A DNA stretch of 64,000 bases. It comes from Yuukianura sp. NJ FZ-2021 (lineage: Eukaryota). The stretch is from positions 1,860,001 to 1,924,000 of the forward strand of contig CM102287.1 of NCBI GenBank assembly GCA_046563655.1. The letters run 5' to 3'. Under the pieces are notes generated by a model. The model was not told the DNA's origin. It was given only the letters and a program-made list of their open reading frames with translations, and made no database searches. Both the position numbers and the translations under genes were made by a program. Positions 1-64,000 of the stretch are shown here, piece after piece (within the stretch, counting starts at the first letter, position 1; each line of letters opens with the position of its first letter).

Positions 1-2011
1 CTCTTCACACTGCATTTCAGTTACCTGTTAACCAACGTGAAGCTGGCACCCTTTCGGCCGATGTTTCAAATACGATGGCTGCAACTTACTCGGAACTGAA
101 GGTCTCACATTCTTTCATATATTTTATGTTCTTAGCTTAATCTAACTTAACATGCTGATTTTCAGATCGTTATATGCGACGAAATTAGCATGGTGGGCGA
201 ACATTTGTTGGAACAAGTGGACAAGCGCTTACGTGATCTATTTACTTCAAGCGCACCTTTTGGGGGAATCTCTTTCATTGCCGTTGGTGACTTCTACCAG
301 CTACCACCAGTTCTGGCTGTCCCGTTGACGCATGGCACGATGAGCAACTCCATTTCATCTTTATTCCATCGGCCTCTTTGGAACCACTTTCTTGTGCACG
401 AGTTGACCACAATCATGCGCCAAAGCGAAGATATCGCCTTTGCTGTGGCCCTCAATAACATGGCCAGGGGAGTGATGACTGATTCAGATAAGGAACTGAT
501 GCGAAGGCGGTGCTTCGACACCCTGCCAACGGAAGTGGCGGAACTGAGACCTATCCACTTCTTCCAGACCAATGCTGCAGTGACCGCGTTCAACGAAATG
601 TTCCTTCAGCAGATGCCAGGAGAACTGATCCTCAGCAGAGCTACCGATAGTGTTCGTGGTGATCTCCCTCAGACGTCAAGAGTCCGACTTCTGCAACGGT
701 TTCAAACGAAACCGCTGAACGAAACAATGGGCCTTCCCATGGAACTTCAATTGAAAATTAACGCTCGTTATATGATGACCAACAACGTCGATTGTGCGGA
801 CGGATTAGTAAATGGTGTAACTGGTATATTACGAAGAATCGATCTTGGTGTGGCGATAAACGACCGTATTCCACTGCGACTATGGATAGAATTTGAAGAC
901 GCACGCAGTGGCCAGCAATTACGTTGCCGGTACCAATCAATTGCAGACAATTTGGGCGTTGAGTCAACTTGGACGCCAGTGGAGCTACTCACACAAGAGA
1001 TACATCAAAAGAATGCCAGCATAAAAATCACACGGAAGCAGTTTCCACTTGTTCCTGCAGAAGCAATCACCATTCATAAGAGCCAAGGAATCACGTGTCA
1101 AGCGTAAGTATATAATAAGTATTCCAATTTATTTTACAATTTAAGCATTCCAATTTATATTGTGCAGTGCTGTACTCCATATTGATCGTACTCGCCACAT
1201 TTCTCGAGCTTTGATCTACGTCGGCTGTTCTCGACCTACGAAAGCCAGTGGCCTTTACATTATGGGGGACTTCAGGCCTCCTAAACCAATTTCACCGACA
1301 AGTCCTCTCGCCTTGGAAATGGCTCGTCACGAAACCATGAAGCTGGTCCCAGTATTTCAATCGCTTCACAAAAGGGATGATGGTTTAATCCAGTTCCTTT
1401 ACCACAACGTCCAGTCATTGCCAAAGCATTCCGCAATTTATTCTTCGGATGCAAGTTACAAAATGAGCGACATTCTTCTCTTTGGTGAAACATGGACTCT
1501 GCCGGAAGACAATGTCACAATTGGAGATCATGTGAAAATCTGCAGTGTCGATTGTGTGACAGAAAGGCGACCACTCGGAGCCAGAATTTATTTGCGGCAG
1601 CATTTGACAAATCGCATCCTGAGTACTACTACTAGATTTGTCGAAGATGAGCATGGAAGTTGCAGCTGTGTAGCCATGAATTTTGCTGGAACAAACGTAA
1701 TTGGAATTTACATCAGCCCACGTTTTCGTTGGTGTCTCTTTACCTCCATAATTTCATCTCTAATCAACTCCCTTGGTGGCTCAAGGACGATCGTCGCCGG
1801 AGACTTCAACGTTAATTTCAATCTCATTGCTTCAGCTGAACGCAAGTCGATGTTGGATCTTGGACTACAACTTCGTTCTACTGACTTGCCTACGACAAAG
1901 TTCGGTACCCAAATCGACGCGGTCTTTGCTTCATTTGAATTAGATGCGATTGGATTGTACACGTCCGCGACATCTATCCACGAGCCAATTTGGGGAAGGT
2001 TCTCTCAATAA
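1..2011 (+). CDS. Helentron Rep-Helicase-endonuclease, C-terminal part (PIF1-type SF1 helicase + apurinic/APE-like endonuclease); 5'-partial; exons <1-101, 166-1103, 1168-2011
   Basis: Removing two 64-nt GT-AG introns (102-165, 1104-1167) gives one frame. Helicase motifs: LHTAF, IVICDEISMVG, PFGGISFIAVGDFYQLPPV, LTTIMRQ, DGLVNG, RKQFPL..AEAITIHKSQG, YVGCSR. APE motifs: YHNVQSL, FGETW, GIYISP, IVAGDFNVN, TQIDAVF, SIHEPI. Confidence 0.92.
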
Positions 2012-2437
2012 TTATTTCAATAATCATATATTAAACATTAATAACCTTCAAAATGTAAATAAATCGCACCATCTCAAGTGTAATACAATTAAATTTTACA
2101 TTTAAAGAGTTTTACTACTTAAACGCTACGAAGAATTTTTAAGAAATAAACCTTTTTCTGTTCTATACAGTTGGTAGAATGCAGAAAAATTAAAGCTCAG
2201 CTCTAGCCTTCAACAAGTTCAACTTATTGTTACAAACTTCAGTAAGTTTTCCTAGTTTGTGTATAGTTTGTAAAAAAAACTCAGGTTTAACTCTAGACTA
2301 GAAATTGAAACGATCTTAGCAAAGAACTTCAATTTCTAATAAATCAATACCATAAACACTTTTGTTGTATTTATTAGTTTAATTAGTTTCGTTCTTGTAA
2401 ATTGATCACTTTGTATGAGAATTGATTCATATTTTCA

Positions 2438-3702
2438 CTATTGTAATAGTCGATTCAGCGTATCTGCCTCCGCGGCTTCGAACCACTCTAACAAAAGCTT
2501 GGCCGTGCTATGATCTTTTCCCACTAAGATCAAATCGCCGGGGTTGCATTCAATTGAGTTGACGCCGTTGTAACTTGAGATCTTCACCAGTTTGAACAGA
2601 ATCACCTCAAAGGGGATGATTTCCTCCATTTCCACCAAGTGGTTCCACAATTTGGCATTGAATTTTCCCGTCTTGTCCACCAGAGTGATTTGTCGAAGCT
2701 TGCATGTAGGAAACTCACGAATCTCACCGACATCAATTACGAGTCCAGCCATATCGACAAATTGGCCATCGGACATCAACTTGAGATCTTCTGAGTCGAT
2801 TGGAGTTAGTTTGACTTCATGACTCGCCCCTTTGGGCTCTGTAATGGAGGTGGCGTCAGTGCTGCTTGCATCAAATGATGCACTTGTCCATTTGTTTCGA
2901 TTATCCTTTGGCCGAAGAAGAAAGCCTTCTACTCGAACAAAAGAGTTGACCTGAAACATGTTATTTGATAACTTTTAATATATTTTAAAATAATGGTGAT
3001 AGAAATAATGCGTTACACATACCTGAAGCAGGGACTCCCATTGTGGTTTCATTACTCCGAATAACGTGAACTGGATCTCCCCGGACTCGTCACCAAAAAC
3101 AAAATGCTGCAGTTGGCCTCCGTTCCCGTACGTCATTGGTCGTGCAACCTTCAACACGAGGACTTCGATTACACGAGATGTAACTGGGAGGTTAGGATGC
3201 AGCTGCTTCACAGCGATCACGGGAAGTTCAGCTGGGTCCTCGTTTGATTTCACTTGAGCTTTTTCAATCTGGCTTTTCCACTGCTGAAACGGCGACATGC
3301 AGCTTTGAGTACCGCTAGAACCAGGCATGGGTTCACTAAGAGTTGATCCACATCGATTTGCTTAATAAATAAAAAATTATTAGTTGCAGCGCTATAAACG
3401 CTACATGTATGTTAAGTTTTCAAAGTACTTGTAGCAATTACCTGAAGGTTGGACAGTATGTTCCGCAATTGGTGCAATGAAAGCGCCGCTATCACTCACC
3501 CCACTGGCATTTTGCGTTTGATCAATAGCAGCATCGCTCTTTTCGTTTTCTATTAAATAAATGAACGATTTTCAAAAAATGTATATTTACGATGTTGAAA
3601 ATTTGTTCTATTTTAAGAATTACCATCTGTGTCTTGCAGTTTCAGAACCTTCGGAGCAGGTTCGCCTTTGGTATTAGAGCACCCCTTCTTCTTAGGTGGC
3701 AT
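2438..3702 (-). CDS. RPA70-like ssDNA-binding protein with two OB folds, about 345 aa; exons 3702-3624, 3549-3442, 3360-3023, 2950-2438
   Basis: Three GT-AG introns (74, 81, 72 nt) join in frame from MPPKKKG to the stop at 2438. OB-fold-like segments QHFVFGDESGEIQFTLFG and FVDMAGLVIDVGEI..LRQITLVDKTG..AKLWN..KISSYNG..LLEWF resemble RPA70 DBD-A/B. Confidence 0.85.
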
Positions 3703-4310
3703 ATTGTCCCTTTACGAGTAGATACTTGACAATGATGTTGAAAAGTTACTAAGATTTAATGGAGGTCACTTTGATCAAGGCAAATCTGAACGAACTTCAA
3801 CGGACTAAATCGGCTGCAAAATGGTTTTTGTTAACAAATTCGAAACGTATTTTAGGACTAATTCTTATAAACATTAAAAAATAAACATCAGTTTTGTTGT
3901 TGTGACGATTTGTTTACTTCATTGTTGTATAGTTAATTTTCAGTAACTAAATAATGTATTTTATATAACTCGAATAGTTAGAATTTGGAGAATGTCGTCA
4001 GACAGTTTTCTAGATTGATTCGTTACATATTTTAAATTCTTTTTACATGAAAATTATGTTTTTCTCAAAAAAAGTTATCAATTTTTGAAATGTTGGAAAC
4101 TACATTTTTCACGTTTTCCAACTAGCCAAGGTTTCCCTGACAACATATATGACAGTGTTTCGTATTGTTTATTACTATTTAAAACTACTCTACTCGTGAA
4201 ACAAATTTCTGCCATGATGTCATTCGAATTTCAAAAATTAGAGTTTTTCGAATTTCAAAAGTTAGTTTACGTTTTGAGAAATTTAGACGATTAACCACAA
4301 TATTTTTACA

Positions 4311-4973
4311 ATGTCGCGTCTGATTTATTTCGACGGCATACACAGCGACGAATTTCAGGAAATTGTCGCTGACTTAAAGCATGAAAACAAGAAGAATTTT
4401 CATTTTGTACGGGAAGGTGACATCGCTGTAGAAATCGAAGGGAAGCAAGTCGGAGTTTGTAAATCGTTGAAGCAACTCTACAGTATGAAGATTACAAGCT
4501 TTCCATCCTTGACATTGACAGAGAAACAAAAATTTGTTCTACCAATTGTGTTCTACACACACGGTGACGTTCCCATGCACTTGTTCGACCATGTATCTCT
4601 GCTCTACCTGGATCTCGACAAAGGCTTGGCGACGTACTACTGTCAAAATGATAAGTCAATTTTTGAAAAAGCGGCAAAGACAAATGTGATGATCAGAATT
4701 CGCGACTGCTTCCCAGGAATCAAGATACGCTTTCGAAAACACAAATTTGTGAATGTGATGAAGCCATGTGATCCGGATTCTTGCTCGCTATTGGCTCTGT
4801 GGTTCCTGTTTAAGATTGTACAAAGTGACGGGAAAAAAATAGAAGATCTGAAACTGCCTACATTCATGCAACTACATTCTTTCCGAAAGAAGTTGAAGTT
4901 CAAAAAGGATCAGCATCAGAAAATGCAACCGAAGAAAAAATTGAAGCGACTGACAACGATGTCCGAAACTTGA
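4311..4973 (+). CDS. Divergent Ulp1/SENP (C48)-like cysteine protease, 220 aa
   Basis: ATG-started ORF with VLPIV...DHVSLLYLD...TYYC and DPDSCSLLALWFL, matching the order of Ulp1 motifs (HWxLxxxD ... QxxxxxCG). The catalytic Asp and oxyanion Gln positions look substituted. Lys-rich C-terminus; AATAAA near 5082. Confidence 0.5.
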   Translation: MSRLIYFDGIHSDEFQEIVADLKHENKKNFHFVREGDIAVEIEGKQVGVCKSLKQLYSMKITSFPSLTLTEKQKFVLPIVFYTHGDVPMHLFDHVSLLYLDLDKGLATYYCQNDKSIFEKAAKTNVMIRIRDCFPGIKIRFRKHKFVNVMKPCDPDSCSLLALWFLFKIVQSDGKKIEDLKLPTFMQLHSFRKKLKFKKDQHQKMQPKKKLKRLTTMSET

Positions 4974-5176
4974 ATCAAATCGATATGCTGTAATTATGTT
5001 CAAAAAATTTACAAATAACTCAGTCCTTCAATGTATTGTAACGTTTCTCTTGTATTGTATACTTCGTAGCGTTAGATTAGAAATAAAAGATTCAATTCGC
5101 TTTTCCAAGCTTTTTCGACAACGCCATTTTTTTGTAAGTCGTATTAATTGTCAACTACCTCCAGAAGACCAATGCT

Positions 5177-8100
5177 CAACCAATAATTGCAAGTAATGGT
5201 GAATGTTCAATTTTGATTTGGAAAGTGTTATAATCGAATATTCCCTGAAATTCCATAGGCAACTGAGTGATCGTGATTCCTAGTATCAAAGTGAGAACTC
5301 CTGGTTGGTATCTGGAGTGAGGGCAAGCTCGACATTTCACCGGCACTTCTCGTTTGTGCTCAAAGATGAACCCTGACAACATGTGGTTCACTGGATGATT
5401 TTGTCGTTGATGCAGTACAACAAAGTGGACCGGTATTTGATGCATAAGATAAAGATGGTTATCAACGGTAACAAAGGTAAATTCCATGTTTTAGTGTTTC
5501 AGGCTTTGTTGTATAGTTCACCCATTAGTTAAACCTAAATGACTGTTAGATTTATGCACTTGTTGCATAGTAAAGTTGTGCTAAAATTAAATTTCGGATT
5601 GTTTTTGGACACAAGTTATTAAGATGTCCTTTATTTGAAGTGAACGATGTTAGTAAAACATACAAAAGTATTTCTTGAAAATTCCAACCAATAATTGCAA
5701 ATAATGGTGAATGTTCAATTTTTATTTGGAAAGTGTTATAATCGAATATTCCTTGAAATTCCATAGGCAACTGAGTGATCGTGATTCCTAGTATCAAAGT
5801 GAGAACTCCTGGTTGGTATCTGGAGTGAGGGCAAGCTCGACATTTCACCGGCACTTCTCGTTTGTGCTCAAAGATGAACCCTGACAACATGTGGTTCACT
5901 GGGTGATTTTGTCGTTGATGCAGTACGACAAAGTGGACCGGTATTTGATGCATAAGATAAAGATGGTTATCAACGGTAACAAAGGTAAATTCCATGTTTT
6001 AGTGTTTCAGGCTTTGTTGTATAGTTCACCCATTAGTTAAACCTAAATGGCTATTAGATTTATGCACTTGTTGCATAGTAGAGTTGTGCTAAAATAGAAT
6101 TTCGCACTGTTTTTGGACACAAGTTATTAAGATGTCCTTTATTTGAAGTGAACGATGTTAGTAAAACATACAAAAGTATTTCTTGAAAATTCCAACCAAT
6201 AATTGCAAATAATGGTGAATGTTCAATTTTTATTTGGAAAGTGTTATAATCGAATATTCCCTGAAATTCCATAGGCAACTGAGTGATCGTGATTCCTAGT
6301 ATCAAAGGTGAGAACTCCTGGTTGGTATCTGGAGTGAGGGCAAGCTCGACATTTCACCGGCACTTCTCGTTTGTGCTCAAAGATGAACCCTGACAACATG
6401 TGGTTCACTGGATGATTTTGTCGTTGATGCAGTACGACAAAGTGGACCGGTATTTGATGCATAACATAAAGATGGTTATCAACGGTAACAAAGGTAAATT
6501 CCATGTTTTAGTGTTTCAGGCTTTGTTGTATAGTTCACCACTTAGTTAAACCTAAATGACTATTAGATTTATGCACTTGTTGCATAGTAAAGTTGTGCTA
6601 AAATAAAATTTCGGATTGTTTTTGGACACAAGTTATTAAGATGTCCTTTATTTGAAGTGAACGATGTTAGTAAAACATACAAAAGTATTTCTTGAAAATT
6701 CCAACCAATAATTGCAAATAATGGTTGAATGTTCAATTTTTATTTGGAAAGTGTTATAATCGAATATTCCCTGAAATTCCATAGGCAACTGAGTGATCGT
6801 GATTCCTAGTATCAAAGTGAGAACTCCTAGTTGGTATCTGGAGTGAGGGCAAGCTCGACATTTCACCGGCACTTCTCGTTTGTGCTCAAAGATGAACCCT
6901 GACAACATGTGGTTCACTGGGTGATTTTGTCGTTGATGCAGTACGACAAAGTGGACCGGTATTTGATGCATAAGATAAAGATGGTTATCAACGGTAACAA
7001 AGGTAAATTCCATGTTTTAGTGTTTCAGGCTTTGTTGTATAGTTCACCACTTAGTTAAACCTAAATGACTGTTAGATTTATGCACTTGTTGCATAGTAAA
7101 GTTGTGCTAAAATAAAATTTCGGATTGTTTTTGGACACAAGTTATTAAGATGTCCTTTATTTGAAGTGAACGATGTTAGTAAAACATACAAAAGTATTTC
7201 TTGAAAATTCCAACCAATAATTGCAAATAATGGAGAATGTTCAATTTTGATTTGGAAAGTGTTATAATCGAATATTCCCTGAAATTCCATAGGCAACTGA
7301 GTGATCGTGATTCCTAGTATCAAAGTGAGAACTCCTGGTTGGTATCTGGAGTGAGGGCAAGCTCGACATTTCACCGGCACTTCTCGTTTGTGCTCAAAGA
7401 TGAACCCTGACAACATGTGGTTCACTGGATGATTTTGTCGTTGATGCAGTACGACAAAGTGGACCGGTATTTGATGCATAAGATAAAGATGGTTATCAAC
7501 GGTAACAAAGGTAAATTCCATGTTTTAGTGTTTCAGGCTTTGTTGTATAGTTCACCACTTAGTTAAACCTAAATGGCTATTAGATTTATGCACTTGTTGC
7601 ATAGTAAAGTTGTGCTAAAATAAAATTTCGGATTGTTTTTGGACACAAGTTATTAAGATGTCCTTTATTTGAAGTGAACGATGTTAGTAAAACATACAAA
7701 AGTATTTCTTGAAAATTCCAACCAATAATTGCAAATAATGGTGAATGTTCAATTTTGATTTGGAAAGTGTTATAATCGAATATTCCCTGAAATTCCATAG
7801 GCAACTGAGTGATCGTGATTCCTAGTATCAAAGTGAGAACTCCTGGTTGGTATCTGGAGTGAGGGCAAGCTCGACATTTCACCGGCACTTCTCGTTTGTG
7901 CTCAAAGATGAACCCTGACAACATGTGGTTCACTGGATGATTTTGTCGTTGATGCAGTACGACAAAGTGGACCGGTATTTGATGCATAAGATAAAGATGG
8001 TTATCAACGGTAACAAAGGTAAATTCCATGTTTTAGTGTTTCAGGCTTTGTTGTATAGTTCACCACTTAGTTAAACCTAAATGACTGTTAGATTTATGCA

Positions 8101-9280
8101 CTTGTTGCATAGTAAAGTTGTGCTAAAATAAAATTTCGGATTGTTTTTGGACACAAGTTATTAAGATGTCCTTTATTTGAAGTGAACGATGTTAGTAAAA
8201 CATACAAAAGTATTTCTTGAAAATTCCAACCAATAATTGCAAATAATGGTGAATGTTCAATTTTGATTTGGAAAGTGTTATAATCGAATATTCCCTGAAA
8301 TTCCATAGGCAACTGAGTGATCGTGATTCCTAGTATCAAAGTGAGAACTCCTGGTTGGTATCTGGAGTGAGGGCAAGCTCGACATTTCACCGGCACTTCT
8401 CGTTTGTGCTCAAAGATGAACCCTGACAACATGTGGTTCACTGGGTGATTTTGTCGTTGATGCAGTACGACAAAGTGGACCGGTATTTGATGCATAACAT
8501 AAAGATGGTTATCAACGGTAACAAAGGTAAATTCCATGTTTTAGTGTTTCAGGCTTTGTTGTATAGTTCACCACTTAGTTAAACCTAAATGACTGTTAGA
8601 TTTATGCACTTGTTGCATAGTAAAGTTGTGCTAAAATAGAATTTCGGATTGTTTTTGGACACAAGTTATTAAGATGTCCTTTATTTGAAGTGAACGATGT
8701 TAGTAAAACATACAAAAGTATTTCTTGAAAATTCCAACCAATAATTGCAAATAATGGTGAATGTTCAATTTTTATTTGGAAAGTGTTATAATCGAATATT
8801 CCCTGAAATTCCATAGGCAACTGAGTGATCGTGATTCCTAGTATCAAAGTGAGAACTCCTGGTTGGTATCTGGAGTGAGGGCAAGCTCGACATTTCACCG
8901 GCACTTCTCGTTTGTGCTCAAAGATGAACCCTGACAACATGTGGTTCACTGGATGATTTTGTCGTTGATGCAGTACGACAAAGTGGACCGGTATTTGATG
9001 CATAAGATAAAGATGGTTATCAACGGTAACAAAGGTAAATTCCATGTTTTAGTGTTTCAGGCTTTGTTGTATAGTTCACCACTTAGTTAAACCTAAATGA
9101 CTGTTAGATTTATGCACTTGTTGCATAGTAAAGTTGTGCTAAAATAAAATTTCGGATTGTTTTTGGACACAAGTTATTAAGATGTCCTTTATTTGAAGTG
9201 AACGATGTTAGTAAAACATACAAAAGTATTTCTTGAAAATTCCAACCAATAATTGCAAATAATGGTGAATGTTCAATTTT
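5177..9280 (-). repeat. 508-bp tandem satellite, left array (about 8.1 units), reverse orientation
   Basis: Near-identical units recur every 508-509 bp (ORF starts 5487, 5995, 6504, 7013, 7521, 8029, 8537, 9045) and are the reverse complement of the main array. Confidence 0.98.
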
Positions 9281-11986
9281 CATGCTTTTTCATTTATTTG
9301 TTTATCGAATTTTTTCACAGTCACCTGCCAAAGGCAGGTTGAGAAAAGAAGTAGGATTTAAGTTAGATTATAATATGAATAACTCGTAAAGATCTTTTCC
9401 TGAGGGTAAGGTTCCCAAGATTGAGCAGGAGTTTCCGCGTTGAACAGCTAGGCTTATTCGTTGTAGGAAGAAGGTCGAGGCTCGTTTATCTCCAGATGCT
9501 TCTGACAGCCGATGTCCGATTTGTTTTAGTAGACGAAGACCTTCGGATCCGAATACACCTGATGTCTCGACGGCAATGATGGATACGACGAAGCGAGATT
9601 CTAGGTCACGATAGAGATGATGTTTGTGTGTCTCTGCTAATTCGGCTGCATGACCATAGCGGGAAGACGATGTCGAGAGGTAGGAATTTGCATAAGTGTC
9701 ACGGCAGGTAAAGTCCCAGCAGAGGCAGCGTCCTGAGCTCCAAGGAATGAGAGTAACACCATCTGGCCGTTTGCCATCGGATCTGCTGCAGCCGACAGGT
9801 TCTTTAATTGAAGGAAATCCAGCGGTTTGTAATGCTCTGAAGATTATGTCGTTGACTGAGTTGTGACGAGAGTGTCTTCCGGCGCTACGCTTACAGCTTA
9901 AACCGTGGAGACCGTTACTTGACACCGGAGCACCGCACGAGCAGATATGAGGTTGGCATATATCAGTTCCTAGGCGAAGAGCACAAGAAATCCTAAAAGA
10001 TTCGTCCGAAAGTAGAGTTCCAAGTTGTCCGGAGGGTATTGCGTGTAACCAATCTCCAGAATGTGGTGCAGCGGCAGCCAGTAGTCTTGCTTTGTCGATA
10101 AGGGTTGAAGAGTTCTGAACTAGGGAAGAAGAAATTTGCTTAAAGACTTGAATTTCCCAGAGGTTTTGAGATTTTTTGTCCTGTGGAATAACGAAGCCCA
10201 ATTGAGACCAGTTGAACAAAGCCAAATCCATTGAATTGTCGAAGGGTGACAGGGAAGACGGCAGAAATGTAGAAATTAGCTCCGCACAACTATGGACTGA
10301 TGCCAAAAACGAAAATGTAGCGCAGTCCTTAGCGTGGCGAACTCCTAATCCGCCCAAGTTCACCGGTAGACTTAACTGAGACCAAGCGTGTGAAGACAAA
10401 GTAGAATTGAGAATCGATTCCATCACTGCACGTAGTGCACAGTCGTATTCATCGAGAAGGTCGGTTTCCAGAAACGAAGGAGCACATCTGAGAAAATATA
10501 GGAGTCTTGGGGTGGAAATTGAAGCCCGAAGCAGGTAGAACGCAATGTGGGCAGGTATGTCCGACAACTTAGATGAGAGTGACTTGAAGTTTTCTGTTTT
10601 GCATTTGAGAATCCGACGAGACGATTCTTTGAAAAGAGGCGCTCCTAGAAGTTCAGCTTGATCATAATCAGGGAAGATGATGTCTGGAGAAACAGATTGG
10701 AATGATTGGACGATTGAACGGGACTCAATTGCTTCTGCACTTAGAATGATGACTTCACATTTTCTTAGGTTAAGTTCTAGTCCAAACGAAGAGGCTTCTC
10801 TTTGGATGTATTTGAGATTTTCGAGAACGACATCCGGAGTATCGGCAATCGTTGCGTCATCTAAATACCAGATGTTGACATCAGTGGATAATGAAGAGGC
10901 CAATTGGTGGATGGTTAAAGCGAAAAGAGCAGGACCAAGGGGATCCCCTTGTTGCACTCCTAGTTTCGATTTGATGCAAGCAGAGTCGTAGTAGAGATCT
11001 GAATCGTGCGAATAAGCTTCAGAGACGAATTTGTAGAAGTCTGGAAGTATGGTCTTCACAATGTCCAGCATACGATCTCTTCTAATTAAGTTGAAGGCAT
11101 TGCGAAAGTCGATCTTGAGTAGAACCTTGGCAGAAACATGGTTGGCATTACAGAAGATTCTGGCAGCGTGGGCGACGGCTTCAGCACCATTCTTGATTCC
11201 AACGCCAACTTGGATCGGGCTTAAGGTTGAAGTAATGACATTCAACGAGTGAGATAGGATAAGTTTAGACACGAGGCGTCTCCAGGTAAGGCCGATTGCG
11301 ATAGGACGAATGCCTCCTTTCTTCTTTTGGATTGCTAATAGAGTTGCGCCAAAAAATTCGTCTCACTTCATCGGGAAGAGAACCATTTGTAATGAAGTTA
11401 CACAATCCAGAAACTGATGTTAGAAGAGCTGCTCCTTCATCGCCTGAGGACTTTGAAGTTAGTTCCTTTAGAATCTGTGGACGAAAAGAGTCCAGGCCTC
11501 CGGCGGATCCATTTGGGAATGACGAGATGGCTTTGATGACGTGACAGTTTTCAAAGATAACCTCAGATCTCGGAGGTGCGGCAGGAAACGAGGTTGGTAG
11601 TGGATGATCGGGATGCAATTGGTGGAGAATGTTTAAAGTATCAGAGTCTTTGGAGGCTATGCAATCTTCGGAGACCAGGATTCGAACTGCACCGCGTATA
11701 TCCCCGTCGGCTAGTTTAGATTGAATGACCTTTGAGGAGTTACAGTGATGTGAGGACGGGTGATGGCCACGAGAGAATTGCTTGAATTGATGATGGGAGA
11801 TGCTTGCAGGCGCCTCAGAAGTGATACGGCTAGCGTTTGTCTTCACCCATTTGGTTAGATTTGTGACAGCATCGTCTTTTGACGGAATGGGAAAAACTTG
11901 GTAGGGGAAGTAGAATAACTTTGCCCAAGAATCTGTAGAGTTGTGCTCTATTGCTTGGTCGATGATGGTGGACAGGGCAACAAAGT
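9281..11986 (-). mobile_element. Non-LTR retrotransposon with RT and restriction-like endonuclease (CRE-clade-like), 5'-truncated
   Basis: Non-satellite insert bounded by satellite on both sides. Coding sequence runs directly into satellite at the 5' end. The short 3' UTR has a hairpin (9323-9339) and AATAAA (9293-9298, minus strand). No TSD. Confidence 0.9.
9368..11986 (-). pseudogene. RT-RLE ORF of the CRE-like element; 5'-truncated, one frameshift near 11351-11356
   Basis: Motifs SAGGLDSFRPQ, (frameshift) GATLLAIQKKKGGIRPIAIG, KIDFRNAFN, GVQQGDPLGP, WYLDD, LPVNLGGLGVR, CSCG..HGLSC zinc knuckle, RHSRHN, KRPDG..WDFTC, and K/E residues of the PD-(D/E)xK nuclease. Confidence 0.9.
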
Positions 11987-12050
11987 AACGGTAACAAAGG
12001 TAATTTCCATGTTTTAGTGTTTCAGGCTTTGTTGTATAGATCACCACTTA
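11987..12050 (-). repeat. 64-bp satellite stub still in left-array orientation, ending at the inversion junction
   Basis: aacggtaacaaagg...tcaccactta matches the left-array strand (cf. 9022-9085) with two substitutions; the sequence flips strand immediately afterwards. Confidence 0.92.
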
Positions 12051-15000
12051 TCCTTATGCATCAAATACCGGTCCACTTTGTCGTACTGCATCAACGACAA
12101 AATCATCCAGTGAACCACATGTTGTCAGGGTTCATCTTTGAGCACAAACGAGAAGTGCCGGTGAAATGTCGAGCTTGCCCTCACTCCAGATACCAACCAG
12201 GAGTTCTCACTTTGATACTAGTAATCACGATCACTCAGTTGCCTATGGAATTTCAGGAAATATTCGATTATAACACTTTCCAAATAAAAATTGAACATTC
12301 ACCATTATTTGCAATTATTGGTTGGAATTTTCAAGGAATACTTTTGTATGTTTTACTAACATCGTTCACTTCAAATAAAGGACATCTTAATAACTTGTGT
12401 CCAAAAACAGTGCGAAATTCTATTTTAGCACAACTCTACTATGCAACAAGTGCATAAATCTAATAGCCATTTAGGTTTAACTAATGGGTGAACTATACAA
12501 CAAAGCCTGAAACACTAAAACATGGAATTTACCTTTGTTACCGTTGATAACCATCTTTATCTTATGCATCAAATACCGGTCCACTTTGTCGTACTGCATC
12601 AACGACAAAATCACCCAGTGAACCACATGTTGTCAGGGTTCATCTTTGAGCACAAACGAGAAGTGCCGGTGAAATGTCGAGCTTGCCCTCACTCCAGATA
12701 CCAACCAGGAGTTCTCACTTTGATACTAGGAATCACGATCACTCAGTTGCCTATGGAATTTCAGGGAATATTCGATTATAACACTTTCCAAATAAAAATT
12801 GAACATTCACCATTATTTGCAATTATTGGTTGGAATTTTCAAGAAATACTTTTGTATGTTTTACTAACATCGTTCACTTCAAATAAAGGACATCTTAATA
12901 ACTTGTGTCCAAAAACAATCCGAAATTTTATTTTAGCACAACTTTACTATGCAACAAGTGCATAAATCTAACAGTCATTTAGGTTTAACTAAGTGGTGAA
13001 CTATACAACAAAGCCTGAAACACTAAAACATGGAATTTACCTTTGTTACCGTTGATAACCATCTTTATCTTATGCATCAAATACCGGTCCACTTTGTCGT
13101 ACTGCATCAACGACAAAATCATCCAGTGAACCACATGTTGTCAGGGTTCATCTTTGAGCACAAACGAGAAGTGCCGGTGAAATGTCGAGCTTGCCCTCAC
13201 TCCAGATACCAACCAGGAGTTCTCACTTTGATACTAGGAATCACGATCACTCAGTTGCCTATGGAATTTCAGGGAATATTCGATTATAACACTTTCCAAA
13301 TAAAAATTGAACATTCACCATTATTTGCAATTATTGGTTGGAATTTTCAAGAAATACTTTTGTATGTTTTACTAACATCGTTCACTTCAAATAAAGGACA
13401 TCTTAATAACTTGTGTCCAAAAACAGTGCGAAATTCTATTTTAGCACAACTCTACTATGCAACAAGTGCATAAATCTAATAGCCATTTAGGTTTAACTAA
13501 TGGGTGAACTATACAACAAAGCCTGAAACACTAAAACATGGAATTTACCTTTGTTACCGTTGATAACCATCTTTATCTTATGCATCAAATACCGGTCCAC
13601 TTTGTCGTACTGCATCAACGACAAAATCACCCAGTGAACCACATGTTGTCAGGGTTCATCTTTGAGCACAAACGAGAAGTGCCGGTGAAATGTCGAGCTT
13701 GTCCTCACTCCAGATACCAACCAGGAGTTCTCACTTTGATACTAGGAATCACGATCACTCAGTTGCCTATGGAATTTCAGGGAATATTCGATTATAACAC
13801 TTTCCAAATAAAAATTGAACATTCACCATTATTTGCAATTATTGGTTGGAATTTTCAAGAAATACTTTTGTATGTTTTACTAACATCGTTCACTTCAAAT
13901 AAAGGACATCTTAATAACTTGTGTCCAAAAACAATCCGAAATTTTATTTTAGCACAACTTTACTATGCAACAAGTGCATAAATCTAACAGTCATTTAGGT
14001 TTAACTAAGTGGTGAACTATACAACAAAGCCTGAAACACTAAAACATGGAATTTACCTTTGTTACCGTTGATAACCATCTTTATCTTATGCATCAAATAC
14101 CGGTCCACTTTGTCGTACTGCATCAACGACAAAATCATCCAGTGAACCACATGTTGTCAGGGTTCATCTTTGAGCACAAACGAGAAGTGCCGGTGAAATG
14201 TCGAGCTTGCCCTCACTCCAGATACCAACCAGGAGTTCTCACTTTGATACTAGGAATCACGATCACTCAGTTGCCTATGGAATTTCAGGGAATATTCGAT
14301 TATAACACTTTCCAAATAAAAATTGAACATTCACCATTATTTGCAATTATTGGTTGGAATTTTCAAGAAATACTTTTGTATGTTTTACTAACATCGTTCA
14401 CTTCAAATAAAGGACATCTTAATAACTTGTGTCCAAAAACAATCCGAAATTTTATTTTAGCACAACTTTACTATGCAACAAGTGCATAAATCTAACAGTC
14501 ATTTAGGTTTAACTAAGTGGTGAACTATACAACAAAGCCTGAAACACTAAAACATGGAATTTACCTTTGTTACCGTTGATAACCATCTTTATCTTATGCA
14601 TCAAATACCGGTCCACTTTGTCGTACTGCATCAACGACAAAATCATCCAGTGAACCACATGTTGTCAGGGTTCATCTTTGAGCACAAACGAGAAGTGCCG
14701 GTGAAATGTCGAGCTTGCCCTCACTCCAGATACCAACCAGGAGTTCTCACTTTGATACTAGGAATCACGATCACTCAGTTGCCTATGGAATTTCAGGGAA
14801 TATTCGATTATAACACTTTCCAAATAAAAATTGAACATTCACCATTATTTGCAATTATTGGTTGGAATTTTCAAGAAATACTTTTGTATGTTTTACTAAC
14901 ATCGTTCACTTCAAATAAAGGACATCTTAATAACTTGTGTCCAAAAACAATCCGAAATTTTATTTTAGCACAACTTTACTATGCAACAAGTGCATAAATC

Positions 15001-18000
15001 TAACAGTCATTTAGGTTTAACTAAGTGGTGAACTATACAACAAAGCCTGAAACACTAAAACATGGAATTTACCTTTGTTACCGTTGATAACCATCTTTAT
15101 CTTATGCATCAAATACCGGTCCACTTTGTCGTACTGCATCAACGACAAAATCATCCAGTGAACCACATGTTGTCAGGGTTCATCTTTGAGCACAAACGAG
15201 AAGTGCCGGTGAAATGTCGAGCTTGCCCTCACTCCAGATACCAACCAGGAGTTCTCACTTTGATACTAGGAATCACGATCACTCAGTTGCCTATGGAATT
15301 TCAGGGAATATTCGATTATAACACTTTCCAAATAAAAATTGAACATTCACCATTATTTGCAATTATTGGTTGGAATTTTCAAGAAATACTTTTGTATGTT
15401 TTACTAACATCGTTCACTTCAAATAAAGGACATCTTAATAACTTGTGTCCAAAAACAATCCGAAATTCTATTTTAGCACAACTTTACTATGCAACAAGTG
15501 CATAAATCTAACAGTCATTTAGGTTTAACTAAGTGGTGAACTATACAACAAAGCCTGAAACACTAAAACATGGAATTTACCTTTGTTACCGTTGATAACC
15601 ATCTTTATCTTATGCATCAAATACCGGTCCACTTTGTCGTACTGCATCAACGACAAAATCATCCAGTGAACCACATGTTGTCAGGGTTCATCTTTGAGCA
15701 CAAACGAGAAGTGCCGGTGAAATGTCGAGCTTGCCCTCACTCCAGATACCAACCAGGAGTTCTCACTTTGATACTAGGAATCACGATCACTCAGTTGCCT
15801 ATGGAATTTCAGGGAATATTCGATTATAACACTTTCCAAATAAAAATTGAACATTCACCATTATTTGCAATTATTGGTTGGAATTTTCAAGAAATACTTT
15901 TGTATGTTTTACTAACATCGTTCACTTCAAATAAAGGACATCTTAATAACTTGTGTCCAAAAACAATCCGAAATTCTATTTTAGCACAACTTTACTATGC
16001 AACAAGTGCATAAATCTAACAGTCATTTAGGTTTAACTAAGTGGTGAACTATACAACAAAGCCTGAAACACTAAAACATGGAATTTACCTTTGTTACCGT
16101 TGATAACCATCTTTATCTTATGCATCAAATACCGGTCCACTTTGTCGTACTGCATCAACGACAAAATCACCCAGTGAACCACATGTTGTCAGGGTTCATC
16201 TTTGAGCACAAACGAGAAGTGCCGGTGAAATGTCGAGCTTGCCCTCACTCCAGATACCAACCAGGAGTTCTCACTTTGATACTAGGAATCACGATCACTC
16301 AGTTGCCTATGGAATTTCAGGGAATATTCGATTATAACACTTTCCAAATAAAAATTGAACATTCACCATTATTTGCAATTATTGGTTGGAATTTTCAAGA
16401 AATACTTTTGTATGTTTTACTAACATCGTTCACTTCAAATAAAGGACATCTTAATAACTTGTGTCCAAAAACAATCCGAAATTTTATTTTAGCACAACTT
16501 TACTATGCAACAAGTGCATAAATCTAACAGTCATTTAGGTTTAACTAAGTGGTGAACTATACAACAAAGCCTGAAACACTAAAACATGGAATTTACCTTT
16601 GTTACCGTTGATAACCATCTTTATCTTATGCATCAAATACCGGTCCACTTTGTCGTACTGCATCAACGACAAAATCATCCAGTGAACCACATGTTGTCAG
16701 GGTTCATCTTTGAGCACAAACGAGAAGTGCCGGTGAAATGTCGAGCTTGCCCTCACTCCAGATACCAACCAGGAGTTCTCACTTTGATACTAGGAATCAC
16801 GATCACTCAGTTGCCTATGGAATTTCAGGGAATATTCGATTATAACACTTTCCAAATAAAAATTGAACATTCACCATTATTTGCAATTATTGGTTGGAAT
16901 TTTCAAGAAATACTTTTGTATGTTTTACTAACATCGTTCACTTCAAATAAAGGACATCTTAATAACTTGTGTCCAAAAACAATCCGAAATTCTATTTTAG
17001 CACAACTTTACTATGCAACAAGTGCATAAATCTAACAGTCATTTAGGTTTAACTAAGTGGTGAACTATACAACAAAGCCTGAAACACTAAAACATGGAAT
17101 TTACCTTTGTTACCGTTGATAACCATCTTTATCTTATGCATCAAATACCGGTCCACTTTGTCGTACTGCATCAACGACAAAATCACCCAGTGAACCACAT
17201 GTTGTCAGGGTTCATCTTTGAGCACAAACGAGAAGTGCCGGTGAAATGTCGAGCTTGCCCTCACTCCAGATACCAACCAGGAGTTCTCACTTTGATACTA
17301 GGAATCACGATCACTCAGTTGCCTATGGAATTTCAGGGAATATTCGATTATAACACTTTCCAAATAAAAATTGAACATTCACCATTATTTGCAATTATTG
17401 GTTGGAATTTTCAAGAAATACTTTTGTATGTTTTACTAACATCGTTCACTTCAAATAAAGGACATCTTAATAACTTGTGTCCAAAAACAATCCGAAATTT
17501 TATTTTAGCACAACTTTACTATGCAACAAGTGCATAAATCTAACAGTCATTTAGGTTTAACTAAGTGGTGAACTATACAACAAAGCCTGAAACACTAAAA
17601 CATGGAATTTACCTTTGTTACCGTTGATAACCATCTTTATCTTATGCATCAAATACCGGTCCACTTTGTCGTACTGCATCAACGACAAAATCATCCAGTG
17701 AACCACATGTTGTCAGGGTTCATCTTTGAGCACAAACGAGAAGTGCCGGTGAAATGTCGAGCTTGCCCTCACTCCAGATACCAACCAGGAGTTCTCACTT
17801 TGATACTAGGAATCACGATCACTCAGTTGCCTATGGAATTTCAGGGAATATTCGATTATAACACTTTCCAAATAAAAATTGAACATTCACCATTATTTGC
17901 AATTATTGGTTGGAATTTTCAAGAAATACTTTTGTATGTTTTACTAACATCGTTCACTTCAAATAAAGGACATCTTAATAACTTGTGTCCAAAAACAATC

Positions 18001-21000
18001 CGAAATTTTATTTTAGCACAACTTTACTATGCAACAAGTGCATAAATCTAACAGTCATTTAGGTTTAACTAAGTGGTGAACTATACAACAAAGCCTGAAA
18101 CACTAAAACATGGAATTTACCTTTGTTACCGTTGATAACCATCTTTATCTTATGCATCAAATACCGGTCCACTTTGTCGTACTGCATCAACGACAAAATC
18201 ATCCAGTGAACCACATGTTGTCAGGGTTCATCTTTGAGCACAAACGAGAAGTGCCGGTGAAATGTCGAGCTTGCCCTCACTCCAGATACCAACCAGGAGT
18301 TCTCACTTTGATACTAGGAATCACGATCACTCAGTTGCCTATGGAATTTCAGGGAATATTCGATTATAACACTTTCCAAATAAAAATTGAACATTCACCA
18401 TTATTTGCAATTATTGGTTGGAATTTTCAAGAAATACTTTTGTATGTTTTACTAACATCGTTCACTTCAAATAAAGGACATCTTAATAACTTGTGTCCAA
18501 AAACAATCCGAAATTTTATTTTAGCACAACTTTACTATGCAACAAGTGCATAAATCTAACAGTCATTTAGGTTTAACTAAGTGGTGAACTATACAACAAA
18601 GCCTGAAACACTAAAACATGGAATTTACCTTTGTTACCGTTGATAACCATCTTTATCTTATGCATCAAATACCGGTCCACTTTGTCGTACTGCATCAACG
18701 ACAAAATCATCCAGTGAACCACATGTTGTCAGGGTTCATCTTTGAGCACAAACGAGAAGTGCCGGTGAAATGTCGAGCTTGCCCTCACTCCAGATACCAA
18801 CCAGGAGTTCTCACTTTGATACTAGGAATCACGATCACTCAGTTGCCTATGGAATTTCAGGGAATATTCGATTATAACACTTTCCAAATAAAAATTGAAC
18901 ATTCACCATTATTTGCAATTATTGGTTGGAATTTTCAAGAAATACTTTTGTATGTTTTACTAACATCGTTCACTTCAAATAAAGGACATCTTAATAACTT
19001 GTGTCCAAAAACAATCCGAAATTTTATTTTAGCACAACTTTACTATGCAACAAGTGCATAAATCTAACAGTCATTTAGGTTTAACTAAGTGGTGAACTAT
19101 ACAACAAAGCCTGAAACACTAAAACATGGAATTTACCTTTGTTACCGTTGATAACCATCTTTATCTTATGCATCAAATACCGGTCCACTTTGTCGTACTG
19201 CATCAACGACAAAATCACCCAGTGAACCACATGTTGTCAGGGTTCATCTTTGAGCACAAACGAGAAGTGCCGGTGAAATGTCGAGCTTGCCCTCACTCCA
19301 GATACCAACCAGGAGTTCTCACTTTGATACTAGGAATCACGATCACTCAGTTGCCTATGGAATTTCAGGGAATATTCGATTATAACACTTTCCAAATAAA
19401 AATTGAACATTCACCATTATTTGCAATTATTGGTTGGAATTTTCAAGAAATACTTTTGTATGTTTTACTAACATCGTTCACTTCAAATAAAGGACATCTT
19501 AATAACTTGTGTCCAAAAACAATCCGAAATTTTATTTTAGCACAACTTTACTATGCAACAAGTGCATAAATCTAACAGTCATTTAGGTTTAACTAAGTGG
19601 TGAACTATACAACAAAGCCTGAAACACTAAAACATGGAATTTACCTTTGTTACCGTTGATAACCATCTTTATCTTATGCATCAAATACCGGTCCACTTTG
19701 TCGTACTGCATCAACGACAAAATCATCCAGTGAACCACATGTTGTCAGGGTTCATCTTTGAGCACAAACGAGAAGTGCCGGTGAAATGTCGAGCTTGCCC
19801 TCACTCCAGATACCAACCAGGAGTTCTCACTTTGATACTAGGAATCACGATCACTCAGTTGCCTATGGAATTTCAGGGAATATTCGATTATAACACTTTC
19901 CAAATAAAAATTGAACATTCACCATTATTTGCAATTATTGGTTGGAATTTTCAAGAAATACTTTTGTATGTTTTACTAACATCGTTCACTTCAAATAAAG
20001 GACATCTTAATAACTTGTGTCCAAAAACAATCCGAAATTTTATTTTAGCACAACTTTACTATGCAACAAGTGCATAAATCTAACAGTCATTTAGGTTTAA
20101 CTAAGTGGTGAACTATACAACAAAGCCTGAAACACTAAAACATGGAATTTACCTTTGTTACCGTTGATAACCATCTTTATCTTATGCATCAAATACCGGT
20201 CCACTTTGTCGTACTGCATCAACGACAAAATCATCCAGTGAACCACATGTTGTCAGGGTTCATCTTTGAGCACAAACGAGAAGTGCCGGTGAAATGTCGA
20301 GCTTGCCCTCACTCCAGATACCAACCAGGAGTTCTCACTTTGATACTAGGAATCACGATCACTCAGTTGCCTATGGAATTTCAGGGAATATTCGATTATA
20401 ACACTTTCCAAATAAAAATTGAACATTCACCATTATTTGCAATTATTGGTTGGAATTTTCAAGAAATACTTTTGTATGTTTTACTAACATCGTTCACTTC
20501 AAATAAAGGACATCTTAATAACTTGTGTCCAAAAACAATCCGAAATTCTATTTTAGCACAACTTTACTATGCAACAAGTGCATAAATCTAACAGTCATTT
20601 AGGTTTAACTAAGTGGTGAACTATACAACAAAGCCTGAAACACTAAAACATGGAATTTACCTTTGTTACCGTTGATAACCATCTTTATCTTATGCATCAA
20701 ATACCGGTCCACTTTGTCGTACTGCATCAACGACAAAATCATCCAGTGAACCACATGTTGTCAGGGTTCATCTTTGAGCACAAACGAGAAGTGCCGGTGA
20801 AATGTCGAGCTTGCCCTCACTCCAGATACCAACCAGGAGTTCTCACTTTGATACTAGGAATCACGATCACTCAGTTGCCTATGGAATTTCAGGGAATATT
20901 CGATTATAACACTTTCCAAATAAAAATTGAACATTCACCATTATTTGCAATTATTGGTTGGAATTTTCAAGAAATACTTTTGTATGTTTTACTAACATCG

Positions 21001-24000
21001 TTCACTTCAAATAAAGGACATCTTAATAACTTGTGTCCAAAAACAATCCGAAATTTTATTTTAGCACAACTTTACTATGCAACAAGTGCATAAATCTAAC
21101 AGTCATTTAGGTTTAACTAAGTGGTGAACTATACAACAAAGCCTGAAACACTAAAACATGGAATTTACCTTTGTTACCGTTGATAACCATCTTTATCTTA
21201 TGCATCAAATACCGGTCCACTTTGTCGTACTGCATCAACGACAAAATCATCCAGTGAACCACATGTTGTCAGGGTTCATCTTTGAGCACAAACGAGAAGT
21301 GCCGGTGAAATGTCGAGCTTGCCCTCACTCCAGATACCAACCAGGAGTTCTCACTTTGATACTAGGAATCACGATCACTCAGTTGCCTATGGAATTTCAG
21401 GGAATATTCGATTATAACACTTTCCAAATAAAAATTGAACATTCACCATTATTTGCAATTATTGGTTGGAATTTTCAAGAAATACTTTTGTATGTTTTAC
21501 TAACATCGTTCACTTCAAATAAAGGACATCTTAATAACTTGTGTCCAAAAACAATCCGAAATTTTATTTTAGCACAACTTTACTATGCAACAAGTGCATA
21601 AATCTAACAGTCATTTAGGTTTAACTAAGTGGTGAACTATACAACAAAGCCTGAAACACTAAAACATGGAATTTACCTTTGTTACCGTTGATAACCATCT
21701 TTATCTTATGCATCAAATACCGGTCCACTTTGTCGTACTGCATCAACGACAAAATCATCCAGTGAACCACATGTTGTCAGGGTTCATCTTTGAGCACAAA
21801 CGAGAAGTGCCGGTGAAATGTCGAGCTTGCCCTCACTCCAGATACCAACCAGGAGTTCTCACTTTGATACTAGGAATCACGATCACTCAGTTGCCTATGG
21901 AATTTCAGGGAATATTCGATTATAACACTTTCCAAATAAAAATTGAACATTCACCATTATTTGCAATTATTGGTTGGAATTTTCAAGAAATACTTTTGTA
22001 TGTTTTACTAACATCGTTCACTTCAAATAAAGGACATCTTAATAACTTGTGTCCAAAAACAATCCGAAATTCTATTTTAGCACAACTTTACTATGCAACA
22101 AGTGCATAAATCTAACAGTCATTTAGGTTTAACTAAGTGGTGAACTATACAACAAAGCCTGAAACACTAAAACATGGAATTTACCTTTGTTACCGTTGAT
22201 AACCATCTTTATCTTATGCATCAAATACCGGTCCACTTTGTCGTACTGCATCAACGACAAAATCATCCAGTGAACCACATGTTGTCAGGGTTCATCTTTG
22301 AGCACAAACGAGAAGTGCCGGTGAAATGTCGAGCTTGCCCTCACTCCAGATACCAACCAGGAGTTCTCACTTTGATACTAGGAATCACGATCACTCAGTT
22401 GCCTATGGAATTTCAGGGAATATTCGATTATAACACTTTCCAAATAAAAATTGAACATTCACCATTATTTGCAATTATTGGTTGGAATTTTCAAGAAATA
22501 CTTTTGTATGTTTTACTAACATCGTTCACTTCAAATAAAGGACATCTTAATAACTTGTGTCCAAAAACAATCCGAAATTCTATTTTAGCACAACTTTACT
22601 ATGCAACAAGTGCATAAATCTAACAGTCATTTAGGTTTAACTAAGTGGTGAACTATACAACAAAGCCTGAAACACTAAAACATGGAATTTACCTTTGTTA
22701 CCGTTGATAACCATCTTTATCTTATGCATCAAATACCGGTCCACTTTGTCGTACTGCATCAACGACAAAATCATCCAGTGAACCACATGTTGTCAGGGTT
22801 CATCTTTGAGCACAAACGAGAAGTGCCGGTGAAATGTCGAGCTTGCCCTCACTCCAGATACCAACCAGGAGTTCTCACTTTGATACTAGGAATCACGATC
22901 ACTCAGTTGCCTATGGAATTTCAGGGAATATTCGATTATAACACTTTCCAAATAAAAATTGAACATTCACCATTATTTGCAATTATTGGTTGGAATTTTC
23001 AAGAAATACTTTTGTATGTTTTACTAACATCGTTCACTTCAAATAAAGGACATCTTAATAACTTGTGTCCAAAAACAATCCGAAATTCTATTTTAGCACA
23101 ACTTTACTATGCAACAAGTGCATAAATCTAACAGTCATTTAGGTTTAACTAAGTGGTGAACTATACAACAAAGCCTGAAACACTAAAACATGGAATTTAC
23201 CTTTGTTACCGTTGATAACCATCTTTATCTTATGCATCAAATACCGGTCCACTTTGTCGTACTGCATCAACGACAAAATCATCCAGTGAACCACATGTTG
23301 TCAGGGTTCATCTTTGAGCACAAACGAGAAGTGCCGGTGAAATGTCGAGCTTGCCCTCACTCCAGATACCAACCAGGAGTTCTCACTTTGATACTAGGAA
23401 TCACGATCACTCAGTTGCCTATGGAATTTCAGGGAATATTCGATTATAACACTTTCCAAATAAAAATTGAACATTCACCATTATTTGCAATTATTGGTTG
23501 GAATTTTCAAGAAATACTTTTGTATGTTTTACTAACATCGTTCACTTCAAATAAAGGACATCTTAATAACTTGTGTCCAAAAACAATCCGAAATTTTATT
23601 TTAGCACAACTTTACTATGCAACAAGTGCATAAATCTAACAGTCATTTAGGTTTAACTAAGTGGTGAACTATACAACAAAGCCTGAAACACTAAAACATG
23701 GAATTTACCTTTGTTACCGTTGATAACCATCTTTATCTTATGCATCAAATACCGGTCCACTTTGTCGTACTGCATCAACGACAAAATCATCCAGTGAACC
23801 ACATGTTGTCAGGGTTCATCTTTGAGCACAAACGAGAAGTGCCGGTGAAATGTCGAGCTTGCCCTCACTCCAGATACCAACCAGGAGTTCTCACTTTGAT
23901 ACTAGGAATCACGATCACTCAGTTGCCTATGGAATTTCAGGGAATATTCGATTATAACACTTTCCAAATAAAAATTGAACATTCACCATTATTTGCAATT

Positions 24001-27000
24001 ATTGGTTGGAATTTTCAAGAAATACTTTTGTATGTTTTACTAACATCGTTCACTTCAAATAAAGGACATCTTAATAACTTGTGTCCAAAAACAATCCGAA
24101 ATTTTATTTTAGCACAACTTTACTATGCAACAAGTGCATAAATCTAACAGTCATTTAGGTTTAACTAAGTGGTGAACTATACAACAAAGCCTGAAACACT
24201 AAAACATGGAATTTACCTTTGTTACCGTTGATAACCATCTTTATCTTATGCATCAAATACCGGTCCACTTTGTCGTACTGCATCAACGACAAAATCATCC
24301 AGTGAACCACATGTTGTCAGGGTTCATCTTTGAGCACAAACGAGAAGTGCCGGTGAAATGTCGAGCTTGCCCTCACTCCAGATACCAACCAGGAGTTCTC
24401 ACTTTGATACTAGGAATCACGATCACTCAGTTGCCTATGGAATTTCAGGGAATATTCGATTATAACACTTTCCAAATAAAAATTGAACATTCACCATTAT
24501 TTGCAATTATTGGTTGGAATTTTCAAGAAATACTTTTGTATGTTTTACTAACATCGTTCACTTCAAATAAAGGACATCTTAATAACTTGTGTCCAAAAAC
24601 AATCCGAAATTTTATTTTAGCACAACTTTACTATGCAACAAGTGCATAAATCTAACAGTCATTTAGGTTTAACTAAGTGGTGAACTATACAACAAAGCCT
24701 GAAACACTAAAACATGGAATTTACCTTTGTTACCGTTGATAACCATCTTTATCTTATGCATCAAATACCGGTCCACTTTGTCGTACTGCATCAACGACAA
24801 AATCACCCAGTGAACCACATGTTGTCAGGGTTCATCTTTGAGCACAAACGAGAAGTGCCGGTGAAATGTCGAGCTTGCCCTCACTCCAGATACCAACCAG
24901 GAGTTCTCACTTTGATACTAGGAATCACGATCACTCAGTTGCCTATGGAATTTCAGGGAATATTCGATTATAACACTTTCCAAATAAAAATTGAACATTC
25001 ACCATTATTTGCAATTATTGGTTGGAATTTTCAAGAAATACTTTTGTATGTTTTACTAACATCGTTCACTTCAAATAAAGGACATCTTAATAACTTGTGT
25101 CCAAAAACAATCCGAAATTCTATTTTAGCACAACTTTACTATGCAACAAGTGCATAAATCTAACAGTCATTTAGGTTTAACTAAGTGGTGAACTATACAA
25201 CAAAGCCTGAAACACTAAAACATGGAATTTACCTTTGTTACCGTTGATAACCATCTTTATCTTATGCATCAAATACCGGTCCACTTTGTCGTACTGCATC
25301 AACGACAAAATCACCCAGTGAACCACATGTTGTCAGGGTTCATCTTTGAGCACAAACGAGAAGTGCCGGTGAAATGTCGAGCTTGCCCTCACTCCAGATA
25401 CCAACCAGGAGTTCTCACTTTGATACTAGGAATCACGATCACTCAGTTGCCTATGGAATTTCAGGGAATATTCGATTATAACACTTTCCAAATAAAAATT
25501 GAACATTCACCATTATTTGCAATTATTGGTTGGAATTTTCAAGAAATACTTTTGTATGTTTTACTAACATCGTTCACTTCAAATAAAGGACATCTTAATA
25601 ACTTGTGTCCAAAAACAGTCCGAAATTCTATTTTAGCACAACTTTACTATGCAACAAGTGCATAAATCTAACAGTCATTTAGGTTTAACTAAGTGGTGAA
25701 CTATACAACAAAGCCTGAAACACTAAAACATGGAATTTACCTTTGTTACCGTTGATAACCATCTTTATCTTATGCATCAAATACCGGTCCACTTTGTCGT
25801 ACTGCATCAACGACAAAATCACCCAGTGAACCACATGTTGTCAGGGTTCATCTTTGAGCACAAACGAGAAGTGCCGGTGAAATGTCGAGCTTGCCCTCAC
25901 TCCAGATACCAACCAGGAGTTCTCACTTTGATACTAGGAATCACGATCACTCAGTTGCCTATGGAATTTCAGGGAATATTCGATTATAACACTTTCCAAA
26001 TAAAAATTGAACATTCACCATTATTTGCAATTATTGGTTGGAATTTTCAAGAAATACTTTTGTATGTTTTACTAACATCGTTCACTTCAAATAAAGGACA
26101 TCTTAATAACTTGTGTCCAAAAACAATCCGAAATTTTATTTTAGCACAACTTTACTATGCAACAAGTGCATAAATCTAACAGTCATTTAGGTTTAACTAA
26201 GTGGTGAACTATACAACAAAGCCTGAAACACTAAAACATGGAATTTACCTTTGTTACCGTTGATAACCATCTTTATCTTATGCATCAAATACCGGTCCAC
26301 TTTGTCGTACTGCATCAACGACAAAATCACCCAGTGAACCACATGTTGTCAGGGTTCATCTTTGAGCACAAACGAGAAGTGCCGGTGAAATGTCGAGCTT
26401 GCCCTCACTCCAGATACCAACCAGGAGTTCTCACTTTGATACTAGGAATCACGATCACTCAGTTGCCTATGGAATTTCAGGGAATATTCGATTATAACAC
26501 TTTCCAAATAAAAATTGAACATTCACCATTATTTGCAATTATTGGTTGGAATTTTCAAGAAATACTTTTGTATGTTTTACTAACATCGTTCACTTCAAAT
26601 AAAGGACATCTTAATAACTTGTGTCCAAAAACAATCCGAAATTTTATTTTAGCACAACTTTACTATGCAACAAGTGCATAAATCTAACAGTCATTTAGGT
26701 TTAACTAAGTGGTGAACTATACAACAAAGCCTGAAACACTAAAACATGGAATTTACCTTTGTTACCGTTGATAACCATCTTTATCTTATGCATCAAATAC
26801 CGGTCCACTTTGTCGTACTGCATCAACGACAAAATCATCCAGTGAACCACATGTTGTCAGGGTTCATCTTTGAGCACAAACGAGAAGTGCCGGTGAAATG
26901 TCGAGCTTGCCCTCACTCCAGATACCAACCAGGAGTTCTCACTTTGATACTAGGAATCACGATCACTCAGTTGCCTATGGAATTTCAGGGAATATTCGAT

Positions 27001-30000
27001 TATAACACTTTCCAAATAAAAATTGAACATTCACCATTATTTGCAATTATTGGTTGGAATTTTCAAGAAATACTTTTGTATGTTTTACTAACATCGTTCA
27101 CTTCAAATAAAGGACATCTTAATAACTTGTGTCCAAAAACAATCCGAAATTCTATTTTAGCACAACTTTACTATGCAACAAGTGCATAAATCTAACAGTC
27201 ATTTAGGTTTAACTAAGTGGTGAACTATACAACAAAGCCTGAAACACTAAAACATGGAATTTACCTTTGTTACCGTTGATAACCATCTTTATCTTATGCA
27301 TCAAATACCGGTCCACTTTGTCGTACTGCATCAACGACAAAATCACCCAGTGAACCACATGTTGTCAGGGTTCATCTTTGAGCACAAACGAGAAGTGCCG
27401 GTGAAATGTCGAGCTTGCCCTCACTCCAGATACCAACCAGGAGTTCTCACTTTGATACTAGGAATCACGATCACTCAGTTGCCTATGGAATTTCAGGGAA
27501 TATTCGATTATAACACTTTCCAAATAAAAATTGAACATTCACCATTATTTGCAATTATTGGTTGGAATTTTCAAGAAATACTTTTGTATGTTTTACTAAC
27601 ATCGTTCACTTCAAATAAAGGACATCTTAATAACTTGTGTCCAAAAACAATCCGAAATTCTATTTTAGCACAACTTTACTATGCAACAAGTGCATAAATC
27701 TAACAGTCATTTAGGTTTAACTAAGTGGTGAACTATACAACAAAGCCTGAAACACTAAAACATGGAATTTACCTTTGTTACCGTTGATAACCATCTTTAT
27801 CTTATGCATCAAATACCGGTCCACTTTGTCGTACTGCATCAACGACAAAATCACCCAGTGAACCACATGTTGTCAGGGTTCATCTTTGAGCACAAACGAG
27901 AAGTGCCGGTGAAATGTCGAGCTTGCCCTCACTCCAGATACCAACCAGGAGTTCTCACTTTGATACTAGGAATCACGATCACTCAGTTGCCTATGGAATT
28001 TCAGGGAATATTCGATTATAACACTTTCCAAATAAAAATTGAACATTCACCATTATTTGCAATTATTGGTTGGAATTTTCAAGAAATACTTTTGTATGTT
28101 TTACTAACATCGTTCACTTCAAATAAAGGACATCTTAATAACTTGTGTCCAAAAACAGTGCGAAATTCTATTTTAGCACAACTTTACTATGCAACAAGTG
28201 CATAAATCTAACAGTCATTTAGGTTTAACTAAGTGGTGAACTATACAACAAAGCCTGAAACACTAAAACATGGAATTTACCTTTGTTACCGTTGATAACC
28301 ATCTTTATCTTATGCATCAAATACCGGTCCACTTTGTCGTACTGCATCAACGACAAAATCACCCAGTGAACCACATGTTGTCAGGGTTCATCTTTGAGCA
28401 CAAACGAGAAGTGCCGGTGAAATGTCGAGCTTGCCCTCACTCCAGATACCAACCAGGAGTTCTCACTTTGATACTAGGAATCACGATCACTCAGTTGCCT
28501 ATGGAATTTCAGGGAATATTCGATTATAACACTTTCCAAATAAAAATTGAACATTCACCATTATTTGCAATTATTGGTTGGAATTTTCAAGAAATACTTT
28601 TGTATGTTTTACTAACATCGTTCACTTCAAATAAAGGACATCTTAATAACTTGTGTCCAAAAACAGTGCGAAATTTTATTTTAGCACAACTTTACTATGC
28701 AACAAGTGCATAAATCTAACAGTCATTTAGGTTTAACTAAGTGGTGAACTATACAACAAAGCCTGAAACACTAAAACATGGAATTTACCTTTGTTACCGT
28801 TGATAACCATCTTTATCTTATGCATCAAATACCGGTCCACTTTGTCGTACTGCATCAACGACAAAATCACCCAGTGAACCACATGTTGTCAGGGTTCATC
28901 TTTGAGCACAAACGAGAAGTGCCGGTGAAATGTCGAGCTTGCCCTCACTCCAGATACCAACCAGGAGTTCTCACTTTGATACTAGGAATCACGATCACTC
29001 AGTTGCCTATGGAATTTCAGGGAATATTCGATTATAACACTTTCCAAATAAAAATTGAACATTCACCATTATTTGCAATTATTGGTTGGAATTTTCAAGA
29101 AATACTTTTGTATGTTTTACTAACATCGTTCACTTCAAATAAAGGACATCTTAATAACTTGTGTCCAAAAACAGTGCGAAATTCTATTTTAGCACAACTT
29201 TACTATGCAACAAGTGCATAAATCTAACAGTCATTTAGGTTTAACTAAGTGGTGAACTATACAACAAAGCCTGAAACACTAAAACATGGAATTTACCTTT
29301 GTTACCGTTGATAACCATCTTTATCTTATGCATCAAATACCGGTCCACTTTGTCGTACTGCATCAACGACAAAATCACCCAGTGAACCACATGTTGTCAG
29401 GGTTCATCTTTGAGCACAAACGAGAAGTGCCGGTGAAATGTCGAGCTTGCCCTCACTCCAGATACCAACCAGGAGTTCTCACTTTGATACTAGGAATCAC
29501 GATCACTCAGTTGCCTATGGAATTTCAGGGAATATTCGATTATAACACTTTCCAAATAAAAATTGAACATTCACCATTATTTGCAATTATTGGTTGGAAT
29601 TTTCAAGAAATACTTTTGTATGTTTTACTAACATCGTTCACTTCAAATAAAGGACATCTTAATAACTTGTGTCCAAAAACAATCCGAAATTTTATTTTAG
29701 CACAACTTTACTATGCAACAAGTGCATAAATCTAACAGTCATTTAGGTTTAACTAAGTGGTGAACTATACAACAAAGCCTGAAACACTAAAACATGGAAT
29801 TTACCTTTGTTACCGTTGATAACCATCTTTATCTTATGCATCAAATACCGGTCCACTTTGTCGTACTGCATCAACGACAAAATCATCCAGTGAACCACAT
29901 GTTGTCAGGGTTCATCTTTGAGCACAAACGAGAAGTGCCGGTGAAATGTCGAGCTTGCCCTCACTCCAGATACCAACCAGGAGTTCTCACTTTGATACTA

Positions 30001-33000
30001 GGAATCACGATCACTCAGTTGCCTATGGAATTTCAGGGAATATTCGATTATAACACTTTCCAAATAAAAATTGAACATTCACCATTATTTGCAATTATTG
30101 GTTGGAATTTTCAAGAAATACTTTTGTATGTTTTACTAACATCGTTCACTTCAAATAAAGGACATCTTAATAACTTGTGTCCAAAAACAATCCGAAATTT
30201 TATTTTAGCACAACTTTACTATGCAACAAGTGCATAAATCTAACAGTCATTTAGGTTTAACTAAGTGGTGAACTATACAACAAAGCCTGAAACACTAAAA
30301 CATGGAATTTACCTTTGTTACCGTTGATAACCATCTTTATCTTATGCATCAAATACCGGTCCACTTTGTCGTACTGCATCAACGACAAAATCATCCAGTG
30401 AACCACATGTTGTCAGGGTTCATCTTTGAGCACAAACGAGAAGTGCCGGTGAAATGTCGAGCTTGCCCTCACTCCAGATACCAACCAGGAGTTCTCACTT
30501 TGATACTAGGAATCACGATCACTCAGTTGCCTATGGAATTTCAGGGAATATTCGATTATAACACTTTCCAAATAAAAATTGAACATTCACCATTATTTGC
30601 AATTATTGGTTGGAATTTTCAAGAAATACTTTTGTATGTTTTACTAACATCGTTCACTTCAAATAAAGGACATCTTAATAACTTGTGTCCAAAAACAATC
30701 CGAAATTTTATTTTAGCACAACTTTACTATGCAACAAGTGCATAAATCTAACAGTCATTTAGGTTTAACTAAGTGGTGAACTATACAACAAAGCCTGAAA
30801 CACTAAAACATGGAATTTACCTTTGTTACCGTTGATAACCATCTTTATCTTATGCATCAAATACCGGTCCACTTTGTCGTACTGCATCAACGACAAAATC
30901 ATCCAGTGAACCACATGTTGTCAGGGTTCATCTTTGAGCACAAACGAGAAGTGCCGGTGAAATGTCGAGCTTGCCCTCACTCCAGATACCAACCAGGAGT
31001 TCTCACTTTGATACTAGGAATCACGATCACTCAGTTGCCTATGGAATTTCAGGGAATATTCGATTATAACACTTTCCAAATAAAAATTGAACATTCACCA
31101 TTATTTGCAATTATTGGTTGGAATTTTCAAGAAATACTTTTGTATGTTTTACTAACATCGTTCACTTCAAATAAAGGACATCTTAATAACTTGTGTCCAA
31201 AAACAATCCGAAATTTTATTTTAGCACAACTTTACTATGCAACAAGTGCATAAATCTAACAGTCATTTAGGTTTAACTAAGTGGTGAACTATACAACAAA
31301 GCCTGAAACACTAAAACATGGAATTTACCTTTGTTACCGTTGATAACCATCTTTATCTTATGCATCAAATACCGGTCCACTTTGTCGTACTGCATCAACG
31401 ACAAAATCACCCAGTGAACCACATGTTGTCAGGGTTCATCTTTGAGCACAAACGAGAAGTGCCGGTGAAATGTCGAGCTTGCCCTCACTCCAGATACCAA
31501 CCAGGAGTTCTCACTTTGATACTAGGAATCACGATCACTCAGTTGCCTATGGAATTTCAGGGAATATTCGATTATAACACTTTCCAAATAAAAATTGAAC
31601 ATTCACCATTATTTGCAATTATTGGTTGGAATTTTCAAGAAATACTTTTGTATGTTTTACTAACATCGTTCACTTCAAATAAAGGACATCTTAATAACTT
31701 GTGTCCAAAAACAATCCGAAATTTTATTTTAGCACAACTTTACTATGCAACAAGTGCATAAATCTAACAGTCATTTAGGTTTAACTAAGTGGTGAACTAT
31801 ACAACAAAGCCTGAAACACTAAAACATGGAATTTACCTTTGTTACCGTTGATAACCATCTTTATCTTATGCATCAAATACCGGTCCACTTTGTCGTACTG
31901 CATCAACGACAAAATCACCCAGTGAACCACATGTTGTCAGGGTTCATCTTTGAGCACAAACGAGAAGTGCCGGTGAAATGTCGAGCTTGCCCTCACTCCA
32001 GATACCAACCAGGAGTTCTCACTTTGATACTAGGAATCACGATCACTCAGTTGCCTATGGAATTTCAGGGAATATTCGATTATAACACTTTCCAAATAAA
32101 AATTGAACATTCACCATTATTTGCAATTATTGGTTGGAATTTTCAAGAAATACTTTTGTATGTTTTACTAACATCGTTCACTTCAAATAAAGGACATCTT
32201 AATAACTTGTGTCCAAAAACAATCCGAAATTTTATTTTAGCACAACTTTACTATGCAACAAGTGCATAAATCTAACAGTCATTTAGGTTTAACTAAGTGG
32301 TGAACTATACAACAAAGCCTGAAACACTAAAACATGGAATTTACCTTTGTTACCGTTGATAACCATCTTTATCTTATGCATCAAATACCGGTCCACTTTG
32401 TCGTACTGCATCAACGACAAAATCACCCAGTGAACCACATGTTGTCAGGGTTCATCTTTGAGCACAAACGAGAAGTGCCGGTGAAATGTCGAGCTTGCCC
32501 TCACTCCAGATACCAACCAGGAGTTCTCACTTTGATACTAGGAATCACGATCACTCAGTTGCCTATGGAATTTCAGGGAATATTCGATTATAACACTTTC
32601 CAAATAAAAATTGAACATTCACCATTATTTGCAATTATTGGTTGGAATTTTCAAGAAATACTTTTGTATGTTTTACTAACATCGTTCACTTCAAATAAAG
32701 GACATCTTAATAACTTGTGTCCAAAAACAATCCGAAATTTTATTTTAGCACAACTTTACTATGCAACAAGTGCATAAATCTAACAGTCATTTAGGTTTAA
32801 CTAAGTGGTGAACTATACAACAAAGCCTGAAACACTAAAACATGGAATTTACCTTTGTTACCGTTGATAACCATCTTTATCTTATGCATCAAATACCGGT
32901 CCACTTTGTCGTACTGCATCAACGACAAAATCACCCAGTGAACCACATGTTGTCAGGGTTCATCTTTGAGCACAAACGAGAAGTGCCGGTGAAATGTCGA

Positions 33001-36000
33001 GCTTGCCCTCACTCCAGATACCAACCAGGAGTTCTCACTTTGATACTAGGAATCACGATCACTCAGTTGCCTATGGAATTTCAGGGAATATTCGATTATA
33101 ACACTTTCCAAATAAAAATTGAACATTCACCATTATTTGCAATTATTGGTTGGAATTTTCAAGAAATACTTTTGTATGTTTTACTAACATCGTTCACTTC
33201 AAATAAAGGACATCTTAATAACTTGTGTCCAAAAACAATCCGAAATTTTATTTTAGCACAACTTTACTATGCAACAAGTGCATAAATCTAACAGTCATTT
33301 AGGTTTAACTAAGTGGTGAACTATACAACAAAGCCTGAAACACTAAAACATGGAATTTACCTTTGTTACCGTTGATAACCATCTTTATCTTATGCATCAA
33401 ATACCGGTCCACTTTGTCGTACTGCATCAACGACAAAATCACCCAGTGAACCACATGTTGTCAGGGTTCATCTTTGAGCACAAACGAGAAGTGCCGGTGA
33501 AATGTCGAGCTTGCCCTCACTCCAGATACCAACCAGGAGTTCTCACTTTGATACTAGGAATCACGATCACTCAGTTGCCTATGGAATTTCAGGGAATATT
33601 CGATTATAACACTTTCCAAATAAAAATTGAACATTCACCATTATTTGCAATTATTGGTTGGAATTTTCAAGAAATACTTTTGTATGTTTTACTAACATCG
33701 TTCACTTCAAATAAAGGACATCTTAATAACTTGTGTCCAAAAACAATCCGAAATTTTATTTTAGCACAACTTTACTATGCAACAAGTGCATAAATCTAAC
33801 AGTCATTTAGGTTTAACTAAGTGGTGAACTATACAACAAAGCCTGAAACACTAAAACATGGAATTTACCTTTGTTACCGTTGATAACCATCTTTATCTTA
33901 TGCATCAAATACCGGTCCACTTTGTCGTACTGCATCAACGACAAAATCACCCAGTGAACCACATGTTGTCAGGGTTCATCTTTGAGCACAAACGAGAAGT
34001 GCCGGTGAAATGTCGAGCTTGCCCTCACTCCAGATACCAACCAGGAGTTCTCACTTTGATACTAGGAATCACGATCACTCAGTTGCCTATGGAATTTCAG
34101 GGAATATTCGATTATAACACTTTCCAAATAAAAATTGAACATTCACCATTATTTGCAATTATTGGTTGGAATTTTCAAGAAATACTTTTGTATGTTTTAC
34201 TAACATCGTTCACTTCAAATAAAGGACATCTTAATAACTTGTGTCCAAAAACAATCCGAAATTTTATTTTAGCACAACTTTACTATGCAACAAGTGCATA
34301 AATCTAACAGTCATTTAGGTTTAACTAAGTGGTGAACTATACAACAAAGCCTGAAACACTAAAACATGGAATTTACCTTTGTTACCGTTGATAACCATCT
34401 TTATCTTATGCATCAAATACCGGTCCACTTTGTCGTACTGCATCAACGACAAAATCACCCAGTGAACCACATGTTGTCAGGGTTCATCTTTGAGCACAAA
34501 CGAGAAGTGCCGGTGAAATGTCGAGCTTGCCCTCACTCCAGATACCAACCAGGAGTTCTCACTTTGATACTAGGAATCACGATCACTCAGTTGCCTATGG
34601 AATTTCAGGGAATATTCGATTATAACACTTTCCAAATAAAAATTGAACATTCACCATTATTTGCAATTATTGGTTGGAATTTTCAAGAAATACTTTTGTA
34701 TGTTTTACTAACATCGTTCACTTCAAATAAAGGACATCTTAATAACTTGTGTCCAAAAACAGTCCGAAATTTTATTTTAGCACAACTTTACTATGCAACA
34801 AGTGCATAAATCTAACAGTCATTTAGGTTTAACTAAGTGGTGAACTATACAACAAAGCCTGAAACACTAAAACATGGAATTTACCTTTGTTACCGTTGAT
34901 AACCATCTTTATCTTATGCATCAAATACCGGTCCACTTTGTCGTACTGCATCAACGACAAAATCACCCAGTGAACCACATGTTGTCAGGGTTCATCTTTG
35001 AGCACAAACGAGAAGTGCCGGTGAAATGTCGAGCTTGCCCTCACTCCAGATACCAACCAGGAGTTCTCACTTTGATACTAGGAATCACGATCACTCAGTT
35101 GCCTATGGAATTTCAGGGAATATTCGATTATAACACTTTCCAAATAAAAATTGAACATTCACCATTATTTGCAATTATTGGTTGGAATTTTCAAGAAATA
35201 CTTTTGTATGTTTTACTAACATCGTTCACTTCAAATAAAGGACATCTTAATAACTTGTGTCCAAAAACAATCCGAAATTTTATTTTAGCACAACTTTACT
35301 ATGCAACAAGTGCATAAATCTAACAGTCATTTAGGTTTAACTAAGTGGTGAACTATACAACAAAGCCTGAAACACTAAAACATGGAATTTACCTTTGTTA
35401 CCGTTGATAACCATCTTTATCTTATGCATCAAATACCGGTCCACTTTGTCGTACTGCATCAACGACAAAATCACCCAGTGAACCACATGTTGTCAGGGTT
35501 CATCTTTGAGCACAAACGAGAAGTGCCGGTGAAATGTCGAGCTTGCCCTCACTCCAGATACCAACCAGGAGTTCTCACTTTGATACTAGGAATCACGATC
35601 ACTCAGTTGCCTATGGAATTTCAGGGAATATTCGATTATAACACTTTCCAAATCAAAATTGAACATTCACCATTATTTGCAATTATTGGTTGGAATTTTC
35701 AAGAAATACTTTTGTATGTTTTACTAACATCGTTCACTTCAAATAAAGGACATCTTAATAACTTGTGTCCAAAAACAGTCCGAAATTTTATTTTAGCACA
35801 ACTTTACTATGCAACAAGTGCATAAATCTAACAGTCATTTAGGTTTAACTAAGTGGTGAACTATACAACAAAGCCTGAAACACTAAAACATGGAATTTAC
35901 CTTTGTTACCGTTGATAACCATCTTTATCTTATGCATCAAATACCGGTCCACTTTGTCGTACTGCATCAACGACAAAATCACCCAGTGAACCACATGTTG

Positions 36001-39000
36001 TCAGGGTTCATCTTTGAGCACAAACGAGAAGTGCCGGTGAAATGTCGAGCTTGCCCTCACTCCAGATACCAACCAGGAGTTCTCACTTTGATACTAGGAA
36101 TCACGATCACTCAGTTGCCTATGGAATTTCAGGGAATATTCGATTATAACACTTTCCAAATAAAAATTGAACATTCACCATTATTTGCAATTATTGGTTG
36201 GAATTTTCAAGAAATACTTTTGTATGTTTTACTAACATCGTTCACTTCAAATAAAGGACATCTTAATAACTTGTGTCCAAAAACAATCCGAAATTTTATT
36301 TTAGCACAACTTTACTATGCAACAAGTGCATAAATCTAACAGTCATTTAGGTTTAACTAAGTGGTGAACTATACAACAAAGCCTGAAACACTAAAACATG
36401 GAATTTACCTTTGTTACCGTTGATAACCATCTTTATCTTATGCATCAAATACCGGTCCACTTTGTCGTACTGCATCAACGACAAAATCACCCAGTGAACC
36501 ACATGTTGTCAGGGTTCATCTTTGAGCACAAACGAGAAGTGCCGGTGAAATGTCGAGCTTGCCCTCACTCCAGATACCAACCAGGAGTTCTCACTTTGAT
36601 ACTAGGAATCACGATCACTCAGTTGCCTATGGAATTTCAGGGAATATTCGATTATAACACTTTCCAAATAAAAATTGAACATTCACCATTATTTGCAATT
36701 ATTGGTTGGAATTTTCAAGAAATACTTTTGTATGTTTTACTAACATCGTTCACTTCAAATAAAGGACATCTTAATAACTTGTGTCCAAAAACAATCCGAA
36801 ATTTTATTTTAGCACAACTTTACTATGCAACAAGTGCATAAATCTAACAGTCATTTAGGTTTAACTAAGTGGTGAACTATACAACAAAGCCTGAAACACT
36901 AAAACATGGAATTTACCTTTGTTACCGTTGATAACCATCTTTATCTTATGCATCAAATACCGGTCCACTTTGTCGTACTGCATCAACGACAAAATCACCC
37001 AGTGAACCACATGTTGTCAGGGTTCATCTTTGAGCACAAACGAGAAGTGCCGGTGAAATGTCGAGCTTGCCCTCACTCCAGATACCAACCAGGAGTTCTC
37101 ACTTTGATACTAGGAATCACGATCACTCAGTTGCCTATGGAATTTCAGGGAATATTCGATTATAACACTTTCCAAATAAAAATTGAACATTCACCATTAT
37201 TTGCAATTATTGGTTGGAATTTTCAAGAAATACTTTTGTATGTTTTACTAACATCGTTCACTTCAAATAAAGGACATCTTAATAACTTGTGTCCAAAAAC
37301 AATCCGAAATTTTATTTTAGCACAACTTTACTATGCAACAAGTGCATAAATCTAACAGTCATTTAGGTTTAACTAAGTGGTGAACTATACAACAAAGCCT
37401 GAAACACTAAAACATGGAATTTACCTTTGTTACCGTTGATAACCATCTTTATCTTATGCATCAAATACCGGTCCACTTTGTCGTACTGCATCAACGACAA
37501 AATCACCCAGTGAACCACATGTTGTCAGGGTTCATCTTTGAGCACAAACGAGAAGTGCCGGTGAAATGTCGAGCTTGCCCTCACTCCAGATACCAACCAG
37601 GAGTTCTCACTTTGATACTAGGAATCACGATCACTCAGTTGCCTATGGAATTTCAGGGAATATTCGATTATAACACTTTCCAAATAAAAATTGAACATTC
37701 ACCATTATTTGCAATTATTGGTTGGAATTTTCAAGAAATACTTTTGTATGTTTTACTAACATCGTTCACTTCAAATAAAGGACATCTTAATAACTTGTGT
37801 CCAAAAACAATCCGAAATTTTATTTTAGCACAACTTTACTATGCAACAAGTGCATAAATCTAACAGTCATTTAGGTTTAACTAAGTGGTGAACTATACAA
37901 CAAAGCCTGAAACACTAAAACATGGAATTTACCTTTGTTACCGTTGATAACCATCTTTATCTTATGCATCAAATACCGGTCCACTTTGTCGTACTGCATC
38001 AACGACAAAATCACCCAGTGAACCACATGTTGTCAGGGTTCATCTTTGAGCACAAACGAGAAGTGCCGGTGAAATGTCGAGCTTGCCCTCACTCCAGATA
38101 CCAACCAGGAGTTCTCACTTTGATACTAGGAATCACGATCACTCAGTTGCCTATGGAATTTCAGGGAATATTCGATTATAACACTTTCCAAATAAAAATT
38201 GAACATTCACCATTATTTGCAATTATTGGTTGGAATTTTCAAGAAATACTTTTGTATGTTTTACTAACATCGTTCACTTCAAATAAAGGACATCTTAATA
38301 ACTTGTGTCCAAAAACAATCCGAAATTTTATTTTAGCACAACTTTACTATGCAACAAGTGCATAAATCTAACAGTCATTTAGGTTTAACTAAGTGGTGAA
38401 CTATACAACAAAGCCTGAAACACTAAAACATGGAATTTACCTTTGTTACCGTTGATAACCATCTTTATCTTATGCATCAAATACCGGTCCACTTTGTCGT
38501 ACTGCATCAACGACAAAATCACCCAGTGAACCACATGTTGTCAGGGTTCATCTTTGAGCACAAACGAGAAGTGCCGGTGAAATGTCGAGCTTGCCCTCAC
38601 TCCAGATACCAACCAGGAGTTCTCACTTTGATACTAGGAATCACGATCACTCAGTTGCCTATGGAATTTCAGGGAATATTCGATTATAACACTTTCCAAA
38701 TAAAAATTGAACATTCACCATTATTTGCAATTATTGGTTGGAATTTTCAAGAAATACTTTTGTATGTTTTACTAACATCGTTCACTTCAAATAAAGGACA
38801 TCTTAATAACTTGTGTCCAAAAACAATCCGAAATTTTATTTTAGCACAACTTTACTATGCAACAAGTGCATAAATCTAACAGTCATTTAGGTTTAACTAA
38901 GTGGTGAACTATACAACAAAGCCTGAAACACTAAAACATGGAATTTACCTTTGTTACCGTTGATAACCATCTTTATCTTATGCATCAAATACCGGTCCAC

Positions 39001-42000
39001 TTTGTCGTACTGCATCAACGACAAAATCACCCAGTGAACCACATGTTGTCAGGGTTCATCTTTGAGCACAAACGAGAAGTGCCGGTGAAATGTCGAGCTT
39101 GCCCTCACTCCAGATACCAACCAGGAGTTCTCACTTTGATACTAGGAATCACGATCACTCAGTTGCCTATGGAATTTCAGGGAATATTCGATTATAACAC
39201 TTTCCAAATAAAAATTGAACATTCACCATTATTTGCAATTATTGGTTGGAATTTTCAAGAAATACTTTTGTATGTTTTACTAACATCGTTCACTTCAAAT
39301 AAAGGACATCTTAATAACTTGTGTCCAAAAACAATCCGAAATTTTATTTTAGCACAACTTTACTATGCAACAAGTGCATAAATCTAACAGTCATTTAGGT
39401 TTAACTAAGTGGTGAACTATACAACAAAGCCTGAAACACTAAAACATGGAATTTACCTTTGTTACCGTTGATAACCATCTTTATCTTATGCATCAAATAC
39501 CGGTCCACTTTGTCGTACTGCATCAACGACAAAATCACCCAGTGAACCACATGTTGTCAGGGTTCATCTTTGAGCACAAACGAGAAGTGCCGGTGAAATG
39601 TCGAGCTTGCCCTCACTCCAGATACCAACCAGGAGTTCTCACTTTGATACTAGGAATCACGATCACTCAGTTGCCTATGGAATTTCAGGGAATATTCGAT
39701 TATAACACTTTCCAAATAAAAATTGAACATTCACCATTATTTGCAATTATTGGTTGGAATTTTCAAGAAATACTTTTGTATGTTTTACTAACATCGTTCA
39801 CTTCAAATAAAGGACATCTTAATAACTTGTGTCCAAAAACAATCCGAAATTTTATTTTAGCACAACTTTACTATGCAACAAGTGCATAAATCTAACAGTC
39901 ATTTAGGTTTAACTAAGTGGTGAACTATACAACAAAGCCTGAAACACTAAAACATGGAATTTACCTTTGTTACCGTTGATAACCATCTTTATCTTATGCA
40001 TCAAATACCGGTCCACTTTGTCGTACTGCATCAACGACAAAATCACCCAGTGAACCACATGTTGTCAGGGTTCATCTTTGAGCACAAACGAGAAGTGCCG
40101 GTGAAATGTCGAGCTTGCCCTCACTCCAGATACCAACCAGGAGTTCTCACTTTGATACTAGGAATCACGATCACTCAGTTGCCTATGGAATTTCAGGGAA
40201 TATTCGATTATAACACTTTCCAAATAAAAATTGAACATTCACCATTATTTGCAATTATTGGTTGGAATTTTCAAGAAATACTTTTGTATGTTTTACTAAC
40301 ATCGTTCACTTCAAATAAAGGACATCTTAATAACTTGTGTCCAAAAACAATCCGAAATTTTATTTTAGCACAACTTTACTATGCAACAAGTGCATAAATC
40401 TAACAGTCATTTAGGTTTAACTAAGTGGTGAACTATACAACAAAGCCTGAAACACTAAAACATGGAATTTACCTTTGTTACCGTTGATAACCATCTTTAT
40501 CTTATGCATCAAATACCGGTCCACTTTGTCGTACTGCATCAACGACAAAATCACCCAGTGAACCACATGTTGTCAGGGTTCATCTTTGAGCACAAACGAG
40601 AAGTGCCGGTGAAATGTCGAGCTTGCCCTCACTCCAGATACCAACCAGGAGTTCTCACTTTGATACTAGGAATCACGATCACTCAGTTGCCTATGGAATT
40701 TCAGGGAATATTCGATTATAACACTTTCCAAATAAAAATTGAACATTCACCATTATTTGCAATTATTGGTTGGAATTTTCAAGAAATACTTTTGTATGTT
40801 TTACTAACATCGTTCACTTCAAATAAAGGACATCTTAATAACTTGTGTCCAAAAACAATCCGAAATTTTATTTTAGCACAACTTTACTATGCAACAAGTG
40901 CATAAATCTAACAGTCATTTAGGTTTAACTAAGTGGTGAACTATACAACAAAGCCTGAAACACTAAAACATGGAATTTACCTTTGTTACCGTTGATAACC
41001 ATCTTTATCTTATGCATCAAATACCGGTCCACTTTGTCGTACTGCATCAACGACAAAATCACCCAGTGAACCACATGTTGTCAGGGTTCATCTTTGAGCA
41101 CAAACGAGAAGTGCCGGTGAAATGTCGAGCTTGCCCTCACTCCAGATACCAACCAGGAGTTCTCACTTTGATACTAGGAATCACGATCACTCAGTTGCCT
41201 ATGGAATTTCAGGGAATATTCGATTATAACACTTTCCAAATAAAAATTGAACATTCACCATTATTTGCAATTATTGGTTGGAATTTTCAAGAAATACTTT
41301 TGTATGTTTTACTAACATCGTTCACTTCAAATAAAGGACATCTTAATAACTTGTGTCCAAAAACAATCCGAAATTTTATTTTAGCACAACTTTACTATGC
41401 AACAAGTGCATAAATCTAACAGTCATTTAGGTTTAACTAAGTGGTGAACTATACAACAAAGCCTGAAACACTAAAACATGGAATTTACCTTTGTTACCGT
41501 TGATAACCATCTTTATCTTATGCATCAAATACCGGTCCACTTTGTCGTACTGCATCAACGACAAAATCACCCAGTGAACCACATGTTGTCAGGGTTCATC
41601 TTTGAGCACAAACGAGAAGTGCCGGTGAAATGTCGAGCTTGCCCTCACTCCAGATACCAACCAGGAGTTCTCACTTTGATACTAGGAATCACGATCACTC
41701 AGTTGCCTATGGAATTTCAGGGAATATTCGATTATAACACTTTCCAAATAAAAATTGAACATTCACCATTATTTGCAATTATTGGTTGGAATTTTCAAGA
41801 AATACTTTTGTATGTTTTACTAACATCGTTCACTTCAAATAAAGGACATCTTAATAACTTGTGTCCAAAAACAATCCGAAATTTTATTTTAGCACAACTT
41901 TACTATGCAACAAGTGCATAAATCTAACAGTCATTTAGGTTTAACTAAGTGGTGAACTATACAACAAAGCCTGAAACACTAAAACATGGAATTTACCTTT

Positions 42001-45000
42001 GTTACCGTTGATAACCATCTTTATCTTATGCATCAAATACCGGTCCACTTTGTCGTACTGCATCAACGACAAAATCACCCAGTGAACCACATGTTGTCAG
42101 GGTTCATCTTTGAGCACAAACGAGAAGTGCCGGTGAAATGTCGAGCTTGCCCTCACTCCAGATACCAACCAGGAGTTCTCACTTTGATACTAGGAATCAC
42201 GATCACTCAGTTGCCTATGGAATTTCAGGGAATATTCGATTATAACACTTTCCAAATAAAAATTGAACATTCACCATTATTTGCAATTATTGGTTGGAAT
42301 TTTCAAGAAATACTTTTGTATGTTTTACTAACATCGTTCACTTCAAATAAAGGACATCTTAATAACTTGTGTCCAAAAACAATCCGAAATTTTATTTTAG
42401 CACAACTTTACTATGCAACAAGTGCATAAATCTAACAGTCATTTAGGTTTAACTAAGTGGTGAACTATACAACAAAGCCTGAAACACTAAAACATGGAAT
42501 TTACCTTTGTTACCGTTGATAACCATCTTTATCTTATGCATCAAATACCGGTCCACTTTGTCGTACTGCATCAACGACAAAATCACCCAGTGAACCACAT
42601 GTTGTCAGGGTTCATCTTTGAGCACAAACGAGAAGTGCCGGTGAAATGTCGAGCTTGCCCTCACTCCAGATACCAACCAGGAGTTCTCACTTTGATACTA
42701 GGAATCACGATCACTCAGTTGCCTATGGAATTTCAGGGAATATTCGATTATAACACTTTCCAAATAAAAATTGAACATTCACCATTATTTGCAATTATTG
42801 GTTGGAATTTTCAAGAAATACTTTTGTATGTTTTACTAACATCGTTCACTTCAAATAAAGGACATCTTAATAACTTGTGTCCAAAAACAATCCGAAATTT
42901 TATTTTAGCACAACTTTACTATGCAACAAGTGCATAAATCTAACAGTCATTTAGGTTTAACTAAGTGGTGAACTATACAACAAAGCCTGAAACACTAAAA
43001 CATGGAATTTACCTTTGTTACCGTTGATAACCATCTTTATCTTATGCATCAAATACCGGTCCACTTTGTCGTACTGCATCAACGACAAAATCACCCAGTG
43101 AACCACATGTTGTCAGGGTTCATCTTTGAGCACAAACGAGAAGTGCCGGTGAAATGTCGAGCTTGCCCTCACTCCAGATACCAACCAGGAGTTCTCACTT
43201 TGATACTAGGAATCACGATCACTCAGTTGCCTATGGAATTTCAGGGAATATTCGATTATAACACTTTCCAAATAAAAATTGAACATTCACCATTATTTGC
43301 AATTATTGGTTGGAATTTTCAAGAAATACTTTTGTATGTTTTACTAACATCGTTCACTTCAAATAAAGGACATCTTAATAACTTGTGTCCAAAAACAATC
43401 CGAAATTTTATTTTAGCACAACTTTACTATGCAACAAGTGCATAAATCTAACAGTCATTTAGGTTTAACTAAGTGGTGAACTATACAACAAAGCCTGAAA
43501 CACTAAAACATGGAATTTACCTTTGTTACCGTTGATAACCATCTTTATCTTATGCATCAAATACCGGTCCACTTTGTCGTACTGCATCAACGACAAAATC
43601 ACCCAGTGAACCACATGTTGTCAGGGTTCATCTTTGAGCACAAACGAGAAGTGCCGGTGAAATGTCGAGCTTGCCCTCACTCCAGATACCAACCAGGAGT
43701 TCTCACTTTGATACTAGGAATCACGATCACTCAGTTGCCTATGGAATTTCAGGGAATATTCGATTATAACACTTTCCAAATAAAAATTGAACATTCACCA
43801 TTATTTGCAATTATTGGTTGGAATTTTCAAGAAATACTTTTGTATGTTTTACTAACATCGTTCACTTCAAATAAAGGACATCTTAATAACTTGTGTCCAA
43901 AAACAATCCGAAATTTTATTTTAGCACAACTTTACTATGCAACAAGTGCATAAATCTAACAGTCATTTAGGTTTAACTAAGTGGTGAACTATACAACAAA
44001 GCCTGAAACACTAAAACATGGAATTTACCTTTGTTACCGTTGATAACCATCTTTATCTTATGCATCAAATACCGGTCCACTTTGTCGTACTGCATCAACG
44101 ACAAAATCACCCAGTGAACCACATGTTGTCAGGGTTCATCTTTGAGCACAAACGAGAAGTGCCGGTGAAATGTCGAGCTTGCCCTCACTCCAGATACCAA
44201 CCAGGAGTTCTCACTTTGATACTAGGAATCACGATCACTCAGTTGCCTATGGAATTTCAGGGAATATTCGATTATAACACTTTCCAAATAAAAATTGAAC
44301 ATTCACCATTATTTGCAATTATTGGTTGGAATTTTCAAGAAATACTTTTGTATGTTTTACTAACATCGTTCACTTCAAATAAAGGACATCTTAATAACTT
44401 GTGTCCAAAAACAATCCGAAATTTTATTTTAGCACAACTTTACTATGCAACAAGTGCATAAATCTAACAGTCATTTAGGTTTAACTAAGTGGTGAACTAT
44501 ACAACAAAGCCTGAAACACTAAAACATGGAATTTACCTTTGTTACCGTTGATAACCATCTTTATCTTATGCATCAAATACCGGTCCACTTTGTCGTACTG
44601 CATCAACGACAAAATCACCCAGTGAACCACATGTTGTCAGGGTTCATCTTTGAGCACAAACGAGAAGTGCCGGTGAAATGTCGAGCTTGCCCTCACTCCA
44701 GATACCAACCAGGAGTTCTCACTTTGATACTAGGAATCACGATCACTCAGTTGCCTATGGAATTTCAGGGAATATTCGATTATAACACTTTCCAAATAAA
44801 AATTGAACATTCACCATTATTTGCAATTATTGGTTGGAATTTTCAAGAAATACTTTTGTATGTTTTACTAACATCGTTCACTTCAAATAAAGGACATCTT
44901 AATAACTTGTGTCCAAAAACAATCCGAAATTTTATTTTAGCACAACTTTACTATGCAACAAGTGCATAAATCTAACAGTCATTTAGGTTTAACTAAGTGG

Positions 45001-48000
45001 TGAACTATACAACAAAGCCTGAAACACTAAAACATGGAATTTACCTTTGTTACCGTTGATAACCATCTTTATCTTATGCATCAAATACCGGTCCACTTTG
45101 TCGTACTGCATCAACGACAAAATCACCCAGTGAACCACATGTTGTCAGGGTTCATCTTTGAGCACAAACGAGAAGTGCCGGTGAAATGTCGAGCTTGCCC
45201 TCACTCCAGATACCAACCAGGAGTTCTCACTTTGATACTAGGAATCACGATCACTCAGTTGCCTATGGAATTTCAGGGAATATTCGATTATAACACTTTC
45301 CAAATAAAAATTGAACATTCACCATTATTTGCAATTATTGGTTGGAATTTTCAAGAAATACTTTTGTATGTTTTACTAACATCGTTCACTTCAAATAAAG
45401 GACATCTTAATAACTTGTGTCCAAAAACAATCCGAAATTTTATTTTAGCACAACTTTACTATGCAACAAGTGCATAAATCTAACAGTCATTTAGGTTTAA
45501 CTAAGTGGTGAACTATACAACAAAGCCTGAAACACTAAAACATGGAATTTACCTTTGTTACCGTTGATAACCATCTTTATCTTATGCATCAAATACCGGT
45601 CCACTTTGTCGTACTGCATCAACGACAAAATCACCCAGTGAACCACATGTTGTCAGGGTTCATCTTTGAGCACAAACGAGAAGTGCCGGTGAAATGTCGA
45701 GCTTGCCCTCACTCCAGATACCAACCAGGAGTTCTCACTTTGATACTAGGAATCACGATCACTCAGTTGCCTATGGAATTTCAGGGAATATTCGATTATA
45801 ACACTTTCCAAATAAAAATTGAACATTCACCATTATTTGCAATTATTGGTTGGAATTTTCAAGAAATACTTTTGTATGTTTTACTAACATCGTTCACTTC
45901 AAATAAAGGACATCTTAATAACTTGTGTCCAAAAACAATCCGAAATTTTATTTTAGCACAACTTTACTATGCAACAAGTGCATAAATCTAACAGTCATTT
46001 AGGTTTAACTAAGTGGTGAACTATACAACAAAGCCTGAAACACTAAAACATGGAATTTACCTTTGTTACCGTTGATAACCATCTTTATCTTATGCATCAA
46101 ATACCGGTCCACTTTGTCGTACTGCATCAACGACAAAATCACCCAGTGAACCACATGTTGTCAGGGTTCATCTTTGAGCACAAACGAGAAGTGCCGGTGA
46201 AATGTCGAGCTTGCCCTCACTCCAGATACCAACCAGGAGTTCTCACTTTGATACTAGGAATCACGATCACTCAGTTGCCTATGGAATTTCAAGGAATATT
46301 CGATTATAACACTTTCCAAATCAAAATTGAACATTCACCATTATTTGCAATTATTGGTTGGAATTTTCAAGAAATACTTTTGTATGTTTTACTAACATCG
46401 TTCACTTCAAATAAAGGACATCTTAATAACTTGTGTCCAAAAACAATCCGAAATTTTATTTTAGCACAACTCTACTATGCTACAAGTGCATAAATCTAAC
46501 AGTCATTTAGGTTTAACTAAGTGGTGAACTATACAACAAAGCCTGAAACACTAAAACATGGAATTTACCTTTGTTACCGTTGATAACCATCTTTATCTTA
46601 TGCATCAAATACCGGTCCACTTTGTCGTACTGCATCAACGACAAAATCACCCAGTGAACCACATGTTGTCAGGGTTCATCTTTGAGCACAAACGAGAAGT
46701 GCCGGTGAAATGTCGAGCTTGCCCTCACTCCAGATACCAACCAGGAGTTCTCACTTTGATACTAGGAATCACGATCACTCAGTTGCCTATGGAATTTCAG
46801 GGAATATTCGATTATAACACTTTCCAAATAAAAATTGAACATTCACCATTATTTGCAATTATTGGTTGGAATTTTCAAGAAATACTTTTGTATGTTTTAC
46901 TAACATCGTTCACTTCAAATAAAGGACATCTTAATAACTTGTGTCCAAAAACAATCCGAAATTTTATTTTAGCACAACTTTACTATGCAACAAGTGCATA
47001 AATCTAACAGTCATTTAGGTTTAACTAAGTGGTGAACTATACAACAAAGCCTGAAACACTAAAACATGGAATTTACCTTTGTTACCGTTGATAACCATCT
47101 TTATCTTATGCATCAAATACCGGTCCACTTTGTCGTACTGCATCAACGACAAAATCACCCAGTGAACCACATGTTGTCAGGGTTCATCTTTGAGCACAAA
47201 CGAGAAGTGCCGGTGAAATGTCGAGCTTGCCCTCACTCCAGATACCAACCAGGAGTTCTCACTTTGATACTAGGAATCACGATCACTCAGTTGCCTATGG
47301 AATTTCAGGTAATATTCGATTACAACACTTTCCAAATAAAAATTGAACATTCACCATTATTTGCAATTATTGTTTGGAATTTTCAAGAAATACTTTTGTA
47401 TGTTTTACTAACATCGTTCACTTCAAATAAAGGACATCTTAATAACTTGTGTCCAAAAACAATCCGAAATTTTATTTTAGCACAACTTTACTATGCAACA
47501 AGTGCATAAATCTAACAGTCATTTAGGTTTAACTAAGTGGTGAACTATACAACAAAGCCTGAAACACTAAAACATGGAATTTACCTTTGTTACCGTTGAT
47601 AACCATCTTTATCTTATGCATCAAATACCGGTCCACTTTGTCGTACTGCATCAACGACAAAATCACCCAGTGAACCACATGTTGTCAGGGTTCATCTTTG
47701 AGCACAAACGAGAAGTGCCGGTGAAATGTCGAGCTTGCCCTCACTCCAGATACCAACCAGGAGTTCTCACTTTGATACTAGGAATCACGATCACTCAGTT
47801 GCCTATGGAATTTCAGGTAATATTCGATTACAACACTTTCCAAATAAAAATTGAACATTCACCATTATTTGCAATTATTGTTTGGAATTTTCAAGAAATA
47901 CTTTTGTATGTTTTACTAACATCGTTCACTTCAAATAAAGGACATCTTAATAACTTGTGTCCAAAAACAATCCGAAATTTTATTTTAGCACAACTTTACT

Positions 48001-51000
48001 ATGCAACAAGTGCATAAATCTAACAGTCATTTAGGTTTAACTAAGTGGTGAACTATACAACAAAGCCTGAAACACTAAAACATGGAATTTACCTTTGTTA
48101 CCGTTGATAACCATCTTTATCTTATGCATCAAATACCGGTCCACTTTGTCGTACTGCATCAACGACAAAATCACCCAGTGAACCACATGTTGTCAGGGTT
48201 CATCTTTGAGCACAAACGAGAAGTGCCGGTAAAATGTCGAGCTTGCCCTCACTCCAGATACCAACCAGGAGTTCTCACTTTGATACTAGGAATCACGATC
48301 ACTCAGTTGCCTATGGAATTTCAGGTAATATTCGATTACAACACTTTCCAAATAAAAATTGAACATTCACCATTATTTGCAATTATTGTTTGGAATTTTC
48401 AAGAAATACTTTTGTATGTTTTACTAACATCGTTCACTTCAAATAAAGGACATCTTAATAACTTGTGTCCAAAAACAATCCGAAATTTTATTTTAGCACA
48501 ACTTTACTATGCAACAAGTGCATAAATCTAACAGTCATTTAGGTTTAACTAAGTGGTGAACTATACAACAAAGCCTGAAACACTAAAACATGGAATTTAC
48601 CTTTGTTACCGTTGATAACCATCTTTATCTTATGCATCAAATACCGGTCCACTTTGTCGTACTGCATCAACGACAAAATCACCCAGTGAACCACATGTTG
48701 TCAGGGTTCATCTTTGAGCACAAACGAGAAGTGCCGGTGAAATGTCGAGCTTGCCCTCACTCCAGATACCAACCAGGAGTTCTCACTTTGATACTAGGAA
48801 TCACGATCACTCAGTTGCCTATGGAATTTCAGGGAATATTCGATTATAACACTTTCCAAATAAAAATTGAACATTCACCATTATTTGCAATTATTGGTTG
48901 GAATTTTCAAGAAATACTTTTGTATGTTTTACTAACATCGTTCACTTCAAATAAAGGACATCTTAATAACTTGTGTCCAAAAACAATCCGAAATTCTATT
49001 TTAGCACAACTTCTACTATGCAACAAGTGCATAAATCTAACAGTCATTTAGGTTTAACTAAGTGGTGAACTATACAACAAAGCCTGAAACACTAAAACAT
49101 GGAATTTACCTTTGTTACCGTTGATAACCATCTTTATCTTATGCATCAAATACCGGTCCACTTTGTCGTACTGCATCAACGACAAAATCACCCAGTGAAC
49201 CACATGCTGTCAGGGTTCATCTTTGAGCACAAACGAGAAGTGCCGGTGAAATGTCGAGCTTGCCCTCACTCCAGATACCAACCAGGAGTTCTCACTTTGA
49301 TACTAGGAATCACGATCACTCAGTTGCCTATGGAATTTCAGGTAATATTCGATTACAACACTTTCCAAATAAAAATTGAACATTCACCATTATTTGCAAT
49401 TATTGTTTGGAATTTTCAAGAAATACTTTTGTATGTTTTACTAACATCGTTCACTTCAAATAAAGGACATCTTAATAACTTGTGTCCAAAAACAATCCGA
49501 AATTTTATTTTAGCACAACTTTACTATGCAACAAGTGCATAAATCTAACAGTCATTTAGGTTTAACTAAGTGGTGAACTATACAACAAAGCCTGAAACAC
49601 TAAAACATGGAATTTACCTTTGTTACCGTTGATAACCATCTTTATCTTATGCATCAAATACCGGTCCACTTTGTCGTACTGCATCAACGACAAAATCACC
49701 CAGTGAACCACATGTTGTCAGGGTTCATCTTTGAGCACAAACGAGAAGTGCCGGTAAAATGTCGAGCTTGCCCTCACTCCAGATACCAACCAGGAGTTCT
49801 CACTTTGATACTAGGAATCACGATCACTCAGTTGCCTATGGAATTTCAGGTAATATTCGATTACAACACTTTCCAAATAAAAATTGAACATTCACCATTA
49901 TTTGCAATTATTGTTTGGAATTTTCAAGAAATACTTTTGTATGTTTTACTAACATCGTTCACTTCAAATAAAGGACATCTTAATAACTTGTGTCCAAAAA
50001 CAATCCGAAATTCTATTTTAGCACAACTTTACTATGCAACAAGTGCATAAATCTAACAGTCATTTAGGTTTAACTAAGTGGTGAACTATACAACAAAGCC
50101 TGAAACACTAAAACATGGAATTTACCTTTGTTACCGTTGATAACCATCTTTATCTTATGCATCAAATACCGGTCCACTTTGTCGTACTGCATCAACGACA
50201 AAATCACCCAGTGAACCACATGTTGTCAGGGTTCATCTTTGAGCACAAACGAGAAGTGCCGGTGAAATGTCGAGCTTGCCCTCACTCCAGATACCAACCA
50301 GGAGTTCTCACTTTGATACTAGGAATCACGATCACTCAGTTGCCTATGGAATTTCAGGTAATATTCGATTACAACACTTTCCAAATAAAAATTGAACATT
50401 CACCATTATTTGCAATTATTGTTTGGAATTTTCAAGAAATACTTTTGTATGTTTTACTAACATCGTTCACATCAAATAAAGGACATCTAAATAACTTGTG
50501 TCTAACAACAATCCGAAATTTTATTTTAGCACAACTTTACTATGCAACAAGTGCATAAATCTAACAGTCATTTAGGTTTAACTAAGTGGTGAACTATACA
50601 ACAAAGCCTGAAACACTAAAACATGGAATTTACCTTTGTTACCGTTGATAACCATCTTTATCTTATGCATCAAATACCGGTCCACTTTGTCGTACTGCAT
50701 CAACGACAAAATCACCCAGTGAACCACATGTTGTCAGGGTTCATCTTTGAGCACAAACGAGAAGTGCCGGTGAAATGTCGAGCTTGCCCTCACTCCAGAT
50801 ACCAACCAGGAGTTCTCACTTTGATACTAGGAATCACGATCACTCAGTTGCCTATGGAATTTCAAGGAATATTCGATTATAACACTTTCCAAATAAAAAT
50901 TGAACATTCACCATTATTTGCAATTATTGGTTGGAATTTTCAAGAAATACTTTTGTATGTTTTACTAACATCGTTCACTTCAAATAAAGGACATCTTAAT

Positions 51001-52842
51001 AACTTGTGTCCAAAAACAATCCGAAATTTTATTTTAGCACAACTTTACTATGCAACAAGTGCATAAATCTAACAGTCATTTAGGTTTAACTAAGTGGTGA
51101 ACTATACAACAAAGCCTGAAACACTAAAACATGGAATTTACCTTTGTTACCGTTGATAACCATCTTTATCTTATGCATCAAATACCGGTCCACTTTGTCG
51201 TACTGCATCAACGACAAAATCACCCAGTGAACCACATGCTGTCAGGGTTCATCTTTGAGCACAAACGAGAAGTGCCGGTGAAATGTCGAGCTTGCCCTCA
51301 CTCCAGATACCAACCAGGAGTTCTCACCTTGATACTAGGAATCACGATCACTCAGTTGCCTATGAAATTTCAAGGAATATTCGATTATAACACTTTCCAA
51401 ATCAAAATTGAACATTCAACATTATTTGCTATTATTGGTTGGAATTTTTACGAAATACTTTTGTATGTTTTACTAACATCGTTCGCATCAAATAAAGGAC
51501 ATCTAAATAACTTGTGTCCAAAAACAGTCCGAAATTCTATTTTAGCACAACTCTACTATGCAACAAGTGCATAAATCTAACAGTCATGTAGGTTTAACTA
51601 AGTGGTGAACTATACAACAAAGCCTGAAACACTAAAACATGGAATTTACCTTTGTTACCGTTGATAACCATCTTTACCTTATGCATCAAATACCGGTCCA
51701 CTTTGTCGTACTGCATCAACGACAAAATCACCCAGTGAACCACATGCTGTCAGGGTTCATCTTTGAGCACAAACGAGAAGTGCCGGTGAAATGTCGAGCT
51801 TGCCCTCACTCCAGATACCAACCAGGAGTTCTCACTTTGATACTAGGAATCACGATCACTCAGTTGCCTATGGAATTTCAAGGAATATTCGATTATAACA
51901 CTTTCCAAATAAAAATTGAACATTCACCATTATTTGCAATTATTGGTTGGAATTTTCAAGAAATATTTTGTATGTTTTACTAACATCGTTCACTTCAAAT
52001 AAAGGACATCTTAATAACTTGTGTCCAAAAACAATCCGAAATTTTATTTTAGCACAACTTTACTATGCAACAAGTGCATAAATCTAACAGTCATTTAGGT
52101 TTAACTAAGTGGTGAACTATACAACAAAGCCTGAAACACTAAAACATGGAATTTACCTTTGTTACCGTTGATAACCATCTTTATCTTATGCATCAAATAC
52201 CGGTCCACTTTGTCGTACTGCATCAACGACAAAATCACCCAGTGAACCACATGTTGTCAGGGTTCATCTTTGAGCACAAACGAGAAGTGCCGGTAAAATG
52301 TCGAGCTTGCCCTCACTCCAGATACCAACCAGGAGTTCTCACTTTGAGACTAGGAATCACGATCACTCAGTTGCCTATGGAATTTCAGGGAATATTCGAT
52401 TACAACACTTTCCAAATAAAAATTGAACATTCACCATTATTTGCAATTATTGTTTGGAATTTTCAAGAAATACTTTTGTATGTTTTACTAACATCGTTCA
52501 CTTCAAATAAAGGACATCTTAATAACTTGTGTCCAAAAACAATCCGAAATTTTATTTTAGCACAACTTTACTATGCAACAAGTGCATAAATCTAACAGTC
52601 ATTTAGGTTTAACTAAGTGGTGAACTATACAACAAAGCCTGAAACACTAAAACATGGAATTTACCTTTGTTACCGTTGATAACCATCTTTATTTTATGCA
52701 TCAAATACCGGTCCACTTTGTCGTACTGCATCAACGACAAAATCACCCAGTGAACCACATGTTGTCAGGGTTCATCTTTGAGCACAAACGAGAAGTGCCG
52801 GTAAAATGTCGAGCTTGCCCTCACTCCAGATACCAACCAGGA
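12051..52842 (+). repeat. 508-bp tandem satellite, main array (about 80 units, about 40.8 kb)
   Basis: ORF starts are spaced 508 bp apart from 12522 to 52654, apart from one 509 and one 507 unit. Units differ by only a few SNPs. Confidence 0.99.
12522..12965 (+). CDS. Hypothetical 147-aa ORF carried by each satellite unit (representative copy); coding status unproven
   Basis: 444 of 508 bp are open, the start context is AAAACATGG, and many inter-unit SNPs are synonymous. No recognisable domain. Confidence 0.3.
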   Translation: MEFTFVTVDNHLYLMHQIPVHFVVLHQRQNHPVNHMLSGFIFEHKREVPVKCRACPHSRYQPGVLTLILGITITQLPMEFQGIFDYNTFQIKIEHSPLFAIIGWNFQEILLYVLLTSFTSNKGHLNNLCPKTIRNFILAQLYYATSA

Positions 52843-53189
52843 TGTTAGAAATATGAGACTTTTTGTATGGGAGGAGCCAGAAGGGCTCTAATTTTAAAAT
52901 AGCATTTTTGTCGGTTAGGTTTCTTTTGTATTTGATTTTTGTTCAGAAATCCTAACCTTTTGTGTGTGTAATAAGTATAAGTTGATAGGAAGAAGTGGAG
53001 CCGTTAGGAGCTAAGTTTTTTGCGCTCTCACTTCAATGGTGTAATTTGATTAATTCGGAATGATTAAAAGTAATAATCGTTTACATCTCCTGTCTCTTCA
53101 TTGAGTTCTTTGAGTTCTCAATTAATTGGTTAACGGATACTCGGACCGGAGGTCGAGTAGTCCACATTTGAAATTCAGTATTGTTAATA
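52843..53189 (+). repeat. Putative 5' LTR of the BEL/Pao element
   Basis: Starts TGTTAG at the satellite junction and ends ...GTTAATA (expected ...AACA) just before the PBS. No partner LTR in the window, so the right end is approximate. Confidence 0.65.
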
Positions 53190-53191
53190 TT

Positions 53192-53200
53192 TGGTGACCC
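53192..53200 (+). promoter_or_regulatory. Primer-binding site TGGTGACCC (tRNA-Trp-like)
   Basis: TGG-initiated 9-mer matching the start of the known tRNA-Trp PBS, located between the LTR and gag. Confidence 0.55.
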
Positions 53201-53393
53201 TTTGAGCGGAGGTAACAGACAGCCGTAGGAGACTACAGGACCGGATCAAGTCAACATTCACCTTCTGACCTGCCACTTTGTGGGCCCTACCCTGAGCATT
53301 CGGGGGTACTTAAGGTGATACGTTCCGGTTATCTTCTAGAAAGTTACCATTTCTAATTCAGTACTTTCTGCTGAGTTATTTTAAGGTCCAAAG

Positions 53394-56300
53394 ATGACTA
53401 ACAAAGTTCGAGAGAGGGGAGTTCATCGTCGTCAACTTACCAATTTGACCAATGAAGTCAACGCTATCCTCGCTACGCCAGTTCCAGATCAGATCATGCT
53501 CCACGTGAATTTGGAAATGATGGACAACGAAATGGAGAAGATTCGTGACCTGGACATTGAAATTTTCAATGCTCTGATGGCTAAATCAGATGTCACTGAC
53601 GAAGCACTGGATGAAGAGAAGAAGAGTGTGGCTGAGTACGAGAAGAAGTATCTCACCATCAAATGCAGCATCCTGAGATCAGCTGCTCGTGACACTCCAA
53701 TTTCTGCCTCCAGTACTCACTCCGAAAGTGCCGATAACCACTCAAAGAAGAAATACAAGTTACCCAAGATATCAATCAAGAAGTTTGATGGGGACTTGAG
53801 GGAGTGGCTTGGATTCTGGGCACAATTCGGCAAAATTCACGAAGATCCAGACATCGACGAGGGAGACAAGTTCCAGTATCTTTACCAGTCTACTGTCGAA
53901 GGATCGAAGGCTCGTGACGTCATTGACAGTTTCCCACAATCAGCAGCAAACTACCAAAAGGCGATCGAGGAACTGAAAACGCGATTTGGCAGGGAGAAAC
54001 TTTTGAAACAAGTCTACGTCCGTGAGTTACTTAAGATGGTTGTTGAAAATTCAATTCAGGGACGTGACAAAGTAACTCCACTCAAAATTTATGATCGACT
54101 TGAAACTCACCTTCGTGCACTTGAGTCTTTAGGTGTTACCAGTGACCAAACCGCTACGTTTCTTTATCCCATGGTGGAATCCAGTCTGCCTGACGACATT
54201 CTCACAGCCTGGCAACGCAGCAGTAACTACGGTCGAGATGGATCCAAAGACTCACCACCACAGAACGAGCTTCAATTTCTCATGACCTTTCTCAGACACG
54301 AGGTCGAAGGCGAAGAACAACGAAGTTTGGCCAAAAGTGGATTCGGAATCACTTCAAGTAATTCGAAAAAGCCATCCAAAAATGAACGCAAGGGTGTTCC
54401 GGCTGAATTGAGCGAAGAGATGCCGACCGCTGCAGGATTATTTTCCGGTCAACAACAGAAGTCAAATCTTTGCCTCTTTTGCGACAAACCTCATGATACT
54501 CAAAATTGTTTCAAGGCTCAGACTCTGACCTTAGAAGAAAGAAGAAGCCGGATTTAAGCCAAGAAAGCATGTGGACAATATTTCAAGGTGGGGCACTTTG
54601 CGAAAAATTGCCGAAGAGCAGTCAAGTGCTTCATTTGCCAAACGAAACATCCCACTGTCATGTGTGCAGATGTCGGCAACAATAAGAAGAAGGAAGAGAA
54701 GACAAATGAATCTACACAGTCAGCATTTTCCAGTCTGGACTGTTCAAACCGTGTCATTCTCCAGACTCTTCTTCTCAATGTTTGGAGGCAAGGGAAACGT
54801 CACAAGGTTCGAGCAATCATTGACAGTGGATCCCAACGCTCCTACATCTTAAAATCAACGGCTGAGAAGCTGAATTTGAAACCAACAGGATCAGTTCAAC
54901 TCCGTCACATTCTTTTTGGCTGCTCAACCGAAAGTCGAACACACGCCAGTTACGAAGTCAACCTGGAGGGGACACAGAATCAATTCAAAAAAGCCATCAG
55001 CGTTCTGGACCATGACCAAATCTGCGGAAATATTCCACGTTTGTCAGCTGGTGCATGGATTCAAGAACTGAAGGACAAAAACATTTGGATTGGTGATCTA
55101 GGAAGCGGAACCCCAGGGATAGAGTTGTTACTCGGCGCTGACGTTTATGGTTCTTTGCTTACAGGCCGAGTTGAGCAGTTGAGCAATGGAATTTCAGCAA
55201 TCGAAACCAAGTTTGGGTGGACATTAGTAGGAGCTCTCAATTCACAGTCAACCGTGGGTATGACTGTCACCTCTCTACTCGTATCCAACTTCGAAGTTTC
55301 AAAATTATGGGAACTTGACGTCCTCGGCATTCAAGGCCCGGCAGTGGCTCAGTCCAAGGAGGAGAAGGAGGAATTGGCCTTGACCCAGTTCAAATCTACT
55401 GTTTCTCGCTCCGGAGATGGACGTTACGCAGTCGCACTACCGTGGATCGGAGGCGTTCAAACAATTCCTGACAATCGTTTCGTGGCAGAAAAGAGACTCT
55501 ACAACACGACTGCCAAGTTGAGGTCAAAGGGTATGTATAATTTGTATGACCAAGTTTTTCAATCCTGGCTACAGGAAGGAGTCATTGAAGTAGTTCCGGA
55601 TGCTGAAATCAAAAACAATGCATACTACCTTCCACATCGTGCAGTCATTAAGCCTGAGAGCCTCACCACACCGATTCGTCCAGTATTCGACGCTTCATGT
55701 CGTAGCGGTCGTTCACCATCACTCAACGATTGTTTGGAGAAAGGTCCAAACCTACTGGAACTTCTACCAACCATTCTGATGCGATTCCGTCTCAAGAAAA
55801 TTGGAGTAACAGCGGACATCAGAAAGGCCTTTCTCATGATTGAAGTTCAGAAGAGTGATCGAGACGTTCTGCGATTTTTATGGTGGGAAAGTGACAACAG
55901 TGAGCGACAAGTGACATTTCGACACAAGAGAGTGGTGTTCGGAGTAAATTCGAGCCCATTTCTACTCGCTGCTGTGATCCAGTACCATATTTCCCAAATT
56001 CAAGATCATCGGAAACAGTCAGCACTTCATTTACTCCGTGGTCTTTACGTAGACAATTGTGTCACTTCCGTGGACTCCATGGAAGAATTTCAAAAATTTA
56101 AATCTGAATCCACTGAAATTTTAGGTGAAGCTAAGATGGAGCTTAGGCAGTGGGCGTGTACTGCTGTGGAGGGTTCCAGAGTCGGCTCGTCCACTGGCGA
56201 TGAGTGCGGATTGGAACCCGGCAGTGGTCACTCCTACAAGTTAACTGCGACTCCAGTACTTGGCATGAAGTGGAATCTAATCTCAGACTCTTTATTTTCT

Positions 56301-57926
56301 GATTTTCAGGAGAGTGATCCACCAGAGAAAATTACAAAACGGGTCATTCTCTCCAGTGTACAGAAAATTTTCGATCCCATTGGATACTTGTGCCCAGTTC
56401 TAGTTCTTCCAAAAGTGATTCTTCAGGAAACTTGGACGTGCAAAGTTGGATGGGACCAAGAGCTTCCAGAAACGTTGTGCTCAAGATTTATGACATGGTG
56501 GGAAGATCTACGAGCCGTCAACGAGATTGAAATTCCAAGAAATGTGACGGGGGGAATCTCAAACCAGTCAACTTGGCAACTACACTGTTTCTGCGATGCT
56601 TCCAAACTGGCCTTCGCGGCAGTTGTCTTCCTCAGATGTGAAAACGAACGGGAAGTCAGTGTCAATTTACTCCAAGCAAGATCCAGGGCTGCACCAATCA
56701 AATCAATTTCAATTCCTCGCCTCGAACTCATGGCATGTCTCATCGGGGCAAGGCTGACGAAGTCGGTGACAACCGCCTTGGATTTGTCTAACCTAACTAC
56801 GTTCTGGAGCGACTCCTCTACTGCCTTGGCATGGATCCAGGGAGACAACAGTTGGGGAACGTTTGTTGGGAACCGGGTGAGGGACATCTTAAAAATTACC
56901 AATTCAGGGGATTGGCGTTTCGTTCCAGGCACCTTAAACCCAGCAGATTTGCCTTCAAGGGGATGCTCGGCAACCGAACTACAAAAATTCAAATGGTGGG
57001 AAGGACCCGAATGGCTAAAAGAGAAGAAGGAGCACTGGCCGAATTCAAGTTTCACTCCAGATCAGGATTTGGTGAATGTGGAACTCAAAAAGTGCAGCGT
57101 CACATCGGCTGTTGCTACAGAAATTGTCATTCCGTGGTTCCTCAGAAGATTCTCATCACTTAAGAAAAACATCAACGTCATAGGATTCATCCTTCGTTTC
57201 ATTCAAAATTGTACTAGTCCAAAGGACAGAAGAATCGATGGCCCTTTGACGATTCCAGAATTGGAGAAAGCGGAACTGAAAATTGTGAAACTAGTCCAGT
57301 CAGAAGCATTTCCGGAGTCAGGAGACATAATCAAAGGAATTCACACCATTCGTGATGCTGACGGTCTCCTCAGACTCAAAACAAGACTTCTGGAGCGTGA
57401 CGACACAATTGGTTTCCGACTACCACTAATTTTACCCAACTCTCATTTATTTACAGATCAGCTGATTAGAGAAGTTCATTTGGAAAACAGTCACGGAGGA
57501 ACTCAGTTTCTCATTTCAAGACTCCGTGAGAAATTCTGGATCTTCCAGATGAGACGGGCAGTCAGCAAGATCGTTTCAAGATGTGTGAAGTGTCGTCGCT
57601 TTCAATCAAAACCATACGCCGACACTGGACTACCAACATTGCCTGGAGCACGGGTGAACACTACCAAAGTGTTTGAAGTGACGGGAGTGGACTTAGCAGG
57701 TCCTATGTACCTCAAGGGTGGTGACAAGGTTTGGATCCTACTTGCCACTTGTGCAGTCTACCGTGCTGTTCATCTGGAGCTACTAACGTCACTCAGCACA
57801 GAATGCTTCATCTTGGGCTTCCAGAGATTCATCAACAGAAGAGGACGTGTCAAAACAGTCTACTCCGACAATGGGACGAACTTCCGAGGAGCAGACAACC
57901 TCTTTGCAAAGCTCGACTGGGTCCGA
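53394..57926 (+). pseudogene. BEL/Pao gag-pol (Gag DUF1759-like, three zinc knuckles, protease, RT, RNase H, partial integrase) with in-frame stop at 54555-54557
   Basis: KLPKISIKKFDGD..W..FW gag; CLFCDKPHDTQNC, CGQY..GHFAKNC and CFICQTKHPTVMC knuckles; IIDSGSQRSYI protease; YYLPHRAV..RPVFDAS, ADIRKAF, YVDN RT; FCDAS, IPRLEL, WSDS, NPADLPSRG RNase H; H..H..CVKC, VDLAGP, SDNGTNF integrase. The two listed ORFs share one frame across the TAA. Confidence 0.93.
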
Positions 57927-58301
57927 TGTAACGCCCTCCGACGCTAGAACAACTGGAAAACAATCCTCACCAGACTCTCTCTGAGCCCACAGGCTCCCAG
58001 ACCCAAATAACCTCCAGAAATCACCACTGCAAAACCATCGACGAATAATAAATATAGGTATATATTTATTGAGTCGATGAATAATATACACTGAAACAAC
58101 TGCTAAATACTGATCATAACTACCGATCGCTCCAACTCACTCAATAGCCAATCCAAGACTAACTCTAATACACTAAATCTCCTCTCTCTCTAAAACCACA
58201 CCGCATCTCAAAACTCCCGCGACTCTCTCGCCGCATCTCTACCAAATCTCAATAAGACATAATCCTATGGCTACTAAACCTACGCAGCGACGCCCAACAC
58301 A
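57927..58301 (-). repeat. 3' LTR of the Gypsy element (375 bp)
   Basis: Minus strand reads TGTGTTGGGCG...GGGCGTTACA. It is preceded by the PPT, contains AATAAA at 58065-58070, and ends exactly where BEL integrase homology stops. Confidence 0.85.
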
Positions 58302-58311
58302 TTCCCCTCCA
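58302..58311 (-). promoter_or_regulatory. Polypurine tract (TGGAGGGGAA)
   Basis: Purine run directly abutting the TG of the 3' LTR. Confidence 0.8.
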
Positions 58312-58342
58312 GATGATGGGTGTCGTCCCTGGCCGACATCCA

Positions 58343-60262
58343 TCAGCGACGAACTCGGGCGGCGGCTGCTCCATCCTCGTCTCTCTGCTCTCTCCTCTCC
58401 CGTCGACGAACTTGGCGCTCAGCGTAGTCCCCACGACGAGCAATGTTGATCCTCGCATTGTCTTTCTTCCTTCTCCACTGGTACTTGGCGATGGCCTCAG
58501 CACGAGTAAATCCATGTCGACGATACCAACACTGAACCCACGAATGACGAGACGAACCGCAATGTCCACAACGGTCTGGATTTGGTACATGTCTGGGCTG
58601 TGGAATGTCAACTTCAACGACTACCCTCCCAGGCACTGCTACAACCTCCGGTACTTCCTCCAACTGGTCCAAATCCTCCTGTGGTACGGAAACCTCGAGC
58701 ACATCATCCGCAGCATCTTCATCGTCAGTCACTTCCACTATATCACACTCCACATCAGCCATGTCACTATCTGCCTCTGCATCATCCACTGGTTTGTCCT
58801 CTTCCATAGGCTCGTCCGACACATCTGACAAAATCGAAGTATCTGAGATGACAGATAAGTTGTCGTCGGCAATTACTGGCACACTCTCACTAATATTTAC
58901 ACTTGAATTTACAGTAGGCACAACGGTAGTTTGACCCTGGCTCTGCACTGTAGGAATGACCATGGGTACATCCCAGTCATCATAGTCCACTGGCACTAAA
59001 TTAGCACTTGAACTGACGGAGGCCGATGAATCGACTCCCATGGGACTTACACTTACAGTCTGACTTTCAGCTGTAATTTTTAGCAACTTATACAAATGAT
59101 CACTGCTAAGATCCACTTTCCCAAGGATCTTAGTTAATTCTGACGAATCAACTGGCAACTTTTTAGCTATGTTAACACATAACTCGTCGATAAGCACATC
59201 TCCTGGTTGACGATCACAAGAACGAGCTACTTGTGATCTCCACTCAAAAATTTTGAAAAGTACAGCCGAATTTAGACCCTCCTGAGCAAACCGCTGAACT
59301 AATGCAGATGAAGTAGGATGTTGCTTGATTATGTACATTTTTTTGCACATCACATTGCACTTAGCCACTGCACTCTGCCACTTCTCCCTAAACTGTACAA
59401 ATGGGTACTTAACTCTAAGCACTCTCCAGACTCGCAAAAGAAGATGAGTATCGCTCCTAGCGTACTCCAGCATATCCGAATGCATTCTTGTAAGGGGCCG
59501 AATACGAAAATCACTCAACTGACAATCCTTCGGAACTGACACTTCCGAGCCAAGATAAAAATGAACTAATTTGTCAAATCCAATTGGTTGACCACCACAA
59601 AACTCTTTATGTACCACTTGAACGTCAATCACTCCAACCATGAAAACTTGAAATTGCATCTGTAGAGCAAGTAGATCATTGTCACTTCCATGAAAAACTT
59701 TCAGATACTCACTGTCATGGAAAATTTCTTTGAGTTGATCACACTGATGCACCAACTCGAAAGTATCGATGAGATAATCACCTCCACAAACTGATATTTG
59801 TAACAGTGAGATATATCGGTCAATATATCCCTTGTCGAAACTCATTTCTATATCTACAGCCATCACATCACATTCACGAAGATGCTTCATCATTCGTCTA
59901 AATCCACGTTCAGTGTCCACTATAACAAAATTAATGTCCTTACGACGATCCTCGTACCACTTTCCCTTAGCTTCAGTATGTTTAGTCTTCATAAACTCAT
60001 CTAACTTCCAGGAATCAACATCAGATGCAAATGGATGAACACTATAAGGAAACACTGACCATGAATTACGAAGTCTAGCATGACGAAGATAAACTGGGTC
60101 AGATTCCTGTGGTCGCTCTTTAGCTTTACCGTACTTCCGTAGACACAAATTCCGTTTCTGTAGAAAGCTTAGGACCCTCTCTTTAGCACTACTCACTTCA
60201 AGAATCGATCCAGGCATGTTGAGAATGACGGAAGCCAAACACTTATGACTCCCAAATGACAC
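58343..60262 (-). CDS. Gypsy ORF3: Rrp6/EXOSC10 (RNase D family)-like DEDDy 3'-5' exonuclease + HRDC + acidic tract + CCHC zinc knuckle + Arg-rich tail (first ATG at 60217)
   Basis: HPF; ExoI AVDIEM; LLQIS..DYLIDT; ExoII KVFHGSDNDL..LQ; ExoIII QLSDFRIRPL..MLEYARSDTHLLL; HRDC IFEWRSQVARSCD..PGDVL..IAKKLP; knuckle CGHCGSSRHSWVQC. Confidence 0.9.
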   Translation of the reverse strand: MSFGSHKCLASVILNMPGSILEVSSAKERVLSFLQKRNLCLRKYGKAKERPQESDPVYLRHARLRNSWSVFPYSVHPFASDVDSWKLDEFMKTKHTEAKGKWYEDRRKDINFVIVDTERGFRRMMKHLRECDVMAVDIEMSFDKGYIDRYISLLQISVCGGDYLIDTFELVHQCDQLKEIFHDSEYLKVFHGSDNDLLALQMQFQVFMVGVIDVQVVHKEFCGGQPIGFDKLVHFYLGSEVSVPKDCQLSDFRIRPLTRMHSDMLEYARSDTHLLLRVWRVLRVKYPFVQFREKWQSAVAKCNVMCKKMYIIKQHPTSSALVQRFAQEGLNSAVLFKIFEWRSQVARSCDRQPGDVLIDELCVNIAKKLPVDSSELTKILGKVDLSSDHLYKLLKITAESQTVSVSPMGVDSSASVSSSANLVPVDYDDWDVPMVIPTVQSQGQTTVVPTVNSSVNISESVPVIADDNLSVISDTSILSDVSDEPMEEDKPVDDAEADSDMADVECDIVEVTDDEDAADDVLEVSVPQEDLDQLEEVPEVVAVPGRVVVEVDIPQPRHVPNPDRCGHCGSSRHSWVQCWYRRHGFTRAEAIAKYQWRRKKDNARINIARRGDYAERQVRRRERREQRDEDGAAAARVRR

Positions 60263-60294
60263 TTCACTGTAAAGTTGACACTGATGATTGAAGT

Positions 60295-63200
60295 TTAATT
60301 AGTACTCGAATTGTAAGATCTGTAGCCTGCTAAAGTCCTGTAATTAACACGTTGTATGTTTCTTGTTGTTCTCCTCACCGGTAGAGTGTCTGGGTCTGGC
60401 GATTCCTCTGACACGACAGACACCAACGGTACTTTGAACTGCGACTTGCGAACTGTATATGGCTTAAGCTCAGACGCGTGACGCTTACCAAAATAAGTTC
60501 TTTCCGGTAACCTAACCAATTCGAATGTCACTGGTGTCAAAATTTCACTAATTTGAAATGGACCAACGAACCGATGTGACAATTTTTGCATAAATCCTTT
60601 TGCTTTATCAGACTGAACATGACTCTTAGCTAACACAAAATCACCAACTTGAAACGTAGGTTCAATGTGACGCTGGTCGTAGTACTTTTTACTTGCCTCA
60701 TGAGCTTTTTGAATGTTTTGACGCACAAAACTAACAATGTCACTTAACTCTTTAGGAACGCTTGCTAAATCCACTGTTTCTGAATTAATTACACTTTGAT
60801 CACTCTGTAAACTTCTGTCAATAGGTAATGGTATTTCACGTCCTAAATTCAATAATGAAGGTGTCACTTTAGTTGAACTATGCACTGTAGTTCTGAGAGC
60901 TAAAGCGAACTTTTGAAGGTGTATATCCCAACTTCTATGGGTAGCACCTACATAGGCCTGTAACATAGGTTTTAAATCACGATTAACTCTTTCAACTGAG
61001 TTGGCCTGAGCATGATATGGACTAATGCACACATGATTGATTTTCCATTCTTTGGTCATTTTAGCCATTGTTTTAGAGATGAACTGACTTCCATTGTCTG
61101 ACACTATAGTTTTCACTGTTCCATATCTGCAGAATATCTCATCCACAAGCACTTTCACTACTTTATTTGCCGTTGCTTTTCGTATTGGAAAAAGTTCTAC
61201 CCACTTGGAGAGGTCATCTTCAACAACGAACAAATATTCATTGCCATTTGAACTACGGGGTAAAGGACCTAAGAAGTCCACATAAATCTTCTCAAAAACT
61301 TGGGTAGCTGGCTTAGCTCCCTGAAGTAACCCGAATGGTTTATGATTAACACTTTTCACTACTTGACAAACTGGGCATGAACGCACATATTCACTGATGT
61401 CCTTGTTCATATTATGCCAGAAAAATCTCTTCTTAATTTTCACTTTTGTTGCTTTGATCCCTAGATGAGCCGCTTCGGGAACATCATGTAGATTTTGCAA
61501 AATTTTAGGGATTAAGACCCTTGGAACCACTGTCACTAGTAACTCACTTTGTTGAGTTTGAGATACGCTGCGAGCTGCGCCATTAGAGGCTAGGACAACG
61601 TTCTCTAGAGAAATGTCAGAAGCTTGGGGCCCCGTTTCTGCATCTCTCTCTTCTTCGGGATATCCGCAGACTCCCACAGTGGTGCGAAAGCCAAAGTCTT
61701 TGACTCTCTTTTTCAGTAGCCCATTCTTCAGGACGTACTGCTGCTCACTTTTTCCACTTTTCACTGCACGAATAATCTTCTTCAAATCTTCATCTTTTTC
61801 CTGTTCTTCTTTCATCTGCTTGAATGTTGGAGTGTCGAATGACAGTAATGCCGTGGCCATCGGCGAATACATGTACTCTGGGGAATCGTCGTCAAAATCC
61901 AAGTCATCTTCTTGCACTGGAACTGGAGCCCGTGAAAGCGCGTCCGCCTCCACGTTATCCTTCCCTGCTCGATGTTTAATTGGCACTCCCCACGACTTAA
62001 TCTCCACATCCCACAACTGTAACTTCTGTTTTCTTTCTTTCATCTTCTGTAGAAACGACAGGGCTTTGTTGTCTGTGATAATTGTAAATTCTTGACCTTC
62101 TATGTACTCCCTGAGTTTTCGATAAGCCCAAATGATCGCAAACAGCTCCTTTTCGTAAATATGATACCGAATTTCTGAATTTCGTAGAGTCTTGCTTATG
62201 AACATCACTGGTCTCTCAACACCATTAAACACTTGCGTCAAGGCTGCTCCCAACCCTAACATAGACGCATCACACTTTAGCAAAATTGGATGATCATAGT
62301 CCACAGCATGAAGCATGACATCGTTGCACATTGCTTCTTTAATTGCTTCAAATGACTTTTGTTGTTCTGGTCCCCACTGCCACGGTTGAGATTTTCTTAA
62401 AAGTCGATACATAGGTTCTGCCTTTTCTGCAAAATGTTCTATGAAACTGGCGTACCACTGAGCCATTCCATGAAATCGTTGAACTTCTTTCACATTTTTA
62501 GGCGTAGGAAAATCCACAATCGCTTGCACTTTTTTGGGACACTTTTTTAAACCAAGATCTGACAACTTATGACCTAAAACATCAATTTCACGTTGACACA
62601 ACTGAAGTTTTTTGCGACTAAGGGTTAGGCCTGCCAACTTAAGCCTAGTTAACACTTTAGATAGATGCACCATATGCTCGTCCACTGTTTTACTGAAAAT
62701 GATGATGTCATCCATGTATCCCTTCGCAAAGTTAGAAAAACCACGAATCACTCTTCTGATTAACTGTTGGCACGTTTTAGGACTATTTTTGAGCCCAAAC
62801 GGCATCACTAAAAACTCATAATGTCCGTCTTGTGTCACAAATGCTGACTTTTCAACACTATCCGGATGCAACATCACTTGCCAGTAGCCTCTGTCCAAAT
62901 CAAGCACTGAATACCAATGATTAGAAGGAATCGAATGTAAAATGGAATGTGCACTTTCCATTGGAGTTTCATTCGTCTTCGTTTGCTGATTTAAACAAGT
63001 ATAATCCACACAGAGTCTTTGGCTGCCATCTTTCTTCGGTACTAACACAACTGGTGCTGCATACGGTGATCTTGAATCCCGAATTATCCCTTCCTTGAGT
63101 AACTGTTCAATTTGATCATTTATCACCTTCTGAATCGCTGGTGACTTTTTGTAAGGATTCCTCGCAGGCGGGTATCCTTCATCTTCAATAATATGATGAG

Positions 63201-63789
63201 TCCAATCCGTTCTTCCTAATTTTCCATCGTCCCTAACCACAGTCGGGAACTGTTTTAACACTTTTTGCACTTTTTCTTGAATTTCACTATCACTTTCACT
63301 GTTATTGCTTTTTGGCAAAGCAACTGCAAAGTACGCTGAACCAGTCGTACCATGGGCGAAAGCCAAAGTAAATTTATGACTCTCATTCGCACCAAACCAA
63401 AACTGCTTTGACTTTAATCGAAGCACAATGTCGTTCTGAGCAATGTAGTCAGAACCCAAAACACACGGAACAGGAAGAGATTCTGCCACGAAGAACCTAA
63501 ATCTAACTGTTCTCTCCCCGATTTTTATGTACACAAAGGTGAAACCACTTAACTGTAGCTCCTGATTGTTCATTGTCGTTGTAGACTTATTTTCTAAAGG
63601 CACTACAACTGAATTTAACTTTTTACACAAACTTCTTTCAATTAGTGACTGTGAACATCCCGTATCGAAAATAGCCAAGAACTTTGACTCGTACGCAGTC
63701 ACAGTCACAAATGGTATAGTTTCGTCCGAGATTTGAATTAATGTTGGGTGAATGATGGACGACTCGTCATTCCCCTCCTTTAGTTTAAC
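60295..63789 (-). CDS. pol: Gypsy Pol (protease, RT, RNase H, integrase); frame open up to the gag overlap
   Basis: AIFDTGCS; SPYAAPVVLVPKKDGSQRLCVDY, LDLDRGYWQV, MPFGLKNSP, YMDDII; CDAS, EKEL, ITDN, ADALSR; H..H..CPVC, VDFLGP, SDNGSQF, ERVNR, GPF. No stops. Confidence 0.96.
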   Translation of the reverse strand, partial: VKLKEGNDESSIIHPTLIQISDETIPFVTVTAYESKFLAIFDTGCSQSLIERSLCKKLNSVVVPLENKSTTTMNNQELQLSGFTFVYIKIGERTVRFRFFVAESLPVPCVLGSDYIAQNDIVLRLKSKQFWFGANESHKFTLAFAHGTTGSAYFAVALPKSNNSESDSEIQEKVQKVLKQFPTVVRDDGKLGRTDWTHHIIEDEGYPPARNPYKKSPAIQKVINDQIEQLLKEGIIRDSRSPYAAPVVLVPKKDGSQRLCVDYTCLNQQTKTNETPMESAHSILHSIPSNHWYSVLDLDRGYWQVMLHPDSVEKSAFVTQDGHYEFLVMPFGLKNSPKTCQQLIRRVIRGFSNFAKGYMDDIIIFSKTVDEHMVHLSKVLTRLKLAGLTLSRKKLQLCQREIDVLGHKLSDLGLKKCPKKVQAIVDFPTPKNVKEVQRFHGMAQWYASFIEHFAEKAEPMYRLLRKSQPWQWGPEQQKSFEAIKEAMCNDVMLHAVDYDHPILLKCDASMLGLGAALTQVFNGVERPVMFISKTLRNSEIRYHIYEKELFAIIWAYRKLREYIEGQEFTIITDNKALSFLQKMKERKQKLQLWDVEIKSWGVPIKHRAGKDNVEADALSRAPVPVQEDDLDFDDDSPEYMYSPMATALLSFDTPTFKQMKEEQEKDEDLKKIIRAVKSGKSEQQYVLKNGLLKKRVKDFGFRTTVGVCGYPEEERDAETGPQASDISLENVVLASNGAARSVSQTQQSELLVTVVPRVLIPKILQNLHDVPEAAHLGIKATKVKIKKRFFWHNMNKDISEYVRSCPVCQVVKSVNHKPFGLLQGAKPATQVFEKIYVDFLGPLPRSSNGNEYLFVVEDDLSKWVELFPIRKATANKVVKVLVDEIFCRYGTVKTIVSDNGSQFISKTMAKMTKEWKINHVCISPYHAQANSVERVNRDLKPMLQAYVGATHRSWDIHLQKFALALRTTVHSSTKVTPSLLNLGREIPLPIDRSLQSDQSVINSETVDLASVPKELSDIVSFVRQNIQKAHEASKKYYDQRHIEPTFQVGDFVLAKSHVQSDKAKGFMQKLSHRFVGPFQISEILTPVTFELVRLPERTYFGKRHASELKPYTVRKSQFKVPLVSVVSEESPDPDTLPVRRTTRNIQRVNYRTLAGYRSYNSSTN

Positions 63790-64000
63790 TTTTCTTTCAT
63801 ATTTGTAGAAGTAGAAGGCCCTTGAGCCTGGTTCACATCTTCACTTTGAGCCACAGCTTTCTTAGCCGCCTCACTAAATGATACTAGAGCCGCACCCATG
63901 TTCGTAGGACACTGAAACTGTCGATGACCGTAACCACTACATTTGTAGCACTGTACGTCTTCTGGATTCACTGGCTGCGAATTACCATTCCCACGACCAT
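63780..64000 (-). CDS. gag: Gypsy Gag C-terminus (5'-partial) with CCHC zinc knuckle
   Basis: CYKCSGYGHRQFQC; the frame is open to the window edge; stop at 63782-63780. Confidence 0.88.
   Translation of the reverse strand, partial: GRGNGNSQPVNPEDVQCYKCSGYGHRQFQCPTNMGAALVSFSEAAKKAVAQSEDVNQAQGPSTSTNMKEKLN
63783..63789 (-). promoter_or_regulatory. Putative -1 ribosomal frameshift heptamer G TTA AAC at the gag/pol overlap
   Basis: Immediately precedes the gag TAA; pol is in the -1 frame and has no ATG upstream of the protease motif. Confidence 0.65.

What the first reader, a model, noticed from the sequence alone, without database searches (positions are those of the whole stretch)
58343..60262. 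Gypsy retrotransposon carrying an Rrp6/EXOSC10-like exoribonuclease (DEDDy + HRDC) in the env position
Seen: an uninterrupted 639-codon ORF starts 32 nt after the pol stop and ends about 31 nt before the PPT/3' LTR, so it lies inside the element. All DEDDy catalytic residues (DIE, D in GSDND, Y and D in YARSD) and a following HRDC domain are present, with no signal peptide or TM helix typical of Env. Known: this motif set (HP[YF], QIS..DY.IDT, KVFHG, QL.D[WF]R.RPL, YAR.DTH, HRDC) is that of the nuclear exosome nuclease Rrp6. DEDDy ORF3s have been reported in bdelloid rotifer LTR elements, so a nuclease ORF3 has precedent; I do not recall one with this Rrp6+HRDC+knuckle architecture. Inference: an intronless, heavily diverged but intact copy suggests old retro-capture kept by selection. 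It might trim or degrade host small RNAs, act as a decoy for exosome surveillance, or process element RNA or primer.
Basis: partly seen in the sequence, partly recalled or inferred. Interest (0 to 1): 0.9.

Follow-up and report, generated by a model that had tools for sequence, protein, structure and literature searches.

The report
Gypsy retrotransposon encoding an Rrp6-like nuclease
A Ty3/gypsy retrotransposon carries, where a retrovirus would have env, an intact copy of the catalytic core of the nuclear-exosome RNA nuclease Rrp6 fused to a nucleocapsid-type zinc knuckle, and the same gene sits behind related gypsy pol genes in other organisms, so it is a conserved accessory gene of a transposon lineage.

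Summary
A 639-codon ORF lies on the minus strand at 58343-60262. It starts 32 nt after the stop of a PR-RT-RNaseH-IN Ty3/gypsy pol and ends 32 nt before a polypurine tract and a 375-bp TG...CA LTR.

It encodes an Rrp6-type linker, a DEDDy exonuclease, an HRDC domain, a disordered acidic spacer, a CX2CX4HX4C knuckle and a basic tail. It has no PMC2NT domain and no exosome-docking C-terminus.

It is not a one-off. About 46 cluster representatives share the architecture and form a clade beside canonical Rrp6. Three metagenome contigs and one springtail gene model place the gene directly behind a homologous gypsy integrase. The DEDDy residues are conserved in at least 90% of 39 members. Listed variants among copies are mostly synonymous (14 of 23).

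The identity is firm. The function is inferred: an exosome-independent 3'-5' exoribonuclease tethered to the element's RNA, probably made from a spliced subgenomic mRNA.

DEDDy ORF3s are already published for bdelloid rotifer LTR elements. My searches found no description of this Rrp6 + HRDC + knuckle form or of its wide spread. I rate it a new variant of a known kind.

The 5' LTR and gag lie outside the window, and no genome was held.

The parts
60295..63708 (-). Ty3/gypsy pol ORF (1137 aa from GTG): protease, RT, RNase H, integrase (H2C2 + rve core), Tf2-type SH3. It ends ...VNYRTLAGYRSYNSSTN*.
   Evidence: The C-terminal NYRTLAGY motif is shared with the pol ends of L009 and L016 (L062 has NYRTLQGY).
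60263..60294 (-). 32-nt spacer between the pol stop and the ORF3 frame. It holds a pyrimidine-rich stretch ending TTTACAG (AG at 60268-60267), a possible 3' splice acceptor.
   Evidence: A similar Y-rich ...YAG lies 1-49 nt upstream of the ORF3 ATG in L009, L062 and L016. That it is a splice site is inference only.
58343..60262 (-). ORF3, 639 codons. The likely start is the ATG at 60217 (624 aa). The stop is at 58345-58343.
   Evidence: Relatives begin about 20-30 residues before the RPQ motif, which fits the ATG start.
59948..60190 (-). Residues 25-105: helical N-terminal region with the conserved motifs FGKAxxRPQ(D/E), N66, HP (76-77) and W85. It matches the linker that precedes the exonuclease domain in Rrp6 catalytic cores.
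   Evidence: P51, N66, P77 and W85 are conserved in at least 90% of 39 sequences. pLDDT is 91-98 for residues 31-90. The PDB alignment to yeast Rrp6 starts at query residue 74.
59414..59926 (-). DEDDy 3'-5' exonuclease domain, residues 113-283 (D137, E139, D196, Y267, D271).
   Evidence: Pfam PF01612, E 8.2e-26. Motif positions. All five residues are conserved in at least 90% of 39 family members.
59120..59266 (-). HRDC domain. The Pfam match covers residues 333-381; the model's helices run 318-403.
   Evidence: Pfam PF00570, E 3.1e-06 and 27.5 bits against a cut-off of 23.8. Model pLDDT is above 90. Rrp6 cores align over 332-361 columns.
58580..59026 (-). Residues 413-561: acidic spacer predicted to be disordered (38 D+E against 3 K+R; pI 4.1).
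   Evidence: pLDDT is below 50 over 413-514 and 516-561. Composition.
58529..58570 (-). CX2CX4HX4C zinc knuckle of the nucleocapsid type, residues 565-578 (CGHCGSSRHSWVQC).
   Evidence: The same motif near the C-terminus is in 17 of the 46 non-canonical representatives by regex, and in the L009 C-terminal piece.
58346..58528 (-). Residues 579-639: basic helical tail. Residues 562-639 together have 23 K+R and pI 11.3.
   Evidence: Helices 587-609 and 613-638 have pLDDT 72-86.
58302..58310 (-). Polypurine tract GGAGGGGAA, directly 5' of the LTR.
   Evidence: The junction in L062 is similar: GGAGGGAGTAA|TGTGTAACGG, overlapping the ORF3 stop.
57927..58301 (-). Putative 3' LTR, 375 bp, running TGTGTTGG...GTTACA, with an internal AATAAA.
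   Evidence: The outer boundary is supported by the X2 contig that fits 57400-57926 and then departs, and by a loose end at 57926 in X1. No second LTR lies in the window.
53394..57926 (+). BEL/Pao element: gag with DUF1759, and pol with DUF1758/protease, RT, Peptidase_A17 and Integrase_H2C2. Its integrase is cut by the gypsy insertion. This is the insertion target, not part of the gypsy element.
   Evidence: The pol ORF reads on into the gypsy LTR and stops at 57947.

Best explanation
What it is. ORF3 is a true accessory gene of a Ty3/gypsy LTR-retrotransposon lineage. It derives from the catalytic core of the nuclear-exosome nuclease Rrp6 (linker + DEDDy exonuclease + HRDC).

What was lost and gained. 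The two modules that tie Rrp6 to the exosome are gone: PMC2NT, and the C-terminal core-binding region. In their place are an acidic spacer, a nucleocapsid-type CCHC knuckle and a basic tail.

Shown here: the architecture; the intact and family-wide conserved DEDDy site; the position between pol and the PPT/3' LTR; the same pol-to-nuclease order in three environmental contigs and one springtail gene model with homologous pol; many diverged copies in the source organism; and a second organism that holds both genes.

Inferred.
1. The protein is an active, exosome-independent 3'-5' exoribonuclease.
2. Its knuckle and basic tail bind the element's RNA or particle.
3. It is translated from a spliced subgenomic mRNA that uses the YAG just upstream of ORF3, as env is in retroviruses.
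4. Its job is 3'-end trimming of RNA in the element's replication complex: the primer tRNA, genomic RNA 3' ends, or RNase H leftovers.

My odds. Identity as an element-borne Rrp6-derived nuclease: about 0.9. Catalytically active: about 0.75. A replication-complex RNA-trimming role rather than the rival roles: about 0.35-0.4.
For: Domains and nearest relatives.
- Pfam finds the exonuclease at 8.2e-26 and HRDC at 3.1e-06, with no PMC2NT hit.
- All 14 distinct PDB sequences with E <= 0.001 are Rrp6/EXOSC10 (13) or RNase D (1). The alignments stop near query residue 375-404.
- The AF2 model has pLDDT above 90 over residues 25-410. Foldseek ranks 1-13 are Rrp6 cores at 4.8e-20 to 4.9e-16, and RNase D scores 6.6e-14.

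A family.
- The exhaustive search found 3598 hits with E <= 0.001. The 150 best were listed.
- In a FastTree of those 150, three earlier hits and the query (154 rows), a 100* branch splits 107 canonical rows from 47: the query, 45 non-canonical representatives and P0003, the bacterial-type RNase D-like sequence used as outgroup.
- In Pfam scans of 75 of the hits, the short-N-terminus group has its exonuclease domain at residues about 75-125 (44-113 bits) and no PMC2NT. Canonical hits have it at about 170-290 (134-178 bits), and 24 carry PMC2NT.
- In an IQ-TREE of 71 rows, the family (37 rows) sits on one side of a branch (SH-aLRT 93), Rrp6 (25 rows) at 99* and bacterial RNase D (9 rows) at 81.
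- D137, E139, D196, Y267 and D271 are each conserved in at least 90% of 39 sequences.

Linkage to pol. Nine of the 120 metagenome loci were family-type. Five of them had more than 300 nt upstream, and three of those five have a gypsy integrase directly upstream on the same strand:
- L062: 48% identity to window pol residues 740-1129, E 7e-112.
- L016: 49% identity, E 5e-63.
- L009: 35% identity, E 7e-17.
Pfam confirms rve and/or SH3_Tf2-1 in them. Residues 3-145 of P0012 (Orchesella dallaii) match window pol 956-1097 at 35% identity, E 4e-23, and the exonuclease follows in the same gene model.

Inside the element. The PPT and a TGTGT... LTR start follow the ORF3 stop in the window and overlap it in L062.

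Copies and constraint.
- At 80% likeness or more, 377, 365, 166 and 82 contig pieces of runs X1-X4 lay on 57400-64000, covering all 30 bins in each run.
- Organism B (X4, a separate study) has a 1279-nt contig on 58989-60267 with 82 differences and no gaps, plus pol contigs.
- Of the 23 listed ORF3 variants, 14 are synonymous against an expected 21.6% (pN/pS about 0.18, binomial p 5e-05). For pol the count is 8 of 10.

Expression. A Y-rich ...YAG lies 1-49 nt upstream of the ORF3 ATG in 4 of 4 elements inspected.
Against: - No 5' LTR, gag, PBS or target-site duplication could be inspected, so 'internal to a complete element' rests on the 3' side and on synteny.
- Two of the five family loci with upstream sequence (L056, L003) show no pol within about 1.2 kb. 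They show low-complexity S/P- or K/E-rich ORFs with no Pfam hit. L056 has no knuckle. Linkage to gypsy is therefore shown only for part of the family.
- The variant sample is small and chosen by the tool: 23 listed, with 1518 variants over the whole stretch not shown. Within residues 1-410 it is 3 synonymous to 5 non-synonymous.
- X1-X3 are one sample and probably the window's source, so they are not independent.
- Some relatives have lost catalytic residues (P0016; P0005 has G in place of E).
- No data bear on RNA against DNA as substrate. The fold also resembles DNA-acting DEDDy enzymes at weaker scores.
- The splice-acceptor reading rests on short motifs that are common in AT-rich spacers, and L062 has an out-of-frame ATG before the ORF3 start.
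Confidence: 0.55

Rival explanations
1. Counter-defence. The nuclease acts on host RNA rather than on the element's own replication intermediates. It might trim or destroy small silencing RNAs or their precursors. It might also remove the oligo-A or oligo-U tails that mark the element's transcripts for decay. Either way it would work as a transposon-encoded suppressor of RNA surveillance, built from the host's own surveillance nuclease.
For: - The protein keeps the Rrp6 active site and HRDC but has lost every module that would place it under exosome control.
- The fold also resembles the small-RNA-pathway DEDDy proteins Nibbler (E 5.5e-09) and Exd1 (E 1.2e-06).
- PMC5408684 itself raises a link to silencing through mut-7, Maelstrom and EXD1 (passages read).
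- The gene is a separate ORF in the window, L062 and L016. It could therefore be made in amounts uncoupled from Gag-Pol.
Against: - There is no expression or small-RNA evidence.
- The nucleocapsid-like knuckle and basic tail suggest the protein rides on the element's own RNA.
- In the springtail gene model the nuclease is joined to the pol C-terminus. If that is real, it would put the nuclease inside particles.
- The match to Nibbler and Exd1 is far weaker than the match to Rrp6.
Confidence: 0.25
2. DNA-end function. The enzyme acts on single-stranded DNA 3' ends made during reverse transcription. It might trim non-templated additions or mispaired termini, which would be a crude proofreading or end-polishing aid to a reverse transcriptase that has none.
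For: - The DEDDy fold is shared with DNA-acting exonucleases. Foldseek lists Pol I exonuclease domains and dinucleases at 1e-06 to 1e-07.
- PMC5408684 and PMC6431247 note that DEDDy enzymes may process ssDNA as well as RNA (passages read).
Against: The closest relatives by sequence, fold and tree are all RNA enzymes: Rrp6, then RNase D. HRDC is kept as in those RNA-processing enzymes. The DNA-acting matches are weaker by ten or more orders of magnitude in E-value.
Confidence: 0.1
3. Passenger or inactive binder. The ORF is carried along with little or no benefit. Alternatively it works only as an RNA-binding or decoy protein, with catalysis irrelevant.
For: - PMC5408684 reports no clear departure from neutrality and no clear copy-number benefit for bdelloid extra ORFs (passage read).
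- A few family members have lost catalytic residues (P0016, P0005).
- Within the catalytic part only 3 of 8 listed variants are synonymous.
Against: - DEDDy residues are conserved in at least 90% of 39 sequences that share only 20-30% identity with the query.
- The ORF is intact over 639 codons, and a 6%-diverged copy in a second organism has no gaps over 1279 nt.
- Overall there is a synonymous excess, p 5e-05.
- A decoy for the exosome would need the docking modules, and these are missing.
Confidence: 0.07
4. Chance juxtaposition or assembly artefact. A host Rrp6 paralogue or retrogene merely lies beside a truncated gypsy pol.
For: Only one copy is in the window, and the 5' half of the element is missing.
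Against: - The same gene order recurs with homologous pol in L062, L016, L009 and P0012.
- The PPT and LTR come directly after the stop.
- Independent contigs from two studies cover both genes.
Confidence: 0.02

Closest known systems
Rrp6 / EXOSC10, the nuclear RNA-exosome DEDDy exoribonuclease
   Same: It shares the linker with the (K/R)PQ and HP motifs, the DEDDy exonuclease domain and HRDC. It is the best match by sequence (3.6e-23) and by fold (4.8e-20). All five catalytic residues are present.
   Different: There is no PMC2NT domain, and nothing aligns with the Rrp6 C-terminal region. Instead there is an acidic spacer, a CCHC knuckle and a basic tail. The family forms a separate clade beside all sampled Rrp6, not inside it. 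It is encoded in a retrotransposon and is intronless.
DEDDy-exonuclease ORF3 of bdelloid rotifer LTR retrotransposons (Juno, Vesta), and the same ORF type in Athena/Terminon elements (Rodriguez, Kenefick and Arkhipova 2017, PMC5408684)
   Same: An extra ORF downstream of pol in LTR retrotransposons encodes an RNase D-like DEDDy exonuclease without transmembrane or coiled-coil features, and its function is unknown (passages read).
   Different: That paper reports the motif changed to DEED and needed HHpred to find the homology. The word HRDC does not occur in its main text (0 occurrences). Here the site is canonical DEDD-Y, HRDC is present, similarity to Rrp6 is plain at Pfam/phmmer level, and a CX2CX4HX4C knuckle is attached.
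Bacterial RNase D
   Same: It has a DEDDy exonuclease plus HRDC, and it trims 3' ends of structured RNA (function recalled). The NCBIfam rnd model matches at 3.7e-27.
   Different: The score of 95.5 bits is far below the equivalog cut-off of 298.95. RNase D has two HRDC domains (seen in L064). The tree places the family with eukaryotic Rrp6.
env as ORF3 of errantiviruses and retroviruses
   Same: The position is the same, between pol and the PPT/3' LTR. A possible splice acceptor lies just upstream.
   Different: There is no signal peptide and no transmembrane segment. It is a soluble nuclease, not a glycoprotein.
Nibbler / Mut-7 / EXD1, the DEDDy proteins of small-RNA pathways
   Same: The exonuclease fold is shared: Nibbler at E 5.5e-09 and Exd1 at E 1.2e-06.
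   Different: The matches are much weaker than those to Rrp6, and no PDB sequence hit for them reached E <= 0.001.
Kinetoplastid RNase D-like exonucleases with a CCHC finger
   Same: They combine a DEDDy exonuclease with a CCHC zinc finger. One Atlas cluster has DNA_pol_A_exo1 in 100% and zf-CCHC in 61% of members, with Euglenozoa the commonest phylum, at score 0.82. T. brucei RNase D scores E 3.0e-09 in Foldseek.
   Different: The Atlas score is below its 0.9 lead level. These are cellular genes, not transposon genes. That the Atlas cluster and the PDB entry are the same protein is my recollection, not a result.

Membership tests
Rrp6/EXOSC10 | DEDDy 3'-5' exonuclease domain with all catalytic residues | tested here: met
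   PF01612 at 8.2e-26. D137, E139, D196, Y267 and D271 are present.
Rrp6/EXOSC10 | HRDC domain after the exonuclease domain | tested here: met
   PF00570 scores 27.5 bits against a cut-off of 23.8. The model is confident there and aligns with Rrp6 cores over about 340 columns.
Rrp6/EXOSC10 | N-terminal PMC2NT domain (the Rrp47/C1D-binding module) | tested here: not met
   There is no PF08066 hit at E <= 0.01. Only about 100 residues precede the exonuclease domain. Of the 75 relatives scanned, 24 canonical ones carry PMC2NT and none of the short-N-terminus group does.
Rrp6/EXOSC10 | C-terminal region that binds the exosome core | tested here: not met
   Alignments to full-length chains (7mqa_NV, 885 aa; 6ft6_KK, 733 aa) end at query residue 374-375. 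The C-terminus is an acidic disordered stretch, a CCHC knuckle and a basic tail.
Rrp6/EXOSC10 | Placement inside the Rrp6 clade | tested here: not met
   The 25 Rrp6 rows form their own side of a branch (99*) and the 37 family rows another (93). FastTree on 154 rows shows the same split at 100*.
Ty3/gypsy LTR retrotransposon (Metaviridae) | pol domain order PR-RT-RNaseH-IN | tested here: met
   Protease at residues 8-90, RVT_1 at 223-382, RT_RNaseH at 470-570, Integrase_H2C2 at 728-786, rve at 803-899 and SH3_Tf2-1 at 1022-1084.
Ty3/gypsy LTR retrotransposon (Metaviridae) | Two LTRs with TG...CA ends, a PPT, a PBS and a target-site duplication | tested here: inconclusive
   The PPT and one 375-bp TG...CA repeat candidate are present, with the outer edge supported. 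The 5' LTR, PBS and duplication lie beyond the window end, and no genome is held.
Ty3/gypsy LTR retrotransposon (Metaviridae) | gag upstream of pol | not testable with these tools
   The window ends 292 nt upstream of the pol ORF start.
LTR retrotransposons with a DEDDy ORF3 (bdelloid Juno/Vesta type) | An extra ORF between pol and the 3' LTR that encodes a DEDDy exonuclease | tested here: met
   The definition is taken from PMC5408684 (passages read).
LTR retrotransposons with a DEDDy ORF3 (bdelloid Juno/Vesta type) | Sequence kinship with the bdelloid ORF3s (reported with DEDD changed to DEED) | not testable with these tools
The motif here is DEDD, not DEED.

The most novel reading that the evidence does not exclude
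A widespread Ty3/gypsy lineage has turned the host's own nuclear RNA-surveillance nuclease against the host. It cut Rrp6 free of the exosome and bolted it to a nucleocapsid-like RNA-binding tail. It uses the result as a transposon-encoded suppressor of RNA surveillance or small-RNA silencing, for example by stripping decay-marking tails from its own transcripts or by over-trimming piRNA/siRNA 3' ends. This would be the retrotransposon counterpart of the silencing suppressors and ExoN-type nucleases of RNA viruses.
Probability: 0.2. Interest if true: 0.85.

Novelty: new variant of a known kind. Interest (0 to 1): 0.62.

Why it matters
LTR retrotransposons rarely fix extra enzymes. Each such case (dUTPase, chromodomain, env, GDSL lipase, demethylase) has shown something about how an element copes with its host.

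This accessory enzyme is a recognisable, probably active derivative of Rrp6, a central host RNA-surveillance nuclease. It has been stripped of its regulatory docking modules and given a nucleocapsid-type knuckle. It recurs behind homologous pol genes in at least this genome, springtails and unidentified eukaryotes in environmental assemblies.

The published 'DEDDy ORF3' observation from bdelloid rotifers thus becomes a broader and better-defined family. Its hypotheses are directly testable: substrate preference, particle association, and effects on small RNAs or transcript tails.

It also has a practical side. [quoted passage not shown]

Tried and rejected
Context searches that gave nothing.
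- No whole genome is held for the window. Copy counts, the 5' LTR, the target-site duplication and the PBS could not be examined.
- Self-comparison found no second copy or LTR in the window.
- Rfam found nothing in the window.
- TRF reported nothing, because the 508-bp satellite period exceeds its 500 limit.

Protein searches.
- The word-indexed search was unproductive three times. The single protein gave 3 hits, all canonical-like or RNase D-like. The family alignment with 'longer' lengths gave none at 1e-10, so no fused pol-nuclease proteins were found this way, which is weak evidence. The family alignment with 'near' lengths gave 2 hits.
- The ESM Atlas gave only leads below 0.9, mostly canonical Rrp6 clusters.

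Locus searches.
- With A3, 597 stretches in viral contigs matched a pattern and none was a relative.
Most were bacterial RNase D genes. Only 9 were family-type, so this is a small, non-random sample.

Selection. dN/dS between metagenome loci was not attempted, because the pairs share only 65-66% nucleotide identity.

Expression. No RNA holder was listed for the stretch, so expression remains unexamined.

Earlier findings. Look-ups by place, sequence and words returned nothing relevant.

Literature.
- Seven full-text searches found no description of a gypsy ORF3 with Rrp6 + HRDC + knuckle.
- The eLife 2026 paper on env-carrying gypsy elements has 0 occurrences of exonuclease, Rrp6, RNase D, HRDC or ORF3.
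- Repbase and GyDB could not be consulted.
They may hold the bdelloid ORF3 sequences that would settle kinship.

Ideas considered and dropped.
- The D194A variant does not hit the active site: D196, not D194, aligns with the catalytic Asp of EXOSC10.
- The single in-frame stop between pol and ORF3 in L009 could signal read-through. However, the other elements have the two ORFs in different frames or far apart.


Full report
**The observation**

A minus-strand ORF of 639 codons occupies 58343-60262. It runs 624 codons from the first ATG at 60217.

Directly upstream on the same strand lies a 1137-codon ORF (60295-63708). Pfam finds in it, in order, an aspartyl protease, RVT_1, RT_RNaseH, Integrase_H2C2, rve and a Tf2-type SH3 domain, which is a Ty3/gypsy pol. 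The pol stop (TAA, 60297-60295) and the ORF are 32 nt apart and in different frames.

Downstream of the ORF stop come 32 nt, a polypurine run GGAGGGGAA (58310-58302), and then a sequence that begins TGTGTTGG at 58301 and ends GTTACA at 57927.

At 57926/57927 the gypsy sequence abuts the integrase of a plus-strand BEL/Pao element. That element has a gag with DUF1759 and a pol with Peptidase_A17 and Integrase_H2C2 but no rve core. Its reading frame runs on into the repeat and stops at 57947. A 2149-nt contig of run X2 fits 57400-57926 and then departs, and X1 has a loose end at 57926. The BEL/Pao element therefore exists without this insertion, and the edge of the repeat is real.

The window holds no second LTR and no other copy. 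It ends 292 nt upstream of the pol ORF, and no genome was available. The 5' LTR, gag, PBS and target-site duplication could not be checked.

**What ORF3 encodes**

Pfam finds DNA_pol_A_exo1 at residues 113-283 (E 8.2e-26) and HRDC at 333-381 (E 3.1e-06), and no PMC2NT.

Against PDB sequences, the 14 distinct hits with E <= 0.001 are 13 Rrp6/EXOSC10 sequences (best 3.6e-23) and E. coli RNase D (1.2e-08). The alignments cover query residues 74/126 to about 375-404 and stop there.

The catalytic residues are D137 and E139 (DIE), D196 (GSDND; D196 aligns with the catalytic Asp of EXOSC10), and Y267 and D271 (YARSD).

An AlphaFold2 model built on a 39-sequence family alignment is confident (pLDDT above 90) over residues 25-410. 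It is disordered over 413-561 and moderately confident (72-86) over 562-639.

Foldseek ranks Rrp6 catalytic cores first: T. brucei 4.8e-20, human 1.5e-18, yeast 4.7e-18. RNase D follows at 6.6e-14. Egalitarian, T. brucei RNase D, Nibbler (5.5e-09), dinucleases and Exd1 (1.2e-06) come after.

The C-terminal third is an acidic spacer (38 D+E, 3 K+R), then a CX2CX4HX4C knuckle at 565-578, then a basic helical tail (pI 11.3). No 19-residue window reaches membrane-helix hydrophobicity.

The protein is thus the Rrp6 catalytic core without the two parts that connect Rrp6 to the exosome and its cofactors. In their place is a nucleocapsid-like nucleic-acid-binding tail.

**It is a family, not a one-off**

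An exhaustive HMMER search of 1.84 billion cluster representatives gave 3598 hits with E <= 0.001, and the best 150 were listed.

The top hits (P0004 at 1.1e-70, 37% identity) align from their own N-terminus. They share the query's layout: an N-terminal FGKAxxRPQ(D/E) motif, an HP motif, the exonuclease, a weak HRDC, an acidic spacer, and often a CCHC knuckle with a basic tail.

In Pfam scans of 75 hits, this group has the exonuclease domain at residues about 75-125 (44-113 bits) and no PMC2NT. Canonical Rrp6 hits have it at about 170-290 (134-178 bits), and 24 of them carry PMC2NT.

I built two trees.
- FastTree used 154 rows: the 150 listed hits, three earlier hits and the query. A 100* branch separates 107 canonical rows from 47. 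The 47 are the query, 45 non-canonical representatives and the bacterial-type sequence P0003 used as outgroup.
- IQ-TREE (PMSF mixture, quick search) used 71 chosen rows: 37 family, 25 canonical and 9 bacterial RNase D. I left out the other canonical rows and the shortest or longest-branched family rows. Each group sits on one side of a branch: family SH-aLRT 93, Rrp6 99*, RNase D 81. Rooted on RNase D, the family is sister to all sampled Rrp6 rather than nested in it.

This fits an old origin, or fast evolution after capture. The tree cannot tell which.

In the 39-sequence alignment, D137, E139, D196, Y267 and D271 are each conserved in at least 90% of rows, although rows share only 20-30% identity with the query. 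A few rows (P0016; P0005 at the Glu) have lost them.

**Linkage to gypsy pol elsewhere**

By profile score, ORF size and context, most are bacterial RNase D genes.

Nine loci are family-type: L003, L009, L011, L016, L056, L062, L065, L104 and L114. Five of them have more than 300 nt of upstream sequence.

Three of those five (L062, L016, L009) have a gypsy integrase end directly upstream on the same strand. Identity to the window's pol is 48%, 49% and 35% (E 7e-112, 5e-63, 7e-17), and Pfam finds rve and/or SH3_Tf2-1. The pol proteins even end alike: NYRTLAGY in the window, L009 and L016, and NYRTLQGY in L062.

In L062 the ORF3 stop overlaps a junction GGAGGGAGTAA|TGTGTAACGG, which resembles the window's GGAGGGGAA|TGTGTTGG. 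L009's C-terminal piece, in another frame, carries the acidic stretch, the knuckle CHVCYDYGHKGMDC and a basic tail.

A gene model from the springtail Orchesella dallaii (P0012) begins with 143 residues that match window pol 956-1097 (35% identity, E 4e-23). It then continues into the nuclease.

The named sources of other members are Orchesella dallaii (P0019, P0032, P0037, P0038) and Allacma fusca (P0022). The rest come from unnamed environmental assemblies, where some are labelled 'ribonuclease D'.

Against a universal link stand L056 and L003. They have low-complexity ORFs with no Pfam hit upstream and no pol within about 1.2 kb, and L056 has no knuckle. What carries that branch is unknown.

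**Copies and constraint in the source organism**

Contigs of four public runs were laid on 57400-64000 at 80% likeness or more. The counts were 377, 365, 166 and 82 pieces, spread over identity classes from above 99% to below 90%, and all 30 bins were covered in every run. Up to 8 different contigs overlap one position (58742 in X2). The element is therefore present in several diverged copies, and these include ORF3.

X1-X3 are one sample and may be the window's source, so they are not independent.

X4 comes from another study and is labelled as another organism. It has a 1279-nt contig on 58989-60267 with 82 differences and no gaps, plus pol contigs with 29-34 differences in 827-1133 nt.

Of the 33 variants listed inside the two ORFs, 23 fall in ORF3. 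Fourteen of those are synonymous and 9 are not. For pol the split is 8 to 2. With 21.6% synonymous sites, this gives pN/pS of about 0.18 for ORF3 (binomial p 5e-05) and 0.07 for pol.

Three caveats apply. The tool shows only the best-supported variants (1518 more were not shown). Within residues 1-410 the split is 3 to 5. One variant, D194A, lies next to the catalytic D196 but is not it.

**How it probably works**

What is shown is the architecture, the conserved active site, the position within the element and the evidence of constraint. The rest is inference.

*Activity.* Because the DEDDy site and HRDC are kept across a very diverged family, I take the protein to be an active 3'-5' exonuclease. 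Because its nearest relatives by every measure are RNA enzymes, RNA is the likelier substrate.

*Independence from the exosome.* Because PMC2NT and the exosome-binding C-terminus are gone, it should act independently of the exosome. That also argues against a simple decoy role.

*Targeting.* The knuckle and basic tail resemble retroelement nucleocapsid modules. They suggest that the enzyme is brought to the element's own RNA or particle. The springtail model, in which the nuclease is joined to the pol C-terminus, points the same way if it is a true reading.

*Expression.* In 4 of 4 elements inspected, a pyrimidine-rich stretch ending TTACAG, TTTCAG or TTCGCAG lies 1-49 nt upstream of the ORF3 ATG. 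This suggests expression from a spliced subgenomic mRNA, as for env. Such motifs are common in AT-rich spacers, and L062 has an out-of-frame ATG first.

*Role.* My preferred role is trimming of RNA 3' ends in the replication complex: primer tRNA, genomic RNA ends, or RNase H leftovers. The main rival is counter-defence against RNA surveillance or small-RNA silencing. Minor rivals are trimming of DNA ends and a passenger or binder role.

**Comparison with what is known**

Rodriguez, Kenefick and Arkhipova (PMC5408684; passages read) described DEDDy-type ORF3s in the bdelloid LTR elements Juno and Vesta and in Athena/Terminon elements. They noted a DEED variant of the motif, intact invariant residues, no transmembrane or coiled-coil features and an unknown function. 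The word HRDC does not occur in their main text.

Two reviews repeat this point (PMC5718144 and PMC6431247; passages read). [quoted passage not shown]

Seven full-text searches found no description of a gypsy lineage with Rrp6 core + HRDC + CCHC, and none of its presence in springtails. Whether the bdelloid ORFs belong to this family is open.

**Verdict**

This is a conserved accessory nuclease gene of a Ty3/gypsy lineage, and a new variant of a known kind. Its biochemical function is well defined but untested, and its biological role is unknown.

Noticed in passing
window 5176-9045 (minus-oriented units) and 12017-52807 (plus-oriented units): A satellite with a 508-bp period fills about 45 kb in two arrays of opposite orientation. 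GC is about 0.358 and GC skew flips from +0.16 to -0.16. Each unit holds a 147-codon ORF with no Pfam hit, probably not a gene. TRF missed the arrays because the period exceeds 500.
   Followed up: partly
window 9368-12047, minus strand: A non-LTR-type reverse-transcriptase ORF (RVT_1, E 8.4e-15), plus an upstream 260-codon ORF, sits exactly between the two oppositely oriented satellite arrays.
   Followed up: partly
window 190-3328: A PIF1-like helicase fragment (190-1107, E 1.1e-11) is followed by a 283-codon ORF without a Pfam hit. On the other strand is an RPA-type OB-fold ORF (2438-2959, REPA_OB_2, E 2e-06). Together they look like a Helitron-type remnant with a captured RPA fragment, which is my reading and was not tested.
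   Followed up: partly
window 53394-57947, plus strand: A BEL/Pao retrotransposon has an intact-looking gag (DUF1759) and a pol that the gypsy insertion cuts within the integrase. Other copies without the insertion exist in the runs.
   Followed up: partly
L056 1-4038 and L003 1-4078: Members of a knuckle-less branch of the nuclease family are preceded by long low-complexity ORFs, not by pol. These are S/P-rich and then K/E-rich, and L056 has a repeated GSARKEK unit. They have no Pfam or NCBIfam hit. The genetic element that carries this branch is unknown.
   Followed up: partly
L009 1968-1970: In this environmental copy, pol and the nuclease ORF are in the same frame and separated by a single TAA. 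This could mean read-through, a recent mutation or an assembly error. The ORF3 C-terminus is also in a shifted frame.
   Followed up: partly
P0155 (Orchesella dallaii, 1386 aa): A long gene model in the same 90% cluster as P0019 has the nuclease at residues 97-262 and about 1000 further residues with no Pfam hit at E <= 0.01.
   Followed up: no
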